From NCBI GenBank assembly GCA_965226785.1, contig CBDDEC010000004.1, forward strand, positions 1,324,521 through 1,388,520: 64,000 nt of DNA, read 5' to 3'. Below the pieces are notes generated by a model. It was not told where the DNA came from. It was given only the letters and a program-made list of their open reading frames with translations, and did not search any database. The position numbers and the translations under genes are program-made. How positions within the stretch are numbered: position 1 is the first letter of the stretch; every line of letters starts with the position of its first letter. Origin of the DNA: Dehalococcoidia bacterium (lineage in GTDB: Bacteria > Chloroflexota > Dehalococcoidia > UBA2979). Below are positions 1 to 64,000 of the stretch, piece after piece.

Positions 1-1986
<1,986 letters not shown>

Positions 1987-2227
1987 TGTCTCGATCTGAC
2001 AACCCCGATCCGAGGTGGTCGTAGAAGACGATCGTGTGTCCGCTGAGCGCGTCCAGCCACGCGGCGGAAATGGCTGAACGATTGAAGTTGCTCCCTACGA
2101 GGGTGCCTAAGTGCGACGATGGCTACGGGCCCGCTGCCAATCACACCGAACGCACGTGGCGGCCGCTGGCGGTCTGCGCGTATCGGACGTCGAAATCCAT
2201 CACGCCAACCCCACCGCATACGTCACC

Positions 2228-2456
2228 TGCTCAGCGTCAGACTGCGTTCGGTTCATGGCGAGCGTGATGATAGCGGGCTACGGGCGCCATACGCTCCGAT
2301 GCCGAGCGGCGCGACCCGAATCGCAGCGGCTCCCTGCGTCCAGGAGGGCCCGACTCAGCGTCGCGACGAGACGCGGCATCTCGCTGCTGGCTACGCGCAG
2401 CTCGTGGCTCGCGCCTTAGCGGCGGTGCGTGATCGGCGGGTGTGACCCGGGGGGCC
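2228..2456. repeat. Interspersed repeat element (A-box ...ttcATGgcgagcgtgatgatagcgggc + B-box gatcggcgggtgtgacccgggggcc), copy 1
   Basis: Same A/B boxes recur at 3091-3222, inverted A at 3300-3350, B at 4940-4965. Confidence 0.6.
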
Positions 2457-2521
2457 TGCTCACAGGTTCGTAGGGATCCGCATCCGCGGCTGAAACTGAT
2501 TCTCGAATCGGGGGGCGACAC

Positions 2522-3067
2522 CTACGCCGGGAAACCCTCGTGCTCGGTCAACGCGCGCAGCCCTCGGTAATGGTCGCCATCGTGAACTGGCTGAAACGCG
2601 AACCACTGGATGCAGTTGAAGTCACCGAAGTACATGTGCGGAAAGGTCGCGTCGAGGTTTGCCCCGTCGCCGACTTTCGTCGGCAGCGCCGCGAACTCGA
2701 CCGAGTGCTCAATGAATCGGTCCAGCAGCTGCCGGTAGTCTTCGTCCTCCTCCGGCACCGTTTCATGAGTCGTCACGTCGCCCGGTGTGTCGTACCGCCC
2801 GTCGCGGACCTGCTTCCCGTCGCAGAGCGCGCTAATGATGTCCAGCACCCCTTCCGACGACGCGAGTTGATGCCGCATGATCTCCGCTGCCGACCACGAG
2901 TCGGGCGACGGGCTCCAAGCCGCCTGCTTCGCCGTCAGCCCTTCGGCCGCCTCAATCAGCCGCACCCGCCTCGACACAACGACCGGCCAGAGGCCCATCC
3001 AACCACGTTCCGCCTGCTCCTCGATGTAGCCGCGGACGCGCCTCGCCGTCTCGTTGTCTAAGGCCAC
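2522..3067 (-). CDS. DinB/YfiT-like (DinB_2 superfamily) protein
   Basis: 181 aa with histidine-containing motifs typical of DinB_2 four-helix-bundle metalloproteins (…SWSAAEIMRHQL…DHYRGL…). The ORF is clean in high-GC DNA. Confidence 0.5.
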   Translation of the reverse strand: MALDNETARRVRGYIEEQAERGWMGLWPVVVSRRVRLIEAAEGLTAKQAAWSPSPDSWSAAEIMRHQLASSEGVLDIISALCDGKQVRDGRYDTPGDVTTHETVPEEDEDYRQLLDRFIEHSVEFAALPTKVGDGANLDATFPHMYFGDFNCIQWFAFQPVHDGDHYRGLRALTEHEGFPA

Positions 3068-3090
3068 AGGGGGTTTAGCTCCTGCTCACA

Positions 3091-3222
3091 TGCTCAGCGT
3101 CGGACTGCTCTCGATTCATGGCGAGCGTGATGATAGCGGGCGGACGCTGATCAGGCGGCGTCGGCGTCAGGCTGCCGCTGTCGTGCGGCGAGCCCTGGAT
3201 CGGCGGGTGTGACAGGGGCCGC
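3091..3222. repeat. Interspersed repeat element (A+B boxes), copy 2, with 10-codon mini-ORF MASVMIAGGR
   Basis: ttcatggcgagcgtgatgatagcgggc ... gatcggcgggtgtgacaggggcc. Confidence 0.6.
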
Positions 3223-3299
3223 CGCCCTGGATCTGGGTTCACGGCCTCCGGGCCCAGCGATTTTGATCCGACGCAACAGCGCCACGCCCAGCGCGAGCG

Positions 3300-3350
3300 C
3301 GCGCCCGAGCGACGGCGGCAGCTATCATCGCGCTCGCCATTAACAAGCGG
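3300..3350. repeat. Inverted partial copy of repeat A-box (gctatcatcgcgctcgccat)
   Basis: Reverse complement of atggcgagcgcgatgatagc. On the minus strand it starts an ORF with MASAMIAA. Confidence 0.5.
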
Positions 3351-3526
3351 CGCGCTGCTCGCCGGCGGTGCGTCACACGATCCCGCTGATGCCTTCGCTG
3401 CCGGAGGGGATCTCCAACATCTAGCGTGAAACTGAGCGGAGAGGTGTCAGGGTCGGTCGCGACGAGGAACCCAGCGGCTGCCGCGCACTGAGACGAGCGA
3501 GGAGCCGCGAGCCCGCTAGGGACGCT

Positions 3527-4909
3527 GTGACGCAACATGTTGAATCGCTGCCACGCCGAGTCCGCCAGCTCTACGCGGTCGGCAGCACGGCGGGCAGTGC
3601 GATCACTCAGACCTGGGCGCTCTGGCTCATCTACTTCTACGCCCCGCCGTCCGAGGAGACATCAATCGTGCTGCGGGTGCCCGAGGTCGGCGGCCTTGAC
3701 GCTCGCGTGGTGCTCGGGCTGGTCCTCACGCTAGCGCGGTTGATCGAAGCCCTCGATGACCCGTTACTCGGGTACTGGACCGATCGTGCACGCACACGGT
3801 GGGGCCGCCGCATCCCGTTCGTGCTCTTCGGGACGCCGTTTTGGTGCCTGACCTTCGTGCTGCTGTTCCTGCCACCCGTCGCCGGGGCCTCAGGCGTCAA
3901 TCTCGCGTTCCTCTTCATCACATCGATGGCGTTCTTCCTCACAAGCAACATCGCCGGCGCGCCGATCGAGGCGCTCCTACCACACCTCGCCCGGACCAAC
4001 GACGACCGTGTGGCGGTGGCCACGTTGCAAGTGATCTTCGGCGTGATCGGCGCCGCGATCGGGCTCTCGCTCAGCGCGCTGCTCGTGCAGCTTGTGGGGT
4101 TCGCCGGGATGGCGATCACGATCGCCGCCATCGCGCTGGCGACGCGCTACGTCTCCCTCGGTGGCGTCTGGCGTCACGCCCTGCGTGACAACACGCCATC
4201 GGAGCCGGGCTTCTGGAAGGCCGTGACCGGCACGTTCAGCAACGCCCACTTCATCGCCTTCCTCCCGAGCTTCGTCTGCTTCCAGGTCGGGGCGCAGTTG
4301 CTAGTCGCGATGCTCCCGTTCTACGTGGGCGCGATACTGCCGGAGGTCGAGGTGCTCGGCTTTAAGGGCGCGGACGACGAAGGCATCTTCACGTTCCTGC
4401 TGACTGCGGTCATCATCGCCTCGATGCTGGCGGCTGTGCCGTTCTTTGCAGCCGCCGCCAGCCGGTACGGCAAGGCGACGGCGTACCGCTTCGCGATGCT
4501 CGGCTCGGCGGCCGCCTTCCCGCTGTTCGCTTTCGCGGGGTCCCTACCGCTACTGCCTCCGCTCGGGCAGGCGATCGTTGCCGTGATGGTGGCGGGGGCG
4601 CCGACCGCCGGCGTCTTCCTCTTCCCAGGCATCATTACCGCAGATATCACCGATCACGATGCCGGGAACACGGGATCGCAGCGCGCCGGGATGTTCTACG
4701 GCGCGCAGAACCTCGTCGAGAAGCTCGCGTCCTCGGTGACGCCGTTGCTGTTCGCGCTGCTGCTGCTTGCGGGCGACTCAGCGTCCGACCCACTCGGCAT
4801 CCGCCTTGTCGGCCCGGCGGCGGGACTCTTCGTGCTCCTCGGCTACCTCTCGTTCCGCCGCTACCGGCTCGAAGTTGCAGGGGAACGGAGCCGCGCACCG
4901 ACGAGCTGA
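3527..4909 (+). CDS. MFS transporter, glycoside-pentoside-hexuronide (GPH):cation symporter-like
   Basis: 460 aa, about 12 TM segments. GPH signature GYWTDRARTRWGRRIPFVLFG (D-R-x-x-x-GR-RPF). Confidence 0.7.
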   Translation: MTQHVESLPRRVRQLYAVGSTAGSAITQTWALWLIYFYAPPSEETSIVLRVPEVGGLDARVVLGLVLTLARLIEALDDPLLGYWTDRARTRWGRRIPFVLFGTPFWCLTFVLLFLPPVAGASGVNLAFLFITSMAFFLTSNIAGAPIEALLPHLARTNDDRVAVATLQVIFGVIGAAIGLSLSALLVQLVGFAGMAITIAAIALATRYVSLGGVWRHALRDNTPSEPGFWKAVTGTFSNAHFIAFLPSFVCFQVGAQLLVAMLPFYVGAILPEVEVLGFKGADDEGIFTFLLTAVIIASMLAAVPFFAAAASRYGKATAYRFAMLGSAAAFPLFAFAGSLPLLPPLGQAIVAVMVAGAPTAGVFLFPGIITADITDHDAGNTGSQRAGMFYGAQNLVEKLASSVTPLLFALLLLAGDSASDPLGIRLVGPAAGLFVLLGYLSFRRYRLEVAGERSRAPTS

Positions 4910-4939
4910 ATCGAATCGGAACGGTTCGATGCGAGCGCA

Positions 4940-4965
4940 TCTTGGATCGGCAGGTGTGACCCGAG
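4940..4965. repeat. Repeat B-box copy 3 (gatcggcaggtgtgacccgaggggcc)
   Basis: Matches B boxes at 2431-2456 and 3196-3222. Confidence 0.5.
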
Positions 4966-5160
4966 GGGCCCTCTGGAGCTAGGCATGGGGAGCAGCAACG
5001 GGAAGCCGTCGGTCTCGACAGAGCCGCCGAGCCTATACTACCGACGCGGATCTTCCGCTCTGAAACCCCCTCGACAGCTACGCCCTCTGTCACACGAGCG
5101 GAGACAATTATTCCTGATTTTGATCTTGTCGTTGATGGATCAGCAGTAGCGGTTGGCCTG

Positions 5161-6018
5161 GTGCGCGTACTGCTCATCGTACTCACCTCGTTCGTCGCAT
5201 ATTTCGCCGTGACGAGGGCTGCATGGAAAGCACTCCAAGCCCGTATTCCGTTGATAGACGAGGAGCGTAGCCAGCGATTTGATGCCCGGGCAACGACCAT
5301 CACCGGTGCTCTGAATCAAGTCATCAAGGTTGCCATAGTAATGCTGGCGCTGCTAGCTATCCTGGCGGAGGTCGGAATACAGATCGCACCCATGTTGGCA
5401 GCCGTCGGCGTCGTTGGCCTGGCGCTCGGCTTCGCCGCGCAAGGGATCGTCCGTGACTACATAAACGGCATCTACATCCTCGCCGAGGACTGGTACCGGG
5501 TCGGAGACTGGGTTAAGATCGATGATGATGAAGGGGAAATTGAAGAAATAAGCCTGCGCCGAACCGTGCTTCGCAACATGGACGGCACAATTATGATCCG
5601 CCCCAATAGCAGCGTCATAACAGCCAGCAACATGACTAGAGACTTATCTCGACTCAACATGAGCGTGCGCGTCGCTTATGGGACCAATATCGAAGAGGCA
5701 TTCGCCGCGATCAACCTCGTCGGCATGGAATTCAAAGCGGATGAAGTCTGGGGCCTAGACCTGCTGACTGCGCCCGCGGCCATCCGGATTAGCGATCTGG
5801 GTGAATCAGCCATAGAGATACTGATCCGGGCGGACACCAAGCCAGGCACCCAGTGGGGCATCACCGGGGAGTTCAGGAAACGCCTACTTGCCCGGTTCGA
5901 GATGGATGGTATTGCGATCCCCTTCCAGCACCTTACGGTCTACTTCGGGGATCGCCAGGACGGCCCACGCTCTCTACCAGAGGCAGCAAGCCCACCTGCA
6001 CCACCCCCCGCCGACTAG
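5161..6018 (+). CDS. Small-conductance mechanosensitive channel (MscS family)
   Basis: GTG start. Three N-terminal TM helices, followed by the conserved MscS pore/beta-domain GIVRDYINGIYILAEDWYRVGDWVKI...GEIEEISLRRTVLRNMDGTIMIRPNSSV. Local GC is lower than the surroundings. Confidence 0.75.
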   Translation: MRVLLIVLTSFVAYFAVTRAAWKALQARIPLIDEERSQRFDARATTITGALNQVIKVAIVMLALLAILAEVGIQIAPMLAAVGVVGLALGFAAQGIVRDYINGIYILAEDWYRVGDWVKIDDDEGEIEEISLRRTVLRNMDGTIMIRPNSSVITASNMTRDLSRLNMSVRVAYGTNIEEAFAAINLVGMEFKADEVWGLDLLTAPAAIRISDLGESAIEILIRADTKPGTQWGITGEFRKRLLARFEMDGIAIPFQHLTVYFGDRQDGPRSLPEAASPPAPPPAD

Positions 6019-6352
6019 CGCGACCTGTGCCCCAATCGCCCTTTGGATTGCCGCCGGTCTGGTCGGAATGCTTGTTTTTCTCGTGATACACGCGATCTGG
6101 ATCGCGCCGATTTGGCAAGTCGCGGTGCTCGCCATGCCGATCGCCGGCGGCGGGGGGATCGGGCCGTCCGGCGACCCCTTGCGAGCCGCACGGGTGACGC
6201 GCTTCGCTCCACATCCACGCGGAGATCAGCATGGAGGAACTCAGAGCCATGCAAAGAGGCGAGGGTGACCCCACCCCCTCCGATTAGTGGTGGGTCCGGG
6301 GGAAAACACCCGGGGCCACCGTAGCGCCTCGTAATCCAGCTACGATCCACGC

Positions 6353-6745
6353 ATGACGCTGAACCGTCGCCAGGCCGAGTTCGCGGACCACGTCGCCGCC
6401 GGTGCAAACGGCGCTGAGGCCGCCCGCCGCGCCGGCTACAGCAGCCGCAGAGCTGCCGTGACTGGCACTGAGCTGATGCAGCGTCCGATGGTGCTCAGCA
6501 GCCGCCAGGAGATGCTGCGCGACGCTGGCTACGACCCGCGGCAGTCGGTCGCGGACCTGATGTCGATCGCGACGACGAGCGAGCGTGACCGTGACCGCAT
6601 CCGGGCGCACGAGCTGCTGCTGAAACTGGCGGGCGCGTTCGAGGCCGACGATGGCGACGCTGACCCGCGCATCAGTATCAGCACCGAGCGGCTGCTGGCA
6701 CTGGAGGCGATGCTCGTGGCCGGTGGCCGCGGCGCGGTTGCCTGA
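6353..6745 (+). CDS. Phage terminase small subunit-like protein (Terminase_2-type), orphan
   Basis: The N-terminus MTLNRRQAEFADHVAAGANGAEAARRAGYSSRRAAVTGTELMQRPMV matches the TerS HTH motif (L..kQ..F...Y...G.N...AA..AGYS...A...G..LL..P.V). Confidence 0.55.
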   Translation: MTLNRRQAEFADHVAAGANGAEAARRAGYSSRRAAVTGTELMQRPMVLSSRQEMLRDAGYDPRQSVADLMSIATTSERDRDRIRAHELLLKLAGAFEADDGDADPRISISTERLLALEAMLVAGGRGAVA

Positions 6746-6771
6746 CGGGCAGAGGTCACTAGAGGTCTGGC

Positions 6772-7445
6772 ATGACTGACAACAACGAGCGGACAGTAAA
6801 ACCAGATCATTCGTCCGTGCTGCCGACAAACGGCCCACGAGGCTGGACCGCTGCACTCTCGGGGGTCGTTTCCCTGGGCCTGGGCGTCACTTTCTTCTGG
6901 GTAGTTTTCAGTGTCGCCAGCGGGTTCGTAAGGTTCGTCGTGGTGGTGCCAGCCCTTGCTTTCTCGCTGGGAGGCATCCGGCTGCTTCTGATTTGGCGTG
7001 AGTTCGAGCCACCGGGAGGTCTCCATGAGCGGTTAAACGCCGCTAACCCCCGATTGCGGAAGTGGATCTGGAAGGTCGCATTGATCGCTGTGGTGATGGT
7101 TGCGCCGTACTTGCTTGCTACCGGAGGAGGACGGCTCTTCGTGAGGGAGCACTGGCTGCTGGGCCTAGCCTACGGAGCGTTGATGACCGCGTTGACCGTC
7201 GGACTGGCGACACAGGCTCGTCTCGATGAGCGGCTAGCCGTTTGGCCGAAGACCTACCTGTTCGCGATCTTTGTCGGGCTCGTGCTCCTCACGATCGGGA
7301 GCTTCGCCAGCTTGTCGTTCGCGCTGGCCGACGGAGGCATCGTTGAGTATCCGATCAGCGCGAGCGAGCTGCATGGCGGGGCACTTGCGGACGCTTACTT
7401 ATGGCACTTCGCTGACCTCGTCCCCGTACTGGGCATTCCAGAGAC
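6772..7445 (+). CDS. Hypothetical integral membrane protein, 3' end disrupted by IS3 copy 2
   Basis: Multiple hydrophobic helices. The ORF runs into the IS3 IR at 7446, so its native C-terminus is lost. Confidence 0.45.
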
Positions 7446-7495
7446 TGAACCGCCCCGGGAATGTTGGAGGCTCCAGTCCTTGAGAGGATGGAGCG

Positions 7496-8703
<1,208 letters not shown>

Positions 8704-10057
8704 ACCGAGTCTCCACTAAACCCGGGGCGGTTCAGCGCGTCTAGCCGGATCGGCCGAGTCAGGCGGCGTGCTCGCACTCGATCACATCCCTCCGTGTAGG
8801 CGACATGCCCGCCGGCGCGCCTTCATCGACGGTCACCCGTTGGCGTGCGTTGATGCGCGGCGGCACCCGCGCGTCTGCGACGCGTACGAGCTCCTGCGCC
8901 TTCGCCAGGCCCGCCGTGCGCGACTTCTCGGCGGCACCCGCTTGGCGCAGCCGCACGGTTGCAAACGTCGACCGGGGTGATCGTGCGCAGGTGCACAGAG
9001 CGCTCGTGCGAAGTCGCAGAAGGTCAGCGGCGTCTCCTGGTGGTCAATCGCATCGGGTGCCGCCTACCGCCCGGCCGCCTCGGTGACGTGAGCCGCCTTT
9101 GCTTGAGTGTGGAGTCGCCTTGGCGGTCGTTGAATACGTTCGCTGTCTTGTCCACCCGGTACCGCTAGTCCCACGTCTTGAGGGCGGGGCCCACCTCGTC
9201 TCCAGAGGTACTGGACAGTGGCTCGAGACGATGTCATGCCGCGTCCTCCCTGGACTCCGGGCTCTTCGCGAGAGGGGGAGTGGGCCGACGCGCTTCTCCT
9301 GACGGAAGCGCGCGGCCTTCAAGTATGCCTTGAAGCACCAAATCCGGAGCACTCGCCCACCCGCTCAGCCTATCGGTGGGTCGTCCGGCGTCCGTCGATG
9401 CCAGTCCGTGGATGACTCGAAAGCGCAACCTGCACGCGATGAGCAGCGCCTCCTCGAACGGTCTGGCGACTAGCTGCGTCGCCAGTGCCAAGCCGTCCCC
9501 CCCTGCCCGAGCGGAACCTGATGGTGGGGAAGCCTGTCAGATTGAAGGATGCCGTGTAGCTGAGCGAACCCGCGTAGCGTCGCGAATCCCCAGAAGAGTT
9601 TTCCGGGGCCTCGCGTGGCCCCGGCGGTCACCTCGAAACAGGGCAGAGTAATAGGTCCACGGACTCGAACAGGGAAGAGAGTCGGTCCGAAAGTCTCTCT
9701 GCTCTTCGTGGGCTCGCGAGTACTGCGATGCGTTGATCTGCTCTCCGAGTTCCAGCTTCTCCCGGGGAGGGCCATATTCGTTGGCCTCTCCGGGTAAAGC
9801 CCGAGCTCCGAGGAGCCCCTGCGGTCGAGCTGCGCGGCGCCACTGCGACCGTAGCGATTGCGTCGCAAATCGCTCACCGGCGTGGACAAAATTCTGCGTC
9901 GTCCGAGGCCGGCCGTCCCGCATTCGCATGCGGCACCCGGGCGACTCGGTCGGTGAGACCTCAACGCCTGACAGCTCGCGTTACAGGTGACGTCGACCTC
10001 GAGCTTGAGAGGTTGACACGCTGAGCGACACTGAACGGGACTCGTCGCAGGCTGGGC

Positions 10058-11194
10058 GTGGCTGAGACGTTGAAGTGTCACCAAACCACTCGACCCAGTC
10101 AGCGAAAGCGGCCGAAGCAAGGTTTCGAGCTCCACGCGACGGGAAAGAAGGCTTCAGTGACGACTCAAACAGTACCAAGTATCCAGCGGGTAATATACGA
10201 CGACAAAGAGTCAGCCGGCTATGGTCACATCGGCGAGCCTTACGCTCGCTATCGCCGCCAGCTCCCTACCATTTTTGGCAGCGGCTCTCACCAGTATCAA
10301 GTGATCGATAATTGGGCGCGACGCCCGCGCGGGACCCAGTTCGGTGACGTTCCCGGAGTAGCCGTAGACGCCAACGACAACGTCTTCGTCGCGCATGCGC
10401 GTACGATCGACATCTACGATTCCGATGGTTACTTCTTGGACTCATGGGGCGAGGGTAACTACGCCGCGCACGCCATCACAATCGACCGTGAGGGTAGCGT
10501 CTGGCTCGCAGATTCTGGGGGCCATATGATTCGTAAGTTTACCCCAGAGGGACGTCCTCTCCTCACCCTTGGCACCCCGAATCAGAACGCGCCTCGGATG
10601 AGTGGACTTCCGTTCAACAAACCCACGCGCGTCGCGGTAGCCCCCAACGGAGATCTCTACATCAGTGACGGATACGGAAACGATCACGTTCACGTCTTCG
10701 CGGCTGACGGCGAGTTTCGTTTTACGTTCGGCGGCAGTGGCAGTAAACCGGGACAGCTGCACACTCCTCACTCCGTCGTGATCGGCGATGACGGCCGTGT
10801 GTTTGTCTCCGATCGCCTGAACAACCGGATCGCCATATTCGATCTAAAAGGCACATACATAAGTGAGTGGCGAGGTGTGCGTCATCCAGACGACATCGCT
10901 ATAGGTCGCGACGGCACTGTTTGTATAGTAGAACTTCAACATCGGATGAGCATCTGGAGTCTCGAGGGAGAGCGTATTACTGGCTGGGGCGACGAGGGCT
11001 GTGTGTGCGACGCGGGCGAGCTTCCGTCGGTTGAGCCCTGTCCTGCGGAGAGTCTGGACGCCGGCATGGTGATCGGGCCTCACGCTGTCGCGATGGACTC
11101 GCAGGGCTCGATCTACGTTGGGGAGCTAGCCGACGGTTACCGCGGCATCGATCGCGGGTCACGCTCGCTGCAGAAGTTTGTGCGAGTGGTCTGA
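10058..11194 (+). CDS. NHL-repeat (six-bladed beta-propeller) protein
   Basis: Repeated motifs SDGYGNDHVHVF, SDRLNNRIAIFD, IAIGRDGTVCIVE. The true start may be downstream of 10058. Confidence 0.6.
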   Translation: MAETLKCHQTTRPSQRKRPKQGFELHATGKKASVTTQTVPSIQRVIYDDKESAGYGHIGEPYARYRRQLPTIFGSGSHQYQVIDNWARRPRGTQFGDVPGVAVDANDNVFVAHARTIDIYDSDGYFLDSWGEGNYAAHAITIDREGSVWLADSGGHMIRKFTPEGRPLLTLGTPNQNAPRMSGLPFNKPTRVAVAPNGDLYISDGYGNDHVHVFAADGEFRFTFGGSGSKPGQLHTPHSVVIGDDGRVFVSDRLNNRIAIFDLKGTYISEWRGVRHPDDIAIGRDGTVCIVELQHRMSIWSLEGERITGWGDEGCVCDAGELPSVEPCPAESLDAGMVIGPHAVAMDSQGSIYVGELADGYRGIDRGSRSLQKFVRVV

Positions 11195-11214
11195 GCACGC
11201 CGAGGAGAACGGGA

Positions 11215-12168
11215 ATGGCAGCAAATCTTGTTGGGAAGGTCATCTGTGTGACCGGCGGCGGTCGCGGCATGGGCCGTGCAATCGCCGAGCTTGCGGGGCG
11301 CGAAGGTGCATTCGTGATCGTCGCCGACTACGGCGGCTCAGTGGACGGTAACGCTGATCTATCGAACACGACAGCTGAGGAGGTTGCGGCGGGGATCCGC
11401 GCGGCTGGAGGTAAGGCGTTCGCCGTGAGCATCGATGTCGCGACAATGGCCGGGGGGCGCGCTTTAGTAGATGCGGCGGTCGATCACTTTGGTCGTATCG
11501 ACGGTATCGTATGTTGCGCAGGCATCCTGATCGAAGCTCCCTTCTTAGAGCTACAGGAAGCGGATCTAGACCGCTCAATCGGAGTACACATCAAGGGTCA
11601 CTTCACGTGCGCTCAGTCCGCGGCGCGCCGCATGATCGAGCAGGGAGGCGAGGGTCGGCTGATCTTCTTCGGGTCCGGCTTCGGCCTTGAGGGCTCCGCC
11701 GAGCGGCCGGCGTACCGTGTTGCGAAGGCGGGAGTTGCGGCGCTCTCGTTGATTACAGCTGAGTCTTTGGCGCCATACAACATCACGACCAACTGCATCA
11801 TGCCCAGGGCGGCCACACGCATGACAGACTTCGTGTTTCTGAACGCCGACCCTGCGCATGAGGGTCCGCTGCCCAGCGAGCAGGGCAAGGAGACGCCCCT
11901 CAACCCAGAGAACGTCGCACCGTTCGTCTGTTACCTGCTATCTGACGCCGCCGCAGGCATCAATGGCCAGTTTTTCGGTGTGGCTGGGCACGCCGTTGGC
12001 CGGATCACGTTGCCGCAGCGAGATGCGGTTGTGTTAGAGCGCGACTCTAGATGGACCGTGGACGACCTACTCGCCGCAGTCCCTGGAGCGTTTGGTGAAG
12101 GCTTGGATCAGCCCATGACGCTGGGTTCTCCAGGCCGGATTGGGCCGGCCGCGCCGAAATGGCGTTAG
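11215..12168 (+). CDS. SDR-family oxidoreductase (paralog A)
   Basis: Rossmann motif VTGGGRGMGRA. 317 aa. About 90% identical to the ORF at 29456-30409 on the opposite strand. Confidence 0.8.
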   Translation: MAANLVGKVICVTGGGRGMGRAIAELAGREGAFVIVADYGGSVDGNADLSNTTAEEVAAGIRAAGGKAFAVSIDVATMAGGRALVDAAVDHFGRIDGIVCCAGILIEAPFLELQEADLDRSIGVHIKGHFTCAQSAARRMIEQGGEGRLIFFGSGFGLEGSAERPAYRVAKAGVAALSLITAESLAPYNITTNCIMPRAATRMTDFVFLNADPAHEGPLPSEQGKETPLNPENVAPFVCYLLSDAAAGINGQFFGVAGHAVGRITLPQRDAVVLERDSRWTVDDLLAAVPGAFGEGLDQPMTLGSPGRIGPAAPKWR

Positions 12169-12234
12169 CTACGCTCAGTCCGCCGCCAGCGCCCACTGAA
12201 CGCCGCGGTTCCCCTAGCTGATGCCGAGTAACAG

Positions 12235-13533
12235 ATGATCGCGAGCGCGCGAGAACTACTGGAGGCGACGCCCGAAGAGGTCGAGATGTCGTCAGAGCGC
12301 TTGCAGCGGCTAAGTCGCGTCATCAAGGGATATGTCGATAGCGGCCGCTACCCCGGCGCGATCACGATGATCGCCCGACGCGGACGTGTCGTGCACTTCG
12401 AGACTCACGGATTCGCCGATATCGAAGGGAAGCGGCGGATGGAGCACGACACGATCTTCCGCATTTACTCGATGACGAAGCCGATCGTCAGCGTGGGGCT
12501 CATGACGCTATATGAGGAAGGGCGGTTCCAGCTAGACGACCCCGTTTCGAGCTACCTACCGATCTTCGATGGAGCTCGAGTACTTGAGAGCGGCACCGCC
12601 GAGCAGCACACGTTGCGCCCGGCCCGGCGAGCAATGACGATCCGCGACCTCTTGACACACACGTCGGGCCTCGTCGCAGCTGGCGTCTCGACAACCGTTG
12701 GCCAACTCTACCAGAAAGCGAGGATAGGCGGCCCTCGCGGGCTGCACTCCGACGAGACACTTGCAGACGTCATGAGTAGGCTCGCTGCCCTGCCACTGAA
12801 TTGCGACCCTGGAACACGGTTCAACTATGGGATCTCGAAGGATGTCGTCGGACATCTCTGTGAGATCCTATCCAGCCAGTCGCTAGATGTGTTCCTCCGG
12901 GAGCGCATCTTTGGCCCGTTGGGCATGACGGACACTGGTTTCAGTGTGCCAACGTCGAGCCTTAATCGCTTCGCAGCATGCTACCGGCGACGGGACGGCT
13001 CGGTGCCGATGTTCGAGTTAGACGACCCCCCTAGCAAGAGAAGCCCTTATGTCGGTCCGCGGCGGTACTTCTCTGGCGTCGGGGGGCTAGTGTCGACGGC
13101 GACCGACTACATGCGTTTCGGCAAGATGCTCGCCGACCGGGGTGAGCTCGATGGGACACGCGTTCTCGGACCGCGCACACTCGAGCTGATGACTATGAAT
13201 CATCTGCCAGGCGGACTCGATCTGAAGGCGATGGGGCATGGTGGGGATACCATTCAGCCCACAACTCCCGAAGGCGCGCCGCGTCAGGTCGTGGATAACA
13301 CGTTCGCGGGCGTTGGTTTTGGGCTTGGTTTTGCAGTACTTCTCGATGGCGCGACCGCCCAGCAGCCGGGGGCGGCGGGTGAGTACTGGTGGGGGGGTGC
13401 GGCCTCGACCGCGTTCATCGTCCAACCGGCGGATGACCTTGTAATGCTACTGATGGCTCAGCTCCTACAGTACGGGGAGTACCCTATCCGTAGCGAGCTA
13501 AGAGCCACAACCTATCAAGCGATCTTGGACTGA
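12235..13533 (+). CDS. Serine hydrolase, beta-lactamase/esterase (class C / penicillin-binding fold) family
   Basis: S-x-x-K active-site motif (IYSMTKP). 432 aa. Also carries HTSGL and related motifs. Confidence 0.75.
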   Translation: MIASARELLEATPEEVEMSSERLQRLSRVIKGYVDSGRYPGAITMIARRGRVVHFETHGFADIEGKRRMEHDTIFRIYSMTKPIVSVGLMTLYEEGRFQLDDPVSSYLPIFDGARVLESGTAEQHTLRPARRAMTIRDLLTHTSGLVAAGVSTTVGQLYQKARIGGPRGLHSDETLADVMSRLAALPLNCDPGTRFNYGISKDVVGHLCEILSSQSLDVFLRERIFGPLGMTDTGFSVPTSSLNRFAACYRRRDGSVPMFELDDPPSKRSPYVGPRRYFSGVGGLVSTATDYMRFGKMLADRGELDGTRVLGPRTLELMTMNHLPGGLDLKAMGHGGDTIQPTTPEGAPRQVVDNTFAGVGFGLGFAVLLDGATAQQPGAAGEYWWGGAASTAFIVQPADDLVMLLMAQLLQYGEYPIRSELRATTYQAILD

Positions 13534-13861
13534 AGCGCGGATCTCCACGTTCCCAGACGGGCGCCCACAGGAATACGAGCCTACAGTCACAGACCTGTCG
13601 CACTATTCACAGGCAGATGCAACGGGCCGCGCAGGATAAAGTCTCGTCTGGCAGCGCGCCCCGACCGCAGCCCTCACCACAATCTGCCAAGGACATAAGC
13701 CCCACAGTGCGAAGTACCGACCGTGAGGGTGAGGCATGATTAGTGTTGGGTCCGGGCTTCGTTCATGCAACACAAGGAGTGGAGGGCGGGGTCACGCTCG
13801 CCTTTCTCGAGCGGATAGATCCATATGCGCGACGGCTACGAGCGAGCTTGGGCGCTCGCAG

Positions 13862-13957
13862 GATCGCGCGGCGCCTGCAATCCGAGCGACGCGTGACAGC
13901 CGGGAGGGCATCAGCGCGTTTCTTGAGAAACGCCCGCCTCAATTCGAGGGGTACTAG
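13862..13957 (+). pseudogene. Remnant 3' end of an enoyl-CoA hydratase gene (…REGISAFLEKRPPQFEGY*)
   Basis: C-terminal crotonase signature, comparable to AEGFSAFVERREPHFEGK at 18500. No upstream body in frame. Abuts IS3 copy 3. Confidence 0.45.
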
Positions 13958-14048
13958 GCCCAACAACGACGGCGCCGGCGTTCGACGGCAGCCTGCCGAA
14001 GGACCACCCGATGCCTATGAACCGCCCCGGGTTTAGTGGAGACTCGGT

Positions 14049-15257
<1,209 letters not shown>

Positions 15258-15393
15258 CGCTCCATCCTCTCAAGGACTGGAGCCTCCAACATCCCGGGGC
15301 GGTTCACCTAAGAGCGGTGGGCAGACCGGGTCGAGAGATTATGCTCGGCGCCACGCCAATCTTTCCCTAGGAAGCGAAGCAGGCAAATCGACG

Positions 15394-16632
15394 TCACCGA
15401 CCTACCGCGTTGCGAACGCGCAAATGAAGCACGCCGCGCAGGTTGAAATGTCGTTTGTATGGCACCTTGCCGAGCTGAGTAATCGCTTCTATGCGGGGAA
15501 ATTCCGCCAACAGTCCACGTACCGCCGCCCTCGTCTCCGCACGAGCTAGGTACTGACCAACACACACATGCGCCCCGACGCCGAAGGCGAGGTGTTTGGC
15601 GCCCGTACGCGCTATCTGAAACTCGTCAGGGTGCGGCCAGACCGCCTCATCACGATTCGCGGAGGCGATCACGGCATACACCATCTCCCCCGGCTTGAAG
15701 GCGTGCCCCCCTAGTTCTGTGTCCTCGATCACCATTCGACTCACAAACTGCACGCTGCTGTCGTAGCGGAGTACCTCCTCGACCATTGAGTCTAGCAATG
15801 AGGGATCGGCGCGAAGCGATCTAAGCTGCTCCGGGTGGCGGAGTAATGCCAGGACGACGTTTCCGATCAGGTTGGTGGTTGTCACATTCCCGCCAACCAA
15901 CAAGAGCTGGATGGTTGCTAGCAGCTCGTCCCCCGTCAGGGCGCCTCCAACGTGGTTCGCTGCGAGTCGACCGATAAGATCAGCGGTTGGCGCGTCTTCG
16001 CGTCTCGCGATTTCTGACGTCAAGAAGTCGCGAAACTCGATCACAGCTTCGTTTCTACCCTGTATCTCCTCTACGCTCGATTCGGGCGTGAATGGGAGTC
16101 CGGACGCCTCCGACCAGCGTTTTAGATCGTCCCGCCGCTCAAGCGGTATCCCGAGCAGCTCCGCGATCACCGTCACCGGCAATGGAACTGCCAGCTCGTT
16201 GATCACGTCGTAGTCGCCACGCTCGCAAGCTCCGGCGAGATATCGCTCTGTCGCCTCTTGAAGGTGTGGCTCAAGCTCAGCGAGCCTCCGTGGCGCAAAA
16301 TCCTGGTCGAGCATGTGCCGAAGGCGCCTGTGCTCGCTACCGTCTGTCGACACCATCGTTTGAGTTGTCCGAGGGACAACCAGCTCTCGGTGCTGACCCG
16401 CCGAGGCTGTCCCGGTCGCAGGTGAGTCGGGTTGCTCTACGCGGGCCGCGTTCGAAAATGTCGCCGATCGCCGTAGCACCTCTCGAACATCGTCGAATCG
16501 CGTGACGATCCAGCCATCATGCTGCTCCGACCAAATGATCGGGGCCTCTCGGCGCATCCGTGCGTACACCGGATGGGGGTCCGATACGAACCGAGAGTCG
16601 AAGATGTCGTACCCGAGATCCTGTGCGATCAC
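15394..16632 (-). CDS. Cytochrome P450
   Basis: Heme-binding loop FGVGAHVCVGQYLA. EXXR present (EEVLRYDS). Likely GTG start at 16632 (VIAQDLGYDIFD...). The ORF track extends to 16731. Confidence 0.85.
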   Translation of the reverse strand: MIAQDLGYDIFDSRFVSDPHPVYARMRREAPIIWSEQHDGWIVTRFDDVREVLRRSATFSNAARVEQPDSPATGTASAGQHRELVVPRTTQTMVSTDGSEHRRLRHMLDQDFAPRRLAELEPHLQEATERYLAGACERGDYDVINELAVPLPVTVIAELLGIPLERRDDLKRWSEASGLPFTPESSVEEIQGRNEAVIEFRDFLTSEIARREDAPTADLIGRLAANHVGGALTGDELLATIQLLLVGGNVTTTNLIGNVVLALLRHPEQLRSLRADPSLLDSMVEEVLRYDSSVQFVSRMVIEDTELGGHAFKPGEMVYAVIASANRDEAVWPHPDEFQIARTGAKHLAFGVGAHVCVGQYLARAETRAAVRGLLAEFPRIEAITQLGKVPYKRHFNLRGVLHLRVRNAVGR

Positions 16633-16796
16633 ACATTCGCCTCCTGAGAACTGGCGACCTCGCAACGAAACGCGACAACGACGCGGATTTGCCGTCGCTA
16701 CGGCGGGTCGCTCTGGTCTCCTCGAGCTCAACGTCGACGTAGTGAATCTTATGCAAGTTCAGCGCTTGGCGTTGTCCGCGGCCCCGCGAGCATCAC

Positions 16797-17096
16797 ATGC
16801 TTATCGGAGGCCACTCATTCGACGATCTGACGTACGAACAAGTCTCCGGGCGTGGGGTGATCTACTCCTGGGAGCGCTCCTGGTATCCCGTGCACCCGGC
16901 GCTGGCCGAGCGGCTGCCGTATATCGTCGTGCTGGTCGAGCTGCTGGACGCGGGCAACGTGCGCATGGTCGGCAATCTCCTTGGCGACCCCGGGCAGGAG
17001 GTGCCGATCAGCGCCGACGTCGAGGCGGTGTTCGAGGACCACGAAGACATCGACGAGCCATACACGCTCGTTCAGTGGAGGCTCGTCGAAGGCTGA
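16797..17096 (+). CDS. DUF35 OB-fold domain protein (N-terminal Zn-ribbon apparently missing)
   Basis: GVIYSWERSWYP...PYIVVLVELLDAGNVRMVGNLLG...VEAVFED is typical of the OB-fold half of DUF35/ChsH2-like proteins. Only 99 aa, and no CxxC rubredoxin-like part. Confidence 0.5.
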   Translation: MLIGGHSFDDLTYEQVSGRGVIYSWERSWYPVHPALAERLPYIVVLVELLDAGNVRMVGNLLGDPGQEVPISADVEAVFEDHEDIDEPYTLVQWRLVEG

Positions 17097-17731
17097 GCCC
17101 TTCGTTGAGGCCGGCGCGACGTAATCTCCCGATGCGTGCCCCCACATGGATGACTGTCGCGTTCCCGTAACCCTCACATGGAGCCCACGTGCCTCATGGA
17201 TGGACTCGGTCCCGACCGGCTCGATCTCGCTTTACACGCGTTAGCTCGGCGAAGGCGCGGGTGGTCGCTTCTCAATCTGACGATGTCACCCGCGGTAATC
17301 TTTCCTTCTGCGGCGCATCTGTAAGACTTGCGCATGCTTGTTACGGGCTGCCATGAAAACGCAAGGGCCGAGAAACTCGGCCCTCACGCCCCAGAAGGAA
17401 CTGGCACGCCAACGATCGGGGAAGACGCTATCACAGCCCGTAGGTGTCCCACGCGCACGCCGGGTGAGTCAGGCCCTGGCTTTCTCAAGCGGTCATTTTC
17501 AAGCGTTGCGAGCCGTTCGCTCGCCGCAACCGATGTCTAGTCACGATACGGTGCGCGCAGCAAGATGATGGCGCGGCTAGCCGCGATGTTGCCGGGCCGA
17601 CATGAACAGAGTCCGCGACTTCGAGCTACACTCGCGGCTGCTTGCCTTGACAATTTGGCATGGCGGGAAGGCTTTAGCGACCTGCGACGCGCGCCATCGT
17701 AGGAAGGACTCGGCAGATCCGGAGGAAGTGC

Positions 17732-18547
17732 ATGTCCAACATCGAGACCCAGGACGGCGATGTACTAGTGAATGTAGACGAAGGCGTGATGCTCGTCACG
17801 CTAAATCGTCCGGAGAAGATGAACGCCATGGGCGGGAGCCTGATCGCTGATCTGTTGGCGGCGATCGGAGCGGCTTCCGAAGACGACGACGTCCGAGCCT
17901 TAGTGCTGACCGGTGCTGGACGTGCATTCTGCGCAGGCGCCGAGGTCACTCAGGATCGTGATCCCTCGACCGGACGTTCGACGGTGTCCAGATACCGGCG
18001 GCTCGATCATCGTTCGAGTTCGGCGGCCACTGCAGAGGCGTTCGCGACCTCTGACGTCCCGATTATTGGAGCGATCAACGGCCCCGCGGTCGGAGCAGGG
18101 TTTGGGATCGCAATGTGCTGCGACGTTCGTTTCATGGGTGCCAGCGCGCGGCTCGGGCCGATCTTCATCAAACGTGGATTGGCCTCAGATTTCGGTGCCT
18201 CATATTGGCTTCCACGGCTGGTGGGCCCAGCGCGAGCTTACGAGATCTTCTACGACGGAGGGCCCCTCCCCGCGGATAAAGCGCTCGAACTGGGCGTTGT
18301 GCAGCGCGTTTATCCAGACGCTCAGCTCCTTGGAGAGACGCTCGCATATGCGAGGAAGGTGGCGGCTGGTCCGCCGCTTGCGACGACGTATATCCGTCAT
18401 CTGGTCGCGCGCTCGCTTGATACGCCACTTAGAGAGTTCCTCGAAACCGAGTGGTCCTGGCAGTCGAACCTTCTAAAGACAGCGGACGCAGCCGAAGGCT
18501 TCAGCGCGTTCGTTGAACGCCGGGAACCGCATTTCGAGGGGAAGTGA
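17732..18547 (+). CDS. Enoyl-CoA hydratase/isomerase (crotonase) family protein
   Basis: LNRPEKMNAM...LTGAGRAFCAGAEV...C-term AEGFSAFVERREPHFEGK. RBS GGAGGA upstream. Confidence 0.85.
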   Translation: MSNIETQDGDVLVNVDEGVMLVTLNRPEKMNAMGGSLIADLLAAIGAASEDDDVRALVLTGAGRAFCAGAEVTQDRDPSTGRSTVSRYRRLDHRSSSAATAEAFATSDVPIIGAINGPAVGAGFGIAMCCDVRFMGASARLGPIFIKRGLASDFGASYWLPRLVGPARAYEIFYDGGPLPADKALELGVVQRVYPDAQLLGETLAYARKVAAGPPLATTYIRHLVARSLDTPLREFLETEWSWQSNLLKTADAAEGFSAFVERREPHFEGK

Positions 18548-18819
18548 CACGCCGGTCGGCGGGGGATGCGCCCGCGATGTCGAGACGCGTTGCATCAAAG
18601 TGACGGCCCCGCTACGCGGTTGGACGCAGCCCATGCCTACGAAGAAGAGAAGGATGACGATGAACGGCCCCTCGTCCATGAGGCTCACACTGACTCGGAA
18701 AGGTTGACCAGAGACGAAGACCGAGCTCCGGTTCCGGCGCGAGAGGAGCCGAAGGGATCGGCGGTCCGAGTTGTTCGCCCCGGCGCTCTGCCGATGAGGG
18801 CCAGTACGGAGGGATTCCG

Positions 18820-19056
18820 ATGGCACAAGCGAGTGATGTCGAGGCGACGGTGCGCGCTCTCTTGGAGGCGGCCGGGATTCCGGCGAGTGCTGAGGAGTTG
18901 GCGAAGTTCGTCGAGATGTACCCGGCGCTGCGCGCGTGGGCAGACCGTCTGTATGGCGACGAGTGGCGCACTGCGGAGCCAGCGCTGTCGTTCACGCCGA
19001 TTGCACCTGGTCAGCCGGGACCGAGCGATCTAGGTGGCCCTGAGGCCGAGGCGTAG
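18820..19056 (+). CDS. Small (78 aa) acidic protein translationally coupled to the amidase; possible GatC/AtzG(DUF4089)-like partner subunit
   Basis: RBS GGAGGG 7 nt upstream. Its stop is 7 nt before the amidase GTG start. Helical, with Glu/Ala-rich N-terminus. Confidence 0.45.
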   Translation: MAQASDVEATVRALLEAAGIPASAEELAKFVEMYPALRAWADRLYGDEWRTAEPALSFTPIAPGQPGPSDLGGPEAEA

Positions 19057-19062
19057 AGAGCA

Positions 19063-20475
19063 GTGACGCTTCCGCCGACGATCGAACGGGCCGCTGCCGC
19101 GCTGCGAGCTGACGAAGTGACCAGCGTTGAGCTGACGGAGGCGGCGCTGGCCCGCGTCGCCGCGCTGGACGGCCAGCTGGGCGCGTTCCTGGCGGTGAAC
19201 GAGGGCGCGCGAGCGCAGGCGGCTGAGGCTGATGCCGCCTTCGCGGCCGGCACCGATCGAGGGCCGCTCCAGGGCATCCCGTTTGGGATCAAGGATTTGC
19301 TCGCGACGCGCGATCAGCCGACGACGGCGAATTCGCTGATCCTCGACCCAGCATGGGGTGACGGCTTCGACTCAGTGGTGAGCGAGCGCCTACGCGCGGG
19401 CGGCGCTGTGATCATGGGCAAGCTCGTGTTGTCCGAGTTCGCGATTGGCGCGCCGGACCCAGAGAAGCCGTTCCCGATTCCGCACAACCCGTGGGACCTC
19501 GAGCGGACACCGGGCGGGTCATCCTCCGGCACGGGGATCGCTGTCTCGACCGGGATGGTGCTTGGGGGCATCGGGACCGACACGGGGGGCTCGGTCCGCG
19601 GCCCGGCGGCGTTCAACGGGCTCAGCGGGCTCAAGGTGACGTTCGGACGCGTACCGAAGTGGGGCTGTGTACCGCTCGGGTACACGCTCGATTCGATCGG
19701 GCCGATGGCTCGATCAGCGTGGGACTGCGCGGCGATCCTGAACGTGATCGCCGGCTACGACGCGCGTGACTTCACCGCGTCAACTGAGCCTGTCGATGAC
19801 TACGTGGAGGGGATCAGCGCAGGCATCGGCGGGCTGCGCGTTGGCGTGCCGACCGGGTACTTCTTCGATCACCCCGAGTTGCAGGACGGCCAGAAAGAAG
19901 CGGTCGAGGCGGTGATCGCGAAACTCGAGGACCTGGGAGCAGATGTGCGCGAGGTGGACCTCCCGCACTCCGACCTCGCGAGGGAGGCGAACACGGTCAC
20001 GATGCTGAGCGAGGCGCTGGCCTATCACGGACCCGACATGGGCAGCGAGCGATGGAGCGAGTACGGCTCGAGCACGCGGATGAGGGTCGGGCGGGCGGCG
20101 CTGTTCTCCGCCTCGGACTATGTACAGGCGCAGCGTTTCCGCAGTTGGTACGCGCGGGAGGCCTCGAGGGTGATGGCGGAGGTCGACGTGCTCGTCACGC
20201 CGACAGGCCCGGATACTGCGCCGCTGGCCTCGGCGATGACAGACCCGGCACTATCGTTCACGCAGCCCAGCTTCACGGCGCCATTCAGCCTCCTAGGGTA
20301 CCCGGCGCTGGCGATTCCCGCGGGCTTCTCCGATGGAGGGCTGCCGTTCTCCGCACAGATTGTGGGCGCGCCGTTTGCTGAGGCGCTCCTGTTACGGGCT
20401 GGGCACGTGTACCAGCAGGAGACAGACTGGCACCTCCGGGTGCCGCCGATAGTCGAACAGAGTGCGGTTGACTAG
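19063..20475 (+). CDS. Amidase (amidase-signature family)
   Basis: AS-family Gly/Ser-rich motif GGSSSGTGIAVSTGMVLGGIGTDTGGSVRGPA and Ser-cisSer-Lys context. 470 aa. Confidence 0.85.
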   Translation: MTLPPTIERAAAALRADEVTSVELTEAALARVAALDGQLGAFLAVNEGARAQAAEADAAFAAGTDRGPLQGIPFGIKDLLATRDQPTTANSLILDPAWGDGFDSVVSERLRAGGAVIMGKLVLSEFAIGAPDPEKPFPIPHNPWDLERTPGGSSSGTGIAVSTGMVLGGIGTDTGGSVRGPAAFNGLSGLKVTFGRVPKWGCVPLGYTLDSIGPMARSAWDCAAILNVIAGYDARDFTASTEPVDDYVEGISAGIGGLRVGVPTGYFFDHPELQDGQKEAVEAVIAKLEDLGADVREVDLPHSDLAREANTVTMLSEALAYHGPDMGSERWSEYGSSTRMRVGRAALFSASDYVQAQRFRSWYAREASRVMAEVDVLVTPTGPDTAPLASAMTDPALSFTQPSFTAPFSLLGYPALAIPAGFSDGGLPFSAQIVGAPFAEALLLRAGHVYQQETDWHLRVPPIVEQSAVD

Positions 20476-20964
20476 GCACCCCGGGCAGCCGCACCCGAAG
20501 GGCAGTACGAGCCTCCTGCAGGTCGGAGCCCCCTCCCCCCGCCACCCAGGTAATATGCGCCCCTCGGTCGAGAGGGGACCGTAATGCTTCTTGGCATGTC
20601 TCTGAGGCGATCTTGCTGTGCCTCGGGCTGGTTGTCGGTTGTGGGGATGACGACGCCTCCGGCTTCGATCTCGCGCGGTGGTGCCCCCTAGGCGACGAGG
20701 TGGACCGGCAGGCGAGCACCGGAATGGTCGAGTCAACCCTTGTCGATGGCTGGGTCGATGCTGCCCCTCCGGAGATTGCCGATAGCACCGAACAGGCTCG
20801 TCGCTGCCTCTCCATGAGACCGGAACAGGCTGCGGCAGACCCGGAGTTCGCCAGCTCTCGCACAGAGCTGACGACTGCGTTTCGCTGCTCCTCGGCGCTC
20901 CCCTGAACCTCCTGTAGTAACATCCCGGGACTGCGCGCAATCGAGCGTTGGGAGGCCGAGCCGG

Positions 20965-23184
20965 ATGGAACAGACCGATTCTGACCAGGGCTTTGAAGGA
21001 GTCATCGGCCGATACGCCAGCGAGTCGATCCCCTCATGGCCACGACCCGTAGAAGCTAAGCCGGGTAGTCCAAACTTTCTCGTGATCGTTTTGGACGATG
21101 TCGGTTTCGCCCACTTGGGTTGCTATGGATCGCCGATCGAGACCCCGAACATGGACCGACTCGCTCGACGAGGCCTCCTCTACGCTAACTTCCACGCTCC
21201 ACCCATCTGCGGGCCTTCGCGAGCAAGCCTGATGACCGGTCGGAATCACCACGCCGTTGGAATGGGACACAATCCCAACTGGGATTCGGGCTTCCCGAAC
21301 GGTAAGGGGGCCATCTCGCCTACTGCGGCGACAATGGCGGAAATCTTGAAGTCGAACGGATATAGCACTTTCGCTATCGGCAAGTGGCACCTGGCTCCCC
21401 TTGCTGAGACATCAGCGGCCGGTCCCTTTCATAACTGGCCTCTGCAGAAAGGCTTCGAGCGATACTACGGCTTCCTCGACGCGCTTACCGATCAATTCGA
21501 GCCCGATCTCTCGGAAGACAACCACCGTCGGCCGCGTCCGATTGGTACTGAGTACCATTTAAGCGAAGATTTGGTGAACCAAAGCATCGCGATGCTCCGC
21601 AATCAGCGATCACTAATGCCGAACAAACCGTTCCTGCTTTATCTCGCCTTTGGTGCGTGCCACGCGCCGCTGCAGGCGCCTCCTCACTGGATCGCAAAGT
21701 ACCGCGGACGATTCGACCGTGGATGGGACTCAATTCGAGAGGATGTATACAGACGCCAGATTGACTTGGGCGTGATCCCACCCGACACAGCACTTGCGCC
21801 ACGAAACGATGGCGTGCGCCCTTGGGACGATCTGCCTGTCGACGATCAGCATGTCGCCGCCCGCCTCCAAGAGGCGTTCGCGGGAATGCTCGACCATACT
21901 GACGCGCAAATCGGCCGGCTCGTGGAGTACCTCGACGCTACCGGTGACTTCGAGAACACGGTCACGATCCTAGTGTCGGACAATGGCGCTAAAGCCGGTT
22001 CGCCCCAGGGCAAGTTCATTGACAACTACAATCCGGTCCAAGTAGATGCTTCCGCGGGCCACGGGAACATCGAGAAGATCGGTGGACCTGACTCTCATTC
22101 GGTCTCGGCGCGTGGTTGGTCTCAAGTCGGCAACACTCCGCTTAAGCGGTACAAAATCAACACTCACGGAGGGGGCGTTCGCGTCCCGATGATTATGTGC
22201 TGGCCGGCGCGGATCGATGACGCTGGTTCCATCCGAAGACAGTTCCATCATATGATCGACATCACGCCAACAATTCTAGATATCATAGGCGTCGAGGCAC
22301 CCATTATATACCAAGGGATCGCGCAGATGCCGCTCCATGGTACGCCGATGACGTATACTTTCGACGACGACAATCGACCCACCACTAACCGCACTCAATA
22401 TTTCGAAACGGCGGGGCATCGCGCTATCTGGCAAGAGGGCTGGAAGGCGGTCGCCTACCATGACCCCGACGCCGATTTCGAAGAGGATCAGTGGGAACTC
22501 TACCATCTTGATGCCGACTTCTCTGAAGGACAAGACCTAGCTACGGAGCATCCGACAAGGCTTCAGGAGTTGCGAGACAAATGGTGGAGTGAAGCCGAAC
22601 GTTATGATGTCATGCCGCTAGACACGAAGCTTGACGGTCGGATCTCCCTACCGCCATCACCCGGCACGCCTGCCGAGCACGTCCGATTCCGTCTCTATGC
22701 AGGTATCGATCACATTCCAACAAACGCAGCCCCGGACACTCGCAATCGATCCTATAAGATCAGTGCCGCCATTGAGCGCACCAGTCCGGATGACGATGGA
22801 GTCATTGTTGCGAGGGGGGGTATCACCGGTGGTTACAGTCTATACGTTCAGAATCGTCGACTTATTTTCGAGTACAATCATGCACCGGGCCGCTACCGAG
22901 TCGTCTCTCGATCGGAGGTCGCAGTAGGTCGAAGCGCCGTCGCGATCGACTTTGCTAAGACTGGCGATCTTAGCGGGGAAGCGAGCCTGTACATCGACGA
23001 TGTACAAGTTGGTTCGGGGGTGATCGCGCGTACACTTGCGGGCTTGGTTGCGATCGAAGGTCTCGATATCGGCCAGGATTCGAAGACCTCGGTGAGTGAT
23101 CATTATCGTGCGCCGTTTCCGTTTCAGGGGACGATTCATTACGTCGACTTCGAGCTCGGCGACGACCAGAGCGAGCCTTCTTAG
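20965..23184 (+). CDS. Arylsulfatase (formylglycine-dependent sulfatase), long form
   Basis: Sulfatase signature C-x-P-S-R (PICGPSRASLMTGR). Metal-binding LVIVLDDVGF. 739 aa. Confidence 0.85.
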   Translation: MEQTDSDQGFEGVIGRYASESIPSWPRPVEAKPGSPNFLVIVLDDVGFAHLGCYGSPIETPNMDRLARRGLLYANFHAPPICGPSRASLMTGRNHHAVGMGHNPNWDSGFPNGKGAISPTAATMAEILKSNGYSTFAIGKWHLAPLAETSAAGPFHNWPLQKGFERYYGFLDALTDQFEPDLSEDNHRRPRPIGTEYHLSEDLVNQSIAMLRNQRSLMPNKPFLLYLAFGACHAPLQAPPHWIAKYRGRFDRGWDSIREDVYRRQIDLGVIPPDTALAPRNDGVRPWDDLPVDDQHVAARLQEAFAGMLDHTDAQIGRLVEYLDATGDFENTVTILVSDNGAKAGSPQGKFIDNYNPVQVDASAGHGNIEKIGGPDSHSVSARGWSQVGNTPLKRYKINTHGGGVRVPMIMCWPARIDDAGSIRRQFHHMIDITPTILDIIGVEAPIIYQGIAQMPLHGTPMTYTFDDDNRPTTNRTQYFETAGHRAIWQEGWKAVAYHDPDADFEEDQWELYHLDADFSEGQDLATEHPTRLQELRDKWWSEAERYDVMPLDTKLDGRISLPPSPGTPAEHVRFRLYAGIDHIPTNAAPDTRNRSYKISAAIERTSPDDDGVIVARGGITGGYSLYVQNRRLIFEYNHAPGRYRVVSRSEVAVGRSAVAIDFAKTGDLSGEASLYIDDVQVGSGVIARTLAGLVAIEGLDIGQDSKTSVSDHYRAPFPFQGTIHYVDFELGDDQSEPS

Positions 23185-23249
23185 CCACCGATAAAACGCG
23201 CTGTTATCGCGATCACGATGCACTTCACTGCAATCTCAAAGGGTACCGC

Positions 23250-23300
23250 GTGATCGCACAGGATCTCGAATACGACATCTTCGATCCCCGGTTCGTCTGC
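23250..23300 (+). pseudogene. Orphan 5' fragment of a P450 gene (VIAQDLEYDIFDPRFV)
   Basis: About 80% nucleotide identity to the 5' end of the P450 at 16632. No continuation downstream. Confidence 0.4.
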
Positions 23301-23557
23301 CGGCCGCGTGTCGTTACGCTTACCCCTCCGTTACACCTACACCACGCGCGAGCTGATTGGGCTGGGTCGGACCGGGAATCGATCGCTCGGTGGCGACGGC
23401 CCCGCGCGTGATTCTTGAACCGTGGGGCTCCCCGCCGTTACACAGCACGCGAGCTGAGTGTGGTGATCGCGGATCCGCCGCCGGGATGAGGATGTCACGA
23501 CGCGGTGGCAGTTCACACCCGCTCGACAGGAACGGCTGCGCGTAGAACTCACTGCGA

Positions 23558-24481
23558 TCATCCTTCGTCGTTCGGCATGAACGGGTTGCTCAGCAGCGGC
23601 CCAAGCGAGCGTGGGAAGACCTCAAACATCTCATCCGCCGTCCAGCTGTCACCGCGAGCGAACGCTCGAGCCTCGATCACCGGCTGGGTGTAGAGCCCCA
23701 CCTCACGACCCCGGATCGCGAAGTCGCGACCGTTGACGTTCTGTGCTTCGTCCGATGCCAAGTAGACAATCAGCTGGGCAATTGAGTTGGGGTCCATAGC
23801 CGCCATGCCCCCGGCGCTAGCACGAGACTCACCGCGCGCCTCGGCCGCCTGGCGCGCAGCCTCCATCTCGGGCGACAGTGTGAGGCGGGTTGCCGCCGCC
23901 GGGCGGATCGCATTGCAGGTCACGCCGTATCGCCCGAGGTCACGCGCGACAGTCCGGGTGATCCCGATGATGCCCTCTTTCGCTGCCGAGTAGTTCGTCT
24001 GCCCGGCGTTCCCGAGCCCCGAGCTGGAGCTCGTATTGATGATCCGGCCCGCGCGCTGCTGTCGCATGACCACGGAGGCGTGCTTGATCATGTTGAAGGT
24101 TCCCGTGAGGTGCACCGCAATTACGATGTCCCACTCTTCCTTCGTCATGTTGAACACCATGCGGTCGCGCAGGATGCCCGCGTTGTTGACGAGGATATCG
24201 AGGCCGCCAAACTCGGCGAGCGCCTGCTTGACCATCTCGGCACAGGCGTCGAAGTCGGAGACATCCGAGTAGTTCGCCACTGCGCGACCACCGCTGGCCA
24301 CGATCTCTTCTACGATCTCCTGCGCCGGAGCTTGGTCGGCCCCCTCACCAGCGGTCGATCCGCCGAGGTCGTTGACGACGACCGCCGCGCCTTCGGCCGC
24401 CAGCGCCAGCGCTTCGGCGCGGCCTATGCCTCGGCCCGCCCCAGTGACGATCGCGGTCTTGCCATCCAGTCGAGCTGCCAT
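23558..24481 (-). CDS. SDR-family oxidoreductase (3-oxoacyl-ACP reductase-like)
   Basis: TGAGRGIGRA and NNAGI motifs, plus the YxxxK region NYSAAKEG. RBS GGAGG sits 7 nt before the ATG at 24481. The ORF track's longer N-terminal extension is probably not translated. Confidence 0.8.
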   Translation of the reverse strand: MAARLDGKTAIVTGAGRGIGRAEALALAAEGAAVVVNDLGGSTAGEGADQAPAQEIVEEIVASGGRAVANYSDVSDFDACAEMVKQALAEFGGLDILVNNAGILRDRMVFNMTKEEWDIVIAVHLTGTFNMIKHASVVMRQQRAGRIINTSSSSGLGNAGQTNYSAAKEGIIGITRTVARDLGRYGVTCNAIRPAAATRLTLSPEMEAARQAAEARGESRASAGGMAAMDPNSIAQLIVYLASDEAQNVNGRDFAIRGREVGLYTQPVIEARAFARGDSWTADEMFEVFPRSLGPLLSNPFMPNDEG

Positions 24482-24600
24482 GTTCGAGCCCTCCTCCGCT
24501 GGCGCGCGCCTCGAACGCTCGGCGAGGTTGAGACTCGGCGCGCTACTTGGCTGCCTCCCCTCTATATCATTCCCATCGTTCACGGTGCCACATTGGTTGA

Positions 24601-24622
24601 TGACGTTCGGCAAGTGCCGTCA
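24601..24622. promoter_or_regulatory. Palindromic candidate operator TGACG-N12-CGTCA in the SDR promoter region
   Basis: Perfect 5-bp inverted repeat, 120 bp upstream of the SDR start. The same sequence is retained in the duplicated promoter fragment at 30661-30682. Confidence 0.3.
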
Positions 24623-25219
24623 GCATTCTTCCGGCTGGTGGCCAGCCACGTTCGTAGTGGGAGCCGACGACTTCCTCGCCGTTTAGGCGGGCCGAACCGC
24701 GCGGTGTCAAGTGCCTCCTGGCAGCGCCATCATCCACTCAGCGTCACTCCCCGCGCCTGGCGAGTCCCCCCCCCCGATTGAACAGATGGAAACCGGAGGC
24801 GAACCGACAAGAGGCGTCGTAGCCCACGCGGGGGCAAATCCGAGTCTTGTGGTCCCACAGCTTCACGCCCTTCGACGACCTCAACGTATCCGACCGATCC
24901 AGTGGCCGCTCGCCGCGTGCTGGCGTCCGCAAGCGCGAGGTCGGGGACTACGGCATCGTGGAGTGCGAGATTGGCCTGCGTAATGATGACGGACAGGAAA
25001 CACTCCCGGCAGCGCCACGGTGGTGCTTCCGCTGGGGGACGGTAAGCCGATCCCCTATCCGTTCGTCCTACCCGTTGAGAGCTGATGCTTCGGTCGATGC
25101 TGCAAAAGCATCTCTGAGTAAAGAGTTGGATCGTGTCGGAGGTAGAGTTGCGGGACGGAGCAAATCACTCTCGCCCCGCCACGAGGAGTGAACCGCCCCG
25201 GGTTTAGTGGAGACTCGGT

Positions 25220-26427
<1,208 letters not shown>

Positions 26428-26489
26428 CGCTCCATCCTCTCAAGGACTGGAGCCTCCAACATTCCCGGGGCGGTTCAGAGATAGTCATG

Positions 26490-26760
26490 GCACGTCAGTG
26501 GGCGAGGGTCGAGATCACCGAAGAGGGCATGCGTGAGGGCATGCAGATCGAGGATTCGAACATCTCGGTCGAGGACAAGATTCGGCTACTCGACGCACTC
26601 TCGGAAACGGGGCCTCAACGATCTCCGTTGGCTCGTTCGTGAGCCCGCGGTACACGCCACAGATGGCGAACATCGATGAAATCGTCAGTGGCTTCCGCCC
26701 GAGCGAGCGCGTGACCTATACCTCGCTGGCACTGAACGAGCGAGGCGTGCAGCGCGCCCG
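26490..26760 (+). pseudogene. HMG-CoA lyase-like (HMGL-like) gene fragment, 5' cut by IS3 copy 4, frameshifted
   Basis: Two frames read VEITEEGMREGMQIEDSNISVEDKIRLLDALSETG and then SPRYTPQMANIDEIVSGF...LALNERGVQRA. These match the conserved HMGL N-terminal region. Confidence 0.5.
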
Positions 26761-26762
26761 CG

Positions 26763-27062
26763 GGCACAGTCCCCGGTCGAGTCTCTCGTTCGCCGTCTCT
26801 CGACGGACCCCTCGGACGTCGAGTCCGACGACATCCACATTCCGTCCTTCCAACGCGGCTACGTCTGGACAAAACCGCAAGCAGATCGCTTCATCGAGTC
26901 GCTGCTGCTTGGTCTTCCCGTGCCTGGAATCTTCTTGTGGAAGGATCCGAGCAGTCAGCGCCTTGCGATCATCGATGGATCTCAACGGCTCCGAACATTG
27001 AAGTTCTTCTACGACGGAGTCATCCGGGGACGCGAGTTCTCGCTAGAGCGCGTGCATCGATG
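26763..27062 (+). pseudogene. DUF262 (GmrSD/ParB-like N-terminal) domain fragment
   Basis: DIHIPSFQRGYVWTKPQADRFIESLLLGLPVPGIFLW...IIDGSQRLRTLKFFYDG matches the DUF262 motif (IP.FQR.YVW......LI.S...G.PIP.I......IDGQQRLTT). Stops after about 95 aa. Confidence 0.5.
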
Positions 27063-27254
27063 ATCGTCACACTTGAGCATGAGCTCGCCGGAACGCAGCT
27101 TCAGAGTGGCCCGATCGCCTCGTTCTCCGCCTCGCCGGCAGCCGTCAGCAGCCCGGCGCCGACGTTGGGACGTCACACTGACCAGGTGCTTCGCGAAACG
27201 GGTTACGGCGTCGAAGAGATCAGCGGCCTCTGCGCCGAGGGCGCCGTCGCGTAG

Positions 27255-28541
27255 TTGCGGATGACACGCCGCCTCGACGGCGCGCGTAATATGCGCACGA
27301 AGGGTCAAGGTGCCGGAGCCGCAGCCCGCATCCGCGGGACCTCGGCTTCGAAAGACCGACCGGGGGACGCCGTGGACTTTGGTTGGACGCCCGAGGAAAC
27401 CGCGATTCGAGTTCGCGCGCGGCAGTTCCTGGACGCGAACTGGAGTCGCCGTGGGCTGAACGGACGCCTCGACAACGATCGCGAGACCGTGCATGAATTC
27501 GAACGCACCCTCGCGGAGCACGGCTGGCTCACTATGGCCTGGCCGTCCGAGTACGGGGGGCAGTCCGCGTCGTACATGGCGCAGATGATCTTCAAGGAAG
27601 AAGCAACGATCCGAGGCGCGCCAAATGGCGGAAGCGGCGCGGCAATGGTCGGGCCGATGCTGATGATCCATGGCTCCGAGGCGCAGAAAAAGGATCACCT
27701 CCCGAAGATCGCGAGCGCCGAGGTCACCTGGTGCCAGGGATTCTCCGAGCCGGGAGCCGGATCAGACCTCGCCTCCTTGCAGACGCGCGCGGTTCGCGAC
27801 GGCGACGAATACGTCATCAACGGTCAGAAGATCTGGACCTCCGGTGCCCAGCACGCCGACTGGATACACATCCTCACCCGCACCGACCCTGCGGCGCCGA
27901 AGCATCGGGGGATCTCCTACTTCCTTGTCGACATGAACACGCCCGGCATCACCGTGCGCCCGCTCGTCCAGATGCACGGTGCCGCCGGCTTCAATGAGAC
28001 GTTCTACGAGGATGTTCGCGTCCCTGCCTCGAACATGGTTGGGGACGAACACCGCGGCTGGTACGTGGCAACCACGCTGCTCGACTTCGAGCGATCCGGC
28101 GTCGACCGCATGGCGACCACCCAGAACGCCTTCGAGCCGCTGCTCGCGTTTGCGACGGAGGCGGGCAGCGCCGGCGAGGGGCGTCGCATCGCCGACCGCC
28201 AGACAGACCGCCTGAACCTCGTCGACACGGCGATCGAGCTCGAAGTCTCCCGGCTTCTCAGCTACCGCGTCACCTGGATGCAGTCGAACGGCCTCGTGCC
28301 CAACTACGAGGCCTCGATCTCCAAAGTCCACAGCACTGAGCTCCTGCAGCGCAACGCCCGCCGAGGTATCAATGCGCTCGGCCTACACGGCGCGCTCTCA
28401 CCCGACTCAGTCCACGCAGTCCTCGACGGTCTCTATTGCCAGATCTACATGCAGACCACGTCCCGCACGATCGGCGGCGGCACGAGCGAGATCCAGCGCA
28501 ACATCATCGCAACCCGGGGTCTCGGCCTTCCTCGAGGCTGA
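27255..28541 (+). CDS. Acyl-CoA dehydrogenase
   Basis: ACAD motifs GFSEPGAGSDLASLQTRA, YVINGQKIWTSGA and GGGTSEIQRNIIA. The real start is probably the GTG near 27372 (VDFGWTPEE...). Confidence 0.8.
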   Translation: MRMTRRLDGARNMRTKGQGAGAAARIRGTSASKDRPGDAVDFGWTPEETAIRVRARQFLDANWSRRGLNGRLDNDRETVHEFERTLAEHGWLTMAWPSEYGGQSASYMAQMIFKEEATIRGAPNGGSGAAMVGPMLMIHGSEAQKKDHLPKIASAEVTWCQGFSEPGAGSDLASLQTRAVRDGDEYVINGQKIWTSGAQHADWIHILTRTDPAAPKHRGISYFLVDMNTPGITVRPLVQMHGAAGFNETFYEDVRVPASNMVGDEHRGWYVATTLLDFERSGVDRMATTQNAFEPLLAFATEAGSAGEGRRIADRQTDRLNLVDTAIELEVSRLLSYRVTWMQSNGLVPNYEASISKVHSTELLQRNARRGINALGLHGALSPDSVHAVLDGLYCQIYMQTTSRTIGGGTSEIQRNIIATRGLGLPRG

Positions 28542-29154
28542 CGCCGGCACCGCCGAAGTTGCGCCTCAGAAGACCGGCGCAGAAGGCCCTTCCGCCGAGT
28601 CTGCGCCTTGGGTAGTAGCGCTGCTTCACGGCACGGTGGCTCTGCTCGGTGTAGTTGTTGAGGTACTGCGTCGTTCGGTGCCATGCCTTTCGTCCGATGA
28701 TCCAGTGGATCGCCCGTCGGTAGGCCCGGTGAAGGTCTGTGGTGATGCGCCGCGGCCTGGCCTCGGCTACTTCGAGCAGGCGCCGGAGGAACCGACGCGC
28801 GGCGTGCTTGTCGCGACGCTCGCTCAGCATCGAGTCGATGAGATCGCCTCGGTGGTCAATCGCGCGGTAGAGGTAGCACACCGTCCACCGACCTTCACGT
28901 ACGTCTCGTCCACGTACCAGGAGACACCGACCCGACCGCGCCGCTTGGCGAGCAGCCGTTCGGCGAGCAACGGAGCGAACCGAAACTCCCAGGCGCGCAC
29001 CGTCTCGGCTCGGCTTCCAGTCAGTCGCCGACTGAATAAACCCACCCTTGTCGGCCCGACCGAGGGTCACAGCGGTCCAATCTCGTTGAAACCCCCTGCT
29101 CGTAAGCAGATGGTCCACGATCCGAACAAGAAACCCGCCCCGCGGCGGGTCCAT
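28504..29154 (-). pseudogene. IS6-family transposase fragment (N-terminal Zn-finger part missing, frameshifted)
   Basis: About 80% identical at protein level to the IS6 transposase at 31717-32553 (YLYRAIDHRGDLIDSMLSERRDKHAARRFLRRL...). Second piece at 28824-29045 (WYVDETYVKV). Confidence 0.75.
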
Positions 29155-29172
29155 ATATAGGGTGCGTTGCCT

Positions 29173-29205
29173 TGGAGCGGGAGAAGGGATTCGAACCCTC
29201 GACCC
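29173..29205 (-). other. tRNA 3'-end fragment (T-arm GGTTCGAATCC + acceptor 3' strand + CCA); possible att-site remnant
   Basis: Minus-strand sequence gggtcgagggttcgaatcccttctcccgctcca. No matching 5' acceptor strand found within 90 nt, so not a complete tRNA. Confidence 0.35.
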
Positions 29206-29455
29206 TCTGCTTGGGAAGTATCTGGGGGTTAGCGCTGTGCTTTAGGAGTGGGCTGGCTCGAAAACTCGTCCAGTTATCTGCTCTTGGATCTGTCGTCGCG
29301 CGATGATCGCTCGTCGGTCAGCAGAATCTGCCAAAACCCCTCACCGCGACCCCGACTCGCGGCGCACCAACACCACCCGCGCTCGTACTTCAGCCGCTGA
29401 AACATCTCCGTCCCGGCGCGGCATTCAGTGGGCGCTGGCGGCGGATTGAGCCTAG

Positions 29456-30409
29456 CTACCGCCAAGTCGGCGCGGCCGGGCCGATCCGGCCCGCCGAACC
29501 CAGCGTCATGGGCTGATCCAAGCCTTCACCAAACGCTCCAGGGACTGCGGCGAGTAGGTCGTCCACGGTCCATCTAGAGTCGCGCTCTAACACAACCGCA
29601 TCTCGCTGCGGCAACGTGATCCGGCCAACGGCGTGCCCAGCCACACCGAAAAACTGGCCATTGATGCCTGCGGCGGCGGCGGATAGCAGGTAACAGACGA
29701 ATGGTGCAACGTTCTCGGGGTTGAGGAAGGTCTCCTTACCCTGCTCGCTGGGCGGCGGACCCTCGTGCGTGGGGTCGGCGTTCAGAAACACGAAGTCTGT
29801 CATGCGTGTGGCCGCTCGAGGGATGATGCAGTTGGTTGTGATGTTGTATGGCGCTAGCGCACTCGCAACGATCAACGAAAGCGCCGCCACACCGGCCTTC
29901 GCAACATTATACGCTGGCCGCTCGGTCGACCCCTCGAGGCCGAAGCCGGACCCGAAGAAGATCAGCCGACCCTCGCCTCCCTGCTCGATCATGCGTCGAG
30001 CCGCAGACTGGGCGCACGTGAAGTGACCCTTGATGTCCACTCCGATTGCCCGGTCCAAGTCCGCCTCTTGCAGCTCTAGGAAGGGCGCCTCAATCAAGAT
30101 GCCTGCACAGCAGACGACACCGTCGATACGACCGAAGTGATCGACCGCCGCATCGACCATGGCTCGCCCCCCGGCCATTGTCGCGACGTCGATGTTCACG
30201 GCAATCGCCTCACCTCCGGCCGCGTGGATCCCTGCGGCAACCTCCTCGGCTGTCGCGTTCGAAATATCAGCGGTGCCGTCGACTGAGCCGCCGTAATCGG
30301 CGATCACCACGCGCGCACCTTCCCGCGCGGCAAGCTCGGCGACTGCACGGCCCATGCCGCGACCGCCGCCGGTCACACAGACAACCTTCCCCAGAAGATT
30401 CTCCGCCAC
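29456..30409 (-). CDS. SDR-family oxidoreductase (paralog B of 11215-12168)
   Basis: 317 aa, about 90% identical to paralog A. The duplicated segment includes 35 bp of the upstream NHL-gene 3' end (…GSRSLQKFVR). Confidence 0.8.
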   Translation of the reverse strand: MAENLLGKVVCVTGGGRGMGRAVAELAAREGARVVIADYGGSVDGTADISNATAEEVAAGIHAAGGEAIAVNIDVATMAGGRAMVDAAVDHFGRIDGVVCCAGILIEAPFLELQEADLDRAIGVDIKGHFTCAQSAARRMIEQGGEGRLIFFGSGFGLEGSTERPAYNVAKAGVAALSLIVASALAPYNITTNCIIPRAATRMTDFVFLNADPTHEGPPPSEQGKETFLNPENVAPFVCYLLSAAAAGINGQFFGVAGHAVGRITLPQRDAVVLERDSRWTVDDLLAAVPGAFGEGLDQPMTLGSAGRIGPAAPTWR

Positions 30410-30454
30410 TGCCGTCCTCCTCGCCGTGCTCAGCCCGACCGCACGAACTTCTGC

Positions 30455-30800
30455 AGCGAGCGCGAGCCGCGGCCTATGCCTCGGTCCGCCCCAGTGACGA
30501 TCGCGGTCTTGCCATCCAGTCGAGCTGCCATGTTCGAGCCCTCCTCCGCTGGCGCGCGCCTCGAACGCTCGGCGAGGTTGAGGCTCGGCGCGCTACTTGG
30601 CTGCCTCCCCTCTATATCATTCCCATCGTTCACGGTGCCACATTGGTTGATGACGTTCGGCAAGTGCCGTCAGCATTCTTCCGGCTGGTGGCCAGCCACG
30701 TTCATAGTGGGAGCCGACGACTTCCTCGCCGTTTAACCGGGCCGAACCGCGCGGTGTCGAGTGCCTCCTGGCCGCGCCATCATCCACTCAGCGTCACTCC
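30455..30800 (-). pseudogene. Duplicated 5' end + promoter of the SDR gene at 24481 (about 97% identical copy of 24420-24840), fused to the segment above
   Basis: Chimeric ORF 30430-30663 (MAARLDGKTAIVTGADRGIGR then GSRSLQKFVRSG). Recombination junction near 30455. Confidence 0.7.
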
Positions 30801-30992
30801 CCGCGCCTGCTCGCACGTAGCGACCCCCGGAGAGGTGCGGGTTGCCAGCGAGGGGGTGGGTGCAAGACGGGGTGGCTGAGATGACCACGTCCTCCGGTCT
30901 CTGGAGACCGATGCCGAGCTTGGTCAGCGCGGAGAGCGGGATTGCGCCTAGAGGCATCGGGCAGCCGGTCTGTTACGTGTGCCCATCATTGG

Positions 30993-31240
30993 TCCCATCT
31001 CATTGCCCACGCCCGCACCGGCTGGTCGAAGCCCTTCAACTCCACCTCGCCGCGATCCTCGAACTCGAAGTCCTTGCCCGCGACCGCCTGACGCACCACG
31101 TCCGAGACGAGGATGCCGTCGGTCTCTGCCCCGGACTCCAGCCGCTTCGCGATCACGACCGATGCCCCGTGCAGGTCGTCGTCCTCGACGATTGGCTCTC
31201 CTGCGTTGATGCCGATGCGCAGCCGGACCGGTACATCTGA
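30993..31240 (-). pseudogene. C-terminal fragment of a second class III nucleotidyl cyclase
   Basis: Minus-strand frame reads VRLRIGINAGEPIVEDDDLHGASVVIAKRLESGAETDGILVSDVVRQAVAGKDFEFEDRGEVELKGFDQPVRAW. No upstream catalytic part. Confidence 0.5.
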
Positions 31241-31654
31241 GTCGGCGAACCGACGGTCCCGGGCAGCGTCGGGCTACCCGACGCAAGAGTTCGATTACTA
31301 CCGCTCACCCTTCTTCGCTGCGCGGGCTCGGCGCGCCGCACGCGCCCGGAAGTGAGCACGCAGCGCAGCCGCCTGCTGCTCGACCAGCCCATCCCGCGGC
31401 GAACTATCGGGACCCGCGATCCGTTGACGCTGAGCTCGCGAACGAATCATGTCTCGTTCCATGAGGCCAGATTAGCACAAATGTTCGCTCAACCCTCAGT
31501 GCTCATGATGAAGCATCCGCCCACGGCCCACGCTTGATCGGCGAATCGACGCTGCCGAGCGGTGAGCACCATGACCAGATCTTATGACCGCCGACTGATC
31601 CGAGGCTGACAGCATTTGACAGCAGATTTGACAGCAGAGCGGGTGGACTTCCTG

Positions 31655-32602
31655 GGCAGTGTCAGATCTCAGGGCGCGTCGACCCTTAGGCGCCACAAGG
31701 CGACGTCGCTGGTGGTCTATGCTGCAGCCAGTTCGCTGATCAGCGAGTGCCAGCGTGTGAGGAAGAGCCGTCGCTGCTCTGTCAACGCGACATGGGCGCC
31801 ACCGCGGCGGCGGACGCGGAAGTACTGTCGCAGCTCATCGAACGCGCTACAGAAGCGCGACGCGGACTCGAAGCTCCCGAAGCCCTGCATCGGGTAGTAG
31901 CGCTGCTTCACCGCTCGGTGACTCTGCTCGGTGTAGTTGTTGAGGTACTGCGTCGTGCGATGCCAAGCCTTGCGGCCGATGATCCAGCGGATCGCCCGTC
32001 GGTAAGCGGGGTGCAGGTCGGTCGTGATCCGTGCGGGCTTGCGTTCGGTGATCTCGACCAGTCTCCGCAAGAACCTCCGCGCGGCATGCTTGTCTCGACG
32101 CTCGCTCAGCATCGAATCGATCAGTTCTCCGTCGCCGTCGATCGCTCGGTAGAGGTAGCACCAGCGCCCAGCGACCTTCACGTACGTCTCGTCGAGGTAC
32201 CAGGACTCGCCGGCTCGGGCTCGTCGCTTGGCGCGGAGCTGGCCGGCGAGCAGTGGGGCGAATCGAAACTCCCACTCCCGGATGGTCTCGTGCGTGACCT
32301 CAACACCGCGCTGGAGGAGCATCTCTGCCACGTCGCGGAAACTCAGCTTGTAGCGCAGACGCCACAGCACCGCGAGGAGCACCACGTCGGTCGGGACCTG
32401 AAGATGGTTGAACGGCGTGCCGGTTCGCTCGTTGAAGCGACGCTTGCACGAGCGGCAGTTGAACCGCCGGTAGCCGAGCGTCGTGCGCGCCTGGCGTCTG
32501 GTCGTGGCGGCGGATGCACAGTGCGGACAGTTCACCGATGTCTCCTCGTCCATGCTCAGACGAGGCTAAACCTCACAGTTCGAGCCCTCAGATCTGACGC
32601 AG
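31655..32602 (-). mobile_element. IS6-family insertion sequence, copy 1 (948 bp)
   Basis: Identical to 38980-39927. Imperfect terminal IRs ggcagtgtcagatctcagggc / gccctcagatctgacgcag. No flanking direct repeat. Confidence 0.85.
31717..32553 (-). CDS. IS6-family transposase (N-terminal Zn-finger CPHC...CRSC, DDE core DETYVKV...YLYRAID)
   Basis: 278 aa with typical IS6/IS26/IS6100-type architecture. Confidence 0.85.
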   Translation of the reverse strand: MDEETSVNCPHCASAATTRRQARTTLGYRRFNCRSCKRRFNERTGTPFNHLQVPTDVVLLAVLWRLRYKLSFRDVAEMLLQRGVEVTHETIREWEFRFAPLLAGQLRAKRRARAGESWYLDETYVKVAGRWCYLYRAIDGDGELIDSMLSERRDKHAARRFLRRLVEITERKPARITTDLHPAYRRAIRWIIGRKAWHRTTQYLNNYTEQSHRAVKQRYYPMQGFGSFESASRFCSAFDELRQYFRVRRRGGAHVALTEQRRLFLTRWHSLISELAAA

Positions 32603-32765
32603 TCCAGATGTAGCGGTCGCGAGCGGACTCGTAGCGGAAGTGCTGCTTGCCGTAGGGCCGGCTAGTGAGCCCGTCGCGCCAACGCGAGGCGGTGGACACG
32701 CTCCAGCACCGCCTGGGGCTGTCGAAACGGTGGGCTTGCCGGGTCACCGGCCAGCACCGCTCGAC

Positions 32766-33150
32766 TCAACGTTCGCGTACCGCGGCGTGGTCGCAGCGAC
32801 GACGCGCTGCGCACTTTGCGTCAGCTCTCGGAAGGTAGAGCCACCAGACGAGGCCGGTCGTGAGCGCCGCCAGCTGTACGCCTTCGTCGAAGGCGTAGCG
32901 CAGCAACTGCTCCTGGTGTTCGTCGAGGTCCGAGCCGACTCGCTTCACCTCGATCAGGACGAGATTGCGCCCCTGCCCCCGGAAGGGAGTAGTCCACCCG
33001 CCCGCCTCGAACCGAGTGCTCGCGGGCGACGTCGTCAGAGCCGAACGTGTCCCGGCCAGCGCGCCGATGACGGGATTCACCGCTATCTCGCGCGTGGCCC
33101 GCTCGCCGCTCTGCGTGTCATCGATCTTCGCCAGCCGCGCGACCAGCGTT
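32766..33150 (-). CDS. Restriction-endonuclease-like (HsdR_N / PD-(D/E)xK-like) domain protein or fragment
   Basis: C-terminal NLVLIEVKRVGSDLDEHQEQLLRYAFDEGVQLAALTTGLVWWLY matches the HsdR_N consensus (viEaK......a..Q...Ya......ilTNG..W.ly). Start unclear. The upstream part of the ORF-track ORF overlaps the lipoprotein gene and is ignored. Confidence 0.35.
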
Positions 33151-33315
33151 TCGAGACCTGTTTGGGTTCGGGATGGCACGGAGTCTACCGCGCGGCGCTC
33201 GCAGTTCGAGACAACGCGGCTGGGCGGTTCGCTCTCGTTGTCGGCCTCGCCGGCGCGGCAGTGGTCGGCGGGAGCGGTCGACGCTCTTCGCGTCGACCGC
33301 TGTATGCTTCGTGCC

Positions 33316-34107
33316 ATGAGTACGCAAACGGCCCCGCCCGCGCGTCTACGCCGCTGGCCCCTGCTTGCGCTGCTCACCGGCGTGGTGGTGTTGACCGGTT
33401 GCATCCGCGTCGAGCTCGGGATCCGCCTGAACGATGACGGCTCAGGCGATATCTCGATCCTGAGCGCCCTGAACACCGAGGCCATGAGCGCCTTAGCAGG
33501 GGACCTCGGGGCCGAGACGGGGAACCCCCTCGGCGACCTTGACGGATCCGACCTGCCGCTCGGCGCCGCAGTCGAGGAGTATGACGAGGACGGTTTCGTC
33601 GGGGTGCGCGCCACGTTCCCGTTCGCGGCGGGCGACGATGTCAAAGACACGATCGATGCCTTGTTGTCGGATGCCGGCGACGGTCTCTCCGGCGAACCGG
33701 CAGGGCTGGATGGCCTCTTCGAGCGCTTCGACCTGCGACGCGACGGCAGTGGCTGGCGCTTCGACGCCGTCGTGCCGCCGCTGAACCCGGAGGCGCTGTC
33801 GGGCGGCGACGGCAGTGCCCTCGGCGGCGAATTTGCCGAGCTGCTGCTGGAGGACGCGAGCTTCACGATCCGGCTCGAGCTGCCCGGCGACGTCGTGGAG
33901 CACAACGCCGACGACGTCGACGGCGGCGCGCTGGTCTGGAGCCTCGACTTCTTCTCGGATCAGCCGCGCAACTTGACGGCCCTGACGGGCGGTGGCGGGT
34001 CGGGCGGCGCGACTACCACCGTGATCGCCGTGGTCGTGGTCGCGCTGCTGGCCGCAGCCGCGATCGTCTGGTTCAGGTCACGCACGAGGAGCCCAGCTGA
34101 CGCTTGA
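33316..34107 (+). CDS. Asp/Gly-rich secreted lipoprotein with C-terminal TM anchor (hypothetical)
   Basis: Signal peptide with lipobox LTGC. Repeated DGSGD / DLDGSD / GGDGS motifs. C-terminal hydrophobic helix VIAVVVVALLAAAAIVWF. Confidence 0.55.
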   Translation: MSTQTAPPARLRRWPLLALLTGVVVLTGCIRVELGIRLNDDGSGDISILSALNTEAMSALAGDLGAETGNPLGDLDGSDLPLGAAVEEYDEDGFVGVRATFPFAAGDDVKDTIDALLSDAGDGLSGEPAGLDGLFERFDLRRDGSGWRFDAVVPPLNPEALSGGDGSALGGEFAELLLEDASFTIRLELPGDVVEHNADDVDGGALVWSLDFFSDQPRNLTALTGGGGSGGATTTVIAVVVVALLAAAAIVWFRSRTRSPADA

Positions 34108-34934
34108 CGGCGTCCGCCGGCGGAATCCGTGGAGTTCGCGCGGCCACACGGATCGCCCTCCGCGCTGGGGACTATTGGGAGAACGTCCCGCGCAATCCCT
34201 GGCTGCTCGGGCACCCGCATGTTGTCAGAAGGTCTCGCCGCCGGCCCGAGCCACCTCTTGATGAGCACGTTGAATTCACCTCCGCTTTCCTTTCGCCGAT
34301 CGCCCGGTCCAGCTTGCCCTGTAACTCGTGATCGCTCCCGGATGCCCACCCAACACGGGCGTCGAGCAGCACCGCGGGGCCGATGAGCGTCAGCCTGCCT
34401 GTACCGCTCCTGGTTTCTTGGACACTTCGTCAGCGGTAATCATGCGGCCGCTCCGGTACTCGGCGAGGCCACGGCGCACGGCGACGGGAGTGCGGTGACC
34501 GTGGCGCTCGACGAGCCACGCCTGGTTGTAGCGGTCCTGCGAAAGACGGTCTGGAGCGGATGCCAGGAAGCGCCGCTCGCCCTGGAAGTGGTGGCTGAGG
34601 TACTGGCTGCCGTGGTCGTGGCGCAGGCTGAGCCCCGAGGCGACGCCCGCCCCGACGACGCCACAGCTGCCCACAGCCCCTGGCGCAGCGGCTCCAGCGC
34701 CTCGCAGCGCGTGCCCGGTCGAGAGCGGTGTGATGCCGACTTATTCCTGCGTGCCGTCGTCCATGGCGACGTCTCTCCTCCATTGCGGTTTCGCCAGGCA
34801 CCGGCCCGGTATCCGGGCGGGGCGGGCACAGCCGGGACGCACCCATCGCCGGTTGCAGGGGGGCGGGCGTGACCACAGCCACCAGCCAAGGCAGCACGTG
34901 CCTGTACGTCGAGTTGCAGGAAGCACAGCCTCCC

Positions 34935-36406
34935 GTGGGACGGCAAAACCTCATGCGGCCCACCGATACTCATGATGCAAGCCTCCTAGCACCGGCTTGC
35001 TGACGACTTGCTGACGACTTGCTGACGACTTGCTGACGACTTGCTGACGACTTGCTGACGACTTGCTGACGACTTGCTGACGACTTGCTGACGACTTGCT
35101 GACGACTTGCTGACGACTTGCTGACGACTTGCTGACGACTTGCTGACGACTTGCTGACGACTTGCTGACGACTTGCTGACGACTTGCTGACGACTTGCTG
35201 ACGACTTGCTGACGACTTGCTGACGACTTGCTGACGACTTGCTGACGCGTCCGCTGCTGCACCGGCGAGCGTCCCTCCGGAGAGTCGAGCGCCAATGATC
35301 GATGCGGCCGCATCGCGTTGTAGCTGGTTGCGCTGGAGCGCACTATGCAACCGCCGATGGTTATACCAGTCCACCCACTCCAGCGTCGCCGTACTGACCA
35401 AGCACCCGCCGGAGATGTTGTTCGTTGACCGCGATGACATGGTCGAGATCACTCGCGCCTGAGCGTGCCGATCACGCGCTCGGCGATGGCGTTGGCATTC
35501 GGTGCGCGCACCGGCGTCAAGATCGTCTCGATTCCGATCCGTCGAGCTCGAGCGATGAAGTCGCCGCCGTAGCTACGGTCGCGGTCTCGGATGAGGAACC
35601 ATGGCTGCTGACCCCAGGCGGTCGCCTCGATCATCTGCTGCCAGATCCAGGGCGCGTTCGGATGCTCCGTGACGTTCCAGTGCCGGATGCGGCGCCGGTC
35701 GTGGTCGATCACGATGAGCACGTAGAGCGTGCGGAAGGCGAGCGTCTGGACCGTGAACAGGTCAGCAGCGTCGATCACGATGAGCACGTAGAGCGTGCGG
35801 AAGGCGAGCGTCTGGACCGTGAACGTCGGCGGCCCAGATGCTGGACGCGTGGTTGCGGAGAAACGTGCGCCACGACTGGCTCGGGGGTCGCCGCAGCGCT
35901 TGCCGGCGGTAGCGACTCACGGTGCGGGCGCTGACCTCGAAGCCAAGGGCACGCAGCTCGCCGACGATGCGGACGGCGCCCCACCGCGGATGCTCAGTGG
36001 CGATGCGGACGATCAGCTGTCGCAGCTCTGCGGGAATCCGGGGTCGTCCGGAGCGGCGACGACTCTTCCAGCGCCAGTAGGCGCGCCAAGCAGAACGATG
36101 CCAGCGCACAACCGTGTCCGGCTCGACCATCACGAGCGTGCCTCGCCAGCCGGACCAACCACGTGCCAGCAGTGACCAGAGTCGGCGGTCGTGGCGACGG
36201 AGCCGCGGTCGACGACGGCCCCTTGTGTAGACGGCGAGCTGATGCCGCAGCGCCAAGTTCTCGAGGACGAGATCTCGGCGGGCGCGGACCGATGCGAAGA
36301 GTGCTGCGACAAGCAGACGGAGGTAGAGCACAGACGAGCCTCTCGTGGCTCGCCGATACTCTGCTATCTCAGGACAGACCTGCACCTATCAGGTTTTGCC
36401 GTCCCA
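34935..36406 (-). mobile_element. IS481-like DDE element 'IS-B', heavily degenerate copy (pseudogene)
   Basis: Ends gtgggacggcaaaacc ... ggttttgccgtcccac. Transposase split into 3 pieces. Contains an 11-bp x about 23 tandem array, a 60-bp tandem duplication (35701-35820) and a 50-bp insert derived from IS3 orfB (35337-35390). Confidence 0.8.
34996..35247. repeat. Tandem repeat (ttgctgacgac)n, about 23 copies of an 11-mer
   Basis: Perfect head-to-tail 11-bp units, an expansion of the native IS-B sequence cttgctgacgactcgctgac. Confidence 0.9.
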
Positions 36407-36409
36407 CGC

Positions 36410-36785
36410 GCTCTCGCCGCGCATCCTCTCGCTCAGGCAGCGCGAGGACCAGCTCGCCGCGGTGCGCGAAGACGCGGCGCGGCAGCTGGAGGAGCGCCGG
36501 GTGGAGTTGCCGACCTCGGATGAGATCCGGGCGTACGTGGCGGACTTCCGGGAGTTCCTGGAGAAGGGAACGTCCCCCGAGCGCAAGGCGCTGCTCCGTA
36601 ACTTCGTGCAGGGTATCGAGGTCTCGGGCGACGAGGCCGAGCTGACGTACACGATTCCCATGCCGGCCGGGGGCGTAACGCGCGAGCGGGCGGCGGTTCC
36701 TGATTTCGTCCAGTCCGGCCCCACCAGACTGGACAAAATCGAGAACCTTCGTCCTGAGGTTCCGTTTGGCGCTGTAGCCGCGTAG
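36410..36785 (+). pseudogene. C-terminal fragment of a serine recombinase (large serine recombinase coiled-coil/C-terminal region)
   Basis: ...LRQREDQLAAVREDAARQLEERRVELPTSDEIRAYVADFREFLEKGTSPERKALLRNFVQGIEVSGDEAELTYTIPMP. The 5' part is replaced by the IS-B end. Confidence 0.45.
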
Positions 36786-36841
36786 GGCGTCTTGTCGGCC
36801 CCGCGACTCGCCACACCGGGCCGGTCAGCGGGTGATCGGGC

Positions 36842-37240
36842 TCACGGGTGGCTCCCGAGCACGGCGAGGATGGCATCTCGGAGAGTTTCGGCCTCGACCC
36901 GCGCACCCTTCGCCCAACGCCGTCGCCGGTCGCCTCGCTTCGTCGAACATATGGACCACAGAGCGCGAAGAGTGTCGTCAAGGCTCCGCCCCTTGACGGT
37001 CTCGGCGAGGCGGTCGGCGCGGCGGAGTACGTAGCCATACTCCGCATACTCGGAGCCGTCGGCACAGTGCGAGACGCGGTGGCCGTCGCCCTCGCCGTCC
37101 TCCGCGCCGTGCAGGTGGAACAGGGTGGCGCACCTGTTCGGACAGAGGGTCGCCGCGAGGCCGCCGCCGCGCACCGTGAGGTACGGGGCCGTGCGCCCCT
37201 CGAAGGATCGTTCGTCTCCGCCCACGGCCGGGTCGGTCAC
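36842..37240 (-). CDS. Hypothetical protein (132 aa) with Cys/His cluster (CPNRC...HLHG...HC)
   Basis: GTG start preceded by AAGGAGGG RBS. No recognisable family. Confidence 0.4.
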   Translation of the reverse strand: MTDPAVGGDERSFEGRTAPYLTVRGGGLAATLCPNRCATLFHLHGAEDGEGDGHRVSHCADGSEYAEYGYVLRRADRLAETVKGRSLDDTLRALWSICSTKRGDRRRRWAKGARVEAETLRDAILAVLGSHP

Positions 37241-37289
37241 TGATGCCCTCCTTCGTTCTCAGCGTAGCGGGTGACCACTCACGTCGGTC

Positions 37290-37690
37290 GACGACGCGGC
37301 GTACCCAGCGTCGACCACGATATAGGATGTCGCAGGCGGCGCTCGCGGCAAGCAGCGCGTTCAGCTCGGCCAGGCTCTCCACGCGCGGGACCGGCACGAG
37401 GTGGCGGCGGCGGAAGCGGCCGACCTCGCCCCCCACGCCGCCCTTCTCGTGCGCGCCCCCGGCGCCGGGCTCGCAGAAGAACGCGTCGAAGCCGAAGTGC
37501 GAGTGCAGCGCGCTGAAGCGGTCGCTCTCGACACGGTCGCGCCCGGCGAGCACGCGCACCACGGCCGCCTTGAGGTTGTCGTAGCGGATCCGCCGCGGTA
37601 CCCCGCCGAGACGCTCGAAGGCGACCGTGTGGCCCTCGAAGAACGCCTCCTGGCCCTCGCCCGGGAAGCAGATAGGCATGAGGTCCGGTC
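37290..37690 (-). pseudogene. IS21-family IstA transposase internal fragment
   Basis: IRYDNLKAAVVRVLAGRDRVESDRFSALHSHFGFDAFFCEPGAGGAHEKGGVGGEVGRFRRRHLVPVP...SLAELNALL matches the conserved IstA core (YDNLKTAV...F..FA.HYGF....C.P....EKG.VE..V.Y.R..FL.P.P). Confidence 0.6.
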
Positions 37691-37749
37691 TCCTCCTCAC
37701 AGCGGATACGCGTCTCCGCCGGGAGCACGGCTCTCCACGATCTGCTCGC

Positions 37750-38208
37750 TCAGCGCCTGTCGGCGACGGCGCGGGCCGAGGGCGCCCGCTCTCCCCACTC
37801 GTAGTAGCCCGCTGTCGAGACCGCGAGCACCCGGCAGGCCACCGCCACGACGACCCCGTCGGCGGCAAGCTCACCGACCAGCCGGTATCTCCATTTTGGG
37901 AGGACGTTCTCGCGCGCGAAGAGGGCGGCGGCGCGCTTCAGAATCTCGTTCTCCATCTCCAGGGTGCGGTTGGCCCGGCGCAGCCGCACCAGCTCCGCCC
38001 GCTCGTCGCTCGTCAGGCCCTCTCTGTGGCCCTCGTCGACATCGGCCTGCCGCAGCCAGCGGTGCAGGCACGACCCGGCGATCCCCAGGTCCGCAGCGAT
38101 CCGCGCGATCGGTTTCTCCCGCAGCCGGGCCAGTTCGACAGCACGACGGCGGAACTCGGGTGGGTAGGCTCGGGACATCCAGGACTCCTCCCTGAGCGAC
38201 ATCGTCAC
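37750..38208 (-). pseudogene. Second IS3-family element remnant: OrfA plus first 50 aa of OrfB, truncated
   Basis: MSRAYPPEFRRRAVELARLREKPIARIAADLGIAGSCLHRWLRQ...LRRANRTLEMENEILKRAAALFARE, then ...YYEWGERAPSARA (orfB start) in the same frame. Abruptly replaced by the IS21 fragment. Confidence 0.65.
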
Positions 38209-38527
38209 CTCAGGCTAGGTGTCCGGGAAAGCGGGTCAGGCTCCTCTCATCTCCCAACCCCCAGCTGCCAACCCCGACTGCATCCTGCAACGGCCAACAG
38301 CGTTGTATTCCAGTCCGCGTCCCTGCATTCGCCGATCGGCGCGGGATGCTACCACGAGCGACGTACCACAGGGCTGTCGGGCGCCATTACCACCACGTGG
38401 GCTATGACCCCTGTCCGCTAGCGCGTAGATGGCGTCGAGCGAGACATTGCGCTCCCCTCGCTCGACGGACCCGACGTAGATCCGGTCGCTCGGTCGCTGT
38501 AGACTGCGGACGAAGTGTTCCAGAGAG

Positions 38528-38914
38528 GTGGTGGCTCCAATCATGGGAGGCACGGAACACAACGAGCTCACGCTGCGCGAGAGCTACGTGATCGAGGCCA
38601 GAGGCACCGAACCGCCCTTCAGCGGCGAGTACGATGACTTCTACGAAGCCGGCAGCTACGTGTGCCGCCGCTGCGACGCCCAGCTCTACCGCTCCGCGGA
38701 CAAGTTCGACGCTCGCTGCGGCTGGCCGGCCTTCGATGACGAAATCGCCGGCGCCGTGAAGCGTCTGCCTGACCCCAACGGCCAGGGCATCGAGATTGAG
38801 TGTGCGAGCTGCGGCGGCCACCTCGGCCACGTGTTCCTGGGCGAGAGGCTCACAGCGAAGGACACGCGTCACTGCGTCAACTCGCTGTCGATGAAGTTCG
38901 TCCCGTCGAAGTAG
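38528..38914 (+). CDS. msrB: Peptide-methionine (R)-S-oxide reductase MsrB
   Basis: SelR/MsrB fold with two CxxC zinc motifs (CRRCDAQL...CASCGGHLGHVF) and catalytic RHCVNS region. 128 aa. Confidence 0.9.
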   Translation: MVAPIMGGTEHNELTLRESYVIEARGTEPPFSGEYDDFYEAGSYVCRRCDAQLYRSADKFDARCGWPAFDDEIAGAVKRLPDPNGQGIEIECASCGGHLGHVFLGERLTAKDTRHCVNSLSMKFVPSK

Positions 38915-38979
38915 CCCGAACCGGCGGAGCTAGCAGCATTGAGCCGAGCGACGGGGCTCAGTTCCGCGTGGGCTCGAAC

Positions 38980-39927
38980 GGCAGTGTCAGATCTCAGGGC
39001 GCGTCGACCCTTAGGCGCCACAAGGCGACGTCGCTGGTGGTCTATGCTGCAGCCAGTTCGCTGATCAGCGAGTGCCAGCGTGTGAGGAAGAGCCGTCGCT
39101 GCTCTGTCAACGCGACATGGGCGCCACCGCGGCGGCGGACGCGGAAGTACTGTCGCAGCTCATCGAACGCGCTACAGAAGCGCGACGCGGACTCGAAGCT
39201 CCCGAAGCCCTGCATCGGGTAGTAGCGCTGCTTCACCGCTCGGTGACTCTGCTCGGTGTAGTTGTTGAGGTACTGCGTCGTGCGATGCCAAGCCTTGCGG
39301 CCGATGATCCAGCGGATCGCCCGTCGGTAAGCGGGGTGCAGGTCGGTCGTGATCCGTGCGGGCTTGCGTTCGGTGATCTCGACCAGTCTCCGCAAGAACC
39401 TCCGCGCGGCATGCTTGTCTCGACGCTCGCTCAGCATCGAATCGATCAGTTCTCCGTCGCCGTCGATCGCTCGGTAGAGGTAGCACCAGCGCCCAGCGAC
39501 CTTCACGTACGTCTCGTCGAGGTACCAGGACTCGCCGGCTCGGGCTCGTCGCTTGGCGCGGAGCTGGCCGGCGAGCAGTGGGGCGAATCGAAACTCCCAC
39601 TCCCGGATGGTCTCGTGCGTGACCTCAACACCGCGCTGGAGGAGCATCTCTGCCACGTCACGGAAACTCAGCTTGTAGCGCAGACGCCACAGCACCGCGA
39701 GGAGCACCACGTCGGTCGGGACCTGAAGATGGTTGAACGGCGTGCCGGTTCGCTCGTTGAAGCGACGCTTGCACGAGCGGCAGTTGAACCGCCGGTAGCC
39801 GAGCGTCGTGCGCGCCTGGCGTCTGGTCGTGGCGGCGGATGCACAGTGCGGACAGTTCACCGATGTCTCCTCGTCCATGCTCAGACGAGGCTAAACCTCA
39901 CAGTTCGAGCCCTCAGATCTGACGCAG
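38980..39927 (-). mobile_element. IS6-family insertion sequence, copy 2 (identical to copy 1, same orientation)
   Basis: Identical sequence and IRs. No flanking direct repeat. Confidence 0.85.
39042..39878 (-). CDS. IS6-family transposase
   Basis: 278 aa, identical to 31717-32553. Confidence 0.85.
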   Translation of the reverse strand: MDEETSVNCPHCASAATTRRQARTTLGYRRFNCRSCKRRFNERTGTPFNHLQVPTDVVLLAVLWRLRYKLSFRDVAEMLLQRGVEVTHETIREWEFRFAPLLAGQLRAKRRARAGESWYLDETYVKVAGRWCYLYRAIDGDGELIDSMLSERRDKHAARRFLRRLVEITERKPARITTDLHPAYRRAIRWIIGRKAWHRTTQYLNNYTEQSHRAVKQRYYPMQGFGSFESASRFCSAFDELRQYFRVRRRGGAHVALTEQRRLFLTRWHSLISELAAA

Positions 39928-40294
39928 CCCTCCGCGCCCGCCTGTACGTCGACGATGCACACAACGCACGCTGCATGCAGGGCTGCCTCTCGTGCGTGTT
40001 GAGCTACGAGGCGCAGCACTTGGTCGAAGTCGGCCTCGATCGCCCGCGCGGGCTCGCGCTCCTCGACGCGTCCCTCGCGGGAGACTCCGTCACCGCGCCC
40101 GAGATCAGCCCCGCGCCAGCTGATGGAACCCCGACACCGCAGCGCGATGCAGAGGAACGTTTCGCCCGCGCTGCGGTGCGCAGACGCGAGCGATCCAGGA
40201 GGCGGGGATCCACAAGGGGCTGAAACCGGAAGGACCGCGAAGTTCGTCCGGGAGGCATACCCTGGCGGGCGAGACGCTTCACCCATGGAGGTGG

Positions 40295-40510
40295 TTGGTG
40301 ACTAGTTTCCTTTCGAAGCTGCTTGGCCGGGCAGAGGATGTGGTTTCGCCGGAGTCCACCGGACTAGAGCTGCTGACTCCCGAGCCACGTAGGAAGTCTG
40401 CGCGGCGGGAGCCACCGGCACAACTCGATTGGTCGCGCGCAGAGTACATCCCAATGCCGCCTTCCCCACCGACCTGGGAGATGGACGGTCGTGACGACTT
40501 TCCCAGCTAG
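40295..40510 (+). CDS. Hypothetical small protein (71 aa)
   Basis: GGAGGTGG RBS immediately upstream. No homology recognised. Low confidence. Confidence 0.25.
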   Translation: MVTSFLSKLLGRAEDVVSPESTGLELLTPEPRRKSARREPPAQLDWSRAEYIPMPPSPPTWEMDGRDDFPS

Positions 40511-40544
40511 TCCATACTCAGTGCAGCGAGGGGGAGGACCTGCC

Positions 40545-41801
40545 GTGCCAGAACCACTTGAAGGCATCAGAGTCGTGGAAGTGGCCCGGGCGCTCCAGGG
40601 ACCGGTCGCCGGGCAGTACCTCGCGGACATGGGCGCGGGCGTGATCAAGGTCGAGCCGGCGCTCGGTGACCCGAATCGTCGCTTCCGCATCGTGGGCGCG
40701 GAGGACGCCGAGAGCGGATTCGGCACCCAGTTCGTGAGCGCGAATCGGGGGAAACGCTCACTCTGGCTGGACCTGCGCGACGAGGCATCGCTGGAGGTCG
40801 TGCGCCAGCTCGTCGATCGCGCCGACGTCTTCCTCAGCAACTACCTGGAGCCCTCGCTCATCGCGATGGGCCTCGGCTACGAGCAGTTGCGCGCACGGAA
40901 CGAGGAGCTCGTGTACGCGCTAGTCAACGGCTACGGTCCGCTCGGCCCCGACGCCGCGAAGCGCATGCTCGACGGCGCCGCCGCCGCCCGCGGCGGGCTT
41001 TACAGCGTCACCGGGCCACGCGACGGTGCCCCAATGATGCCCGGCTCTGTGATCGCCGACCTTGCGGGCGCGATGCAGCTCGCCCTCGGCATCACGACCG
41101 CGCTCGCTGCGCGGGAGCTGCACGGCGGAAGCCAGCGCGTCGACACGTCGGGGCTCGGTGCGCAGCTGTTTCTGCAGGCGTACGAGATCGACTCGGTGTC
41201 GCTCAGCGGCGACCTACTGACGCGAGCGGGGGCGCATAACGCGAACATCCACGGCACGTACGGCCTCTACGAGACCACCGACGGCGCGGTCATGATTGCG
41301 TTCCTCTCGGACGAGCCGACGTGGATCGCGTTCTGCGAGTTCGCCGGCCTCGAGGAGCTGCTGTACGACGAGCGCTTCGACACCGCTGACAAGCGCGGCG
41401 GGCGAGCGTCCGATGATCCGCAGGGCGCGAGGGCGAACGAGATCCGCCCTTACCTGCAGCGGGCGTTCCGGGCGAAGACCACGGCCCAATGGACGAAGTT
41501 CCTCGCCGGCCATCCGCGGCTCGTCTGGGACGTCGTGCAGGACTACAGGCAGGTTCTCTCCGACGAACAGGCGCTCGCGAACGGCTACTTCATCGAGCAG
41601 GAAATCCCGACCTTCGGCAAGCGCCGGCTCGTGGGCAACACGGTGCGCGTCAACGGCGAGATGGCGCCGCAGAAGCCGGCGCCGCCATCGCTGGGGCAAC
41701 ACAACGAAGAGATCCTGTCCTCGCTCGGGTACGATCCGGCCGCGATCGACGAAATCACCGCCGCCGCTCGTGCCGCGGCGGTGCGGCGGCTGAGCGGCTG
41801 A
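40545..41801 (+). CDS. CoA-transferase family III (CaiB/BaiF/alpha-methylacyl-CoA racemase-like)
   Basis: N-terminus VPEPLEGIRVVEVARALQGPVAGQYLADMGAGVIKVEP. GTG start at 40545 with GGGGGAGGA RBS. 418 aa. Confidence 0.8.
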   Translation: MPEPLEGIRVVEVARALQGPVAGQYLADMGAGVIKVEPALGDPNRRFRIVGAEDAESGFGTQFVSANRGKRSLWLDLRDEASLEVVRQLVDRADVFLSNYLEPSLIAMGLGYEQLRARNEELVYALVNGYGPLGPDAAKRMLDGAAAARGGLYSVTGPRDGAPMMPGSVIADLAGAMQLALGITTALAARELHGGSQRVDTSGLGAQLFLQAYEIDSVSLSGDLLTRAGAHNANIHGTYGLYETTDGAVMIAFLSDEPTWIAFCEFAGLEELLYDERFDTADKRGGRASDDPQGARANEIRPYLQRAFRAKTTAQWTKFLAGHPRLVWDVVQDYRQVLSDEQALANGYFIEQEIPTFGKRRLVGNTVRVNGEMAPQKPAPPSLGQHNEEILSSLGYDPAAIDEITAAARAAAVRRLSG

Positions 41802-42397
41802 CGGCTGAGCAGCTGACTCGGGCTCCGTCAGAACTCAGACCACCGATCCGCTGCTAGCGTCGGAGTGAACGACGACGCTGGGGAGGATTGCCTGTGATGT
41901 GCCCGCGCTGCAGCTCGAGTGAGACTAGTTCGCGCAGCCGACGCACCTCGACGCCGTCGACGAAGAGCTGGGTGCTGCGCCAGCCGGCGACCAGGCCGAG
42001 CAGGCGGTCCAGCGTCGGCAGCCGATCGGAGTGGACCGGCACCAGGTGCCGGCGCACGCCGTGCGCCTCGGTGAGGCGGGAGCCGGGGACCGACGCGGCC
42101 AGCGCCTCGGCCGCGGCGTAGCGTCGAGACGACGACTTGGCGAAGGCGATCACGTAGCGAGATCTGCGCTCGTCCATCGCTGAGCATGGACGCTCGACGC
42201 TCCCACCAAGTCAAGTCGTACCGACCGGCGACCAGCGGGACTCGTGATGGGGTGCGGGCGATTGAGAACATGTGTGCTACACTCGCGCCGATGCAAGTAA
42301 CTACTCCTGGTGATCAGCCTGGGCAAGCCCATTCCGAGAGCGGAAACTCGTCCCGTGGTGGGCTTCTCGAACAGCAGGCCGCCGCGCTGCGAGGCCC

Positions 42398-43463
42398 GTG
42401 GGACGGCAAAACCTCATGCGGCCCACCGATACTCATGATGCAAACCTCCCAGCACCGGCTTGCGTCCCTCCGGAGAGTCTAGCGCCAATAACCGATGCGG
42501 CCGCATCGCGTTGTAGTGCTGGACGTACTCACCAAGCACCCGCCTCCGATGCCGTTCGTTGACGGCGATGACGTGATCGAGGCACTCGCGCCGGAGCGTC
42601 CCGATCACCCGCTCGGCGATGGCGTTGGCGTTCGGCGCGCGCACCGGAGTCAGAATTGTCTCGATCCCGATCCGTCGAGCGCGTGCGATGAAGTGCTCGC
42701 CATAGCTACGGTCGCGGTCTCGGATCAGGAACTGAGGCCGCTCACCCCACACCGTCGCCTCGATCATCTGCCTCCAGATCCAGGGCGCGATCGGGTGCTC
42801 CGTGACGTTCCAGTGCCGGATGCGGCGCCGGCCGTGGTCGATCACGACGAACACGGAGAGCGTGCGGAAGGTGAGGGTCTGCACCGTGCACAGGTCAGCA
42901 GCCCAGATGTTGGACGCGTGGTTGCGCAGAAACGTGCGCCACGACTGACTCGGCGGTCGCCGCAGCGCCTGCCGGCGGTAGCGGCTCACGGTGCGAGCGC
43001 TCACCTCGAAGCCAAGCGCACGCAGCTCACGGCGCCCCACCGTGGATGCTCAGTGGCGATGCGGACGATCAGCTGTCGCAGCTCTGCGGGAATCCGGGGT
43101 CGTCCGGAGCGGCGACGACTCTTCCAGCGCCAGTAGGTGCGCCAAGCAGAACGATGCCAGCGCACCACCGTGTCCGGCTCGACCATCACGAGCGTGCCTC
43201 GCCAGCCGGACCAACCACGTGCCAGCAGTGACCAGAGTCGGCGGTCGTGGCGACGGAGCCGCGGTCGACGACGGCCCCTTGTGTAGACGGCGAGCTGATG
43301 CCGCAGCGCCAAGTGCTCGAGGACGAGATCTCGGCGGGCGCGGACCGATGCGAAGAGTGCTGCGACAAGCAGACGGAGGTAGAGCACAGACGAGCCTCTC
43401 GTGGCTCGCCGATACTCTGCTATCTCAGGACAGAGCTGCACCTATCAGGTTTTGCCGTCCCAC
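42398..43463 (-). mobile_element. IS-B (IS481-like) copy, transposase frameshifted (pseudogene)
   Basis: Pieces 43001-43441 and 42414-43040. Frameshift near 43030. An orphan 30-bp inverted-terminus fragment (catgaggttttgccgccccacgg) follows at 43464-43495. Confidence 0.8.
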
Positions 43464-43709
43464 GGCAGGTCGCATGAGGTTTTGCCGCCCCACGGCCATC
43501 TGTGTGTCGGGCCGACGTGAGGCGGGCCTCGAACCTAGCGCGGATTGACATGATCCGAACTCATGTACTAAACAGGGGTCATGAATAGATATCACGTTGA
43601 AACGGTGACCCAGGTCAGGGTTTCAGTGTGATCCTGAGACGAACGGACGTGGTTGCAGTGGCTCTGCCGGCCATGGACCACTTCTGCGAGCAGAGGTACG
43701 CGGCATGAG

Positions 43710-43862
43710 TCAGAGGGTTGGAAAGACCTGGCCCAGCCGGCGGTCGCAAGTTGGACAGAATAGCGCAACGCTGTACCGATCGCCGGTCCCTGCGATTGGG
43801 TGACGCTCCTCGCTGCATGTGACATCGCGTCCGCACTGTCGGCAGTAGCGCTCGTACGCCAT
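43710..43862 (-). CDS. Zinc-ribbon small protein (50 aa, CxxC-N22-CxxC), not in the ORF track
   Basis: MAYERYCRQCGRDVTCSEERHPIAGTGDRYSVALFCPTCDRRLGQVFPTL. GGAG sits 9 nt upstream of the ATG. Lies in a lower-GC patch. Confidence 0.4.
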   Translation of the reverse strand: MAYERYCRQCGRDVTCSEERHPIAGTGDRYSVALFCPTCDRRLGQVFPTL

Positions 43863-44011
43863 AACCATGCTCCGTTCTCGTACTCACCGTACATCAGGCG
43901 GTGACGGCTCAGGTGAGTCTTGCCTCATGCGAGGCGCTCGAGTATCGCTGGCAACCCGGTGGGTCGCCCTATAGGCCAGGGCGGCCTGTGGGGCCGTAAT
44001 ACTCCGTCGGC

Positions 44012-44482
44012 GCCACCAAGCTAGCCCTGCGTGAGCTGGCTCGGCGGGTGCAGCGCCTCGAGGCAAAGTGTCGCCGCCTCGACGCCGTGCTCGAGCAGCT
44101 GGTCGCCACCACCGCGCCCGCCCTCGTCGCCTGCTTCGGCGTGGGCACCGACACGGCCGGCGCTCTGCTCGTCTCCGCCGGCGACAACCCGCAACGCCTC
44201 CGCAGCGAGGCGGCATTCGCCCATCACTGCGGCGTCGCCCCGATCGACGCCTCGTCGGGGCTGACCATCCGCAAACGACTCAACCGCGGTGGCGACCACA
44301 CCGCGAATCAAGCGCTCTGGCGAATCGTCATGGTCCGCATGGTCCACGACCCCCGCACCCGCCGCTACGTCGAGCGGCGCACGCGCGAGGGCCGTTCCAA
44401 GCGCGAGATCATCCGCTCGCTCAAGCGCTACGTCGCACGGCAGCTCTATCGCCACCTCCCGCGACCCGAGTCGCTCGCTTGA
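44012..44482 (+). pseudogene. IS110-family transposase, C-terminal fragment
   Basis: FGVGTDTAGALLVSAGDNPQRLRSEAAFAHHCGVAPIDASSGLTIRKRLNRGGDHTANQALWRIVMVRMVHDPRTRRYVERRTREGRSKREIIRSLKRYVARQLYRHL is the canonical IS110/IS116/IS902 C-terminal domain. No N-terminal DEDD domain. Confidence 0.75.
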
Positions 44483-44483
44483 C

Positions 44484-44719
44484 AGGCGATAGGAGCATCA
44501 GAACCCAGCGCGCCGCACCCAGATGCGCAGCGTCTCTGGCGTCATCCCGAACTTCGAGGCGATCGAGGTGATCGCCGCCCACTGCGAAGTGTGCTCGGCC
44601 TCGTGCTCGAGCACCATGCGGACGGCCCGCTCGCGCATCTCTGCTGGGTACCTGCCTGGTCGTGTCATCGCTCCATCCTTTCAAAGGGTGGAGCCTCCAA
44701 CTTTCCCGGGGCGGTTCAC
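44484..44719 (-). pseudogene. Diverged IS3-family left end: IR + OrfA N-terminal 56 aa, truncated
   Basis: cccggggcggttca IR at 44706-44719. Minus frame reads MTRPGRYPAEMRERAVRMVLEHEAEHTSQWAAITSIASKFGMTPETLRIWVRRAGF*, about 85% identical to OrfA of the main IS3. Abuts the IS110 fragment. Confidence 0.7.
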
Positions 44720-44749
44720 ACAGGTATATAATTCCCATACATTGACGGC

Positions 44750-46051
44750 GTGAAGATGTTCTCTCAAGGCGAAGTTAGCGGCGCGCTCAGGTCTCGGCGG
44801 CAGAGTCTGCGGCAGCTGCGTTGGCTCGCCCCGCTGACAGTGCTCGTGCTGGGGGTCGTCTCCTGTGGCGGACAGGATTTCGAAGCGGGCCCCCTCGGCG
44901 CCGTGGAGGTGGCCCCCGGCGAGGCCATTCAGATCCGTTCGATGCAGGTCCTTACAGGACTTGGTGACCTAGGCATCCCAAGCCAGCGCGGCGTGGAGCT
45001 GGCGTTGGCGGACTATGGCCTTATCAAAGGGCACGCTGTCTCGATGGGCGCCGGGCTCGACTCTCTCTGCACCGAGGAAGGGGGCCGAGCCGCCGCCGAC
45101 ACGGTAACTGGCGACCCCCGAGTCGTCGCCGCCATTGGCACGAGCTGCTCGGTCGCCGCCGCCGCCGCTTCACCGATCCTGAGCGAGGCCGGTCTGGTGA
45201 TGCTCTCCCCCCTCAACACGAGTCCCTCACTGACCTCCGACCTCCGCGGCAATGCCGGTTCCAACTACTATCCTGGCTACTACCGGACGACCAGCAACGA
45301 CATCTACGAGGCGCAGGCGGTCGCTCAGTTCGCATACAACGAACTCCGCCTACGTAGGATGGCCGCCATCCACGACGGCGACCCGTACACCTCTGGCCTC
45401 ACCGACGCCTTCACCGCCGCGTTCGAGGGGCTCGGCGGATCGGTCGCCGTCGCCTCTGTCAGCAGGGGTGACACGAATATGACCTCCGTCCTCACTCAAA
45501 TTGCGGCGGACGGTCCGGACGGCCTCTTCTTTCCGCTCTTCCAAAAAGAAGGCGCCCACATCGTCCGGCAGGTCGGCCAGATCGCTGGACTTGAGGACGC
45601 GACGCTGATCGGCGGCGCAGCCCTGCTGGCCCCCGAGTTCCTCGCCATTCCCGAGTCGGAAGGCATCTACCTTCCAGGTCCGGACTCGAACTTCGACGGC
45701 AACACCAACGAGGTGACCGGTAAGAGCAGCGAGGCGCTCATCGCCGAATATCAAGAGCGGTATGCCGAGGCGCCCACATCCGTCTACTTGGCCCACGCCT
45801 ACGACGCCGCCACGCTGCTCCTCCGGGCCATCGAGGAGGTCGCGGTTGGTAACGGAGATACGCTTTACATCGATCGGGCCAAGCTCCGGGAAGCGCTGAC
45901 CAGCGTCACTGGCTTCAGTGGCATCATCGGGGTCATCTCCTGTGACGAGTTCGGCGATTGCGGCGTCGGCAGGGTTCAGATATCGCACCACACCGATTCC
46001 AGCGTCACCGACATCGCGGCACTCCCCGTCGTCTACCGCTTCGCCCCCTGA
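44750..46051 (+). CDS. ABC transporter substrate-binding lipoprotein (type I periplasmic-binding fold, branched-chain amino acid/Liv-like)
   Basis: Signal peptide with lipobox VSCGG. 433 aa with PBP1-type pattern. Confidence 0.65.
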   Translation: MKMFSQGEVSGALRSRRQSLRQLRWLAPLTVLVLGVVSCGGQDFEAGPLGAVEVAPGEAIQIRSMQVLTGLGDLGIPSQRGVELALADYGLIKGHAVSMGAGLDSLCTEEGGRAAADTVTGDPRVVAAIGTSCSVAAAAASPILSEAGLVMLSPLNTSPSLTSDLRGNAGSNYYPGYYRTTSNDIYEAQAVAQFAYNELRLRRMAAIHDGDPYTSGLTDAFTAAFEGLGGSVAVASVSRGDTNMTSVLTQIAADGPDGLFFPLFQKEGAHIVRQVGQIAGLEDATLIGGAALLAPEFLAIPESEGIYLPGPDSNFDGNTNEVTGKSSEALIAEYQERYAEAPTSVYLAHAYDAATLLLRAIEEVAVGNGDTLYIDRAKLREALTSVTGFSGIIGVISCDEFGDCGVGRVQISHHTDSSVTDIAALPVVYRFAP

Positions 46052-46318
46052 CCGCCAAACCCGCGCCGACGCGGCGAGAGCGCGGCAGTCGGTCCAAACG
46101 CTTCTGAGCGCATCAGAGGGACGCGGCGCCGATGGGCCGCCCCGAGCAAGCGCGGGCTCTGATGCTCCTATCGCCTGTCAGAAGTCAGGGCTCGCTGGCC
46201 TCGGCGAGCCGCATCCGCGGAATGGTGAGGGGACGCTGCTGGCGTGTCCAGACTGTACAGCCACGGCCACGACGAAGCGGAAGGGGCGCACCGCGTTCGG
46301 CTAGCGGGTCAGGCTCCC

Positions 46319-47437
46319 GTGGGGCGGCAAAACCTCATGCGGCCCACCGATACTCATGATGCAAGCCTCCTAGCACCGGCTTGCTGACGACTCGCTGACT
46401 CGGCGTCCGCTGCACCGGCGAGCGTCCCTCCGGAGAGTCGAGCGACAATGATCGATGCGGACGCATCGCGTTGTAGTGCTGGACGTACTCACCAAGCACC
46501 CGCCGGAGATGTTGTTCGTTGACCGCGATGACATGGTCGAGATCACTCGCGCCTGAGCGTGCCGATGACGCGCTCGGCGATGGCGTTGGCATTCGGCGCG
46601 TGCAGCGGAGTCAGAATCGTCTCGATCCCGAGCCGTCGAGCGCGTGCGATGAAGTCTCCGCCATAGCTACGGTCGCGGTCTCGGATGAGGAACCCTGGCT
46701 GCTGACCCCAGGCGGTCGCCTCGATCAGCTGCTGCCAGATCCAGGGCGCGATCGGGTGCTCCGTGACGTTCCAGTGCCGGATGCGGCGCCGGTCGTGGTC
46801 GATCACGATGAGCACGTAGAGCGTGCGGAAGGCGAGCGTCTGGACCGTGAACAGATCGGCGGCCCAGATGCTGGACGCGTGGTTGCGGAGAAACGTGCGC
46901 CACGACTGGCTCGGCGGTCGCCGCAGCGCTTGCCGGCGGTAGCGACTGACGGTGCGGGCGCTCACCTCGAAGCCAAGGGCACGCAGCTCGCCGACGATGC
47001 GGACGGCGCCCCACCGCGGATGCTCAGTGGCGATGCGGACGATCAGCTGTCGCAGCTCTGCGGGAATCCGGGGTCGTCCGGAGCGGCGACGACTCTTCCA
47101 GCGCCAGTAGGCGCGCCAAGCAGAACGATGCCAGCGCACCACCGTGTCCGGCTCGACCATCACGAGCGTGCCTCGCCAGCCGGACCAACCACGTGCCAGC
47201 AGTGACCAGAGTCGGCGGTCGTGGCGACGGAGCCGCGGTCGACGACGGCCCCTTGTGTAGACGGCGAGCTGATGCCGCAGCGCCAAGTTCTCGAGGACGA
47301 GATCTCGGCGGGCGCGGACCGATGCGAAGAGTGCTGCGACAAGCAGACGGAGGTAGAGCACAGACGAGCCTCTCGTGGCTCGCCGATACTCTGCTATCTC
47401 AGCATCGAACCGCACGGATCAAGTTTTGCCGTCCCAC
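46319..47437 (-). mobile_element. IS-B (IS481-like) copy with frameshifted transposase and variant right terminus
   Basis: Pieces 46543-47415 (290 aa) and 46335-46592. The right end reads ...ctcagcatcgaaccgcacggatcaagttttgccgtcccac instead of ...ctcaggacagacctgcacctatcaggttttgccgtcccac. Confidence 0.8.
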
Positions 47438-47955
47438 GGGCCGGAACTCTCAAGACTGGCCCTGTCGGGTCGACAGCGCCGTTTCTCACAGCCGCACGAA
47501 CATCGGCATGACGACCCGCTCGTGCGAAAGCGGATGCGCCTCGTTCTATGTGGCGCTGTCGTTCTGAGGGTAGACAGGCTCCCTGACGACGAAGGGACTC
47601 GGGGACGGTCCCTGAACCGATAACCCGGCGAGGGTCAGATAGTTCGAGTTTCGGTTATGGCCGGACCGTACTGCGAACTCACAGGGAGTTGGTGAGCCCG
47701 ACCGGAACCGTAGACAATGCGGGGCCAACAAGGGTCGCCCCGGGGGCAGTCGCCGGGGAGGCGATAGTCTGTCGCCGCCACTCCAGGGGACGCTGTTCTG
47801 GCGTGTCTCGAAAGTCCGGCAGAAGGAAGCGGCTCAGCCTGTACGACCGTGGCAAAACCGCTTGTCCGATCTGCCTGACGGGTTTCACCCATGACCGGGC
47901 GCGGCTACGCGTTCGGACTGCTCTGTAGCTGACGCCCGACCGCGAGGGAGCCGAT

Positions 47956-48902
47956 ATGTCGATGCGAGACTGGTCCCGGCGTGCTGTTCGAAGCGCGACG
48001 GCCGTGGGGGTGCTGCTCTTCGCAGCCGCGTCGTTGGCGTCCTGCGACGTAGCCGACACCGATCGGGTGGCCGGGGTAGACCTTGAGGCGGCCACCATCC
48101 TGACCGAGCACACCGACACCGGTACGGCCACGCTCAAGGACGGCGAGTTCCGGGCGCCGGTCGCGCCCGGCTCGGCCAGCGAACTCGTGATCCGCCTCAG
48201 CCAGTGGACCCTCGGCGACCTCGACGGCGACGGCCTCGCGGACGCCGCCGCCATCACGATCGAGTACCCGGGCGGCAGCGGGAACTTTCGCTACCTGCAC
48301 GCGCTGCTGAACGAGGAGGGCGAACTCCACGACGCCGACACCGTCTTCCTCGGCGACCGGATACGCGTCGCGGGCCTCTCGATCCACGAAAGAATCATCA
48401 CGGTGGCGGTCATCGAGAGGCCGCCCGACGCGCCGTTCTCCGAGGTACCTTCCATCCTGGTCATTCGCCGGTTCCGCCTCGCGGGCGAGGCACTGGAGGA
48501 GATCGCGGGCATCAGCGGCGCTGACGCGTTCGCGTGTAACGACAGCCTCCCCGACGCCGCGCTCGTGATCGTGAACTCGCCCGCGGGCGGCGGGGAGGTC
48601 GCGAACGGGTTCACGGTCCGCGGCTGCTCGCGCACGTTCGAGTCGAACGTGCAGTGGCGGCTGCTCGACCGCGAAGGCGAGGAGCTGGCGAGCGGCTTCG
48701 CGATGGGCGGTGGAGTGGATGGCCCCGCGCCCTTCGTCTTCGATGTCGAGTACGAAGCGGCCGAGCGCCAGATCGCGCACCTTGAGGTGTTCGAGGAAGA
48801 CGCGTCCGGGGGTGAGGGCTTCCCGCCGCCTCGCGCCGTCGTGCCGCTGGTGATCGCCATCAAGGTCCGGCCCGCCCCGGACGCCGAGGCGCGGCTGCGC
48901 CC
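47956..48902 (+). CDS. Lipoprotein with C-terminal Gmad2-type Ig-like domain; 3' end interrupted by IS-B
   Basis: Signal peptide with LASC lipobox. GFTVRGCSRTFESNVQWRLLDREGEELASGFAMGGG...FVFDVEY. The ORF reads into the IS-B IR at 48903. Confidence 0.5.
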
Positions 48903-50014
48903 GTGGGACGGCAAAACCTCATGCGGCCCACCGATACTCATGATGCAAGCCTCCTAGCACCGGCTTGCTGACGACTCGCTGACTCGGCATCCGCTGCACC
49001 GGCTTGCGTCCCTCCGGAGAGTCGAGCGCCAATGACCGATGCGGCCGCATCGCGTTGTAGTGCTGGACGTACTGACCAAGCACCCGCCGGAGATGTTGTT
49101 CGTTGACCGCGATGACATGGTCGAGACACTCGCGCCTGAGCGTGCCGATCACGCGCTCGGCGATGGCGTTGGCATTCGGCGCGTGCACCGGAGTCAGAAT
49201 CGTCTCGATCCCGATCCGTCGAGCGCGTGCGATGAAGTCCCCGCCATAGCTACGGTCTCGGATGAGGAACCCTGGCTGCTGACCCCAGGCGGTCGCCTCG
49301 ATCATCTGCCTCCAGATCCAGGGCGCGATCGGGTGCTCCGTGACGTTCCAGTGCCGGATGCGGCGCCGGCCGTGGTCGATCACGACGAACACGTAGAGCG
49401 TGCGGAAGGTGAGGGTCTGCACCGTGAACAGGTCAGCAGCCCAGATGCTGGACGCGTGGTTGCGCAGAAACGTGCGCCACGACTGACTCGGCGGTCGCCG
49501 GAGCGCCTGCTGACGGTAGCGGCTCACGGTGCGAGCGCTCACCTCGAAGCCAAGAGCACGCAGCTCACCAACGATGCGGACGGCGCCCCACCGTGGATGC
49601 TCAGTGGCGATGCGCAGGATCAGCCGCTGCCACTCGGCGGGAATGTGGGGACGCCCAGGTCCGCGACGACTCTTCCAGCGCCAGTAGGCGCGCCAGGCAG
49701 AACGATGCCACCGCACAACCGTGTCCGGCTCGACCATCACGAGCGTGCCTCGCCAGCCGGACCAACCGCGTGCCAGTAGTGACCAGAATCGGCGGTCGTG
49801 GCAACGGAGCCGCGGTCGACGACGGCCCCGAGTGTAGACGGCGAGCTGATGCCGCAGCGCTAAGTTCTCGAGGACGAGATCTCGGCGGGCGCGGACCGAA
49901 GTGAAGAGTGCTGCGACAAGCAGACGGAGGTAGAGCACAGACGAGCCTCTCGTGGCTCGCCGATACTCTGCTATCTCAGGACAGAGCTGCACCTATCAGG
50001 TTTTGCCGTCCCAC
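48903..50014 (-). mobile_element. IS-B (IS481-like) insertion sequence, intact copy
   Basis: IRs gtgggacggcaaaacc / ggttttgccgtcccac. 357-aa transposase at 48919-49992. Confidence 0.85.
48919..49992 (-). CDS. DDE transposase (rve integrase core; IS481-like, VVRWHR...GRP motif family)
   Basis: HTH N-terminus, DDE core (WAADLFTV...VIDHGRRRIRHWNVTEHP...LIRDRSYGGDF...AIAERVIGTLRRE). 357 aa. Confidence 0.85.
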   Translation of the reverse strand: MQLCPEIAEYRRATRGSSVLYLRLLVAALFTSVRARRDLVLENLALRHQLAVYTRGRRRPRLRCHDRRFWSLLARGWSGWRGTLVMVEPDTVVRWHRSAWRAYWRWKSRRGPGRPHIPAEWQRLILRIATEHPRWGAVRIVGELRALGFEVSARTVSRYRQQALRRPPSQSWRTFLRNHASSIWAADLFTVQTLTFRTLYVFVVIDHGRRRIRHWNVTEHPIAPWIWRQMIEATAWGQQPGFLIRDRSYGGDFIARARRIGIETILTPVHAPNANAIAERVIGTLRRECLDHVIAVNEQHLRRVLGQYVQHYNAMRPHRSLALDSPEGRKPVQRMPSQRVVSKPVLGGLHHEYRWAA

Positions 50015-50325
50015 GGGCACCTGAACACACCGGCCGTGGAGGCGGTACGGCGCTTGCTCGATGCCGGCTACACGCTGGTGGGACAAAACGATGACGGAAC
50101 GCGGCACTTGGAGAGAGAGTTTGGGAACAAGATAGCGTCACGTCTGTTGGGAGAGTACTTCATACCGAAGAGCATGCCGGGGGGTATCGCGCCTTCATCA
50201 AGCAAGGGAGGTTCCTCGCCACGGCACCAGCGGCGATCCAATCTAGCCAACTGGCCGCCGCCCGCGATAACCTGATACGGAGAGACGGCGCGAGCCGTCG
50301 GCATGGAACCGCGGGAGGCCTCGCC

Positions 50326-51459
50326 ATGAACGAGGTACCGGCCAGTACACAAGCGCGTCTGGACGAGATGGCGTCGAAATTTGATGTGCTGGCGGAGCGC
50401 CTTCTCGGCTACCCCACCAACCAGAACTTCGACTACTCGGCACTGCTACCGTTCCTGAACTACTCCGTGAACAACGTGGGCGATCCGTTCCACGGCAGTA
50501 GCTTCGGCACCAACACCCACGATATCGAACGCGATGTGATCCTGCGCTTCGCAAGTCTGCTGCGCCTTCCGCACGATGAGGCGTGGGGGTACGTCACCAA
50601 CGGCGGCACCGAGGGAAACATGTACGGCCTGTACCTCGGTCGCGAGCTGTTCCCGGACGGGATCGTCTACTTCTCCGAGGACACCCACTACAGCGTGCTG
50701 AAAATCACACGCGTGCTGAAGGCACGCAACATCATGATCAAGAGCCAGCCCAACGGTGAGGTCGACTACGACGACCTCTACGAGACGATCCGCATCAACC
50801 GCGATGTGCCCGTCATCTTCATGGCCAACATCGGCACGACGATGAAGGGCGCGGTCGACGACGTCGCCCGCGTGCGCCGCATCTTCGACGACCTCGCGAT
50901 CACACAGCACTATATCCACGGCGACGCCGCACTCAGCGGGATGATCCTGCCGTTCACAGACGACCCGCAGCCGCACACTTTCGCCGACGGCTTCGACAGC
51001 ATGTCGATCAGCGGCCACAAGCTGATCGGCGCGCCGCTGCCCTGCGGGGTCGCGCTGGCCCGTAAGAACCACGTAACGCGGATCGCCAGGTCGATCGAGT
51101 TCCTCGGTGTGATGGACACCACGCTGTCGGGCTCGCGCAACGGGTTCGCCCCGCTGATGCTGTGGCTCGCCTTCGAGCGCTACGGCGAGGAGGGGTTCCG
51201 TGATCTCGTCGCCGGGATGCTCTCCGTCGCCGCGTACGCGGTCGAGCGTTTCAACAGCCTCGGCATGCCCGCATGGCGCAACAAGAACTCGGTGACGGTC
51301 GTGATCCCGCGACCGCCACCGGAGGTCGTGGATAAGTGGCAACTGATTCCCCTCGATGACATCGCGCACGTGATCACGATGCCGCATGTCACCCGCGAGG
51401 CGATCGACCAACTTGCCGCGGACTGCCTGCGGGCCCAGTCCGTGACGCAGTCCGCCTGA
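50326..51459 (+). CDS. hdc: Histidine decarboxylase, PLP-dependent (group II decarboxylase)
   Basis: Near-collinear match to bacterial HdcA: NNVGDPF, WGYVTNGGTEGNMYGLYLGRELFPDGIVYFSEDTHYSVLKI, the PLP lysine in SGHKLIGAPLPCGV, TLSGSRNGFAPLMLW and AWRNKNSVTVV. RBS GGGAGG. Confidence 0.9.
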   Translation: MNEVPASTQARLDEMASKFDVLAERLLGYPTNQNFDYSALLPFLNYSVNNVGDPFHGSSFGTNTHDIERDVILRFASLLRLPHDEAWGYVTNGGTEGNMYGLYLGRELFPDGIVYFSEDTHYSVLKITRVLKARNIMIKSQPNGEVDYDDLYETIRINRDVPVIFMANIGTTMKGAVDDVARVRRIFDDLAITQHYIHGDAALSGMILPFTDDPQPHTFADGFDSMSISGHKLIGAPLPCGVALARKNHVTRIARSIEFLGVMDTTLSGSRNGFAPLMLWLAFERYGEEGFRDLVAGMLSVAAYAVERFNSLGMPAWRNKNSVTVVIPRPPPEVVDKWQLIPLDDIAHVITMPHVTREAIDQLAADCLRAQSVTQSA

Positions 51460-51498
51460 CTCGCCCGTCGCGGGCACCGCCCCTGGGGAAGGGACGCC

Positions 51499-51891
51499 AT
51501 GCAGCGAATCATCATCGGCACGAAGAACGAGGTCGGCGTGATTGCCGGAATTACCGAGGCGCTGGCCGCGCGAGGCATTAACCTGCGGACGCTCGATACA
51601 GAAGGCGTCGACGATCACGGCACGATCATCATCACCACCGACGACGATGACGGCGCACTGGTCGCGCTGGCACACGCGGGCTACCGGGCCGTCGCGGACG
51701 ATGCGCTGATCGTGCGGCTGCCCGACGAACCGGGAGCGCTCGCGCGGCTCTCAGCACGGTTCCGTGACGCCGGCGTGAATATCCAGAGCATGCACATCCT
51801 CAACCGTCACGGCGGTCACGCGACGATCGCGCTGAGCGCCGACGATCCCACAGTCGCCGCCTCGCTTGTGGACGACGAGTCGCTCATCTGA
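51499..51891 (+). CDS. Tandem ACT-domain protein (130 aa)
   Basis: Two beta-alpha-beta-beta-alpha-beta units (IIIGTKNEVGVIAGITEALAARGINL... and LIVRLPDEPGALARLSARFRDAGVNI...). Begins 40 bp after hdc. Confidence 0.6.
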   Translation: MQRIIIGTKNEVGVIAGITEALAARGINLRTLDTEGVDDHGTIIITTDDDDGALVALAHAGYRAVADDALIVRLPDEPGALARLSARFRDAGVNIQSMHILNRHGGHATIALSADDPTVAASLVDDESLI

Positions 51892-51990
51892 GGCTTGCTC
51901 GCCGGGTCACGACCGCGCCGCCTTGAGAGAACCCCCGGAAAGCGGCATAGTCGCGCCGCCCGGGCGTCTGCGCCTAGTGGGGGAGCGGCC

Positions 51991-53512
51991 GTGGGACGGC
52001 AAAACTTGATCCGTGCAGGTCTGTCCTGAGATAGCAGAGTATCGCCGGATTCGCGGCCAGCCTGTGGGGCACGAAAACCTCATCCGCCGTATCCGCGAGG
52101 CGCGCCGCTGACTCCGAAACGCTGAAATCATGGGCTGGATGGAATATTGCCGCCCCACGGGGGTGCAGGTCGGTCGCTTGATCCGTGCGGGCTTGCGTTC
52201 GGTGATCTCGACCAGGCTAAACCTCCTCGAGCAAGAACCGATGACGCGCTCGGCGATGGCGTTGTCTCGCATTCGCTCGCGTGCACCGGCACCGGTCGAA
52301 TCGATCAGTTCTCCGTCGCCGTCGATCGCTCGGTAGAGGTAGCACCAGCGCCCAGCGACCTTCACGTATCGTCTCGATCCCGAGCCGTCGAGCGCGTGCG
52401 ATGAAGTCTCCGCCATAGCTACGGTCGCGGTCTCGGATCTGATGGAGGAACCTTGGCTGCTGGAGGCTGTCGCCGGCGATCTGCCCTCTCGGGCGGGGGA
52501 CCAGATCCAGGGCGCGAATCGAAACTGCTCCGTGACGTTCCAGTGCCGGATGCGGCGCCTCGTGCGTCGACCTCACGACGAACACGTAGAGCGTGCGGAA
52601 GAGCTGAGCGGTCTGGACCGTGAACAGTCGGCGGCCCAGATGCTGGACGCGTGGTTGCGGCAGAAACGTGCGCCACGACTGGCTCGGCGAGGCGCCGCAG
52701 CGCTTGCCGGTCGGTAGCGACTGAAGATGGTTGCGGGCGCTGCACCTCGAAGCCAAGGGCACGCAGCTCACCGACGATGCGGACGGCGTTGAACCACCGC
52801 GGATGCTCGAGTGGCGATGCGCGATCAGCCGCTGTCGCAGCTCTGCGGGAATCCGTGGGTCGTCGCGATGCACAGCGTCCGCGGACGACTCTTCCACCGA
52901 TGCCAGTAGGCTCGTCCATGCTCAGACGAGGCTAAACCTCACAGTTCGAGCCCTCAGATCTGACGCAGACGACGATCTTCATCTCTTCGGTGATTTCCAG
53001 CGCGCGAGCATCGAGGGCGCCTCGGAACAGGCCAGGGAAACAGAGCATGTTGTTGATCTGGTTCGGGAAGTCCGAACGACCGGTCGCGCCAAGCAGAACG
53101 ATGCCAGCCGCACCACCGTAATGTCCGGCTCGACCATCACGAGCGTGCCTCGCCAGCCGGACCAACCACGTGCCAGCAGTGACCAGAGATCGGCGGTCGT
53201 GGCGACGGAGCCGCGGTCGACGACGGCCCCTTGTGTAGACGGCGAGCTGATGCTCGCAGCGCCAAGTTCCGATCACGAGGATCGGCGGAGATCTGCGCCA
53301 CGACTGGCTCGGGGGGCGCCGCAGCGCTTGCCGGCGGTAGCGACTCACGGCGGGCGCAGGATCGGACGGGGTCGATGCAGTAGTGAGCCGCGGTCGACGA
53401 CAGAGTGCTGCGACAAGCAGACGGAGGTAGAGCACAGACGAGCCTCTCGTGGCTCGCCGATACTCTGCTATCTCAGCATCGAACCGCACGGATCAAGTTT
53501 TGCCGTCCCACG
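51991..53512. repeat. Mosaic 'junkyard' of short IS-B and IS6 fragments
   Basis: Bounded by an inverted IS-B terminus (51991) and the variant IS-B terminus (53512). The interior alternates 20-100-bp stretches of IS-B transposase sequence and IS6 sequence (for example 52925-52975 is the IS6 right end; 52140-52200 and 52285-52370 are IS6 internal), with additional IR-like pieces (gtggggcacgaaaacc). Confidence 0.75.
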
Positions 53513-53564
53513 GGTCGCCTCTGCGTGGACAACCGGACATGAGTAGCCGACTGAGCGGGCCTGT

Positions 53565-53819
53565 TTACAACAACGGTCGTCCATGTTCGGCGATCTCGGC
53601 ATCGCGTTCGATCCTTCGCCGCGCCTCTCCCGAGCAACCAATGAGGCCCAGCTCGTGCTCGTAGCGCTCGCGCTCGCTGCGCGCGTTGAGCACGTGCTGT
53701 CGCGAGTAGCGGCCACTCATGTCCTGCACAACGGCGTGGTTGCGCTTCCATTCCTCATACAGCGCTGAGCACCGCTCTGTGTGCTCATGTCGTTCTGCGA
53801 ACCGCGCCTGCTTTGCCAT
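53565..53819 (-). CDS. Hypothetical charged small protein (84 aa), downstream of the FIST gene
   Basis: Clean ORF 32 nt after the FIST gene on the same strand. No homology recognised. Confidence 0.3.
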   Translation of the reverse strand: MAKQARFAERHEHTERCSALYEEWKRNHAVVQDMSGRYSRQHVLNARSERERYEHELGLIGCSGEARRRIERDAEIAEHGRPLL

Positions 53820-53851
53820 TGCCCGTCCAGGAATCAGGTACAGCGCTCACG

Positions 53852-55075
53852 CTAGTGCAACCGTGCGGTCAATAATCCGATACTGGCCGTAAAACCGTGC
53901 AGGAACGTCTGCCCGCCCACTGGTCCCAGCTCACCGTTGCAAAACAGACCGGCCGTCGGCAGCGCGCCCAGCGTCTCGGTGAGCGCTTGGGCGTCGTGGT
54001 GCGGGACGCCAAAGAGCGACTGCCCCCGCCCGTTACAGGCACAAAGCAGCGCCCCGAGCACCGTCCGGTCCGGTGCTAATTCTGCTCGGAAGGCCGCCAG
54101 CTGGGTGCGCAGGTCGTCATCGGCCGCGGCGGCGTCGCGGAACTGGAACTGAATCGTCTGGCCGATCCGCGGCACGGCGCTGATCGCGATCGCCCCGCTC
54201 TCGCGCTCAAAACCAATGATGTTGCGGATGAGATAGTCGCCCCGACCATGCTCGTCGCGGTACTCGTCCATGGCCAGACCGACCAGCAGGTTGCGCTGGG
54301 CGCGCTCCCGAGTCTCGTCGTCAAGCTGGTCAAGGGTCTCGCGGAGCACATCCACAGCCGGGCGTCCGCCAATCGTCCTCACGAGATTGGATTCGCAGTC
54401 TGTCAGCGTCCACGACTGACCGATGGGCTCGGCGCCCTGGGCGACCAGCGCGTGAACCTCGATCTCGCCGGCGATTCCGAGCAGGACCGCACCGCGCGGG
54501 TAGACACCGTCTTCCAGAAAGACCGCGATCCCGTCTGTTCCGCTGCGCGACGACGCGATGCCCCCGAGCACAGGGGTCCCGGGCGCGCGATCGTCGACCG
54601 AACTGATCCAGTGCTCGACGTGCGTAGTCGGGTCGGCGAAGACGAACCACGCCTCGGCGCGAGCCGCCTCGACCGACTCGAACAGGTCACCCGGATCTAC
54701 ACCGTCGACCAGTGCGAGGGGGGTGAGCACCACGCCCGGCAGGTCGAGGGTCATCACGGAGATGGCAGGCTCCTGTTCGGCTTCGGTCGAGGGTCCGATC
54801 ACGCCCTGCCCACTGCATCCGATCAGATGACGGGCCCCCGTCGCTTCGCGAATCCTCCGGAGCACGTCTCCGTAGTGAGCGGCGAAGTGCGAATCCACGA
54901 AGACGACTGCGAGATCGGGCTCGCTAACGTTCAGGGCTTCGCAGACGGCATCCGTCACCTGCTCCCAGGTGCCACCGCTCTGTATCGATGCACAGGCGCT
55001 TGCTCGCGCCGCCGTCCGAGCCTCGGCGAGCGTAGCGGCGGTCGCGCCCGTGACTGTCCCACCGCGTGGCTTCAC
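53852..55075 (-). CDS. FIST-domain signal-transduction protein (FIST_N + FIST_C)
   Basis: C-terminal GLFCNGELGPVGGQTFLHGFTASIGLL is typical of FIST_C. Start uncertain (the ORF track extends to 55315). Confidence 0.6.
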   Translation of the reverse strand: MKPRGGTVTGATAATLAEARTAARASACASIQSGGTWEQVTDAVCEALNVSEPDLAVVFVDSHFAAHYGDVLRRIREATGARHLIGCSGQGVIGPSTEAEQEPAISVMTLDLPGVVLTPLALVDGVDPGDLFESVEAARAEAWFVFADPTTHVEHWISSVDDRAPGTPVLGGIASSRSGTDGIAVFLEDGVYPRGAVLLGIAGEIEVHALVAQGAEPIGQSWTLTDCESNLVRTIGGRPAVDVLRETLDQLDDETRERAQRNLLVGLAMDEYRDEHGRGDYLIRNIIGFERESGAIAISAVPRIGQTIQFQFRDAAAADDDLRTQLAAFRAELAPDRTVLGALLCACNGRGQSLFGVPHHDAQALTETLGALPTAGLFCNGELGPVGGQTFLHGFTASIGLLTARLH

Positions 55076-55335
55076 CTGACCCCTCGCGTTCGCCTCGTCT
55101 TTGCGGGCTCGATCGTTGGTTCGTAGTCCCGCTGAAACAGGTCTCCGTTGCAGCGGCGACGCACCTCCGCCACAACCCAGGTGTGGCGGGCCCCTGCGCG
55201 CGACGAGACCCATGCGCGCTTGTCTCTTAGACGATCTTACGTCGTCCCGGAACCCAGCGTTTGATGAAGGCGACAACACCCGAGATCCCCATCGGCGGAG
55301 GTACGCTGCAGCCACAGCGGAGCGGAGGTTTACTC

Positions 55336-55749
55336 ATGACGGCGATACGCGCACTCGCAGAGATCGTGTTCATGGTGGACGACATCGAGCGATCGCTTGC
55401 GTTCTACCGCGATACGCTCGGGCTCGAAGTCTTTTCACCACCGGAGCTAGCAGCGAAGTTCCTCCTCGTGGGTGAACGGGGCACCGGGGTTCCCCAGCAG
55501 ATCGTGCTGTCAGAGCGGCCGCCGGGACGATCGCGCGCGGCAACCCGAAAGTCGGAGGCTGACGTTCACCACATCGGGCTGGAGGTCACCCGGCAGGACT
55601 TCGATGGGTTGCGCGGCCGCCTCGAGGCGGATGGCTTTGAGGTTCGCAGCGGCCAACACCCCTTCATGGAAGTTGAGGCGTTTTATATCGACGATCCGGA
55701 CGGAAACGAGGTGGAGATCGTGACTGCTCGCGGTGGATCACCCGCCTGA
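55336..55749 (+). CDS. VOC-family (glyoxalase/bleomycin-resistance/dioxygenase fold) protein
   Basis: LAEIVFMVDDIERSLAFYRDTLGLEV...HHIGLEV...FYIDDPDGNEVEIV. GGAGG RBS 8 nt before the ATG at 55336. Confidence 0.7.
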   Translation: MTAIRALAEIVFMVDDIERSLAFYRDTLGLEVFSPPELAAKFLLVGERGTGVPQQIVLSERPPGRSRAATRKSEADVHHIGLEVTRQDFDGLRGRLEADGFEVRSGQHPFMEVEAFYIDDPDGNEVEIVTARGGSPA

Positions 55750-55974
55750 GAACACGTCACCGCCAGTCGAATCGAACACGGGCTACATCACGTTGATCCT
55801 GGATCGGCGCACGGTGCGCTGCCGCCGTTGAGTCGGAGCGGCATCCTTGAAATGAGGTGCGAGCTGCCCGCGCCCGCCTCGAGCTATGTGATTAGCGGTC
55901 GCTGTGACCCAGTGAGCGCCCCGGCGCGACCCGGTCGCGGACGAGCTGCTTGATCTCCTTGGGCTCGGGATGCC

Positions 55975-56246
55975 GGGAATGCAACGCTGCTGGCCTGCTG
56001 CGATGTCATCATCGCTACCGAGAGCTCCACGATCGGTGTGAGCGCGCCGGCTGTCGTGGAGGCGAGCGGGCTGGGCACCCACTCTCTTCAGGAGATCGGC
56101 TCGATGGCATTACAGGCGCGCAACGGCAACGTCGACATCGTCGTCGAGGATGACGCCGCCGCAGTCGCGACCGCGAGGAAGTACCTCGGATACTTTCAGG
56201 GCCCGATTGAGCCGGGAGAGGCTCCGGATCAGCGCCGGATGCGGCC
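55975..56246 (+). pseudogene. Acyl-CoA carboxylase carboxyltransferase (AccD/PccB-like) internal fragment, cut by IS-B
   Basis: VIIATESSTIGVSAPAVVEASGLGTHSLQEIGSMALQARNGNVDIVVEDDAAAVATARKYLGYF matches the conserved carboxyltransferase region. Reads into the IS-B IR. Confidence 0.5.
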
Positions 56247-57364
56247 GTGGGACGGCAAAACCTCATGCGGCCCACCGATACTCATGATGCAAGCCTCCTA
56301 GCACCGGCTTGCTGTCGACTCGCTGGCTCGGCATCCGCTGCACCGGCTTGCGTCCCTCCGGAGAGTCGAGCGCCAATGACCGATGCGGCCGCATCGCGTT
56401 GTAGTGCTGGACGTACTCACCAAGCACCCGCCGGAGATGTTGTTCGTTGACCGCGATGACATGGTCGAGACACTCGCGCCTGAGCGTGCCGATGACGCGC
56501 TCGGCGATGGCGTTGGCATTCGGCGCGTGCACCGGAGTCAGAATCGTCTCGATCCCGAGCCGTCGAGCGCGTGCGATGAAGTCTCCGCCATAGCTACGGT
56601 CGCGGTCTCGGATCAGGAACCCTGGCTGCTGACCCCAGGCGGTCGCCTCGATCATCTGCTGCCAGATCCAGGGCGCGTTCGGATGCTCCGTGACGTTCCA
56701 GTGCCGGATGCGGCGCCGGTCGTGGTCGATCACGATGAGCACGTAGAGCGTGCGGAAGGCGAGCGTCTGGACCGTGAACAGATCGGCGGCCCAGATGCTG
56801 GACGCGTGGTTGCGGAGAAACGTGCGCCACGACTGGCTCGGGGGGCGCCGCAGCGCTTGCCGGCGGTAGCGACTCACGGTGCGGGCGCTGACCTCGAAGC
56901 CAAGGGCACGCAGCTCGCCGACGATGCGGACGGCGCCCCACCGCGGATGCTCAGTGGCGATGCGCAGGATCAGCCGCTGCCACTCGGCGGGAATGTGGGG
57001 ACGCCCAGGTCCGCGACGACTCTTCCAGCGCCAGTAGGCGCGCCAAGCAGAACGATGCCAGCGCACCACCGTGTCCGGCTCGACCATCACGAGCGTGCCT
57101 CGCCAGCCGGACCAACCACGTGCCAGCAGTGACCAGAGTCGGCGGTCGTGGCGACGGAGCCGCGGTCGACGACGGCCCCTTGTGTAGACGGCGAGCTGAT
57201 GCCGCAGCGCCAAGTTCTCGAGGACGAGATCTCGGCGGGCGCGGACCGATGCGAAGAGTGCTGCGACAAGCAGACGGAGGTAGAGCACAGACGAGCCTCT
57301 CGTGGCTCGCCGATACTCTGCTATCTCAGGACAGACCTGCACCTATCAGGTTTTGCCGTCCCAC
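56247..57364 (-). mobile_element. IS-B (IS481-like) insertion sequence, intact copy
   Basis: IRs as above. 359-aa transposase at 56263-57342. Confidence 0.85.
56263..57342 (-). CDS. DDE transposase (IS481-like family)
   Basis: 359 aa. Reference sequence for the IS-B family in this window. Confidence 0.85.
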   Translation of the reverse strand: MQVCPEIAEYRRATRGSSVLYLRLLVAALFASVRARRDLVLENLALRHQLAVYTRGRRRPRLRRHDRRLWSLLARGWSGWRGTLVMVEPDTVVRWHRSAWRAYWRWKSRRGPGRPHIPAEWQRLILRIATEHPRWGAVRIVGELRALGFEVSARTVSRYRRQALRRPPSQSWRTFLRNHASSIWAADLFTVQTLAFRTLYVLIVIDHDRRRIRHWNVTEHPNAPWIWQQMIEATAWGQQPGFLIRDRDRSYGGDFIARARRLGIETILTPVHAPNANAIAERVIGTLRRECLDHVIAVNEQHLRRVLGEYVQHYNAMRPHRSLALDSPEGRKPVQRMPSQRVDSKPVLGGLHHEYRWAA

Positions 57365-57464
57365 GGGCCGAGATGAAGTCGCCCAGCTCGACGACCCGCA
57401 GGCCCTCGAGCGCTTGATCCGCCATCGGCGTGAGCCTCCGTCCGTACCGTTCCGGCGCGGGGAC

Positions 57465-58343
57465 CTAGGTGTCGCTGAACTGCGGCCGGCGCTTCTCGGA
57501 GAACGCGGTCGGACCTTCAACGGAATCCTGCATGCCCTGCAGGTTCTGCTCCAGCGCACGCCCGAAGGCATCGGCCTGCAGCGGGTCGAGGTAGAACCCG
57601 CGGTAGAGCGCTTCCTTGTTGTTGCGCACCGCCCGCGGCGCCATATCCAGTGCGCGCTGCGCGTACTGCATGGCGGTGTCCATCAACTCCTCCTGCGGCA
57701 CCACGCGCTGCACCCAGCCGAGCTGATGGCAGCGCTGGGCGTCGTACTGCGTGTCGCCCCAGAGCATGAGCTCGAGTGCCGACCCGAGGCCGATCTGGCG
57801 CGTCAGCGGGATCATCCAGCCGGCGCCACCCATGTTCCACCGCACCTCGGCGATGCCGACCCGGGCGTGGTCGGCCATGACGCGAATGTCGCACTGCATC
57901 GCGTACATGAATCCACCGGCGATGGCGTAGCCGTTGACCGCAGCAATCGTAGGCTTCCAGAGGTTCATGCCCTCGGCCAGCGGGCCGATGTTCTTGCCCG
58001 TGCGCGGGGCGCGATAGCCGGTCGGCGCGCCGCTCTCCGCCTGTGCCTGCCGTGTCTCCGAGGTGGCGATCAAGTCGGCACCGGCGCAGAAGGCGCGGTC
58101 GCCCGCTCCGGTCAGGATCGCGACCCGCGCGGTGGGGTCGTCGCGGAACGCCGCGAAGGCGTCGTAGAGCGCCTCCCCCAGGCCGTCGCCGATGGCGTTC
58201 ATGCGGTGAGGACGGTTCAGCGTGATCACGTAGATCTGTCCATCCTCGTGGCGCTCGGTCTTCACGACCGGGCCGAAGGTGGACTGCGGTGTGTCGCGGC
58301 CGTGCTGCGCCGGGTCGTACGCCTGCTGCTCTGTGTCGGCCAT
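57465..58343 (-). CDS. Enoyl-CoA hydratase/isomerase family protein
   Basis: ITLNRPHRMNAI...LTGAGDRAFCAGADL...C-term GPTAFSEKRRPQFSDT. GGGAG RBS before the ATG at 58343. Confidence 0.8.
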   Translation of the reverse strand: MADTEQQAYDPAQHGRDTPQSTFGPVVKTERHEDGQIYVITLNRPHRMNAIGDGLGEALYDAFAAFRDDPTARVAILTGAGDRAFCAGADLIATSETRQAQAESGAPTGYRAPRTGKNIGPLAEGMNLWKPTIAAVNGYAIAGGFMYAMQCDIRVMADHARVGIAEVRWNMGGAGWMIPLTRQIGLGSALELMLWGDTQYDAQRCHQLGWVQRVVPQEELMDTAMQYAQRALDMAPRAVRNNKEALYRGFYLDPLQADAFGRALEQNLQGMQDSVEGPTAFSEKRRPQFSDT

Positions 58344-58463
58344 CGCTGCGCTCCCTGACTGCCGTCGAGGCACCCTCGACGCTCCCGCGTGACGCGTGCC
58401 ATGGTAGCGACCACACGCCGACGCGACGAGGGCGGCGGGTGAGCGCCGGGAAGCGCGGCGACG

Positions 58464-58736
58464 TCAGGCCTGGGTGCGCTCGCGCCGCTTGCGGACGAGC
58501 TTCACATCGAGCCGGTAACCGAGCGCCTCGGCGAGCGTCGCGAGGCGGTCGATCGAGGGGCTCTGCGCGCCCGATTCGAAGCGGTTGATCACGGGTTGCG
58601 AAACGCCGGCCCGCTCCGCAAGATCCCGCTGCGACATACGTCGGTCGAGCCTCGCCTTGATGAACTGCCGAATCACCGCATAGCGAGGAGCGAGCCGGTC
58701 AACCTCGGCCTGCAGGCCAGGCCGTTCGCGCAGCAT
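58464..58736 (-). CDS. XRE-family helix-turn-helix transcriptional regulator (about 90 aa)
   Basis: MSQRDLAERAGVSQPVINRFESGAQSPSIDRLATLAEALG is a canonical HTH_XRE. Confidence 0.75.
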   Translation of the reverse strand: MLRERPGLQAEVDRLAPRYAVIRQFIKARLDRRMSQRDLAERAGVSQPVINRFESGAQSPSIDRLATLAEALGYRLDVKLVRKRRERTQA

Positions 58737-58749
58737 TCGTTCCCACACT

Positions 58750-59273
58750 TCCGACGCTTTGAAGGGCTTGATCGCGCACAGTTTCGCCGGGTAGTGCGCT
58801 ACTTGAAGCGCTGGAAAGACGAGCACTTCCCCTCTGATGGCTGGGCCGCGCCTCCAGGCATTGCTCTGACGGTCGCCGCGTACCACGACCTTGAGACCAG
58901 GTTCCTCGACAGCCTGACAGGCAAGCCCGACGATCTCGCCGCACTCCGAACGCTCGTTTCGGCGATGCTCGTGCGCTTTCAGGACCGCTGGGATGCCGAC
59001 GAGCAGAAGCTAGTTCGGCGGATCGCGATTCTTCGCCCGGTGCCCCCCTCTGATGACCTGCTTGGCCGCATGACCGCGAAGCAGATGGGCGCCCTCGAGG
59101 GTGAGTTGATCAGATTGCAGGACGCCCTGAGCGAGGCCGCCGACGCCGTCGATCCGGTCGAGGCCTGCAAGAGACTACAGGAAGCGTTCGGGGACGATTT
59201 CCCGGTGCCGGCGAAGAAGGACACGGCGTCGCAGCATGCCCCTGCGATCGTCTCGTCGAGTAGCAGCGCCTGA
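58750..59273 (+). pseudogene. C-terminal helical domain of a cGAS/DncV/OAS-like nucleotidyltransferase (CD-NTase-like); catalytic N-terminal half absent
   Basis: RVVRYLKRWKDEHFPSDGWAAPPGIALTVAAYH matches the OAS/cGAS C-domain motif (LIRLVKHW...LPPQYALELLTVYAW). No in-frame start codon and no GS...DxD upstream. The region is overlapped antisense by the XRE gene. Confidence 0.45.
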
Positions 59274-59335
59274 ACTGGGGGCGAGCCACGGATCGTCACG
59301 ACGCCATCCTGAGCGAGTTCGAGAAGCTCGGCCTC

Positions 59336-59947
59336 TTGAAGGCTCCCCACCGGGTCGATCCGGGCGGTTCGGCTGTTGCCGCGCTCGAGGGCCAGGCCGA
59401 CGTCGAAGAGCATGAGGTCACACTGCGCCTGGTCCTTGACCGCGACTTTTCACTTCGGCTACCGCAGTGGTTCCTGCAACCATCGAACGCGCTCGGCACA
59501 ATCCCGCATGTGGACGAGAACGGTTTGATCTGCGTCGCCGACCCTGAAGGGCTGGTGCTGGACCGGCATCGACCCGTTGCAGTCATCCGCGAAGCCCTCA
59601 TGAAGGCGATGGGCGTGCTCGAGGACGGGGTCAGCGGGCGCAACCATGCCGACTTCGTCGACGAGCTCGAGTCGTACTGGCGGCGCCTTCCTAAGGCGAC
59701 CAGCGTGACATCCGTGATGGAGCCCACGAGCAACGTCCACGATCTCCAGATGGTCGTGAGCCACGAGGGTGAAGTACCGCTGGTCGGCGCCACTCACGAC
59801 GATGTCGTCGCCTTCAATAACGGTGCCGCACTCGGGGGGAAGGTAACGCTGCGTGGTGGTCTCTACCTCCCTCTCGAGCCCGGTTCCACGGTGGTCCCTC
59901 CCGCTGTCCCGCCACATTATTCGAGTGCGGCCGGTTTGACGGTCTGA
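59336..59947 (+). CDS. Bacterial E2-like (UBC-fold) protein, 3' end truncated by IS-C
   Basis: HEVTLRLVLDRDFSLRLPQWFLQPSNALGTIPHVDENGLICVADPEGL matches the UBC core (F.L.I.FP.DYP..PP.V.F.T.IHPNV...G.ICLDIL), with the catalytic Cys in LICV. The last about 14 codons and the stop lie inside the IS-C left IR (59906 onward). Confidence 0.5.
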   Translation: MKAPHRVDPGGSAVAALEGQADVEEHEVTLRLVLDRDFSLRLPQWFLQPSNALGTIPHVDENGLICVADPEGLVLDRHRPVAVIREALMKAMGVLEDGVSGRNHADFVDELESYWRRLPKATSVTSVMEPTSNVHDLQMVVSHEGEVPLVGATHDDVVAFNNGAALGGKVTLRGGLYLPLEPGSTVVPPAVPPHYSSAAGLTV

Positions 59948-61029
59948 CGGCTGCGGTCGAGCCTTCCGCTGGGGCGGGAGGCCGAAATGCTGATCTACCT
60001 GCAGCTCGTGTTGTGGACGTTACGCCGAGCGGCTCTCGCGCGTGGGGATCTACTGCTCGAGAACCTCGCGCTTCGCCAGCAGCTGGCGATGTACGAGCGG
60101 CACCCGACGATCCGCGATGGCGACCGCGCCTTCTGGAGCCTCCTCGCGGGCCGGTGGCCAAACTGGCGCAGAGCGGTTGTTGTCGTGAGCCCCGAGACGG
60201 TCGTGCGCTGGCACCGCGCTGGCTGGCGTCGCTATTGGCGCTGGAAGAGCAGGGGCCGGCGGGCCGGTCGTCCTCGGATCCCCGAGGAGGCGCGTGAGCT
60301 GATCGCCCAGATGTCGCAGGAGAACCGCTGCTGGGGTGCGCGTCGAATCCAGGGTGAGCTACGCGCCCTCGGCTACGAGGTGAGCGCCGAGACGGTGCGC
60401 CGCTACCGACTCCAGGCGCTGCGCCGTCCGCCGTCGCAGCGCTGGCAGACCTTCCTTGCCAATCACCGCAAGGAGATCTGGGCCACCGACTTCTTCACGG
60501 TCCCGACCGTGCTCTTCCAGACCCTCTATGTGCTGTTCTTCGTCTCGCACGACCGCCGCCGCATCGAGCACATCAACGTGACGGCGCATCCGACGGCTGC
60601 GTGGGTGTGGCGCCAGGTGATCGAGGCGACGCCATGGGGCAGCCGGCCGCGTTTCCTCATTCGAGACCGCGACCGCTCCTACGGCGGCGACCTCATCGCG
60701 AAGGCGAGCGGCATCGGCATCGAGACGGTGCTGACGCCGATCCGGGCACCGCAGGCGAACGGGATCGCAGAGCGCCTGATCGGGACGCTGCGCCGCGACT
60801 GCACCAACCACATCATCCCACTGAGCGAGCGCCACCTCCGCAGGGTCCTGCTCGAGTACGTCGCCTACTACAATGCGACGCGGCCGCATCAGACGCTTGG
60901 GCAGGAGACGCCAGAAGGTCCGCGGGAGGTGCGGCTCGCCGGGATGGTGCGCGGAGACGAGGTGCTGGGCGGGCTCCACCACCGCTACGAACGAGTCGCT
61001 GCCTAGGGTTCCGAGTTTTGTGGCAGGAC
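59906..61029 (+). mobile_element. IS-C: IS481-like element, diverged paralog of IS-B
   Basis: IRs tgtcccgccacattattcgag / ccgagttttgtggcaggaca. The 339-aa transposase at 59987-61006 is about 55% identical to the IS-B transposase (same VVRWHR...GRPRIP and DDE motifs). Confidence 0.75.
59987..61006 (+). CDS. DDE transposase (IS481-like family, IS-C)
   Basis: 339 aa. LENLALRQQLAMY, VVRWHRAGWRRYWRWKSRGRRAGRPRIP, DDE core. Confidence 0.8.
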   Translation: MLIYLQLVLWTLRRAALARGDLLLENLALRQQLAMYERHPTIRDGDRAFWSLLAGRWPNWRRAVVVVSPETVVRWHRAGWRRYWRWKSRGRRAGRPRIPEEARELIAQMSQENRCWGARRIQGELRALGYEVSAETVRRYRLQALRRPPSQRWQTFLANHRKEIWATDFFTVPTVLFQTLYVLFFVSHDRRRIEHINVTAHPTAAWVWRQVIEATPWGSRPRFLIRDRDRSYGGDLIAKASGIGIETVLTPIRAPQANGIAERLIGTLRRDCTNHIIPLSERHLRRVLLEYVAYYNATRPHQTLGQETPEGPREVRLAGMVRGDEVLGGLHHRYERVAA

Positions 61030-61692
61030 AGCCGGATGCGGCGCCGGTCGTGGTCGATCACGATGAGCACGTAGAGCGTGCGGAAGGCGAGCGTCTGGAC
61101 CGTGAACAGATCGGCGGCCCAGATGCTGGACGCGTGGTTGCGGAGAAACGTGCGCCACGACTGGCTCGGGGGTCGCCGCAGCGCTTGCCGGCGGTAGCGA
61201 CTCACGGTGCGGGCGCTGACCTCGAAGCCAAGGGCACGCAGCTCGCCGACGATGCGGACGGCGCCCCACCGCGGATGCTCAGTGGCGATGCGGACGATCA
61301 GCTGTCGCAGCTCTGCGGGAATCCGGGGTCGTCCGGAGCGGCGACGACTCTTCCAGCGCCAGTAGGCGCGTCAAGCAGAACGATGCCAGCGCACCACCGT
61401 GTCCGGCTCGACCATCACGAGCGTGCCTCGCCAGCCGGACCAACCACGTGCCAGCAGTGACCAGAGTCGGCGGTCGTGGCGACGGAGCCGCGGTCGACGA
61501 CGGCCCCTTGTGTAGACGGCGAGCTGATGCCGCAGCGCCAAGTTCTCGAGGACGAGATCTCGGCGGACGCGGACCGATGCGAAGAGTGCTGCGACAAGCA
61601 GACGGAGGTAGAGCACAGACGAGCCTCTCGTGGCTCGCCGATACTCTGCTATCTCAGGACAGACCTGCACCTATCAGGTTTTGCCGTCCCAC
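61030..61692 (-). mobile_element. IS-B partial copy (transposase N-terminal two-thirds only, with in-frame stop), truncated by IS-C
   Basis: Right IR ends at 61692. Transposase N-terminus at 61371-61670 ends at a TGA (ccaagc to tcaagc). The sequence stops at the IS-C right end. Confidence 0.8.
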
Positions 61693-61829
61693 GAGCCGAC
61701 CGGATGCTTGTGGTAGAGCCAGTCCATCAGGCCGCGGACCTGCTCACGGTTCCAGACGTACCCGCGCTGAAACTCGGGGAGAGCGACGCTCCCGAGGTCG
61801 ATCTGGTCAAGGATCGTGCTGACCTTCAT
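61693..61829 (-). pseudogene. DUF262 (GmrSD-like) N-terminal fragment, cut by IS-B
   Basis: MKVSTILDQIDLGSVALPEFQRGYVWNREQVRGLMDWLYHKHPVGS matches the DUF262 consensus. The frame continues into the IS-B IR. Confidence 0.55.
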
Positions 61830-61963
61830 TCATGCGCCCTTCCAGTGCAGACGCAGAATACAGCGAGCGGGACAGCTCGAAGCTGAAACGGCTAGGATTC
61901 ATGTGATCGACCCGCCAGCAGACGCTCCAGCCCCTCAGGGTTGGGTCGCTAGAACGACCGCCC

Positions 61964-64000
61964 ATGGCTCCCTCGCCGACCGTGACCCCGGACGAGTTCG
62001 TCGCCAAGTGGGCGCCGAACGCCGGGCGGGAGCGGTCGTCGTCACAGGAGCACTTCATCGACCTCTGCCACATGCTCGGCGTCCCTACACCGAACGACGC
62101 AGACCCGACCGCCAAGGATGAGTACGCCTTCGAGAAGGGCGCTTCGAAAACCGGCGGAGGCGACGGCTGGGCCGACGTATGGAAGCGGGGCTACTTCGGC
62201 TGGGAGTACAAGGGCAAGAAGCACCCCAACCTCCCCGCCGCATACAAACAGCTGCTCGACTATCGCGAGGACCTCGAGAACCCTCCGGTGCTCGTCGTCT
62301 GCGACATGGACCTGATCGAGGTCCACACCAACTTCACTAACACCGCCCCGCAGATCCTCGAGGTGCGCCTCAGCGACCTCACCGACAACACCGAGGAGGC
62401 GCTACGCATCCTGCGCTCGGTGATGTCCGACCCGGAGGCGCTGCGGCCGGGCCAAACGCCTGAGGAGATCACCGAGGCCGCCGCCAGCCAATTCGCCGTG
62501 ATCGCGAGGTCGATGCAGGACCGCGAACACGCACCCGAGGATGTCGCACACTTCCTGAATCGCGTGTTGTTCTGTCTCTTCGCCGAGGACGTGGGCCTGC
62601 TGCCGGAGCGGATCGTGACTGAGCTGATCGAAGGGCGGTGGCGCGACCCGGTTAGGTTCGCGGAGGGCCTCTCAGAGCTCTTCCGCCACATGTCGTATGG
62701 CGGACACTTCGGCGTCCACGAGATCGCCTGGTTCAACGGGGGACTGTTTACCGGCGACGAGGTCCTCGAGTTCACACGCGAAGAGCTGGGAACCGTCGCC
62801 GAGGCGTCAGGTCTCGATTGGTCGCGCGTGGAGCCGGCGATCCTCGGCACACTGTTCGAGCGCGGGCTCGACCCCGAGAAGCGCGCACAGCTCGGCGCTC
62901 ATTACACCGACCGCGAGAAGATCCTGATGGTCGTCGAACCAGTCGTCATGCGGCCCCTGCGCCGCGAGTTCGAAGAGATGCAGCAGGGCATCGAGACACT
63001 GGCCGAAGGCCAGTCGCAAGCGCCACTCACACGAGACGGGCGACGGCGAGCCAACCTCCCGAAGTGGGAGCGTGACGCGCAGGCGCTCTACGGGGCCTAC
63101 CTCGATCGCCTGCGCGCTGTCCGAGTACTCGACCCCGCCTGCGGCTCCGGCAACTTCTTGTACGTCACGCTGGGCCTGCTCAAGGACCTTGAGCGCGACG
63201 CGATGCGCTGGGGGGCCGAACGCCTTCGCCTGATCGGTCAGTTCCCCGAGGTGGGACCGCAGAACATGCTCGGCATCGAGATCAATCCTTACGCCCGTGG
63301 GTTGGCAAGCGTTTCGCTCTGGATCGGCCATATCCAGTGGATGCGCAACAACGGATTCGGCTACCCGCGCGACCCAGTCCTCGGTGCCCCCGACAACATC
63401 GAGCAGCGCGACGCCATCCTCACCCAAAAGGACGAGGAGAAGCCCATATCGGCGGAGTGGCCACAGGCGGAGTTCATCGTCGGCAATCCACCGTTTCTGG
63501 GTGACCGTCGCATGCGTGAACAGCTTGGCGACGAGTATGTCGATCGTCTCCGGTCAGCGTATCTACAACGAGTCCCAGCTGGTGCCGACTTGGTCTGTTA
63601 CTGGTACGAGCAGGCGCGTTCCCACATCGAGGGTGGATTCGCACGCCGTGCAGGCTTGCTCGCGACTTCGAGCATTCGGAAAGGTCAGAACAACAAGGTT
63701 GTGAAGCGAATCAGCGAGTCGGGTGCGCTCTTCGAGGCGTGGTCTGCCGAGGACTGGGTCGTCGAAGGAGCCGCCGTCGAGGTCTCGATCGTTGGCTTCG
63801 ACGATGGGAGGGAGTCGCTCAAGAGGCTCGACGGCGAGGCAGTAGATCGCATCAACTCTGATCTCACGACCGGGTCAGACCTGACTCAGGCCGTGAAGCT
63901 GCGCGAGTGCCGCGGCTTGGCCTTCATGGGCGACATCAAGGCCGGCTCGTTCGAGATGGACGGCGACGATGCCAGGAGAATGCTGGGGCGTGCTGGGAAT
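61964..64000 (+). CDS. MmeI/PglX-family N6-adenine DNA methyltransferase (type IIL R-M enzyme or BREX PglX-like), 3' partial (runs off window)
   Basis: 679 codons with no stop from the ATG at 61964. MmeI-like N-terminal domain (EFVAKWAPNAGRERSSSQEHFIDLCHMLGVPTP...DGWADVWKRGYFGWEYKGKK with D...EYK). SAM motif I VLDPACGSGNFL and motif IV FIVGNPPF. Missed by the ORF track because there is no in-window stop. Confidence 0.75.
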   Translation, partial: MAPSPTVTPDEFVAKWAPNAGRERSSSQEHFIDLCHMLGVPTPNDADPTAKDEYAFEKGASKTGGGDGWADVWKRGYFGWEYKGKKHPNLPAAYKQLLDYREDLENPPVLVVCDMDLIEVHTNFTNTAPQILEVRLSDLTDNTEEALRILRSVMSDPEALRPGQTPEEITEAAASQFAVIARSMQDREHAPEDVAHFLNRVLFCLFAEDVGLLPERIVTELIEGRWRDPVRFAEGLSELFRHMSYGGHFGVHEIAWFNGGLFTGDEVLEFTREELGTVAEASGLDWSRVEPAILGTLFERGLDPEKRAQLGAHYTDREKILMVVEPVVMRPLRREFEEMQQGIETLAEGQSQAPLTRDGRRRANLPKWERDAQALYGAYLDRLRAVRVLDPACGSGNFLYVTLGLLKDLERDAMRWGAERLRLIGQFPEVGPQNMLGIEINPYARGLASVSLWIGHIQWMRNNGFGYPRDPVLGAPDNIEQRDAILTQKDEEKPISAEWPQAEFIVGNPPFLGDRRMREQLGDEYVDRLRSAYLQRVPAGADLVCYWYEQARSHIEGGFARRAGLLATSSIRKGQNNKVVKRISESGALFEAWSAEDWVVEGAAVEVSIVGFDDGRESLKRLDGEAVDRINSDLTTGSDLTQAVKLRECRGLAFMGDIKAGSFEMDGDDARRMLGRAGN

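Follow-up and report, generated by a model that had tools for sequence, protein, structure and literature searches.

The XRE-type gene, CD-NTase-like segment and E2-like open reading frame (ORF) lying side by side before an insertion sequence raise the question of whether they form a working defence module, an undescribed conjugation system, or the remains of a known one. The definition of type II CBASS and the roles of Cap2 and Cap3 are described in PMC10419184. Within the window, the whole 64-kb stretch of DNA analysed here, the 1.15-kb segment 58749-59903 is very probably what is left, as pseudogenes, of an anti-phage operon of the type II CBASS kind. With equally high confidence, the ancestral operon had four genes, encoding a CD-NTase, a Cap2 E2-E1 protein, a Cap3 JAB protein and an endonuclease-SAVED effector. 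The reading of the segment as a decayed type II CBASS is an ordinary one, the system being of a known kind. The three coding elements and the insertion sequence listed by an earlier note on this DNA were all confirmed in place, with matches far beyond chance. The features are as follows.

58464..58756, minus strand: XRE/HigA-like antitoxin gene, 5'-truncated (Pfam HTH_3, HTH_37; DNA identity to related contigs L008 and L009)
58749..58757, no strand: junction, with the truncated XRE and CD-NTase genes meeting head to head (ends of the two homologies)
58749..59273 including the stop codon, plus strand: CD-NTase fragment, C-terminal helical domain only (PADLOC Cyclase, 8ysc_A, tblastn, comparison with L013)
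59264..59903, plus strand: cap2 fragment, N-terminal E2 domain and linker (Pfam Prok-E2_B, PADLOC E1-E2)
59904..61031, plus strand: IS-C, 1128-bp IS481/IS3-like insertion sequence (inverted repeats, Pfam rve_3, HTH_32)
59904-59923: left inverted repeat (IRL) of IS-C, 20 nt, CTGTCCCGCCACATTATTCG
59987-61006: transposase gene of IS-C (Pfam rve_3 and HTH_32)
61012-61031: right inverted repeat (IRR) of IS-C, 20 nt, CTGTCCTGCCACAAAACTCG
61032..61699, minus strand: truncated IS-A copy, 5' half of the transposase only (blastn to other IS-A copies)

The CD-NTase fragment corresponds to approximately residues 180-356 of the full-length enzyme and contains no internal stops or frameshifts. The PADLOC Cyclase model PDLC00795 matches 58749-59270 with an E-value of 3.8e-49 over profile positions 173-340 of 340, and PDB 8ysc_A matches through its residues 174-347 (E 1.4e-35); a literature search returned no paper for PDB code 8YSC. 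Against a 356-aa Ktedonobacteria CD-NTase (L013), identity is 55% over that enzyme's residues 189-347, and residues 58-231 of protein P0010 align to the fragment in one ungapped tblastn segment. It carries the QFRRVVRYLKRWKD motif followed by a conserved tail ending in HAPAIVSSSSSA and a stop codon, a tail common to its relatives, and thereby retains the conjugatable Gly/Ala-tailed C-terminal helical domain of type II CBASS; the YLKRWKD...ALTVAAY motif quoted in the earlier note is present. Full-length CD-NTase queries match only 58749-59270 in the 64-kb window (tblastn), revealing no Pol-beta-type NTase catalytic core and bearing out the earlier description of a C-terminal domain lacking its catalytic N-domain. 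A naturally split or short cyclase family, considered in view of many 150-250-aa matches, was rejected, these matches being explained by contig edges (L006, L007, L028), an N-gap (L002), a frameshift (L005) or true disruptions.

The adjoining plus-strand ORF, 59336-59947, matches Pfam Prok-E2_B (E 1.4e-17) and the PADLOC E1-E2 model PDLC00837 (E 1.3e-41, profile positions 32-217 of 593). It contains IPHVDENGLICV, with the catalytic Cys codon at 59531-59533, a residue invariant across an alignment of 10 relatives, and thus possesses the E2 (UBC-like) domain with catalytic Cys of type II CBASS, in agreement with its original description as a UBC-fold E2-like ORF. Profile searches, the check that had been proposed, accordingly placed this ORF with the Prok-E2_B and E1-E2 models and 58749-59270 with the Cyclase model. 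Searches of the PDB with the E2 fragment, by single sequence and by profile, gave no match, and structure comparison alone recovered Cap2 and E2 enzymes.

The suggestion that the E2 gene is otherwise intact fails at its native N-terminus, which has no canonical start codon. Cap2 homology begins at about 59282, upstream of the TTG at 59336, in a frame open from 59264 that offers no ATG, GTG or TTG before that TTG; a CTG at 59270 shares bases with the stop codon of the cyclase, and the window has GGG and GCC where Cap2 relatives have their native Met. At the other end, the last 15 codons (59903-59947) are IS-C sequence, with the stop codon inside the element. Homology to Cap2 proteins of 577-582 aa ends at residue ~208-213, at the IS-C boundary, leaving approximately residues 4-210 of ~580. 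The cut at about residue 210 lies ~100 residues ahead of the ThiF match (308-475) in a 582-aa relative, not exactly where an E1 domain would begin as had been supposed, and the fragment itself has no Pfam ThiF match and no fused E1. The idea of a diverged, undescribed E2 variant is likewise contradicted, since the fragment aligns throughout its length to the N-terminus of ordinary ~580-aa Cap2 proteins, and 107 of the 150 best library representatives related to it are at least 530 aa long (median 581), the matches all lying at their N-terminus.

Intact relatives encode CD-NTase, Cap2, Cap3 and endonuclease-SAVED in that order, as seen in the complete Ktedonobacteria genome L013 and in L011, L001, L002 and L005, with the L013 effector matching the PADLOC Endonuclease/SAVED model at 9e-111; a precomputed Pfam 'Acb5' label on an L001 gene was not reproduced with a local Pfam copy. 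When Cap2, Cap3 and SAVED proteins of such relatives were searched by tblastn against the whole 64-kb window, only Cap2 residues 9-208 were found, with no match for three Cap3 queries representing the JAB deconjugase or for the endonuclease-SAVED effectors of L001 and L002. Relocation of the NTase core, E1, Cap3 and SAVED by IS recombination was rejected on the same whole-window search. Compared with type II CBASS carrying a Cap2 E1-E2 fusion, such as Enterobacter cloacae CdnD-Cap2-Cap3 (PDB 7TO3) and the Vibrio cholerae DncV operon, the window keeps ~50% of the cyclase and ~36% of Cap2, lacking the NTase core, E1/ThiF domain, Cap3 and effector. The look for an uninterrupted orthologue, advised earlier, succeeded for distant operons with E1, Cap3 and SAVED and not for a close one: protein searches, an exhaustive representative search, GTDB genomes, JGI metagenomes and viral contigs yielded no close orthologue with an intact operon. 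With the best relatives at 46-61% identity, what happened, and in which order, is deduced solely from the junctions, and the ancestral locus cannot be rebuilt base by base.

The right-hand end of the cap2 fragment is set by IS-C, Cap2 homology stopping at 59902/59905 and the left inverted repeat starting at 59904. IS-C, a single copy in the window, has the expected layout of one DDE (rve) transposase gene (rve_3 4.7e-15) between terminal inverted repeats, which match at 16 of 20 positions. Its NCBIfam matches to IS481 (4e-26) and IS3 (2.3e-25) both fall below cut-offs, leaving the element without a family assignment, and its DNA is ~72% identical to that of IS-A. The flanks of IS-C are unrelated, cap2 sequence lying to the left and an internal part of IS-A to the right, where 61031-61699 matches 56703-57371 at 97% (blastn) as well as other copies of this abundant element. 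The flanks share only the bases CCG, which may be coincidence or may represent a short target duplication. These findings agree with the earlier proposal of an inactivated type II CBASS remnant, in which a CD-NTase C-domain fragment is followed by the E2 part of Cap2 cut by an insertion sequence. The surrounding defence island also houses a truncated toxin-antitoxin pair, a truncated GmrSD-like gene and a type IIG restriction enzyme.

The XRE gene has a different origin. The listed minus-strand ORF, 58464-58886, matches Pfam HTH_3 (E 5.6e-15) and HTH_37 (1.7e-7), the latter typical of HigA-type antitoxins. Comparison with L008 and L009 reveals that the real gene is shorter than this ORF, its 5' end being cut at 58756: the two contigs are 97.2% and 99.2% identical to the window DNA, with identity ending exactly at codon 8 (58755/58756), and their full-length XRE protein P0038 (103 aa) is 99% identical to that of the window. 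In both contigs a Gp49/HigB-like toxin gene (Gp49 7.3e-9) precedes the XRE gene by 13 bp, and the same enoyl-CoA hydratase gene as in the window follows it, with no CBASS adjoining the pair. In the window, the cyclase fragment stands where the toxin gene sits in L008 and L009. The XRE protein shares the HTH_3/HTH_37 architecture of HigB/HigA (Gp49 and HTH_37) modules, but unlike these the window holds no pair, only an orphan truncated antitoxin gene that has lost its toxin partner and first 7 codons, with possible residual starts at GTG 58745-58747 and ATG 58733-58735. The window XRE gene is a HigA-like antitoxin of an unrelated toxin-antitoxin pair, not a CBASS regulator, and of the three elements once assigned to a single CBASS operon, the CD-NTase and E2 fragments stand while the XRE gene does not.

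The earlier note had compared this gene to CapH-type regulators, which would make it a CapH-like repressor of the former operon, with the head-to-head arrangement ancestral. As in CapH/CapP systems, a small XRE-type HTH protein is encoded divergently beside the cyclase gene; CapH/CapP modules sit upstream of many CBASS operons (bioRxiv 10.1101/2022.04.27.489752), and L031 has a comparably truncated cyclase directly beside an ImmA/IrrE-like gene that is truncated too. The PADLOC capH model does match the XRE protein (E 2.8e-8), but more weakly than the generic HTH_VI and RmrA models. No CapP-type metallopeptidase gene, and hence no CapH/CapP module, is present beside it, its orthologue is paired with a Gp49/HigB-like toxin away from any CBASS, and the head-to-head junction itself cuts the 5' end off the window copy. 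Together with the HTH_37 match, this makes a CapH role extremely improbable.

At the left junction, XRE-locus identity stops at 58756 and CD-NTase homology (FRRFEGLDRAQFRR...) begins at 58749, so that the two may overlap by up to a few bases at 58749-58757; no IS end occurs at this junction. An assembly chimera might be suspected here, as the surroundings are full of IS copies 92-99% identical to one another, inviting mis-assembly, and L008 and L009 show a different arrangement. The junction nevertheless lies outside repeats, with 57371-59903 unique within the window in a blastn self-comparison, and similar cyclase truncations are found in independent assemblies. The assembly also runs through many near-identical IS copies, pointing to long reads or a finished genome. 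A chimera is very unlikely, and the junction is treated as a genomic rearrangement.

Both fragments are still open reading frames, which counts against a pure remnant, and a C-domain protein may be expressed, the cyclase fragment being contained in a 225-aa ORF that starts with TTG at 58596. A scan of 58380-60000 for promoters and terminators found none. One could envisage that a minimal module, either CBASS-like of the 'E2-only' (type II short) kind or ubiquitin-like and novel, still works here, in which a stand-alone E2 acts on a C-domain-only cyclase-derived protein under XRE control, the catalytic Cys and conjugatable C-terminal tail being kept and both frames uninterrupted. As in the Serratia marcescens CdnG-E2 system (PDB 8HSB), a UBC-fold E2 adjoins a CD-NTase gene; unlike it, the window E2 has no canonical native start or stop of its own, its N-terminus lacking a start codon and its ORF ending inside IS-C, the cyclase is truncated, and those 107 best relatives are ~580-aa fusions. 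Moreover, all PADLOC matches of the E2 fragment are E1-E2 fusion models, the XRE gene comes from a toxin-antitoxin pair and is itself truncated, and absence of the NTase core and effector leaves nothing to signal. Such a module is scarcely credible, and the segment is better regarded as a CBASS remnant, which, being unable to signal, conjugate or kill, would have no defence function.

From knowledge of the family, the CD-NTase of the intact ancestor would have produced a cyclic oligonucleotide upon infection, a signal activating the SAVED effector, and Cap2 would have primed the cyclase by conjugating its C-terminal tail (...SSSSSA) to targets, with Cap3 reversing the reaction. Two independent structural events probably destroyed the operon. 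In one, a deletion or illegitimate recombination would have joined cyclase codon ~180 head-to-head to codon 8 of the neighbouring higA-like gene, removing the cyclase catalytic core, the promoter region and the Gp49/HigB-like toxin gene. In the other, IS-C at cap2 codon ~210 would have led to loss of the E1 domain, cap3 and the effector gene either by an adjacent deletion that the IS mediated or by recombination of two IS-C copies, a step proposed because the other flank of IS-C is the interior of a different element, IS-A. The absence of internal stops from both the CD-NTase and cap2 fragments suggests that these events were fairly recent.

Across the clade, six independent CD-NTase disruptions (the window, L001, L003/L004, L025, L027 and L031) lie in a stretch of ~15 codons that immediately precedes the QFRRxxRYLKRW motif, where the catalytic core meets the C-terminal domain, with different partner sequences in every case. 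In most of the six, an ORF that possesses a start codon extends into the cyclase fragment; that of L001 forms an in-frame fusion with trkH and is followed by a Cap2-Cap3-SAVED operon that is otherwise intact. It is very doubtful that the position of the left breakpoint is other than accidental, reflecting either a recombination- and insertion-prone site or selection for a free-standing cyclase C-domain, which, keeping its Cap2-conjugatable tail, could for instance act as a decoy damping CBASS. The breakpoint region showed no distinctive dip indicating unusual AT-richness in 77 intact genes, and phage-borne C-domain-only cyclase genes were rejected, all three viral matches being full length.

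Annotators should label all three genes pseudogene fragments rather than a CBASS system or a novel E2. The locus, of little importance in itself, is one more costly abortive-infection system dismantled by deletions and insertion sequences within a defence island, and wider interest attaches to just one lead, the recurrent, unexplained breakpoint between core and C-domain in the cyclase genes of unrelated genomes.

The locus is very probably a dead pseudogene remnant of a type II CBASS operon. ORF listing and profile searches recovered all of the elements that the earlier note had placed here:

58464-58886, minus strand: XRE-type HTH ORF (Pfam HTH_3, E 5.6e-15; HTH_37, E 1.7e-7)
58749 to the stop codon at 59271-59273, plus strand: CD-NTase (cyclase) C-terminal fragment (profile, structure-sequence and protein matches)
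59336-59947, plus strand: E2-like ORF as listed (Pfam Prok-E2_B, E 1.4e-17)
59904-61031: insertion sequence IS-C, carrying a 339-aa rve-type transposase gene (Pfam) between its inverted repeats

The profile search of the 58750-59273 segment bore out its assignment to the C-terminal part of CD-NTases, with the PADLOC cyclase model PDLC00795 matching at E 3.8e-49 (profile positions 173-340 of 340). Only the C-terminal part of CD-NTases is matched. Residues 174-347 of 8ysc_A, a solved 348-aa nucleotidyltransferase, match the fragment at E 1.4e-35, and the 356-aa cyclase from Ktedonobacteria bacterium brp13 is 55% identical to it over residues 189-347. The tblastn alignment to relatives forms a single ungapped segment with zero stops, and full-length cyclases searched by tblastn against the whole window matched 58749-59270 and nothing else. 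About half of the cyclase survives, lacking the catalytic core. Cap2 conjugates the Gly/Ala C-terminus of the cyclase, and the C-terminal tail common to cyclases of this clade, ...APAIVSSSSSA, is consistent with such a terminus.

The E2 fragment is the N-terminal part of an ordinary Cap2. It shares 46% identity with residues 4-213 of the 582-aa Cap2 encoded in the Ktedonobacteria genome (Prok-E2_B at 41-139, ThiF at 308-475), and the nearest Cap2 relatives lie in Thermomicrobiales, Gemmatimonadaceae and Ktedonobacteria. Searched exhaustively, 1.84 billion representatives yielded 702 relatives; of the best 150, 107 were at least 530 aa long (median 581), and all matched at their N-terminus. The AlphaFold model (mean pLDDT 73.7) returned exclusively UBC-type E2 enzymes among its top 50 Foldseek matches in the PDB. 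The catalytic Cys (codon 59531-59533, within IPHVDENGLIC) is invariant among aligned relatives. A working E2-only or novel module is very improbable, since PADLOC matched the ORF with E1-E2 fusion models only (top E 1.3e-41, profile positions 32-217 of 593), and alignment to ordinary Cap2 proteins of about 580 aa likewise speaks against the undescribed variant once suggested. Nor is the gene otherwise intact, as had been proposed. Cap2 homology starts 5' of the TTG at 59336 (from 59303 by tblastn, from about 59282 by BLASTP) in a frame open from 59264. No ATG, GTG or TTG precedes 59336 in that frame, and the initiator-Met positions of relatives are GGG and GCC in the window, leaving the Cap2 fragment without a canonical start; a CTG at 59270 overlaps the stop codon of the cyclase fragment. 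At the other end, the final 15 codons and the stop belong to IS-C. About a third of Cap2 survives, without E1.

Beyond the cyclase and Cap2 fragments, no operon parts are present: tblastn of the whole window with the Cap2, Cap3 and SAVED-effector proteins of intact relatives matched Cap2 residues 9-208 alone. These relatives comprise L013 (a complete Ktedonobacteria genome), L011 (a Thermomicrobiales MAG) and the metagenomic loci L001, L002 and L005. All of them encode a cyclase, a Cap2 combining Prok-E2_B with ThiF (E1), a Prok-JAB Cap3 and a protein of 380-390 aa with a SAVED domain, the last classed by PADLOC in L013 as an endonuclease effector (E 9e-111). This set matches the canonical four-gene type II CBASS of the literature (PMC10419184). 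The reading as a decayed type II CBASS is upheld, with a coreless cyclase, a Cap2 lacking E1 and the rest of the operon absent.

Cap2 homology stops at 59902-59905, where the 20-nt inverted repeat CTGTCCCGCCACATTATTCG begins at 59904; its partner ends at 61031. The cut falls past the E2 core and its linker, at a distance of about 100 residues from the ThiF-homologous region that would follow, rather than exactly where E1 begins, as the earlier note had it. IS-C occurs once in the window and is about 72% identical to IS-A, a different, abundant element; NCBIfam scores its transposase about equally as IS481 and IS3, each under its cut-off. The right end of IS-C adjoins the interior of a truncated IS-A copy (61032-61699), Cap2 lies at its left, and the flanks share CCG only; the two flanks therefore do not belong to one site. 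Such mismatched flanks are the signature of an adjacent deletion mediated by the IS or of recombination between two copies of IS-C, either of which would explain why E1, cap3 and the effector gene were lost.

On the left, a protein search found P0038 (103 aa, MAPRKPGSEVWERML...) to be 99% identical to the XRE ORF. In the contigs that encode it, L008 and L009, XRE stands between a Gp49-family gene (Pfam Gp49, E 7.3e-9) and an enoyl-CoA hydratase gene, with IS-A at either outer end in the order IS-A, Gp49, XRE, hydratase, IS-A, and the window holds the same hydratase (57465-58373) and IS-A (56245-57370) left of XRE. DNA identity to the two contigs (97.2% and 99.2%) spans IS-A, hydratase and XRE, ending precisely at 58755/58756, XRE codon 8. 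Cyclase homology begins at 58749 (FRRFEGLDRAQFRR), so the two genes meet in a head-to-head joint, both without 5' ends. No IS end lies at this joint. An assembly chimera at 58756 is very improbable. The XRE gene is a HigA-like antitoxin gene from a Gp49/HigB-like pair, minus the toxin gene and its own first seven codons. The earlier note had likened it to CapH, which acts together with the peptidase CapP (bioRxiv 10.1101/2022.04.27.489752). That identity is highly unlikely: the ortholog is paired with Gp49 in L008/L009, no CapP-type peptidase gene is present at the locus, and the PADLOC capH match (E 2.8e-8) is weaker than the generic HTH matches. In L008 (150-3950) and L009 (1706-4018), an IS-A copy lies on each side of the Gp49-XRE-hydratase block, an arrangement resembling a composite transposon. 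The Gp49 gene there is probably truncated as well, because the Pfam model matches only from position 26 on and the 5' end overlaps the IS-A terminus.

Structural disruptions of CD-NTase genes in this clade cluster: six independent cases fall within about 15 codons 5' of QFRRxxRYLKRW, with differing partners (two IS families, trkH, XRE and an ImmA-like gene).

Breakpoints in cyclase genes, in codons upstream of the Q in QFRRxxRYLKRW
Window, 58749-58757, -10: head-to-head joint with truncated XRE gene
L001, 503-548, -10/-11: in-frame joint to AT-rich trkH 5' end; Cap2-Cap3-SAVED intact downstream
L003/L004, L003 1170-2298, -5: IS1595 insertion
L027, 1190-1247, about -13: DDE_Tnp_1 IS immediately upstream
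L025, about 7330-7386, -14 to -20: remnant on a 203-kb Nostoc contig, found via Cap2
L031, 598-615, about -3: head-to-head joint to truncated ImmA/IrrE-like gene

Disruptions elsewhere in the gene are frameshifts only, in L005 and one lineage (L035-L038), a tally that leaves out P0022 (229 aa, short match, 38.9-kb contig). A rough, post hoc calculation places chance clustering well below 1e-3; motif-based searches are blind to breaks downstream of QFRRxxRYLKRW, and ascertainment bias may contribute. Of about 75 metagenomic loci selected by the motif and having sufficient upstream DNA, about 74 are intact, L031 being the only truncated case, and phage contigs carry full-length cyclases only. 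Base composition at the breakpoint site is unremarkable, offering no compositional cause. This unexplained cluster is a lead and not a finding.

Several of these loci have further peculiarities. In L001 (215-1042), about 100 codons of an AT-rich trkH-like 5' end are fused in frame to the CD-NTase C-terminal half, with a sharp base-composition shift at the joint and apparently intact Cap2, Cap3 and SAVED effector genes after it; the joint may reflect either a genuine fusion or chimeric assembly of the metagenome. For the gene after the effector (4421-4729), the precomputed annotation gives the Pfam label PF26761 (Acb5), which a local Pfam scan without a match left unconfirmed. The metagenomic contigs L035, L036, L037 and L038 share a frameshift at about residue 95 of the cyclase (tblastn q3-95/q95-305, different frames), which could reflect a shared pseudogene mutation, recurrent sequencing error or recoding. 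Beside its truncated cyclase, L031 (266-600, minus strand) holds the 3' portion of an ImmA/IrrE-like gene (FGVSEEAAAYRMMNLGL...), then an HTH-like C-terminus; assigned by eye, it may be a CapP-like regulator truncated by the deletion that also took away the cyclase core.

The locus sits in an IS-ridden defence island, and the final third of the window amounts to a graveyard of insertion sequences. IS-A is present in at least eight copies or fragments with mutual identity of 91-99%, some nested or truncated.

56245-57370, 46317-47443, 48889-50018, 42396-43465 and 61032-61699: IS-A (IS481/IS3-like, 1.13 kb, terminal repeat CCGTGGGACGGCAAAACCT)
about 34930-36410 and 52040-53515: IS-A fragments
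61674-61829, minus strand: GmrSD/DUF262-type N-terminal fragment, 51 codons (Pfam GmrSD_N, 3.2e-9; PADLOC HEC-05, 1.4e-9)
about 61964-64000, past the window end, plus strand: MmeI-like type IIG restriction-modification enzyme ORF (PADLOC REase_MTase_IIG, E 9.4e-204; Pfam MmeI_N, MmeI_hel, MmeI_Mtase)

Immediately to the right of the truncated IS-A, whose end cuts it, sits the GmrSD/DUF262-type fragment, divergent from the type IIG gene. The type IIG ORF is missing from the ORF listing because it has no stop inside the window; the codon-position GC pattern shows that several of the minus-strand ORFs listed at 62042-63427 are antisense shadows of it.

The ancestral function of the operon would be that known for the family. 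The remnant would be unable to produce signal, to adenylate or conjugate the cyclase, or to kill the cell, and would thus be a dead locus. The lack of internal stops in both fragments suggests that these rearrangements are not ancient. As a pseudogene remnant, the locus is ordinary, derives from a well-known system and is of low interest, with the breakpoint lead as the exception.

Follow-up and report, generated by a model that had tools for sequence, protein, structure and literature searches.

A predicted stand-alone Type IIL (MmeI-family) restriction-modification gene beside a DUF262 remnant cut short by an insertion sequence

The right-hand end of a 64,000-nt stretch from a Dehalococcoidia bacterium (contig CBDDEC010000004.1; the whole stretch is referred to here as the window) raises the question of what kind of defence gene is encoded there. 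A DUF262 remnant on the minus strand stands divergently beside the first part of a large methyltransferase gene on the plus strand. The preliminary description of this DNA regarded the two as a defence pair and offered two identities for the methyltransferase, either a single-chain type IIL restriction-modification enzyme or the PglX component of BREX. Here, we followed the gene beyond the window through identical and closely related sequences, compared the encoded protein with MmeI and PglX, and examined what is left of its neighbour. The coordinates of the features are collected in Table 1.

Table 1. Features at the locus, in window coordinates
Feature	Position	Strand	Basis
IS-A, 1126 bp, ends TGTCC...GGACA	59905..61030	+	about 70% nucleotide identity to IS-B
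IS-A transposase, 339 aa, HTH_32 + rve_3	59987-61006	+	profile match
Partial IS-B, 663 bp	61031..61693	-	self-BLAST, 97-99% to other copies; end repeats
DUF262 (GmrSD/BrxU-like, ParB-like NTPase domain) relic, about 46 codons	61694..61829	-	Pfam GmrSD_N, PADLOC
Divergent intergenic region, 134 bp, presumed promoter(s)	61830..61963	.	coordinates
MmeI-family Type IIL/IIG gene (predicted), first 679 codons	61964..64000	+	open frame; identical P0001; PADLOC; PDB
PD-ExK endonuclease domain at the N terminus, aa 1 to ~190	61964..62533	+	Pfam MmeI_N E 3.4e-9
Catalytic codons D71, E81, K83	62174-62176, 62204-62206, 62210-62212	+	alignment to MmeI
Helical spacer ('arm') domain, aa 192-262	62537..62749	+	Pfam MmeI_hel E 2.7e-13
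Gamma-class N6-adenine methyltransferase, aa 378-615	63095..63808	+	Pfam MmeI_Mtase E 3e-27; Eco57I E 9e-5
Motif I DPACGSGNFL, aa 390-399	63131-63160	+	(almost) invariant across 107 homologues
Motif IV NPPF, aa 508-511	63485-63496	+	motif reading

Extent, domains and family of the MmeI-like protein

The methyltransferase frame starts with the ATG at 61964 and remains open for 679 codons up to position 64000, in agreement with the length of at least 679 aa given in the preliminary description, and the lack of a stop before the window end is the sole reason why the gene was missing from the ORF track. The window covers 70% of the gene, and the full length of 965 aa was drawn from a database protein (P0001), which showed 100% identity across all 679 window residues, and from sister contigs. 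The 286 codons past the window end, as read from P0001, encode the rest of the target recognition domain (TRD) and the C-terminal domain, and the continuation to the stop was seen in the DNA of two contigs that are 99.5-99.8% identical to the window. Both P0001 and another protein, P0121, are uninterrupted 965-aa ORFs in which all the catalytic motifs are present. An early stop beyond 64000 with loss of the TRD, named beforehand as the outcome that would speak against the assignment, was not found, as the 965 aa of P0001 span the TRD. The accompanying rule that about 920 aa points to an MmeI-like enzyme and about 1200 aa to PglX proved loose, since the characterised MmeI-family enzymes measure 908-1184 aa (PMC2731913), a range into which the 965 aa of the window protein falls.

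The E-values for the domains ranged from 1e-9 to 1e-283, which excludes a chance match. The PADLOC profile REase_MTase_IIG matched with an E-value of 6e-283, and positions 14-903 of a 912-position PADLOC IIG profile were covered by aa 11-954. In Pfam, MmeI_N, MmeI_hel and MmeI_Mtase passed the threshold; the MmeI_N match spanned aa 10-184 when the 679-aa fragment was used as the query and was not reported with the full-length query. MmeI_TRD (26.6 vs 27) and MmeI_C (20.6 vs 27) stayed just below the Pfam cutoff. The nuclease motif reads D71-X9-E81-Y-K83 (62174-62212), and E23 and E53 are likewise conserved in the nuclease domain. In the alignment to the MmeI structure 5HR4, E23, E53, D71, E81 and K83 correspond to MmeI E25, E51, D70, E80 and K82, which have been described as conserved catalytic residues (Morgan et al. 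2009, PMC2731913). Among the homologues of at least 900 aa, D71, E81 and K83 were invariant (107/107). The MmeI-type N-terminal domain with a D...EYK motif, previously read from the letters alone, was thus confirmed by the Pfam match and by the aligned triad, and the SAM motifs I and IV were both located (Table 1). FPFP, a feature of the MmeI family at the end of the TRD (PMC2731913), was found at aa 835 of the full-length protein, past the window. The TRD was the least conserved segment among the homologues (43-50% vs 60-70% elsewhere), as expected of an enzyme family with diversifying specificity.

A phmmer search of the PDB returned MmeI (5HR4, E 1.2e-43) as the only match, and the alignment was collinear over query residues 11-341, 378-581 and 784-840. 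Membership of the MmeI family has been defined by a similarity to MmeI of E < 1e-20 (Morgan et al. 2009, PMC2731913), and the value obtained here lies below that threshold. The similarity extends over the whole length in the order nuclease, spacer, methyltransferase, TRD and C-terminal domain, the single-chain domain order of the MmeI family (PMC2731913; structure 5HR4, PMC4833311), and the motifs follow the gamma-class order, with DPACGSG at aa 390, then NPPF at 508, and FPFP at 835. An AlphaFold2 model of the full-length protein, built from 57 homologues, was of low confidence (pLDDT 61.6, pTM 0.31); when this low-confidence model was used in Foldseek, MmeI 5HR4 was matched at 1e-16 with 864 columns aligned. 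Like the members of the MmeI family, the window protein has neither a companion methyltransferase nor conserved neighbours: no second DNA methyltransferase gene was found flanking it, either upstream in the window, where the stump of DUF262 lies among IS copies and remains of CBASS genes, or in the about 1.8 kb of downstream DNA visible in L072, a contig with 99.8% identity. In contrast to this shared organization, the protein is only about 20-25% identical to MmeI itself, and it is part of a large clade, still uncharacterised, that comes mainly from Chloroflexota/Dehalococcoidia MAGs. Moreover, its TRD core (aa ~582-783) has no sequence alignment to that of MmeI, so that the recognition sequence is not predictable.

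The neighbours of the relatives examined were housekeeping or unrelated genes. Large ORFs beside the relatives (up to 1198 aa) were considered as BrxC or PglZ and rejected, as eight of the ten scanned had Pfam matches, namely to an ABC transporter, carboxylases, a glycine dehydrogenase, a protease, an SMC-like ATPase, a TPR protein and the DUF262 protein of L062; the remaining two gave no family match. An enoyl-CoA hydratase gene lies directly upstream of the MmeI homologue in L070 and further upstream in the window; it was rejected as a conserved position marker, given that the window's hydratase has no ortholog beside the relatives.

The DUF262 remnant, the intergenic gap and the insertion sequences

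The divergent gap measures exactly the 134 bp reported before. It is presumed to carry the promoter(s), but no match to the sigma-70 consensus was found in these 134 bp. A short inverted repeat, CGAGC-N6-GCTCG, forms one hairpin-like site at 61864-61879. The gap is nearly identical in three aligned sequences; over this stretch, the identity of the sister contigs L069 and L072 to the window is 99.5-99.8%.

The DUF262 ORF (61674..61829, minus strand, 51 aa) runs on into IS-B, and its last five codons (WDGKT) together with the stops are supplied by the terminal repeat of IS-B (ATCAGGTTTTGCCGTCCCACG, 61673-61693). The frame of the fragment thus continues without a break into the IS-B inverted repeat, as described before, and the junction at 61693 is the very coordinate at which that description begins. 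The stump corresponds to positions 1-45 of the 199 positions of GmrSD_N (Pfam, E 3e-9), and within the GmrSD/BrxU/SspE group (DUF262 + DUF1524 Type IV) it is closest to the BrxU-like HEC-05 (PADLOC, E 1.4e-9). It keeps LPEFQRGYVW and ends before DGQQR, a motif that is essential (bioRxiv 10.1101/2024.01.29.577857). The gene is longer in L069, where 82 codons remain and DGQQR is reached, in L072, with 63 codons, and in L073, with at least 124. A protein search for a full-length homologue gave only fragments of at most 144 aa, and the 712-aa gene of L062 was used as the full-length query in their place; this sole full-length neighbour found differs from GmrSD/BrxU/SspE in combining GmrSD_N with Schlafen AlbA_2. 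When the 712-aa L062 protein and a 124-aa close homologue were used in tblastn, no DUF1524/HNH or other C-terminal part was found in the window, and the matches at the locus were confined to the first 46-54 residues of the queries. In comparison with GmrSD/BrxU/SspE proteins, the stump keeps 46 of about 600-700 codons and is without DGQQR, the linker and the HNH/DUF1524 nuclease domain, so that it cannot be a functional member. Judged by what is left of its sequence, the DUF262 gene is dead and not a functional GmrSD/BrxU-like member. A functional defence pair is thus not supported, since the partner is a 46-codon relic whose remainder is nowhere in the window. Nor did we observe that DUF262 proteins often accompany enzymes of the MmeI/PglX type: the pairing is rare, occurring in one of the 68 relatives plus the window's own sublineage. 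A second, unrelated GmrSD_N fragment lies at about 26.7-27.1 kb of the window.

At least seven copies of IS-B are present in the window. Of the partial copy next to the stump, the end at which the transposase starts is preserved; its terminal repeat (61673-61693) is intact, and ~99 codons from the start of a DDE (rve) transposase are left. The copy is truncated internally at the equivalent of position 56703 in the complete copy 56246-57365. The right end of IS-A meets the IS-B interior, while its left end meets the truncated CBASS Cap2 gene. No target-site duplication flanks IS-A, so this arrangement arose by rearrangement or deletion, and no consistent pattern of target-site duplications was found for IS-B and IS-A. 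Riddled with IS copies, the locus is a defence island in decay, which also contains CBASS remnants, a 5'-truncated CD-NTase and a 3'-truncated Cap2.

In two near-identical strains, the IS-B/DUF262 junction lies 54 and 110 bp further out, and the junction strains share 99.5-99.8% identity in the adjoining DNA, which comprises the stump, the gap and as much of the MmeI-like gene as is visible. The three junctions are 54-56 bp apart and involve two IS-B subtypes, and all of them spare the MmeI-like gene and the 134-bp upstream region. Three different positions in near-identical strains indicate recurrent IS-mediated erosion of the DUF262 gene, presumably by deletion; given the two subtypes, a simple series of deletions starting from one copy does not account for them. 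As in IS-mediated adjacent deletion or IS-IS recombination, ever shorter remnants of one gene directly border an intact IS end; the distal DUF262 part is gone, and further IS copies are nested in IS. The mechanism that we infer here would involve two IS-B subtypes, unlike serial deletion from a single copy.

Alternative readings of the locus

Given that PglX and MmeI have the methyltransferase and TRD architecture in common, the gene could instead be PglX (BrxX) of a BREX system, with the stump as a BrxU-like accessory and the other brx genes past the window, which we regard as extremely improbable. The window protein shares with PglX/BrxX a homologous scaffold of gamma-class adenine methyltransferase and TRD, PglX/BrxX modifies one strand of an asymmetric site, as the MmeI type does, and PglX profiles gave weak matches over motif I. 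In addition, the best PADLOC match of the stump is the BrxU-like HEC-05, and BrxU is a DUF262 protein within the BREX locus (PMC8565348; bioRxiv 10.1101/2024.01.29.577857). However, the protein missed the cutoffs of the NCBIfam PglX models by a factor of more than 25 (BREX_6_MTaseX, 31.5 bits vs 900; BREX_1_MTaseX, 17.3 vs 500), the PADLOC PglX match of 22.7 bits covered aa 383-454 only, which is motif I, and Foldseek with the low-confidence model gave E-values of 0.2-1.4 for BrxX vs 1e-16 for MmeI. PglX is about 1200 aa long and, to our knowledge, is without a PD-ExK nuclease domain and always sits inside a brx operon, so that the 965 aa and the invariant PD-ExK triad of the MmeI-like protein count against it. 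At the position upstream where brxC would be expected on the same strand, the divergent stump was found instead, and downstream in L072 a UvrD-like start is followed by IS-B, with no pglZ. The search for brxA/brxB/brxC/pglZ/brxL that the preliminary description had called for found none in any visible flank, that is, upstream in the window and 1.8 kb downstream in L072, and no BREX genes were found in the visible flanks of three close relatives' contigs or in the inspected flanks among 68 distant relatives. The PglX reading is therefore largely refuted, and of the two identities offered at the outset only type IIL stands. The features together decide for a Type IIL/IIG enzyme, predicted to be nuclease-proficient, and not for a BREX component.

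The downstream context, which was drawn from the sister contigs L069, L072 and L073, allows a further reading. In L072 and L069, a GTG ORF with the Walker A sequence GPPRSGKT begins 5 bp after the MmeI-like stop; it has weak Pfam matches to AAA_19 and ADDB_N, and two database homologues carry PF00580 UvrD-helicase. With this UvrD/AddB-like gene as its partner, the MmeI-like protein would be the specificity/methylation subunit of a helicase-dependent multi-gene system (YeeA/YeeB/YeeC-like, DISARM DrmMI-like or MADS-like) that has since been broken by IS-B. DrmMI profiles matched aa 505-870 in PADLOC (E 9e-67) and mad2 matched at 1e-12, and MmeI homologues flanked by helicases have been described (Morgan et al. 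2009, PMC2731913). These helicase-flanked homologues are, however, the ones without PD-ExK, which is intact and invariant here, and the helicase-like ORF was not found in the flanks of any of the 68 relatives (68/68). The DrmMI matches fall in the C-terminal half only, which is common to all these methyltransferases, while the best profiles are of Type IIG and cover the whole length. The window protein thus lacks the hallmarks of the DISARM DrmMI/YeeA type, namely the absence of PD-ExK and adjoining system genes, and we consider a helicase-dependent system very unlikely. We find it very unlikely, too, that the gene is decaying with the IS-riddled island, either as an inactive relic or as an orphan with methyltransferase activity only. 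The surroundings are broken (DUF262 stump, 5'-truncated CD-NTase, 3'-truncated Cap2, nested IS copies), the gene was called in three pieces in L072 and L073, and several naturally disrupted MmeI-family genes have been found (Morgan et al. 2009, PMC2731913). Against this, P0001 and P0121 are unbroken, the contigs with the fragmented versions bear the label '2x' and are apparently low-coverage assemblies, in which indels are likely errors, and three independent IS junctions end before the gene and its upstream region, consistent with gene retention. It is also very unlikely that the three junctions and the downstream gene reflect either a selected, recurrent loss of the Type IV nuclease or a two-gene system of Type IIL enzyme and helicase. 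In the former case, independent inactivations would have struck a modification-dependent (Type IV) nuclease, which may have been incompatible with methylation by its divergent Type IIL partner or with something else that this partner does, and the restriction-modification gene would have been kept by addiction or phage pressure, that is, by selection and not neutral decay. In the latter, a nuclease-proficient Type IIL enzyme would act with the UvrD/AddB-like gene 5 bp past its stop in a previously undescribed combination.

Proposed activity of the enzyme and meaning of the locus

Very probably, the locus contains a stand-alone 965-aa Type IIL (MmeI-family) restriction-modification gene beside a dead DUF262 stump destroyed by IS-B. 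One polypeptide would carry, in order, the PD-ExK endonuclease, the helical arm, the gamma-class N6-adenine methyltransferase, the TRD ending in FPFP and a C-terminal helical domain. If it acts like MmeI, the enzyme would bind an asymmetric site of 6-7 bp, methylate one adenine on one strand and so mark the host DNA, and cleave incoming DNA that lacks the mark some two helical turns from the site, cleavage in the MmeI family falling about 20/18 nt away; it would work without a partner methyltransferase and without BREX proteins. The stump is what remains of a GmrSD/BrxU-like Type IV gene that probably once stood as the divergent partner of the MmeI-like gene. IS-B, an IS with a DDE transposase that is abundant in the window, has destroyed this gene, and recurrent deletion appears so far to have left the MmeI-like gene and the region upstream of it untouched.

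The locus is an ordinary, if untidy, defence locus, and the enzyme belongs to the well-known MmeI family. Its analysis clarifies an annotation, as proteins under the NCBI name 'class I SAM-dependent DNA methyltransferase' become predicted Type IIL restriction-modification enzymes, not BREX components. It also draws attention to a large clade of MmeI relatives of about 970 aa, which occurs mainly in MAGs of Chloroflexota/Dehalococcoidia and in which the TRD is hypervariable. Given that MmeI-family enzymes are prized as scaffolds for specificity engineering (PMC4833311, PMC2731914), this clade is a possible source of new specificities. Moreover, the locus provides a small, clear example of insertion sequences dismantling a defence island, with different stages of the erosion visible in related contigs.

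Full length and family assignment of the MmeI-like protein

The plus-strand frame starting with the ATG at 61964 was free of stops for 679 codons up to base 64000, in agreement with the preliminary description of a large methyltransferase ORF running off the window. The ORF listing omits this frame because it has no end inside the window, and the other features of that description were likewise found at the coordinates given. A protein database search retrieved a 965-aa protein (P0001) with 100% identity across all 679 window residues, and the same gene was found complete to its stop codon in two metagenomic contigs, L069 and L072, which share 99.5% and 99.8% DNA identity, respectively, with window 61693-64000, indicating that a further 286 residues are encoded past the window end. 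Pfam placed the MmeI_N, MmeI_hel and MmeI_Mtase domains in the 679-aa fragment (see the table), and near-threshold matches to MmeI_TRD (26.6 vs a cutoff of 27 bits) and MmeI_C (20.6 vs 27 bits) in the 286-residue part. Thus, the early stop and missing target-recognition domain (TRD), named in the preliminary description as the case against such an enzyme, were not what we found. MmeI_N scored 37.7 bits with the fragment and was unreported by Pfam for full-length P0001, presumably a HMMER filter effect without biological meaning. With PADLOC, both the fragment (E 8e-204) and the full protein (E 6e-283) matched a Type IIG restriction enzyme-methyltransferase model best, and the 965-aa protein covered a IIG profile of 912 positions practically end to end.

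Homologues of MmeI have been defined by E < 1e-20 to MmeI, PD-(D/E)xK residues aligned with MmeI D70, E80 and K82, and whole-length similarity (Morgan et al. 2009, PMC2731913), and all three hold for the MmeI-like protein. MmeI (PDB 5HR4) was the only solved structure with a sequence match (E 1.2e-43); blocks 11-341, 378-581 and 784-840 aligned collinearly, with E23, E53, D71, E81 and K83 aligned to MmeI E25, E51, D70, E80 and K82, respectively. In an alignment of 107 homologues, each of at least 900 aa, D71, E81 and K83 did not vary, and DPACGSGNFL (motif I) was invariant or nearly so. Conservation among homologues was lowest in the TRD at aa 651-800 (43-50% identity vs 60-70% elsewhere), as expected where specificity diversifies. 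In the 965-aa protein, motif IV NPPF lies at aa 508 and FPFP, which marks the TRD end in the MmeI family (PMC2731913), at aa 835, and its length falls within the family range of 908-1184 aa (PMC2731913). AlphaFold2, run with 57 homologues, gave a poor model (pLDDT 61.6, pTM 0.31). In a Foldseek search with this model, MmeI still came out on top (E 1e-16, 864 columns), with BrxX well behind (E 0.2-1.4), a likeness at the level of predicted structure that weakly corroborates the family assignment. Taken together, the sequence features identify a predicted new, uncharacterised member of the well-known MmeI family.

By analogy with MmeI, whose motifs and domain order it shares, the gene product most likely works as MmeI does. 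The TRD and methyltransferase domain would bind an asymmetric 6-7 bp site, and at host sites a single adenine, on just one of the strands, would be methylated with S-adenosylmethionine. At unmodified sites in incoming DNA, the N-terminal PD-ExK domain, kept roughly two helical turns off the site by the helical arm, would cut both strands ~18-20 nt away. Since the TRD core and MmeI cannot be aligned, the recognition sequence is not predictable here.

Comparison with PglX and the neighbouring genes

The preliminary description had left the choice between a Type IIL enzyme and the BREX methyltransferase PglX. The two NCBIfam BREX PglX models, with cutoffs of 900 and 500 bits, scored 31.5 and 17.3, respectively, which speaks against PglX; PADLOC PglX models reached only ~23 bits, confined to motif I. 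No BREX genes were seen upstream within the window, where the ORFs with Pfam matches at 36-56 kb are housekeeping genes with IS copies scattered among them, and the 1.8 kb 3′ of the gene in L072 contain the short initial part of an ORF and one whole IS-B. Relatives at 34-66% identity are encoded at 68 loci, mostly in Dehalococcoidia/Chloroflexota MAGs, by ORFs of mostly ~945-1000 aa. A Pfam scan of ten large ORFs adjacent to relatives revealed no BREX or DISARM components: two were without a match, and the others encode an ABC transporter, carboxylases, glycine dehydrogenase, a protease, an SMC-like ATPase, a TPR protein and one DUF262 protein. Likewise, no brx/pgl genes were present among the Pfam-annotated neighbours at two further homologue loci (L070 and L071). 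This survey agrees with the report that nuclease-containing MmeI homologues are without consistently flanking genes (Morgan et al. 2009, PMC2731913). Overall, the MmeI-like gene is predicted from its sequence to encode a stand-alone Type IIL enzyme, which settles the question in favour of the first alternative, whereas PglX falls with its missed cutoffs and the lack of BREX genes at the loci surveyed.

A GTG ORF begins 5 bp past the MmeI-like stop codon in L072 (12906-13220) and L069 (12904-13001). It carries a Walker A motif, GPPRSGKT (ISGPPRSGKT...LVLVPT), and looks like the beginning of a UvrD/AddB-type helicase. In L072 a complete IS-B (13222-14347) interrupts it after ~105 codons. A 5.8-billion-protein database yielded just two homologues, both fragmentary. 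A partner of the MmeI-like enzyme is kept as a rival reading of this ORF. We treat it as an adjacent gene and not a partner, because it was absent beside all 68 relatives searched and the helicase-flanked MmeI homologues in the literature are those without the nuclease motif (PMC2731913).

The DUF262 stump and the insertion sequences

Features of the locus, in window coordinates unless residues are given
Feature	Position	Strand	Remark
Putative IS3-type DDE transposase ORF	25220-26110		
Second DUF262/GmrSD_N N-terminal fragment	26680-27060	+	Pfam E 6e-20, profile positions 12-77
Region of very high IS density	34900-61700		
IS-B right ends	near 36408, 43464, 47438, 50015, 53512, 57365, 61693		nearly all one orientation
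XRE/HTH_3 regulator gene	58464-58886	-	divergent from truncated cyclase
Type II CBASS operon remnants	58596-59947	+	
CD-NTase fragment	ORF 58596-59273	+	N-terminal half missing; homology only from ~58761
Cap2 E1-E2 gene, first ~190 codons	59336-59904	+	cut by IS-A
IS-A	59905-61030		ends TGTCC...GGACA; ~70% identical to IS-B
Partial IS-B copy beside stump	61031-61693		
IS-B terminal inverted repeat	61673-61693		
DUF262 stump ORF	61674-61829	-	51 aa
Intergenic region	61830-61963		134 bp between start codons
Inverted repeat CGAGC-TGTCCC-GCTCG	61864-61879		flagged terminator-like, minus strand
MmeI_N	aa 10-184		679-aa fragment, Pfam
MmeI_hel	aa 192-262		679-aa fragment, Pfam
MmeI_Mtase	aa 378-615		679-aa fragment, Pfam

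The minus-strand neighbour, starting MKVSTILDQIDLGSVALPEFQRGYVW, matches positions 1-45 of 199 of Pfam GmrSD_N (DUF262; E 3e-9), and its nearest PADLOC model is HEC-05, BrxU-like. As noted in the preliminary description, its frame enters the IS-B terminal inverted repeat. The repeat, ATCAGGTTTTGCCGTCCCACG, is reached after ~46 codons, and five IS-derived codons (WDGKT) and a stop close the frame. The 46 codons left contain neither the DGQQR motif nor the HNH/DUF1524 nuclease, both of which are required according to mutagenesis (bioRxiv 10.1101/2024.01.29.577857). No further pieces of the gene were found anywhere in the window by tblastn with a full-length 712-aa homologue from locus L062 and a 124-aa close homologue. 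The stump is a pseudogene relic, indicating that the divergent defence pair proposed earlier is real as an arrangement but historical, not functional. The 134-bp gap was likewise exact, but its description as a promoter region was an assumption, as a consensus scan found no sigma-70 match in it. The inverted repeat within the gap could be an operator or chance; the DNA around it is almost unchanged in L069 and L072.

The pairing is uncommon: among 68 relatives, tblastn and an HMM from 120 close DUF262 N-terminal homologues detected just one, the Arenicellales MAG locus L062, whose MmeI homologue has a DUF262 gene at a distance of 10 kb or less, coding for a divergent 712-aa GmrSD_N + Schlafen AlbA_2 protein. 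It is present in the gene's own sublineage, namely L069, L072 and the close relative contig L073, in which the MmeI-like protein is ~71% identical and the DUF262 frame stays open over 124 or more codons.

IS-B (~1120 bp; terminal repeats CGTGGGACGGCAAAAC...GTTTTGCCGTCCCACG) encodes a 359-aa HTH_32 + rve transposase, for which NCBIfam was undecided between IS3 and IS481, both scores being under cutoff. At least seven copies or fragments, with 92-99% mutual identity, lie in the window's last 30 kb. The copies in the IS-dense region fall into two terminal-sequence subtypes, and several are themselves interrupted. IS-A adjoins, with its right end, the site where the partial IS-B is truncated internally and, with its left end, codon ~190 of Cap2; no target-site duplication was found at IS-A, indicating that DNA was lost between the Cap2 gene and the partial IS-B.

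Alignment (A1) of three closely related sequences placed the IS-B end at three different sites, leaving 246 bp of DUF262 in L069, 190 bp in L072 and 136 bp in the window, with the IS terminus (…CCCACG) intact at each junction and the 134-bp intergenic region and MmeI-like gene untouched by all three. The IS end in L069 belongs to a second IS-B subtype, identical to the copy 3′ of the gene in L072, so the junctions are not merely a series of deletions that all started from the same copy. As the simplest account we infer either repeated adjacent deletion by the transposase or insertion of an IS with subsequent IS-IS recombination; on each occasion the distal DUF262 and whatever lay beyond would have been removed. 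Within 7862-14347 of L072, two directly oriented IS-B copies flank the stump together with the MmeI-like gene and the beginning of the UvrD-like ORF, a layout resembling a composite transposon, with no flanking target duplication evident around it. The locus is a decaying, IS-riddled defence island, in which this strain-to-strain series of junctions is the only mildly unusual element.

In the CBASS remnants upstream, the CD-NTase fragment matched positions 173-340 of the 340-position PADLOC Cyclase profile (E 4e-49) and the Cap2 fragment matched Prok-E2_B (E 1e-17) and PADLOC E1-E2 (E 1e-41). The XRE/HTH_3 regulator, with weak PADLOC matches to capH (E 3e-8) and RmrA (E 1e-8), may be a CBASS-associated regulator or antitoxin. 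The second DUF262 fragment is unrelated to the stump, with only ~26-30% identity to the DUF262 homologue P0128 and the L062 protein as queries; it lies directly 3′ of the transposase-like ORF and seems to be a further disrupted gene for Type IV restriction.
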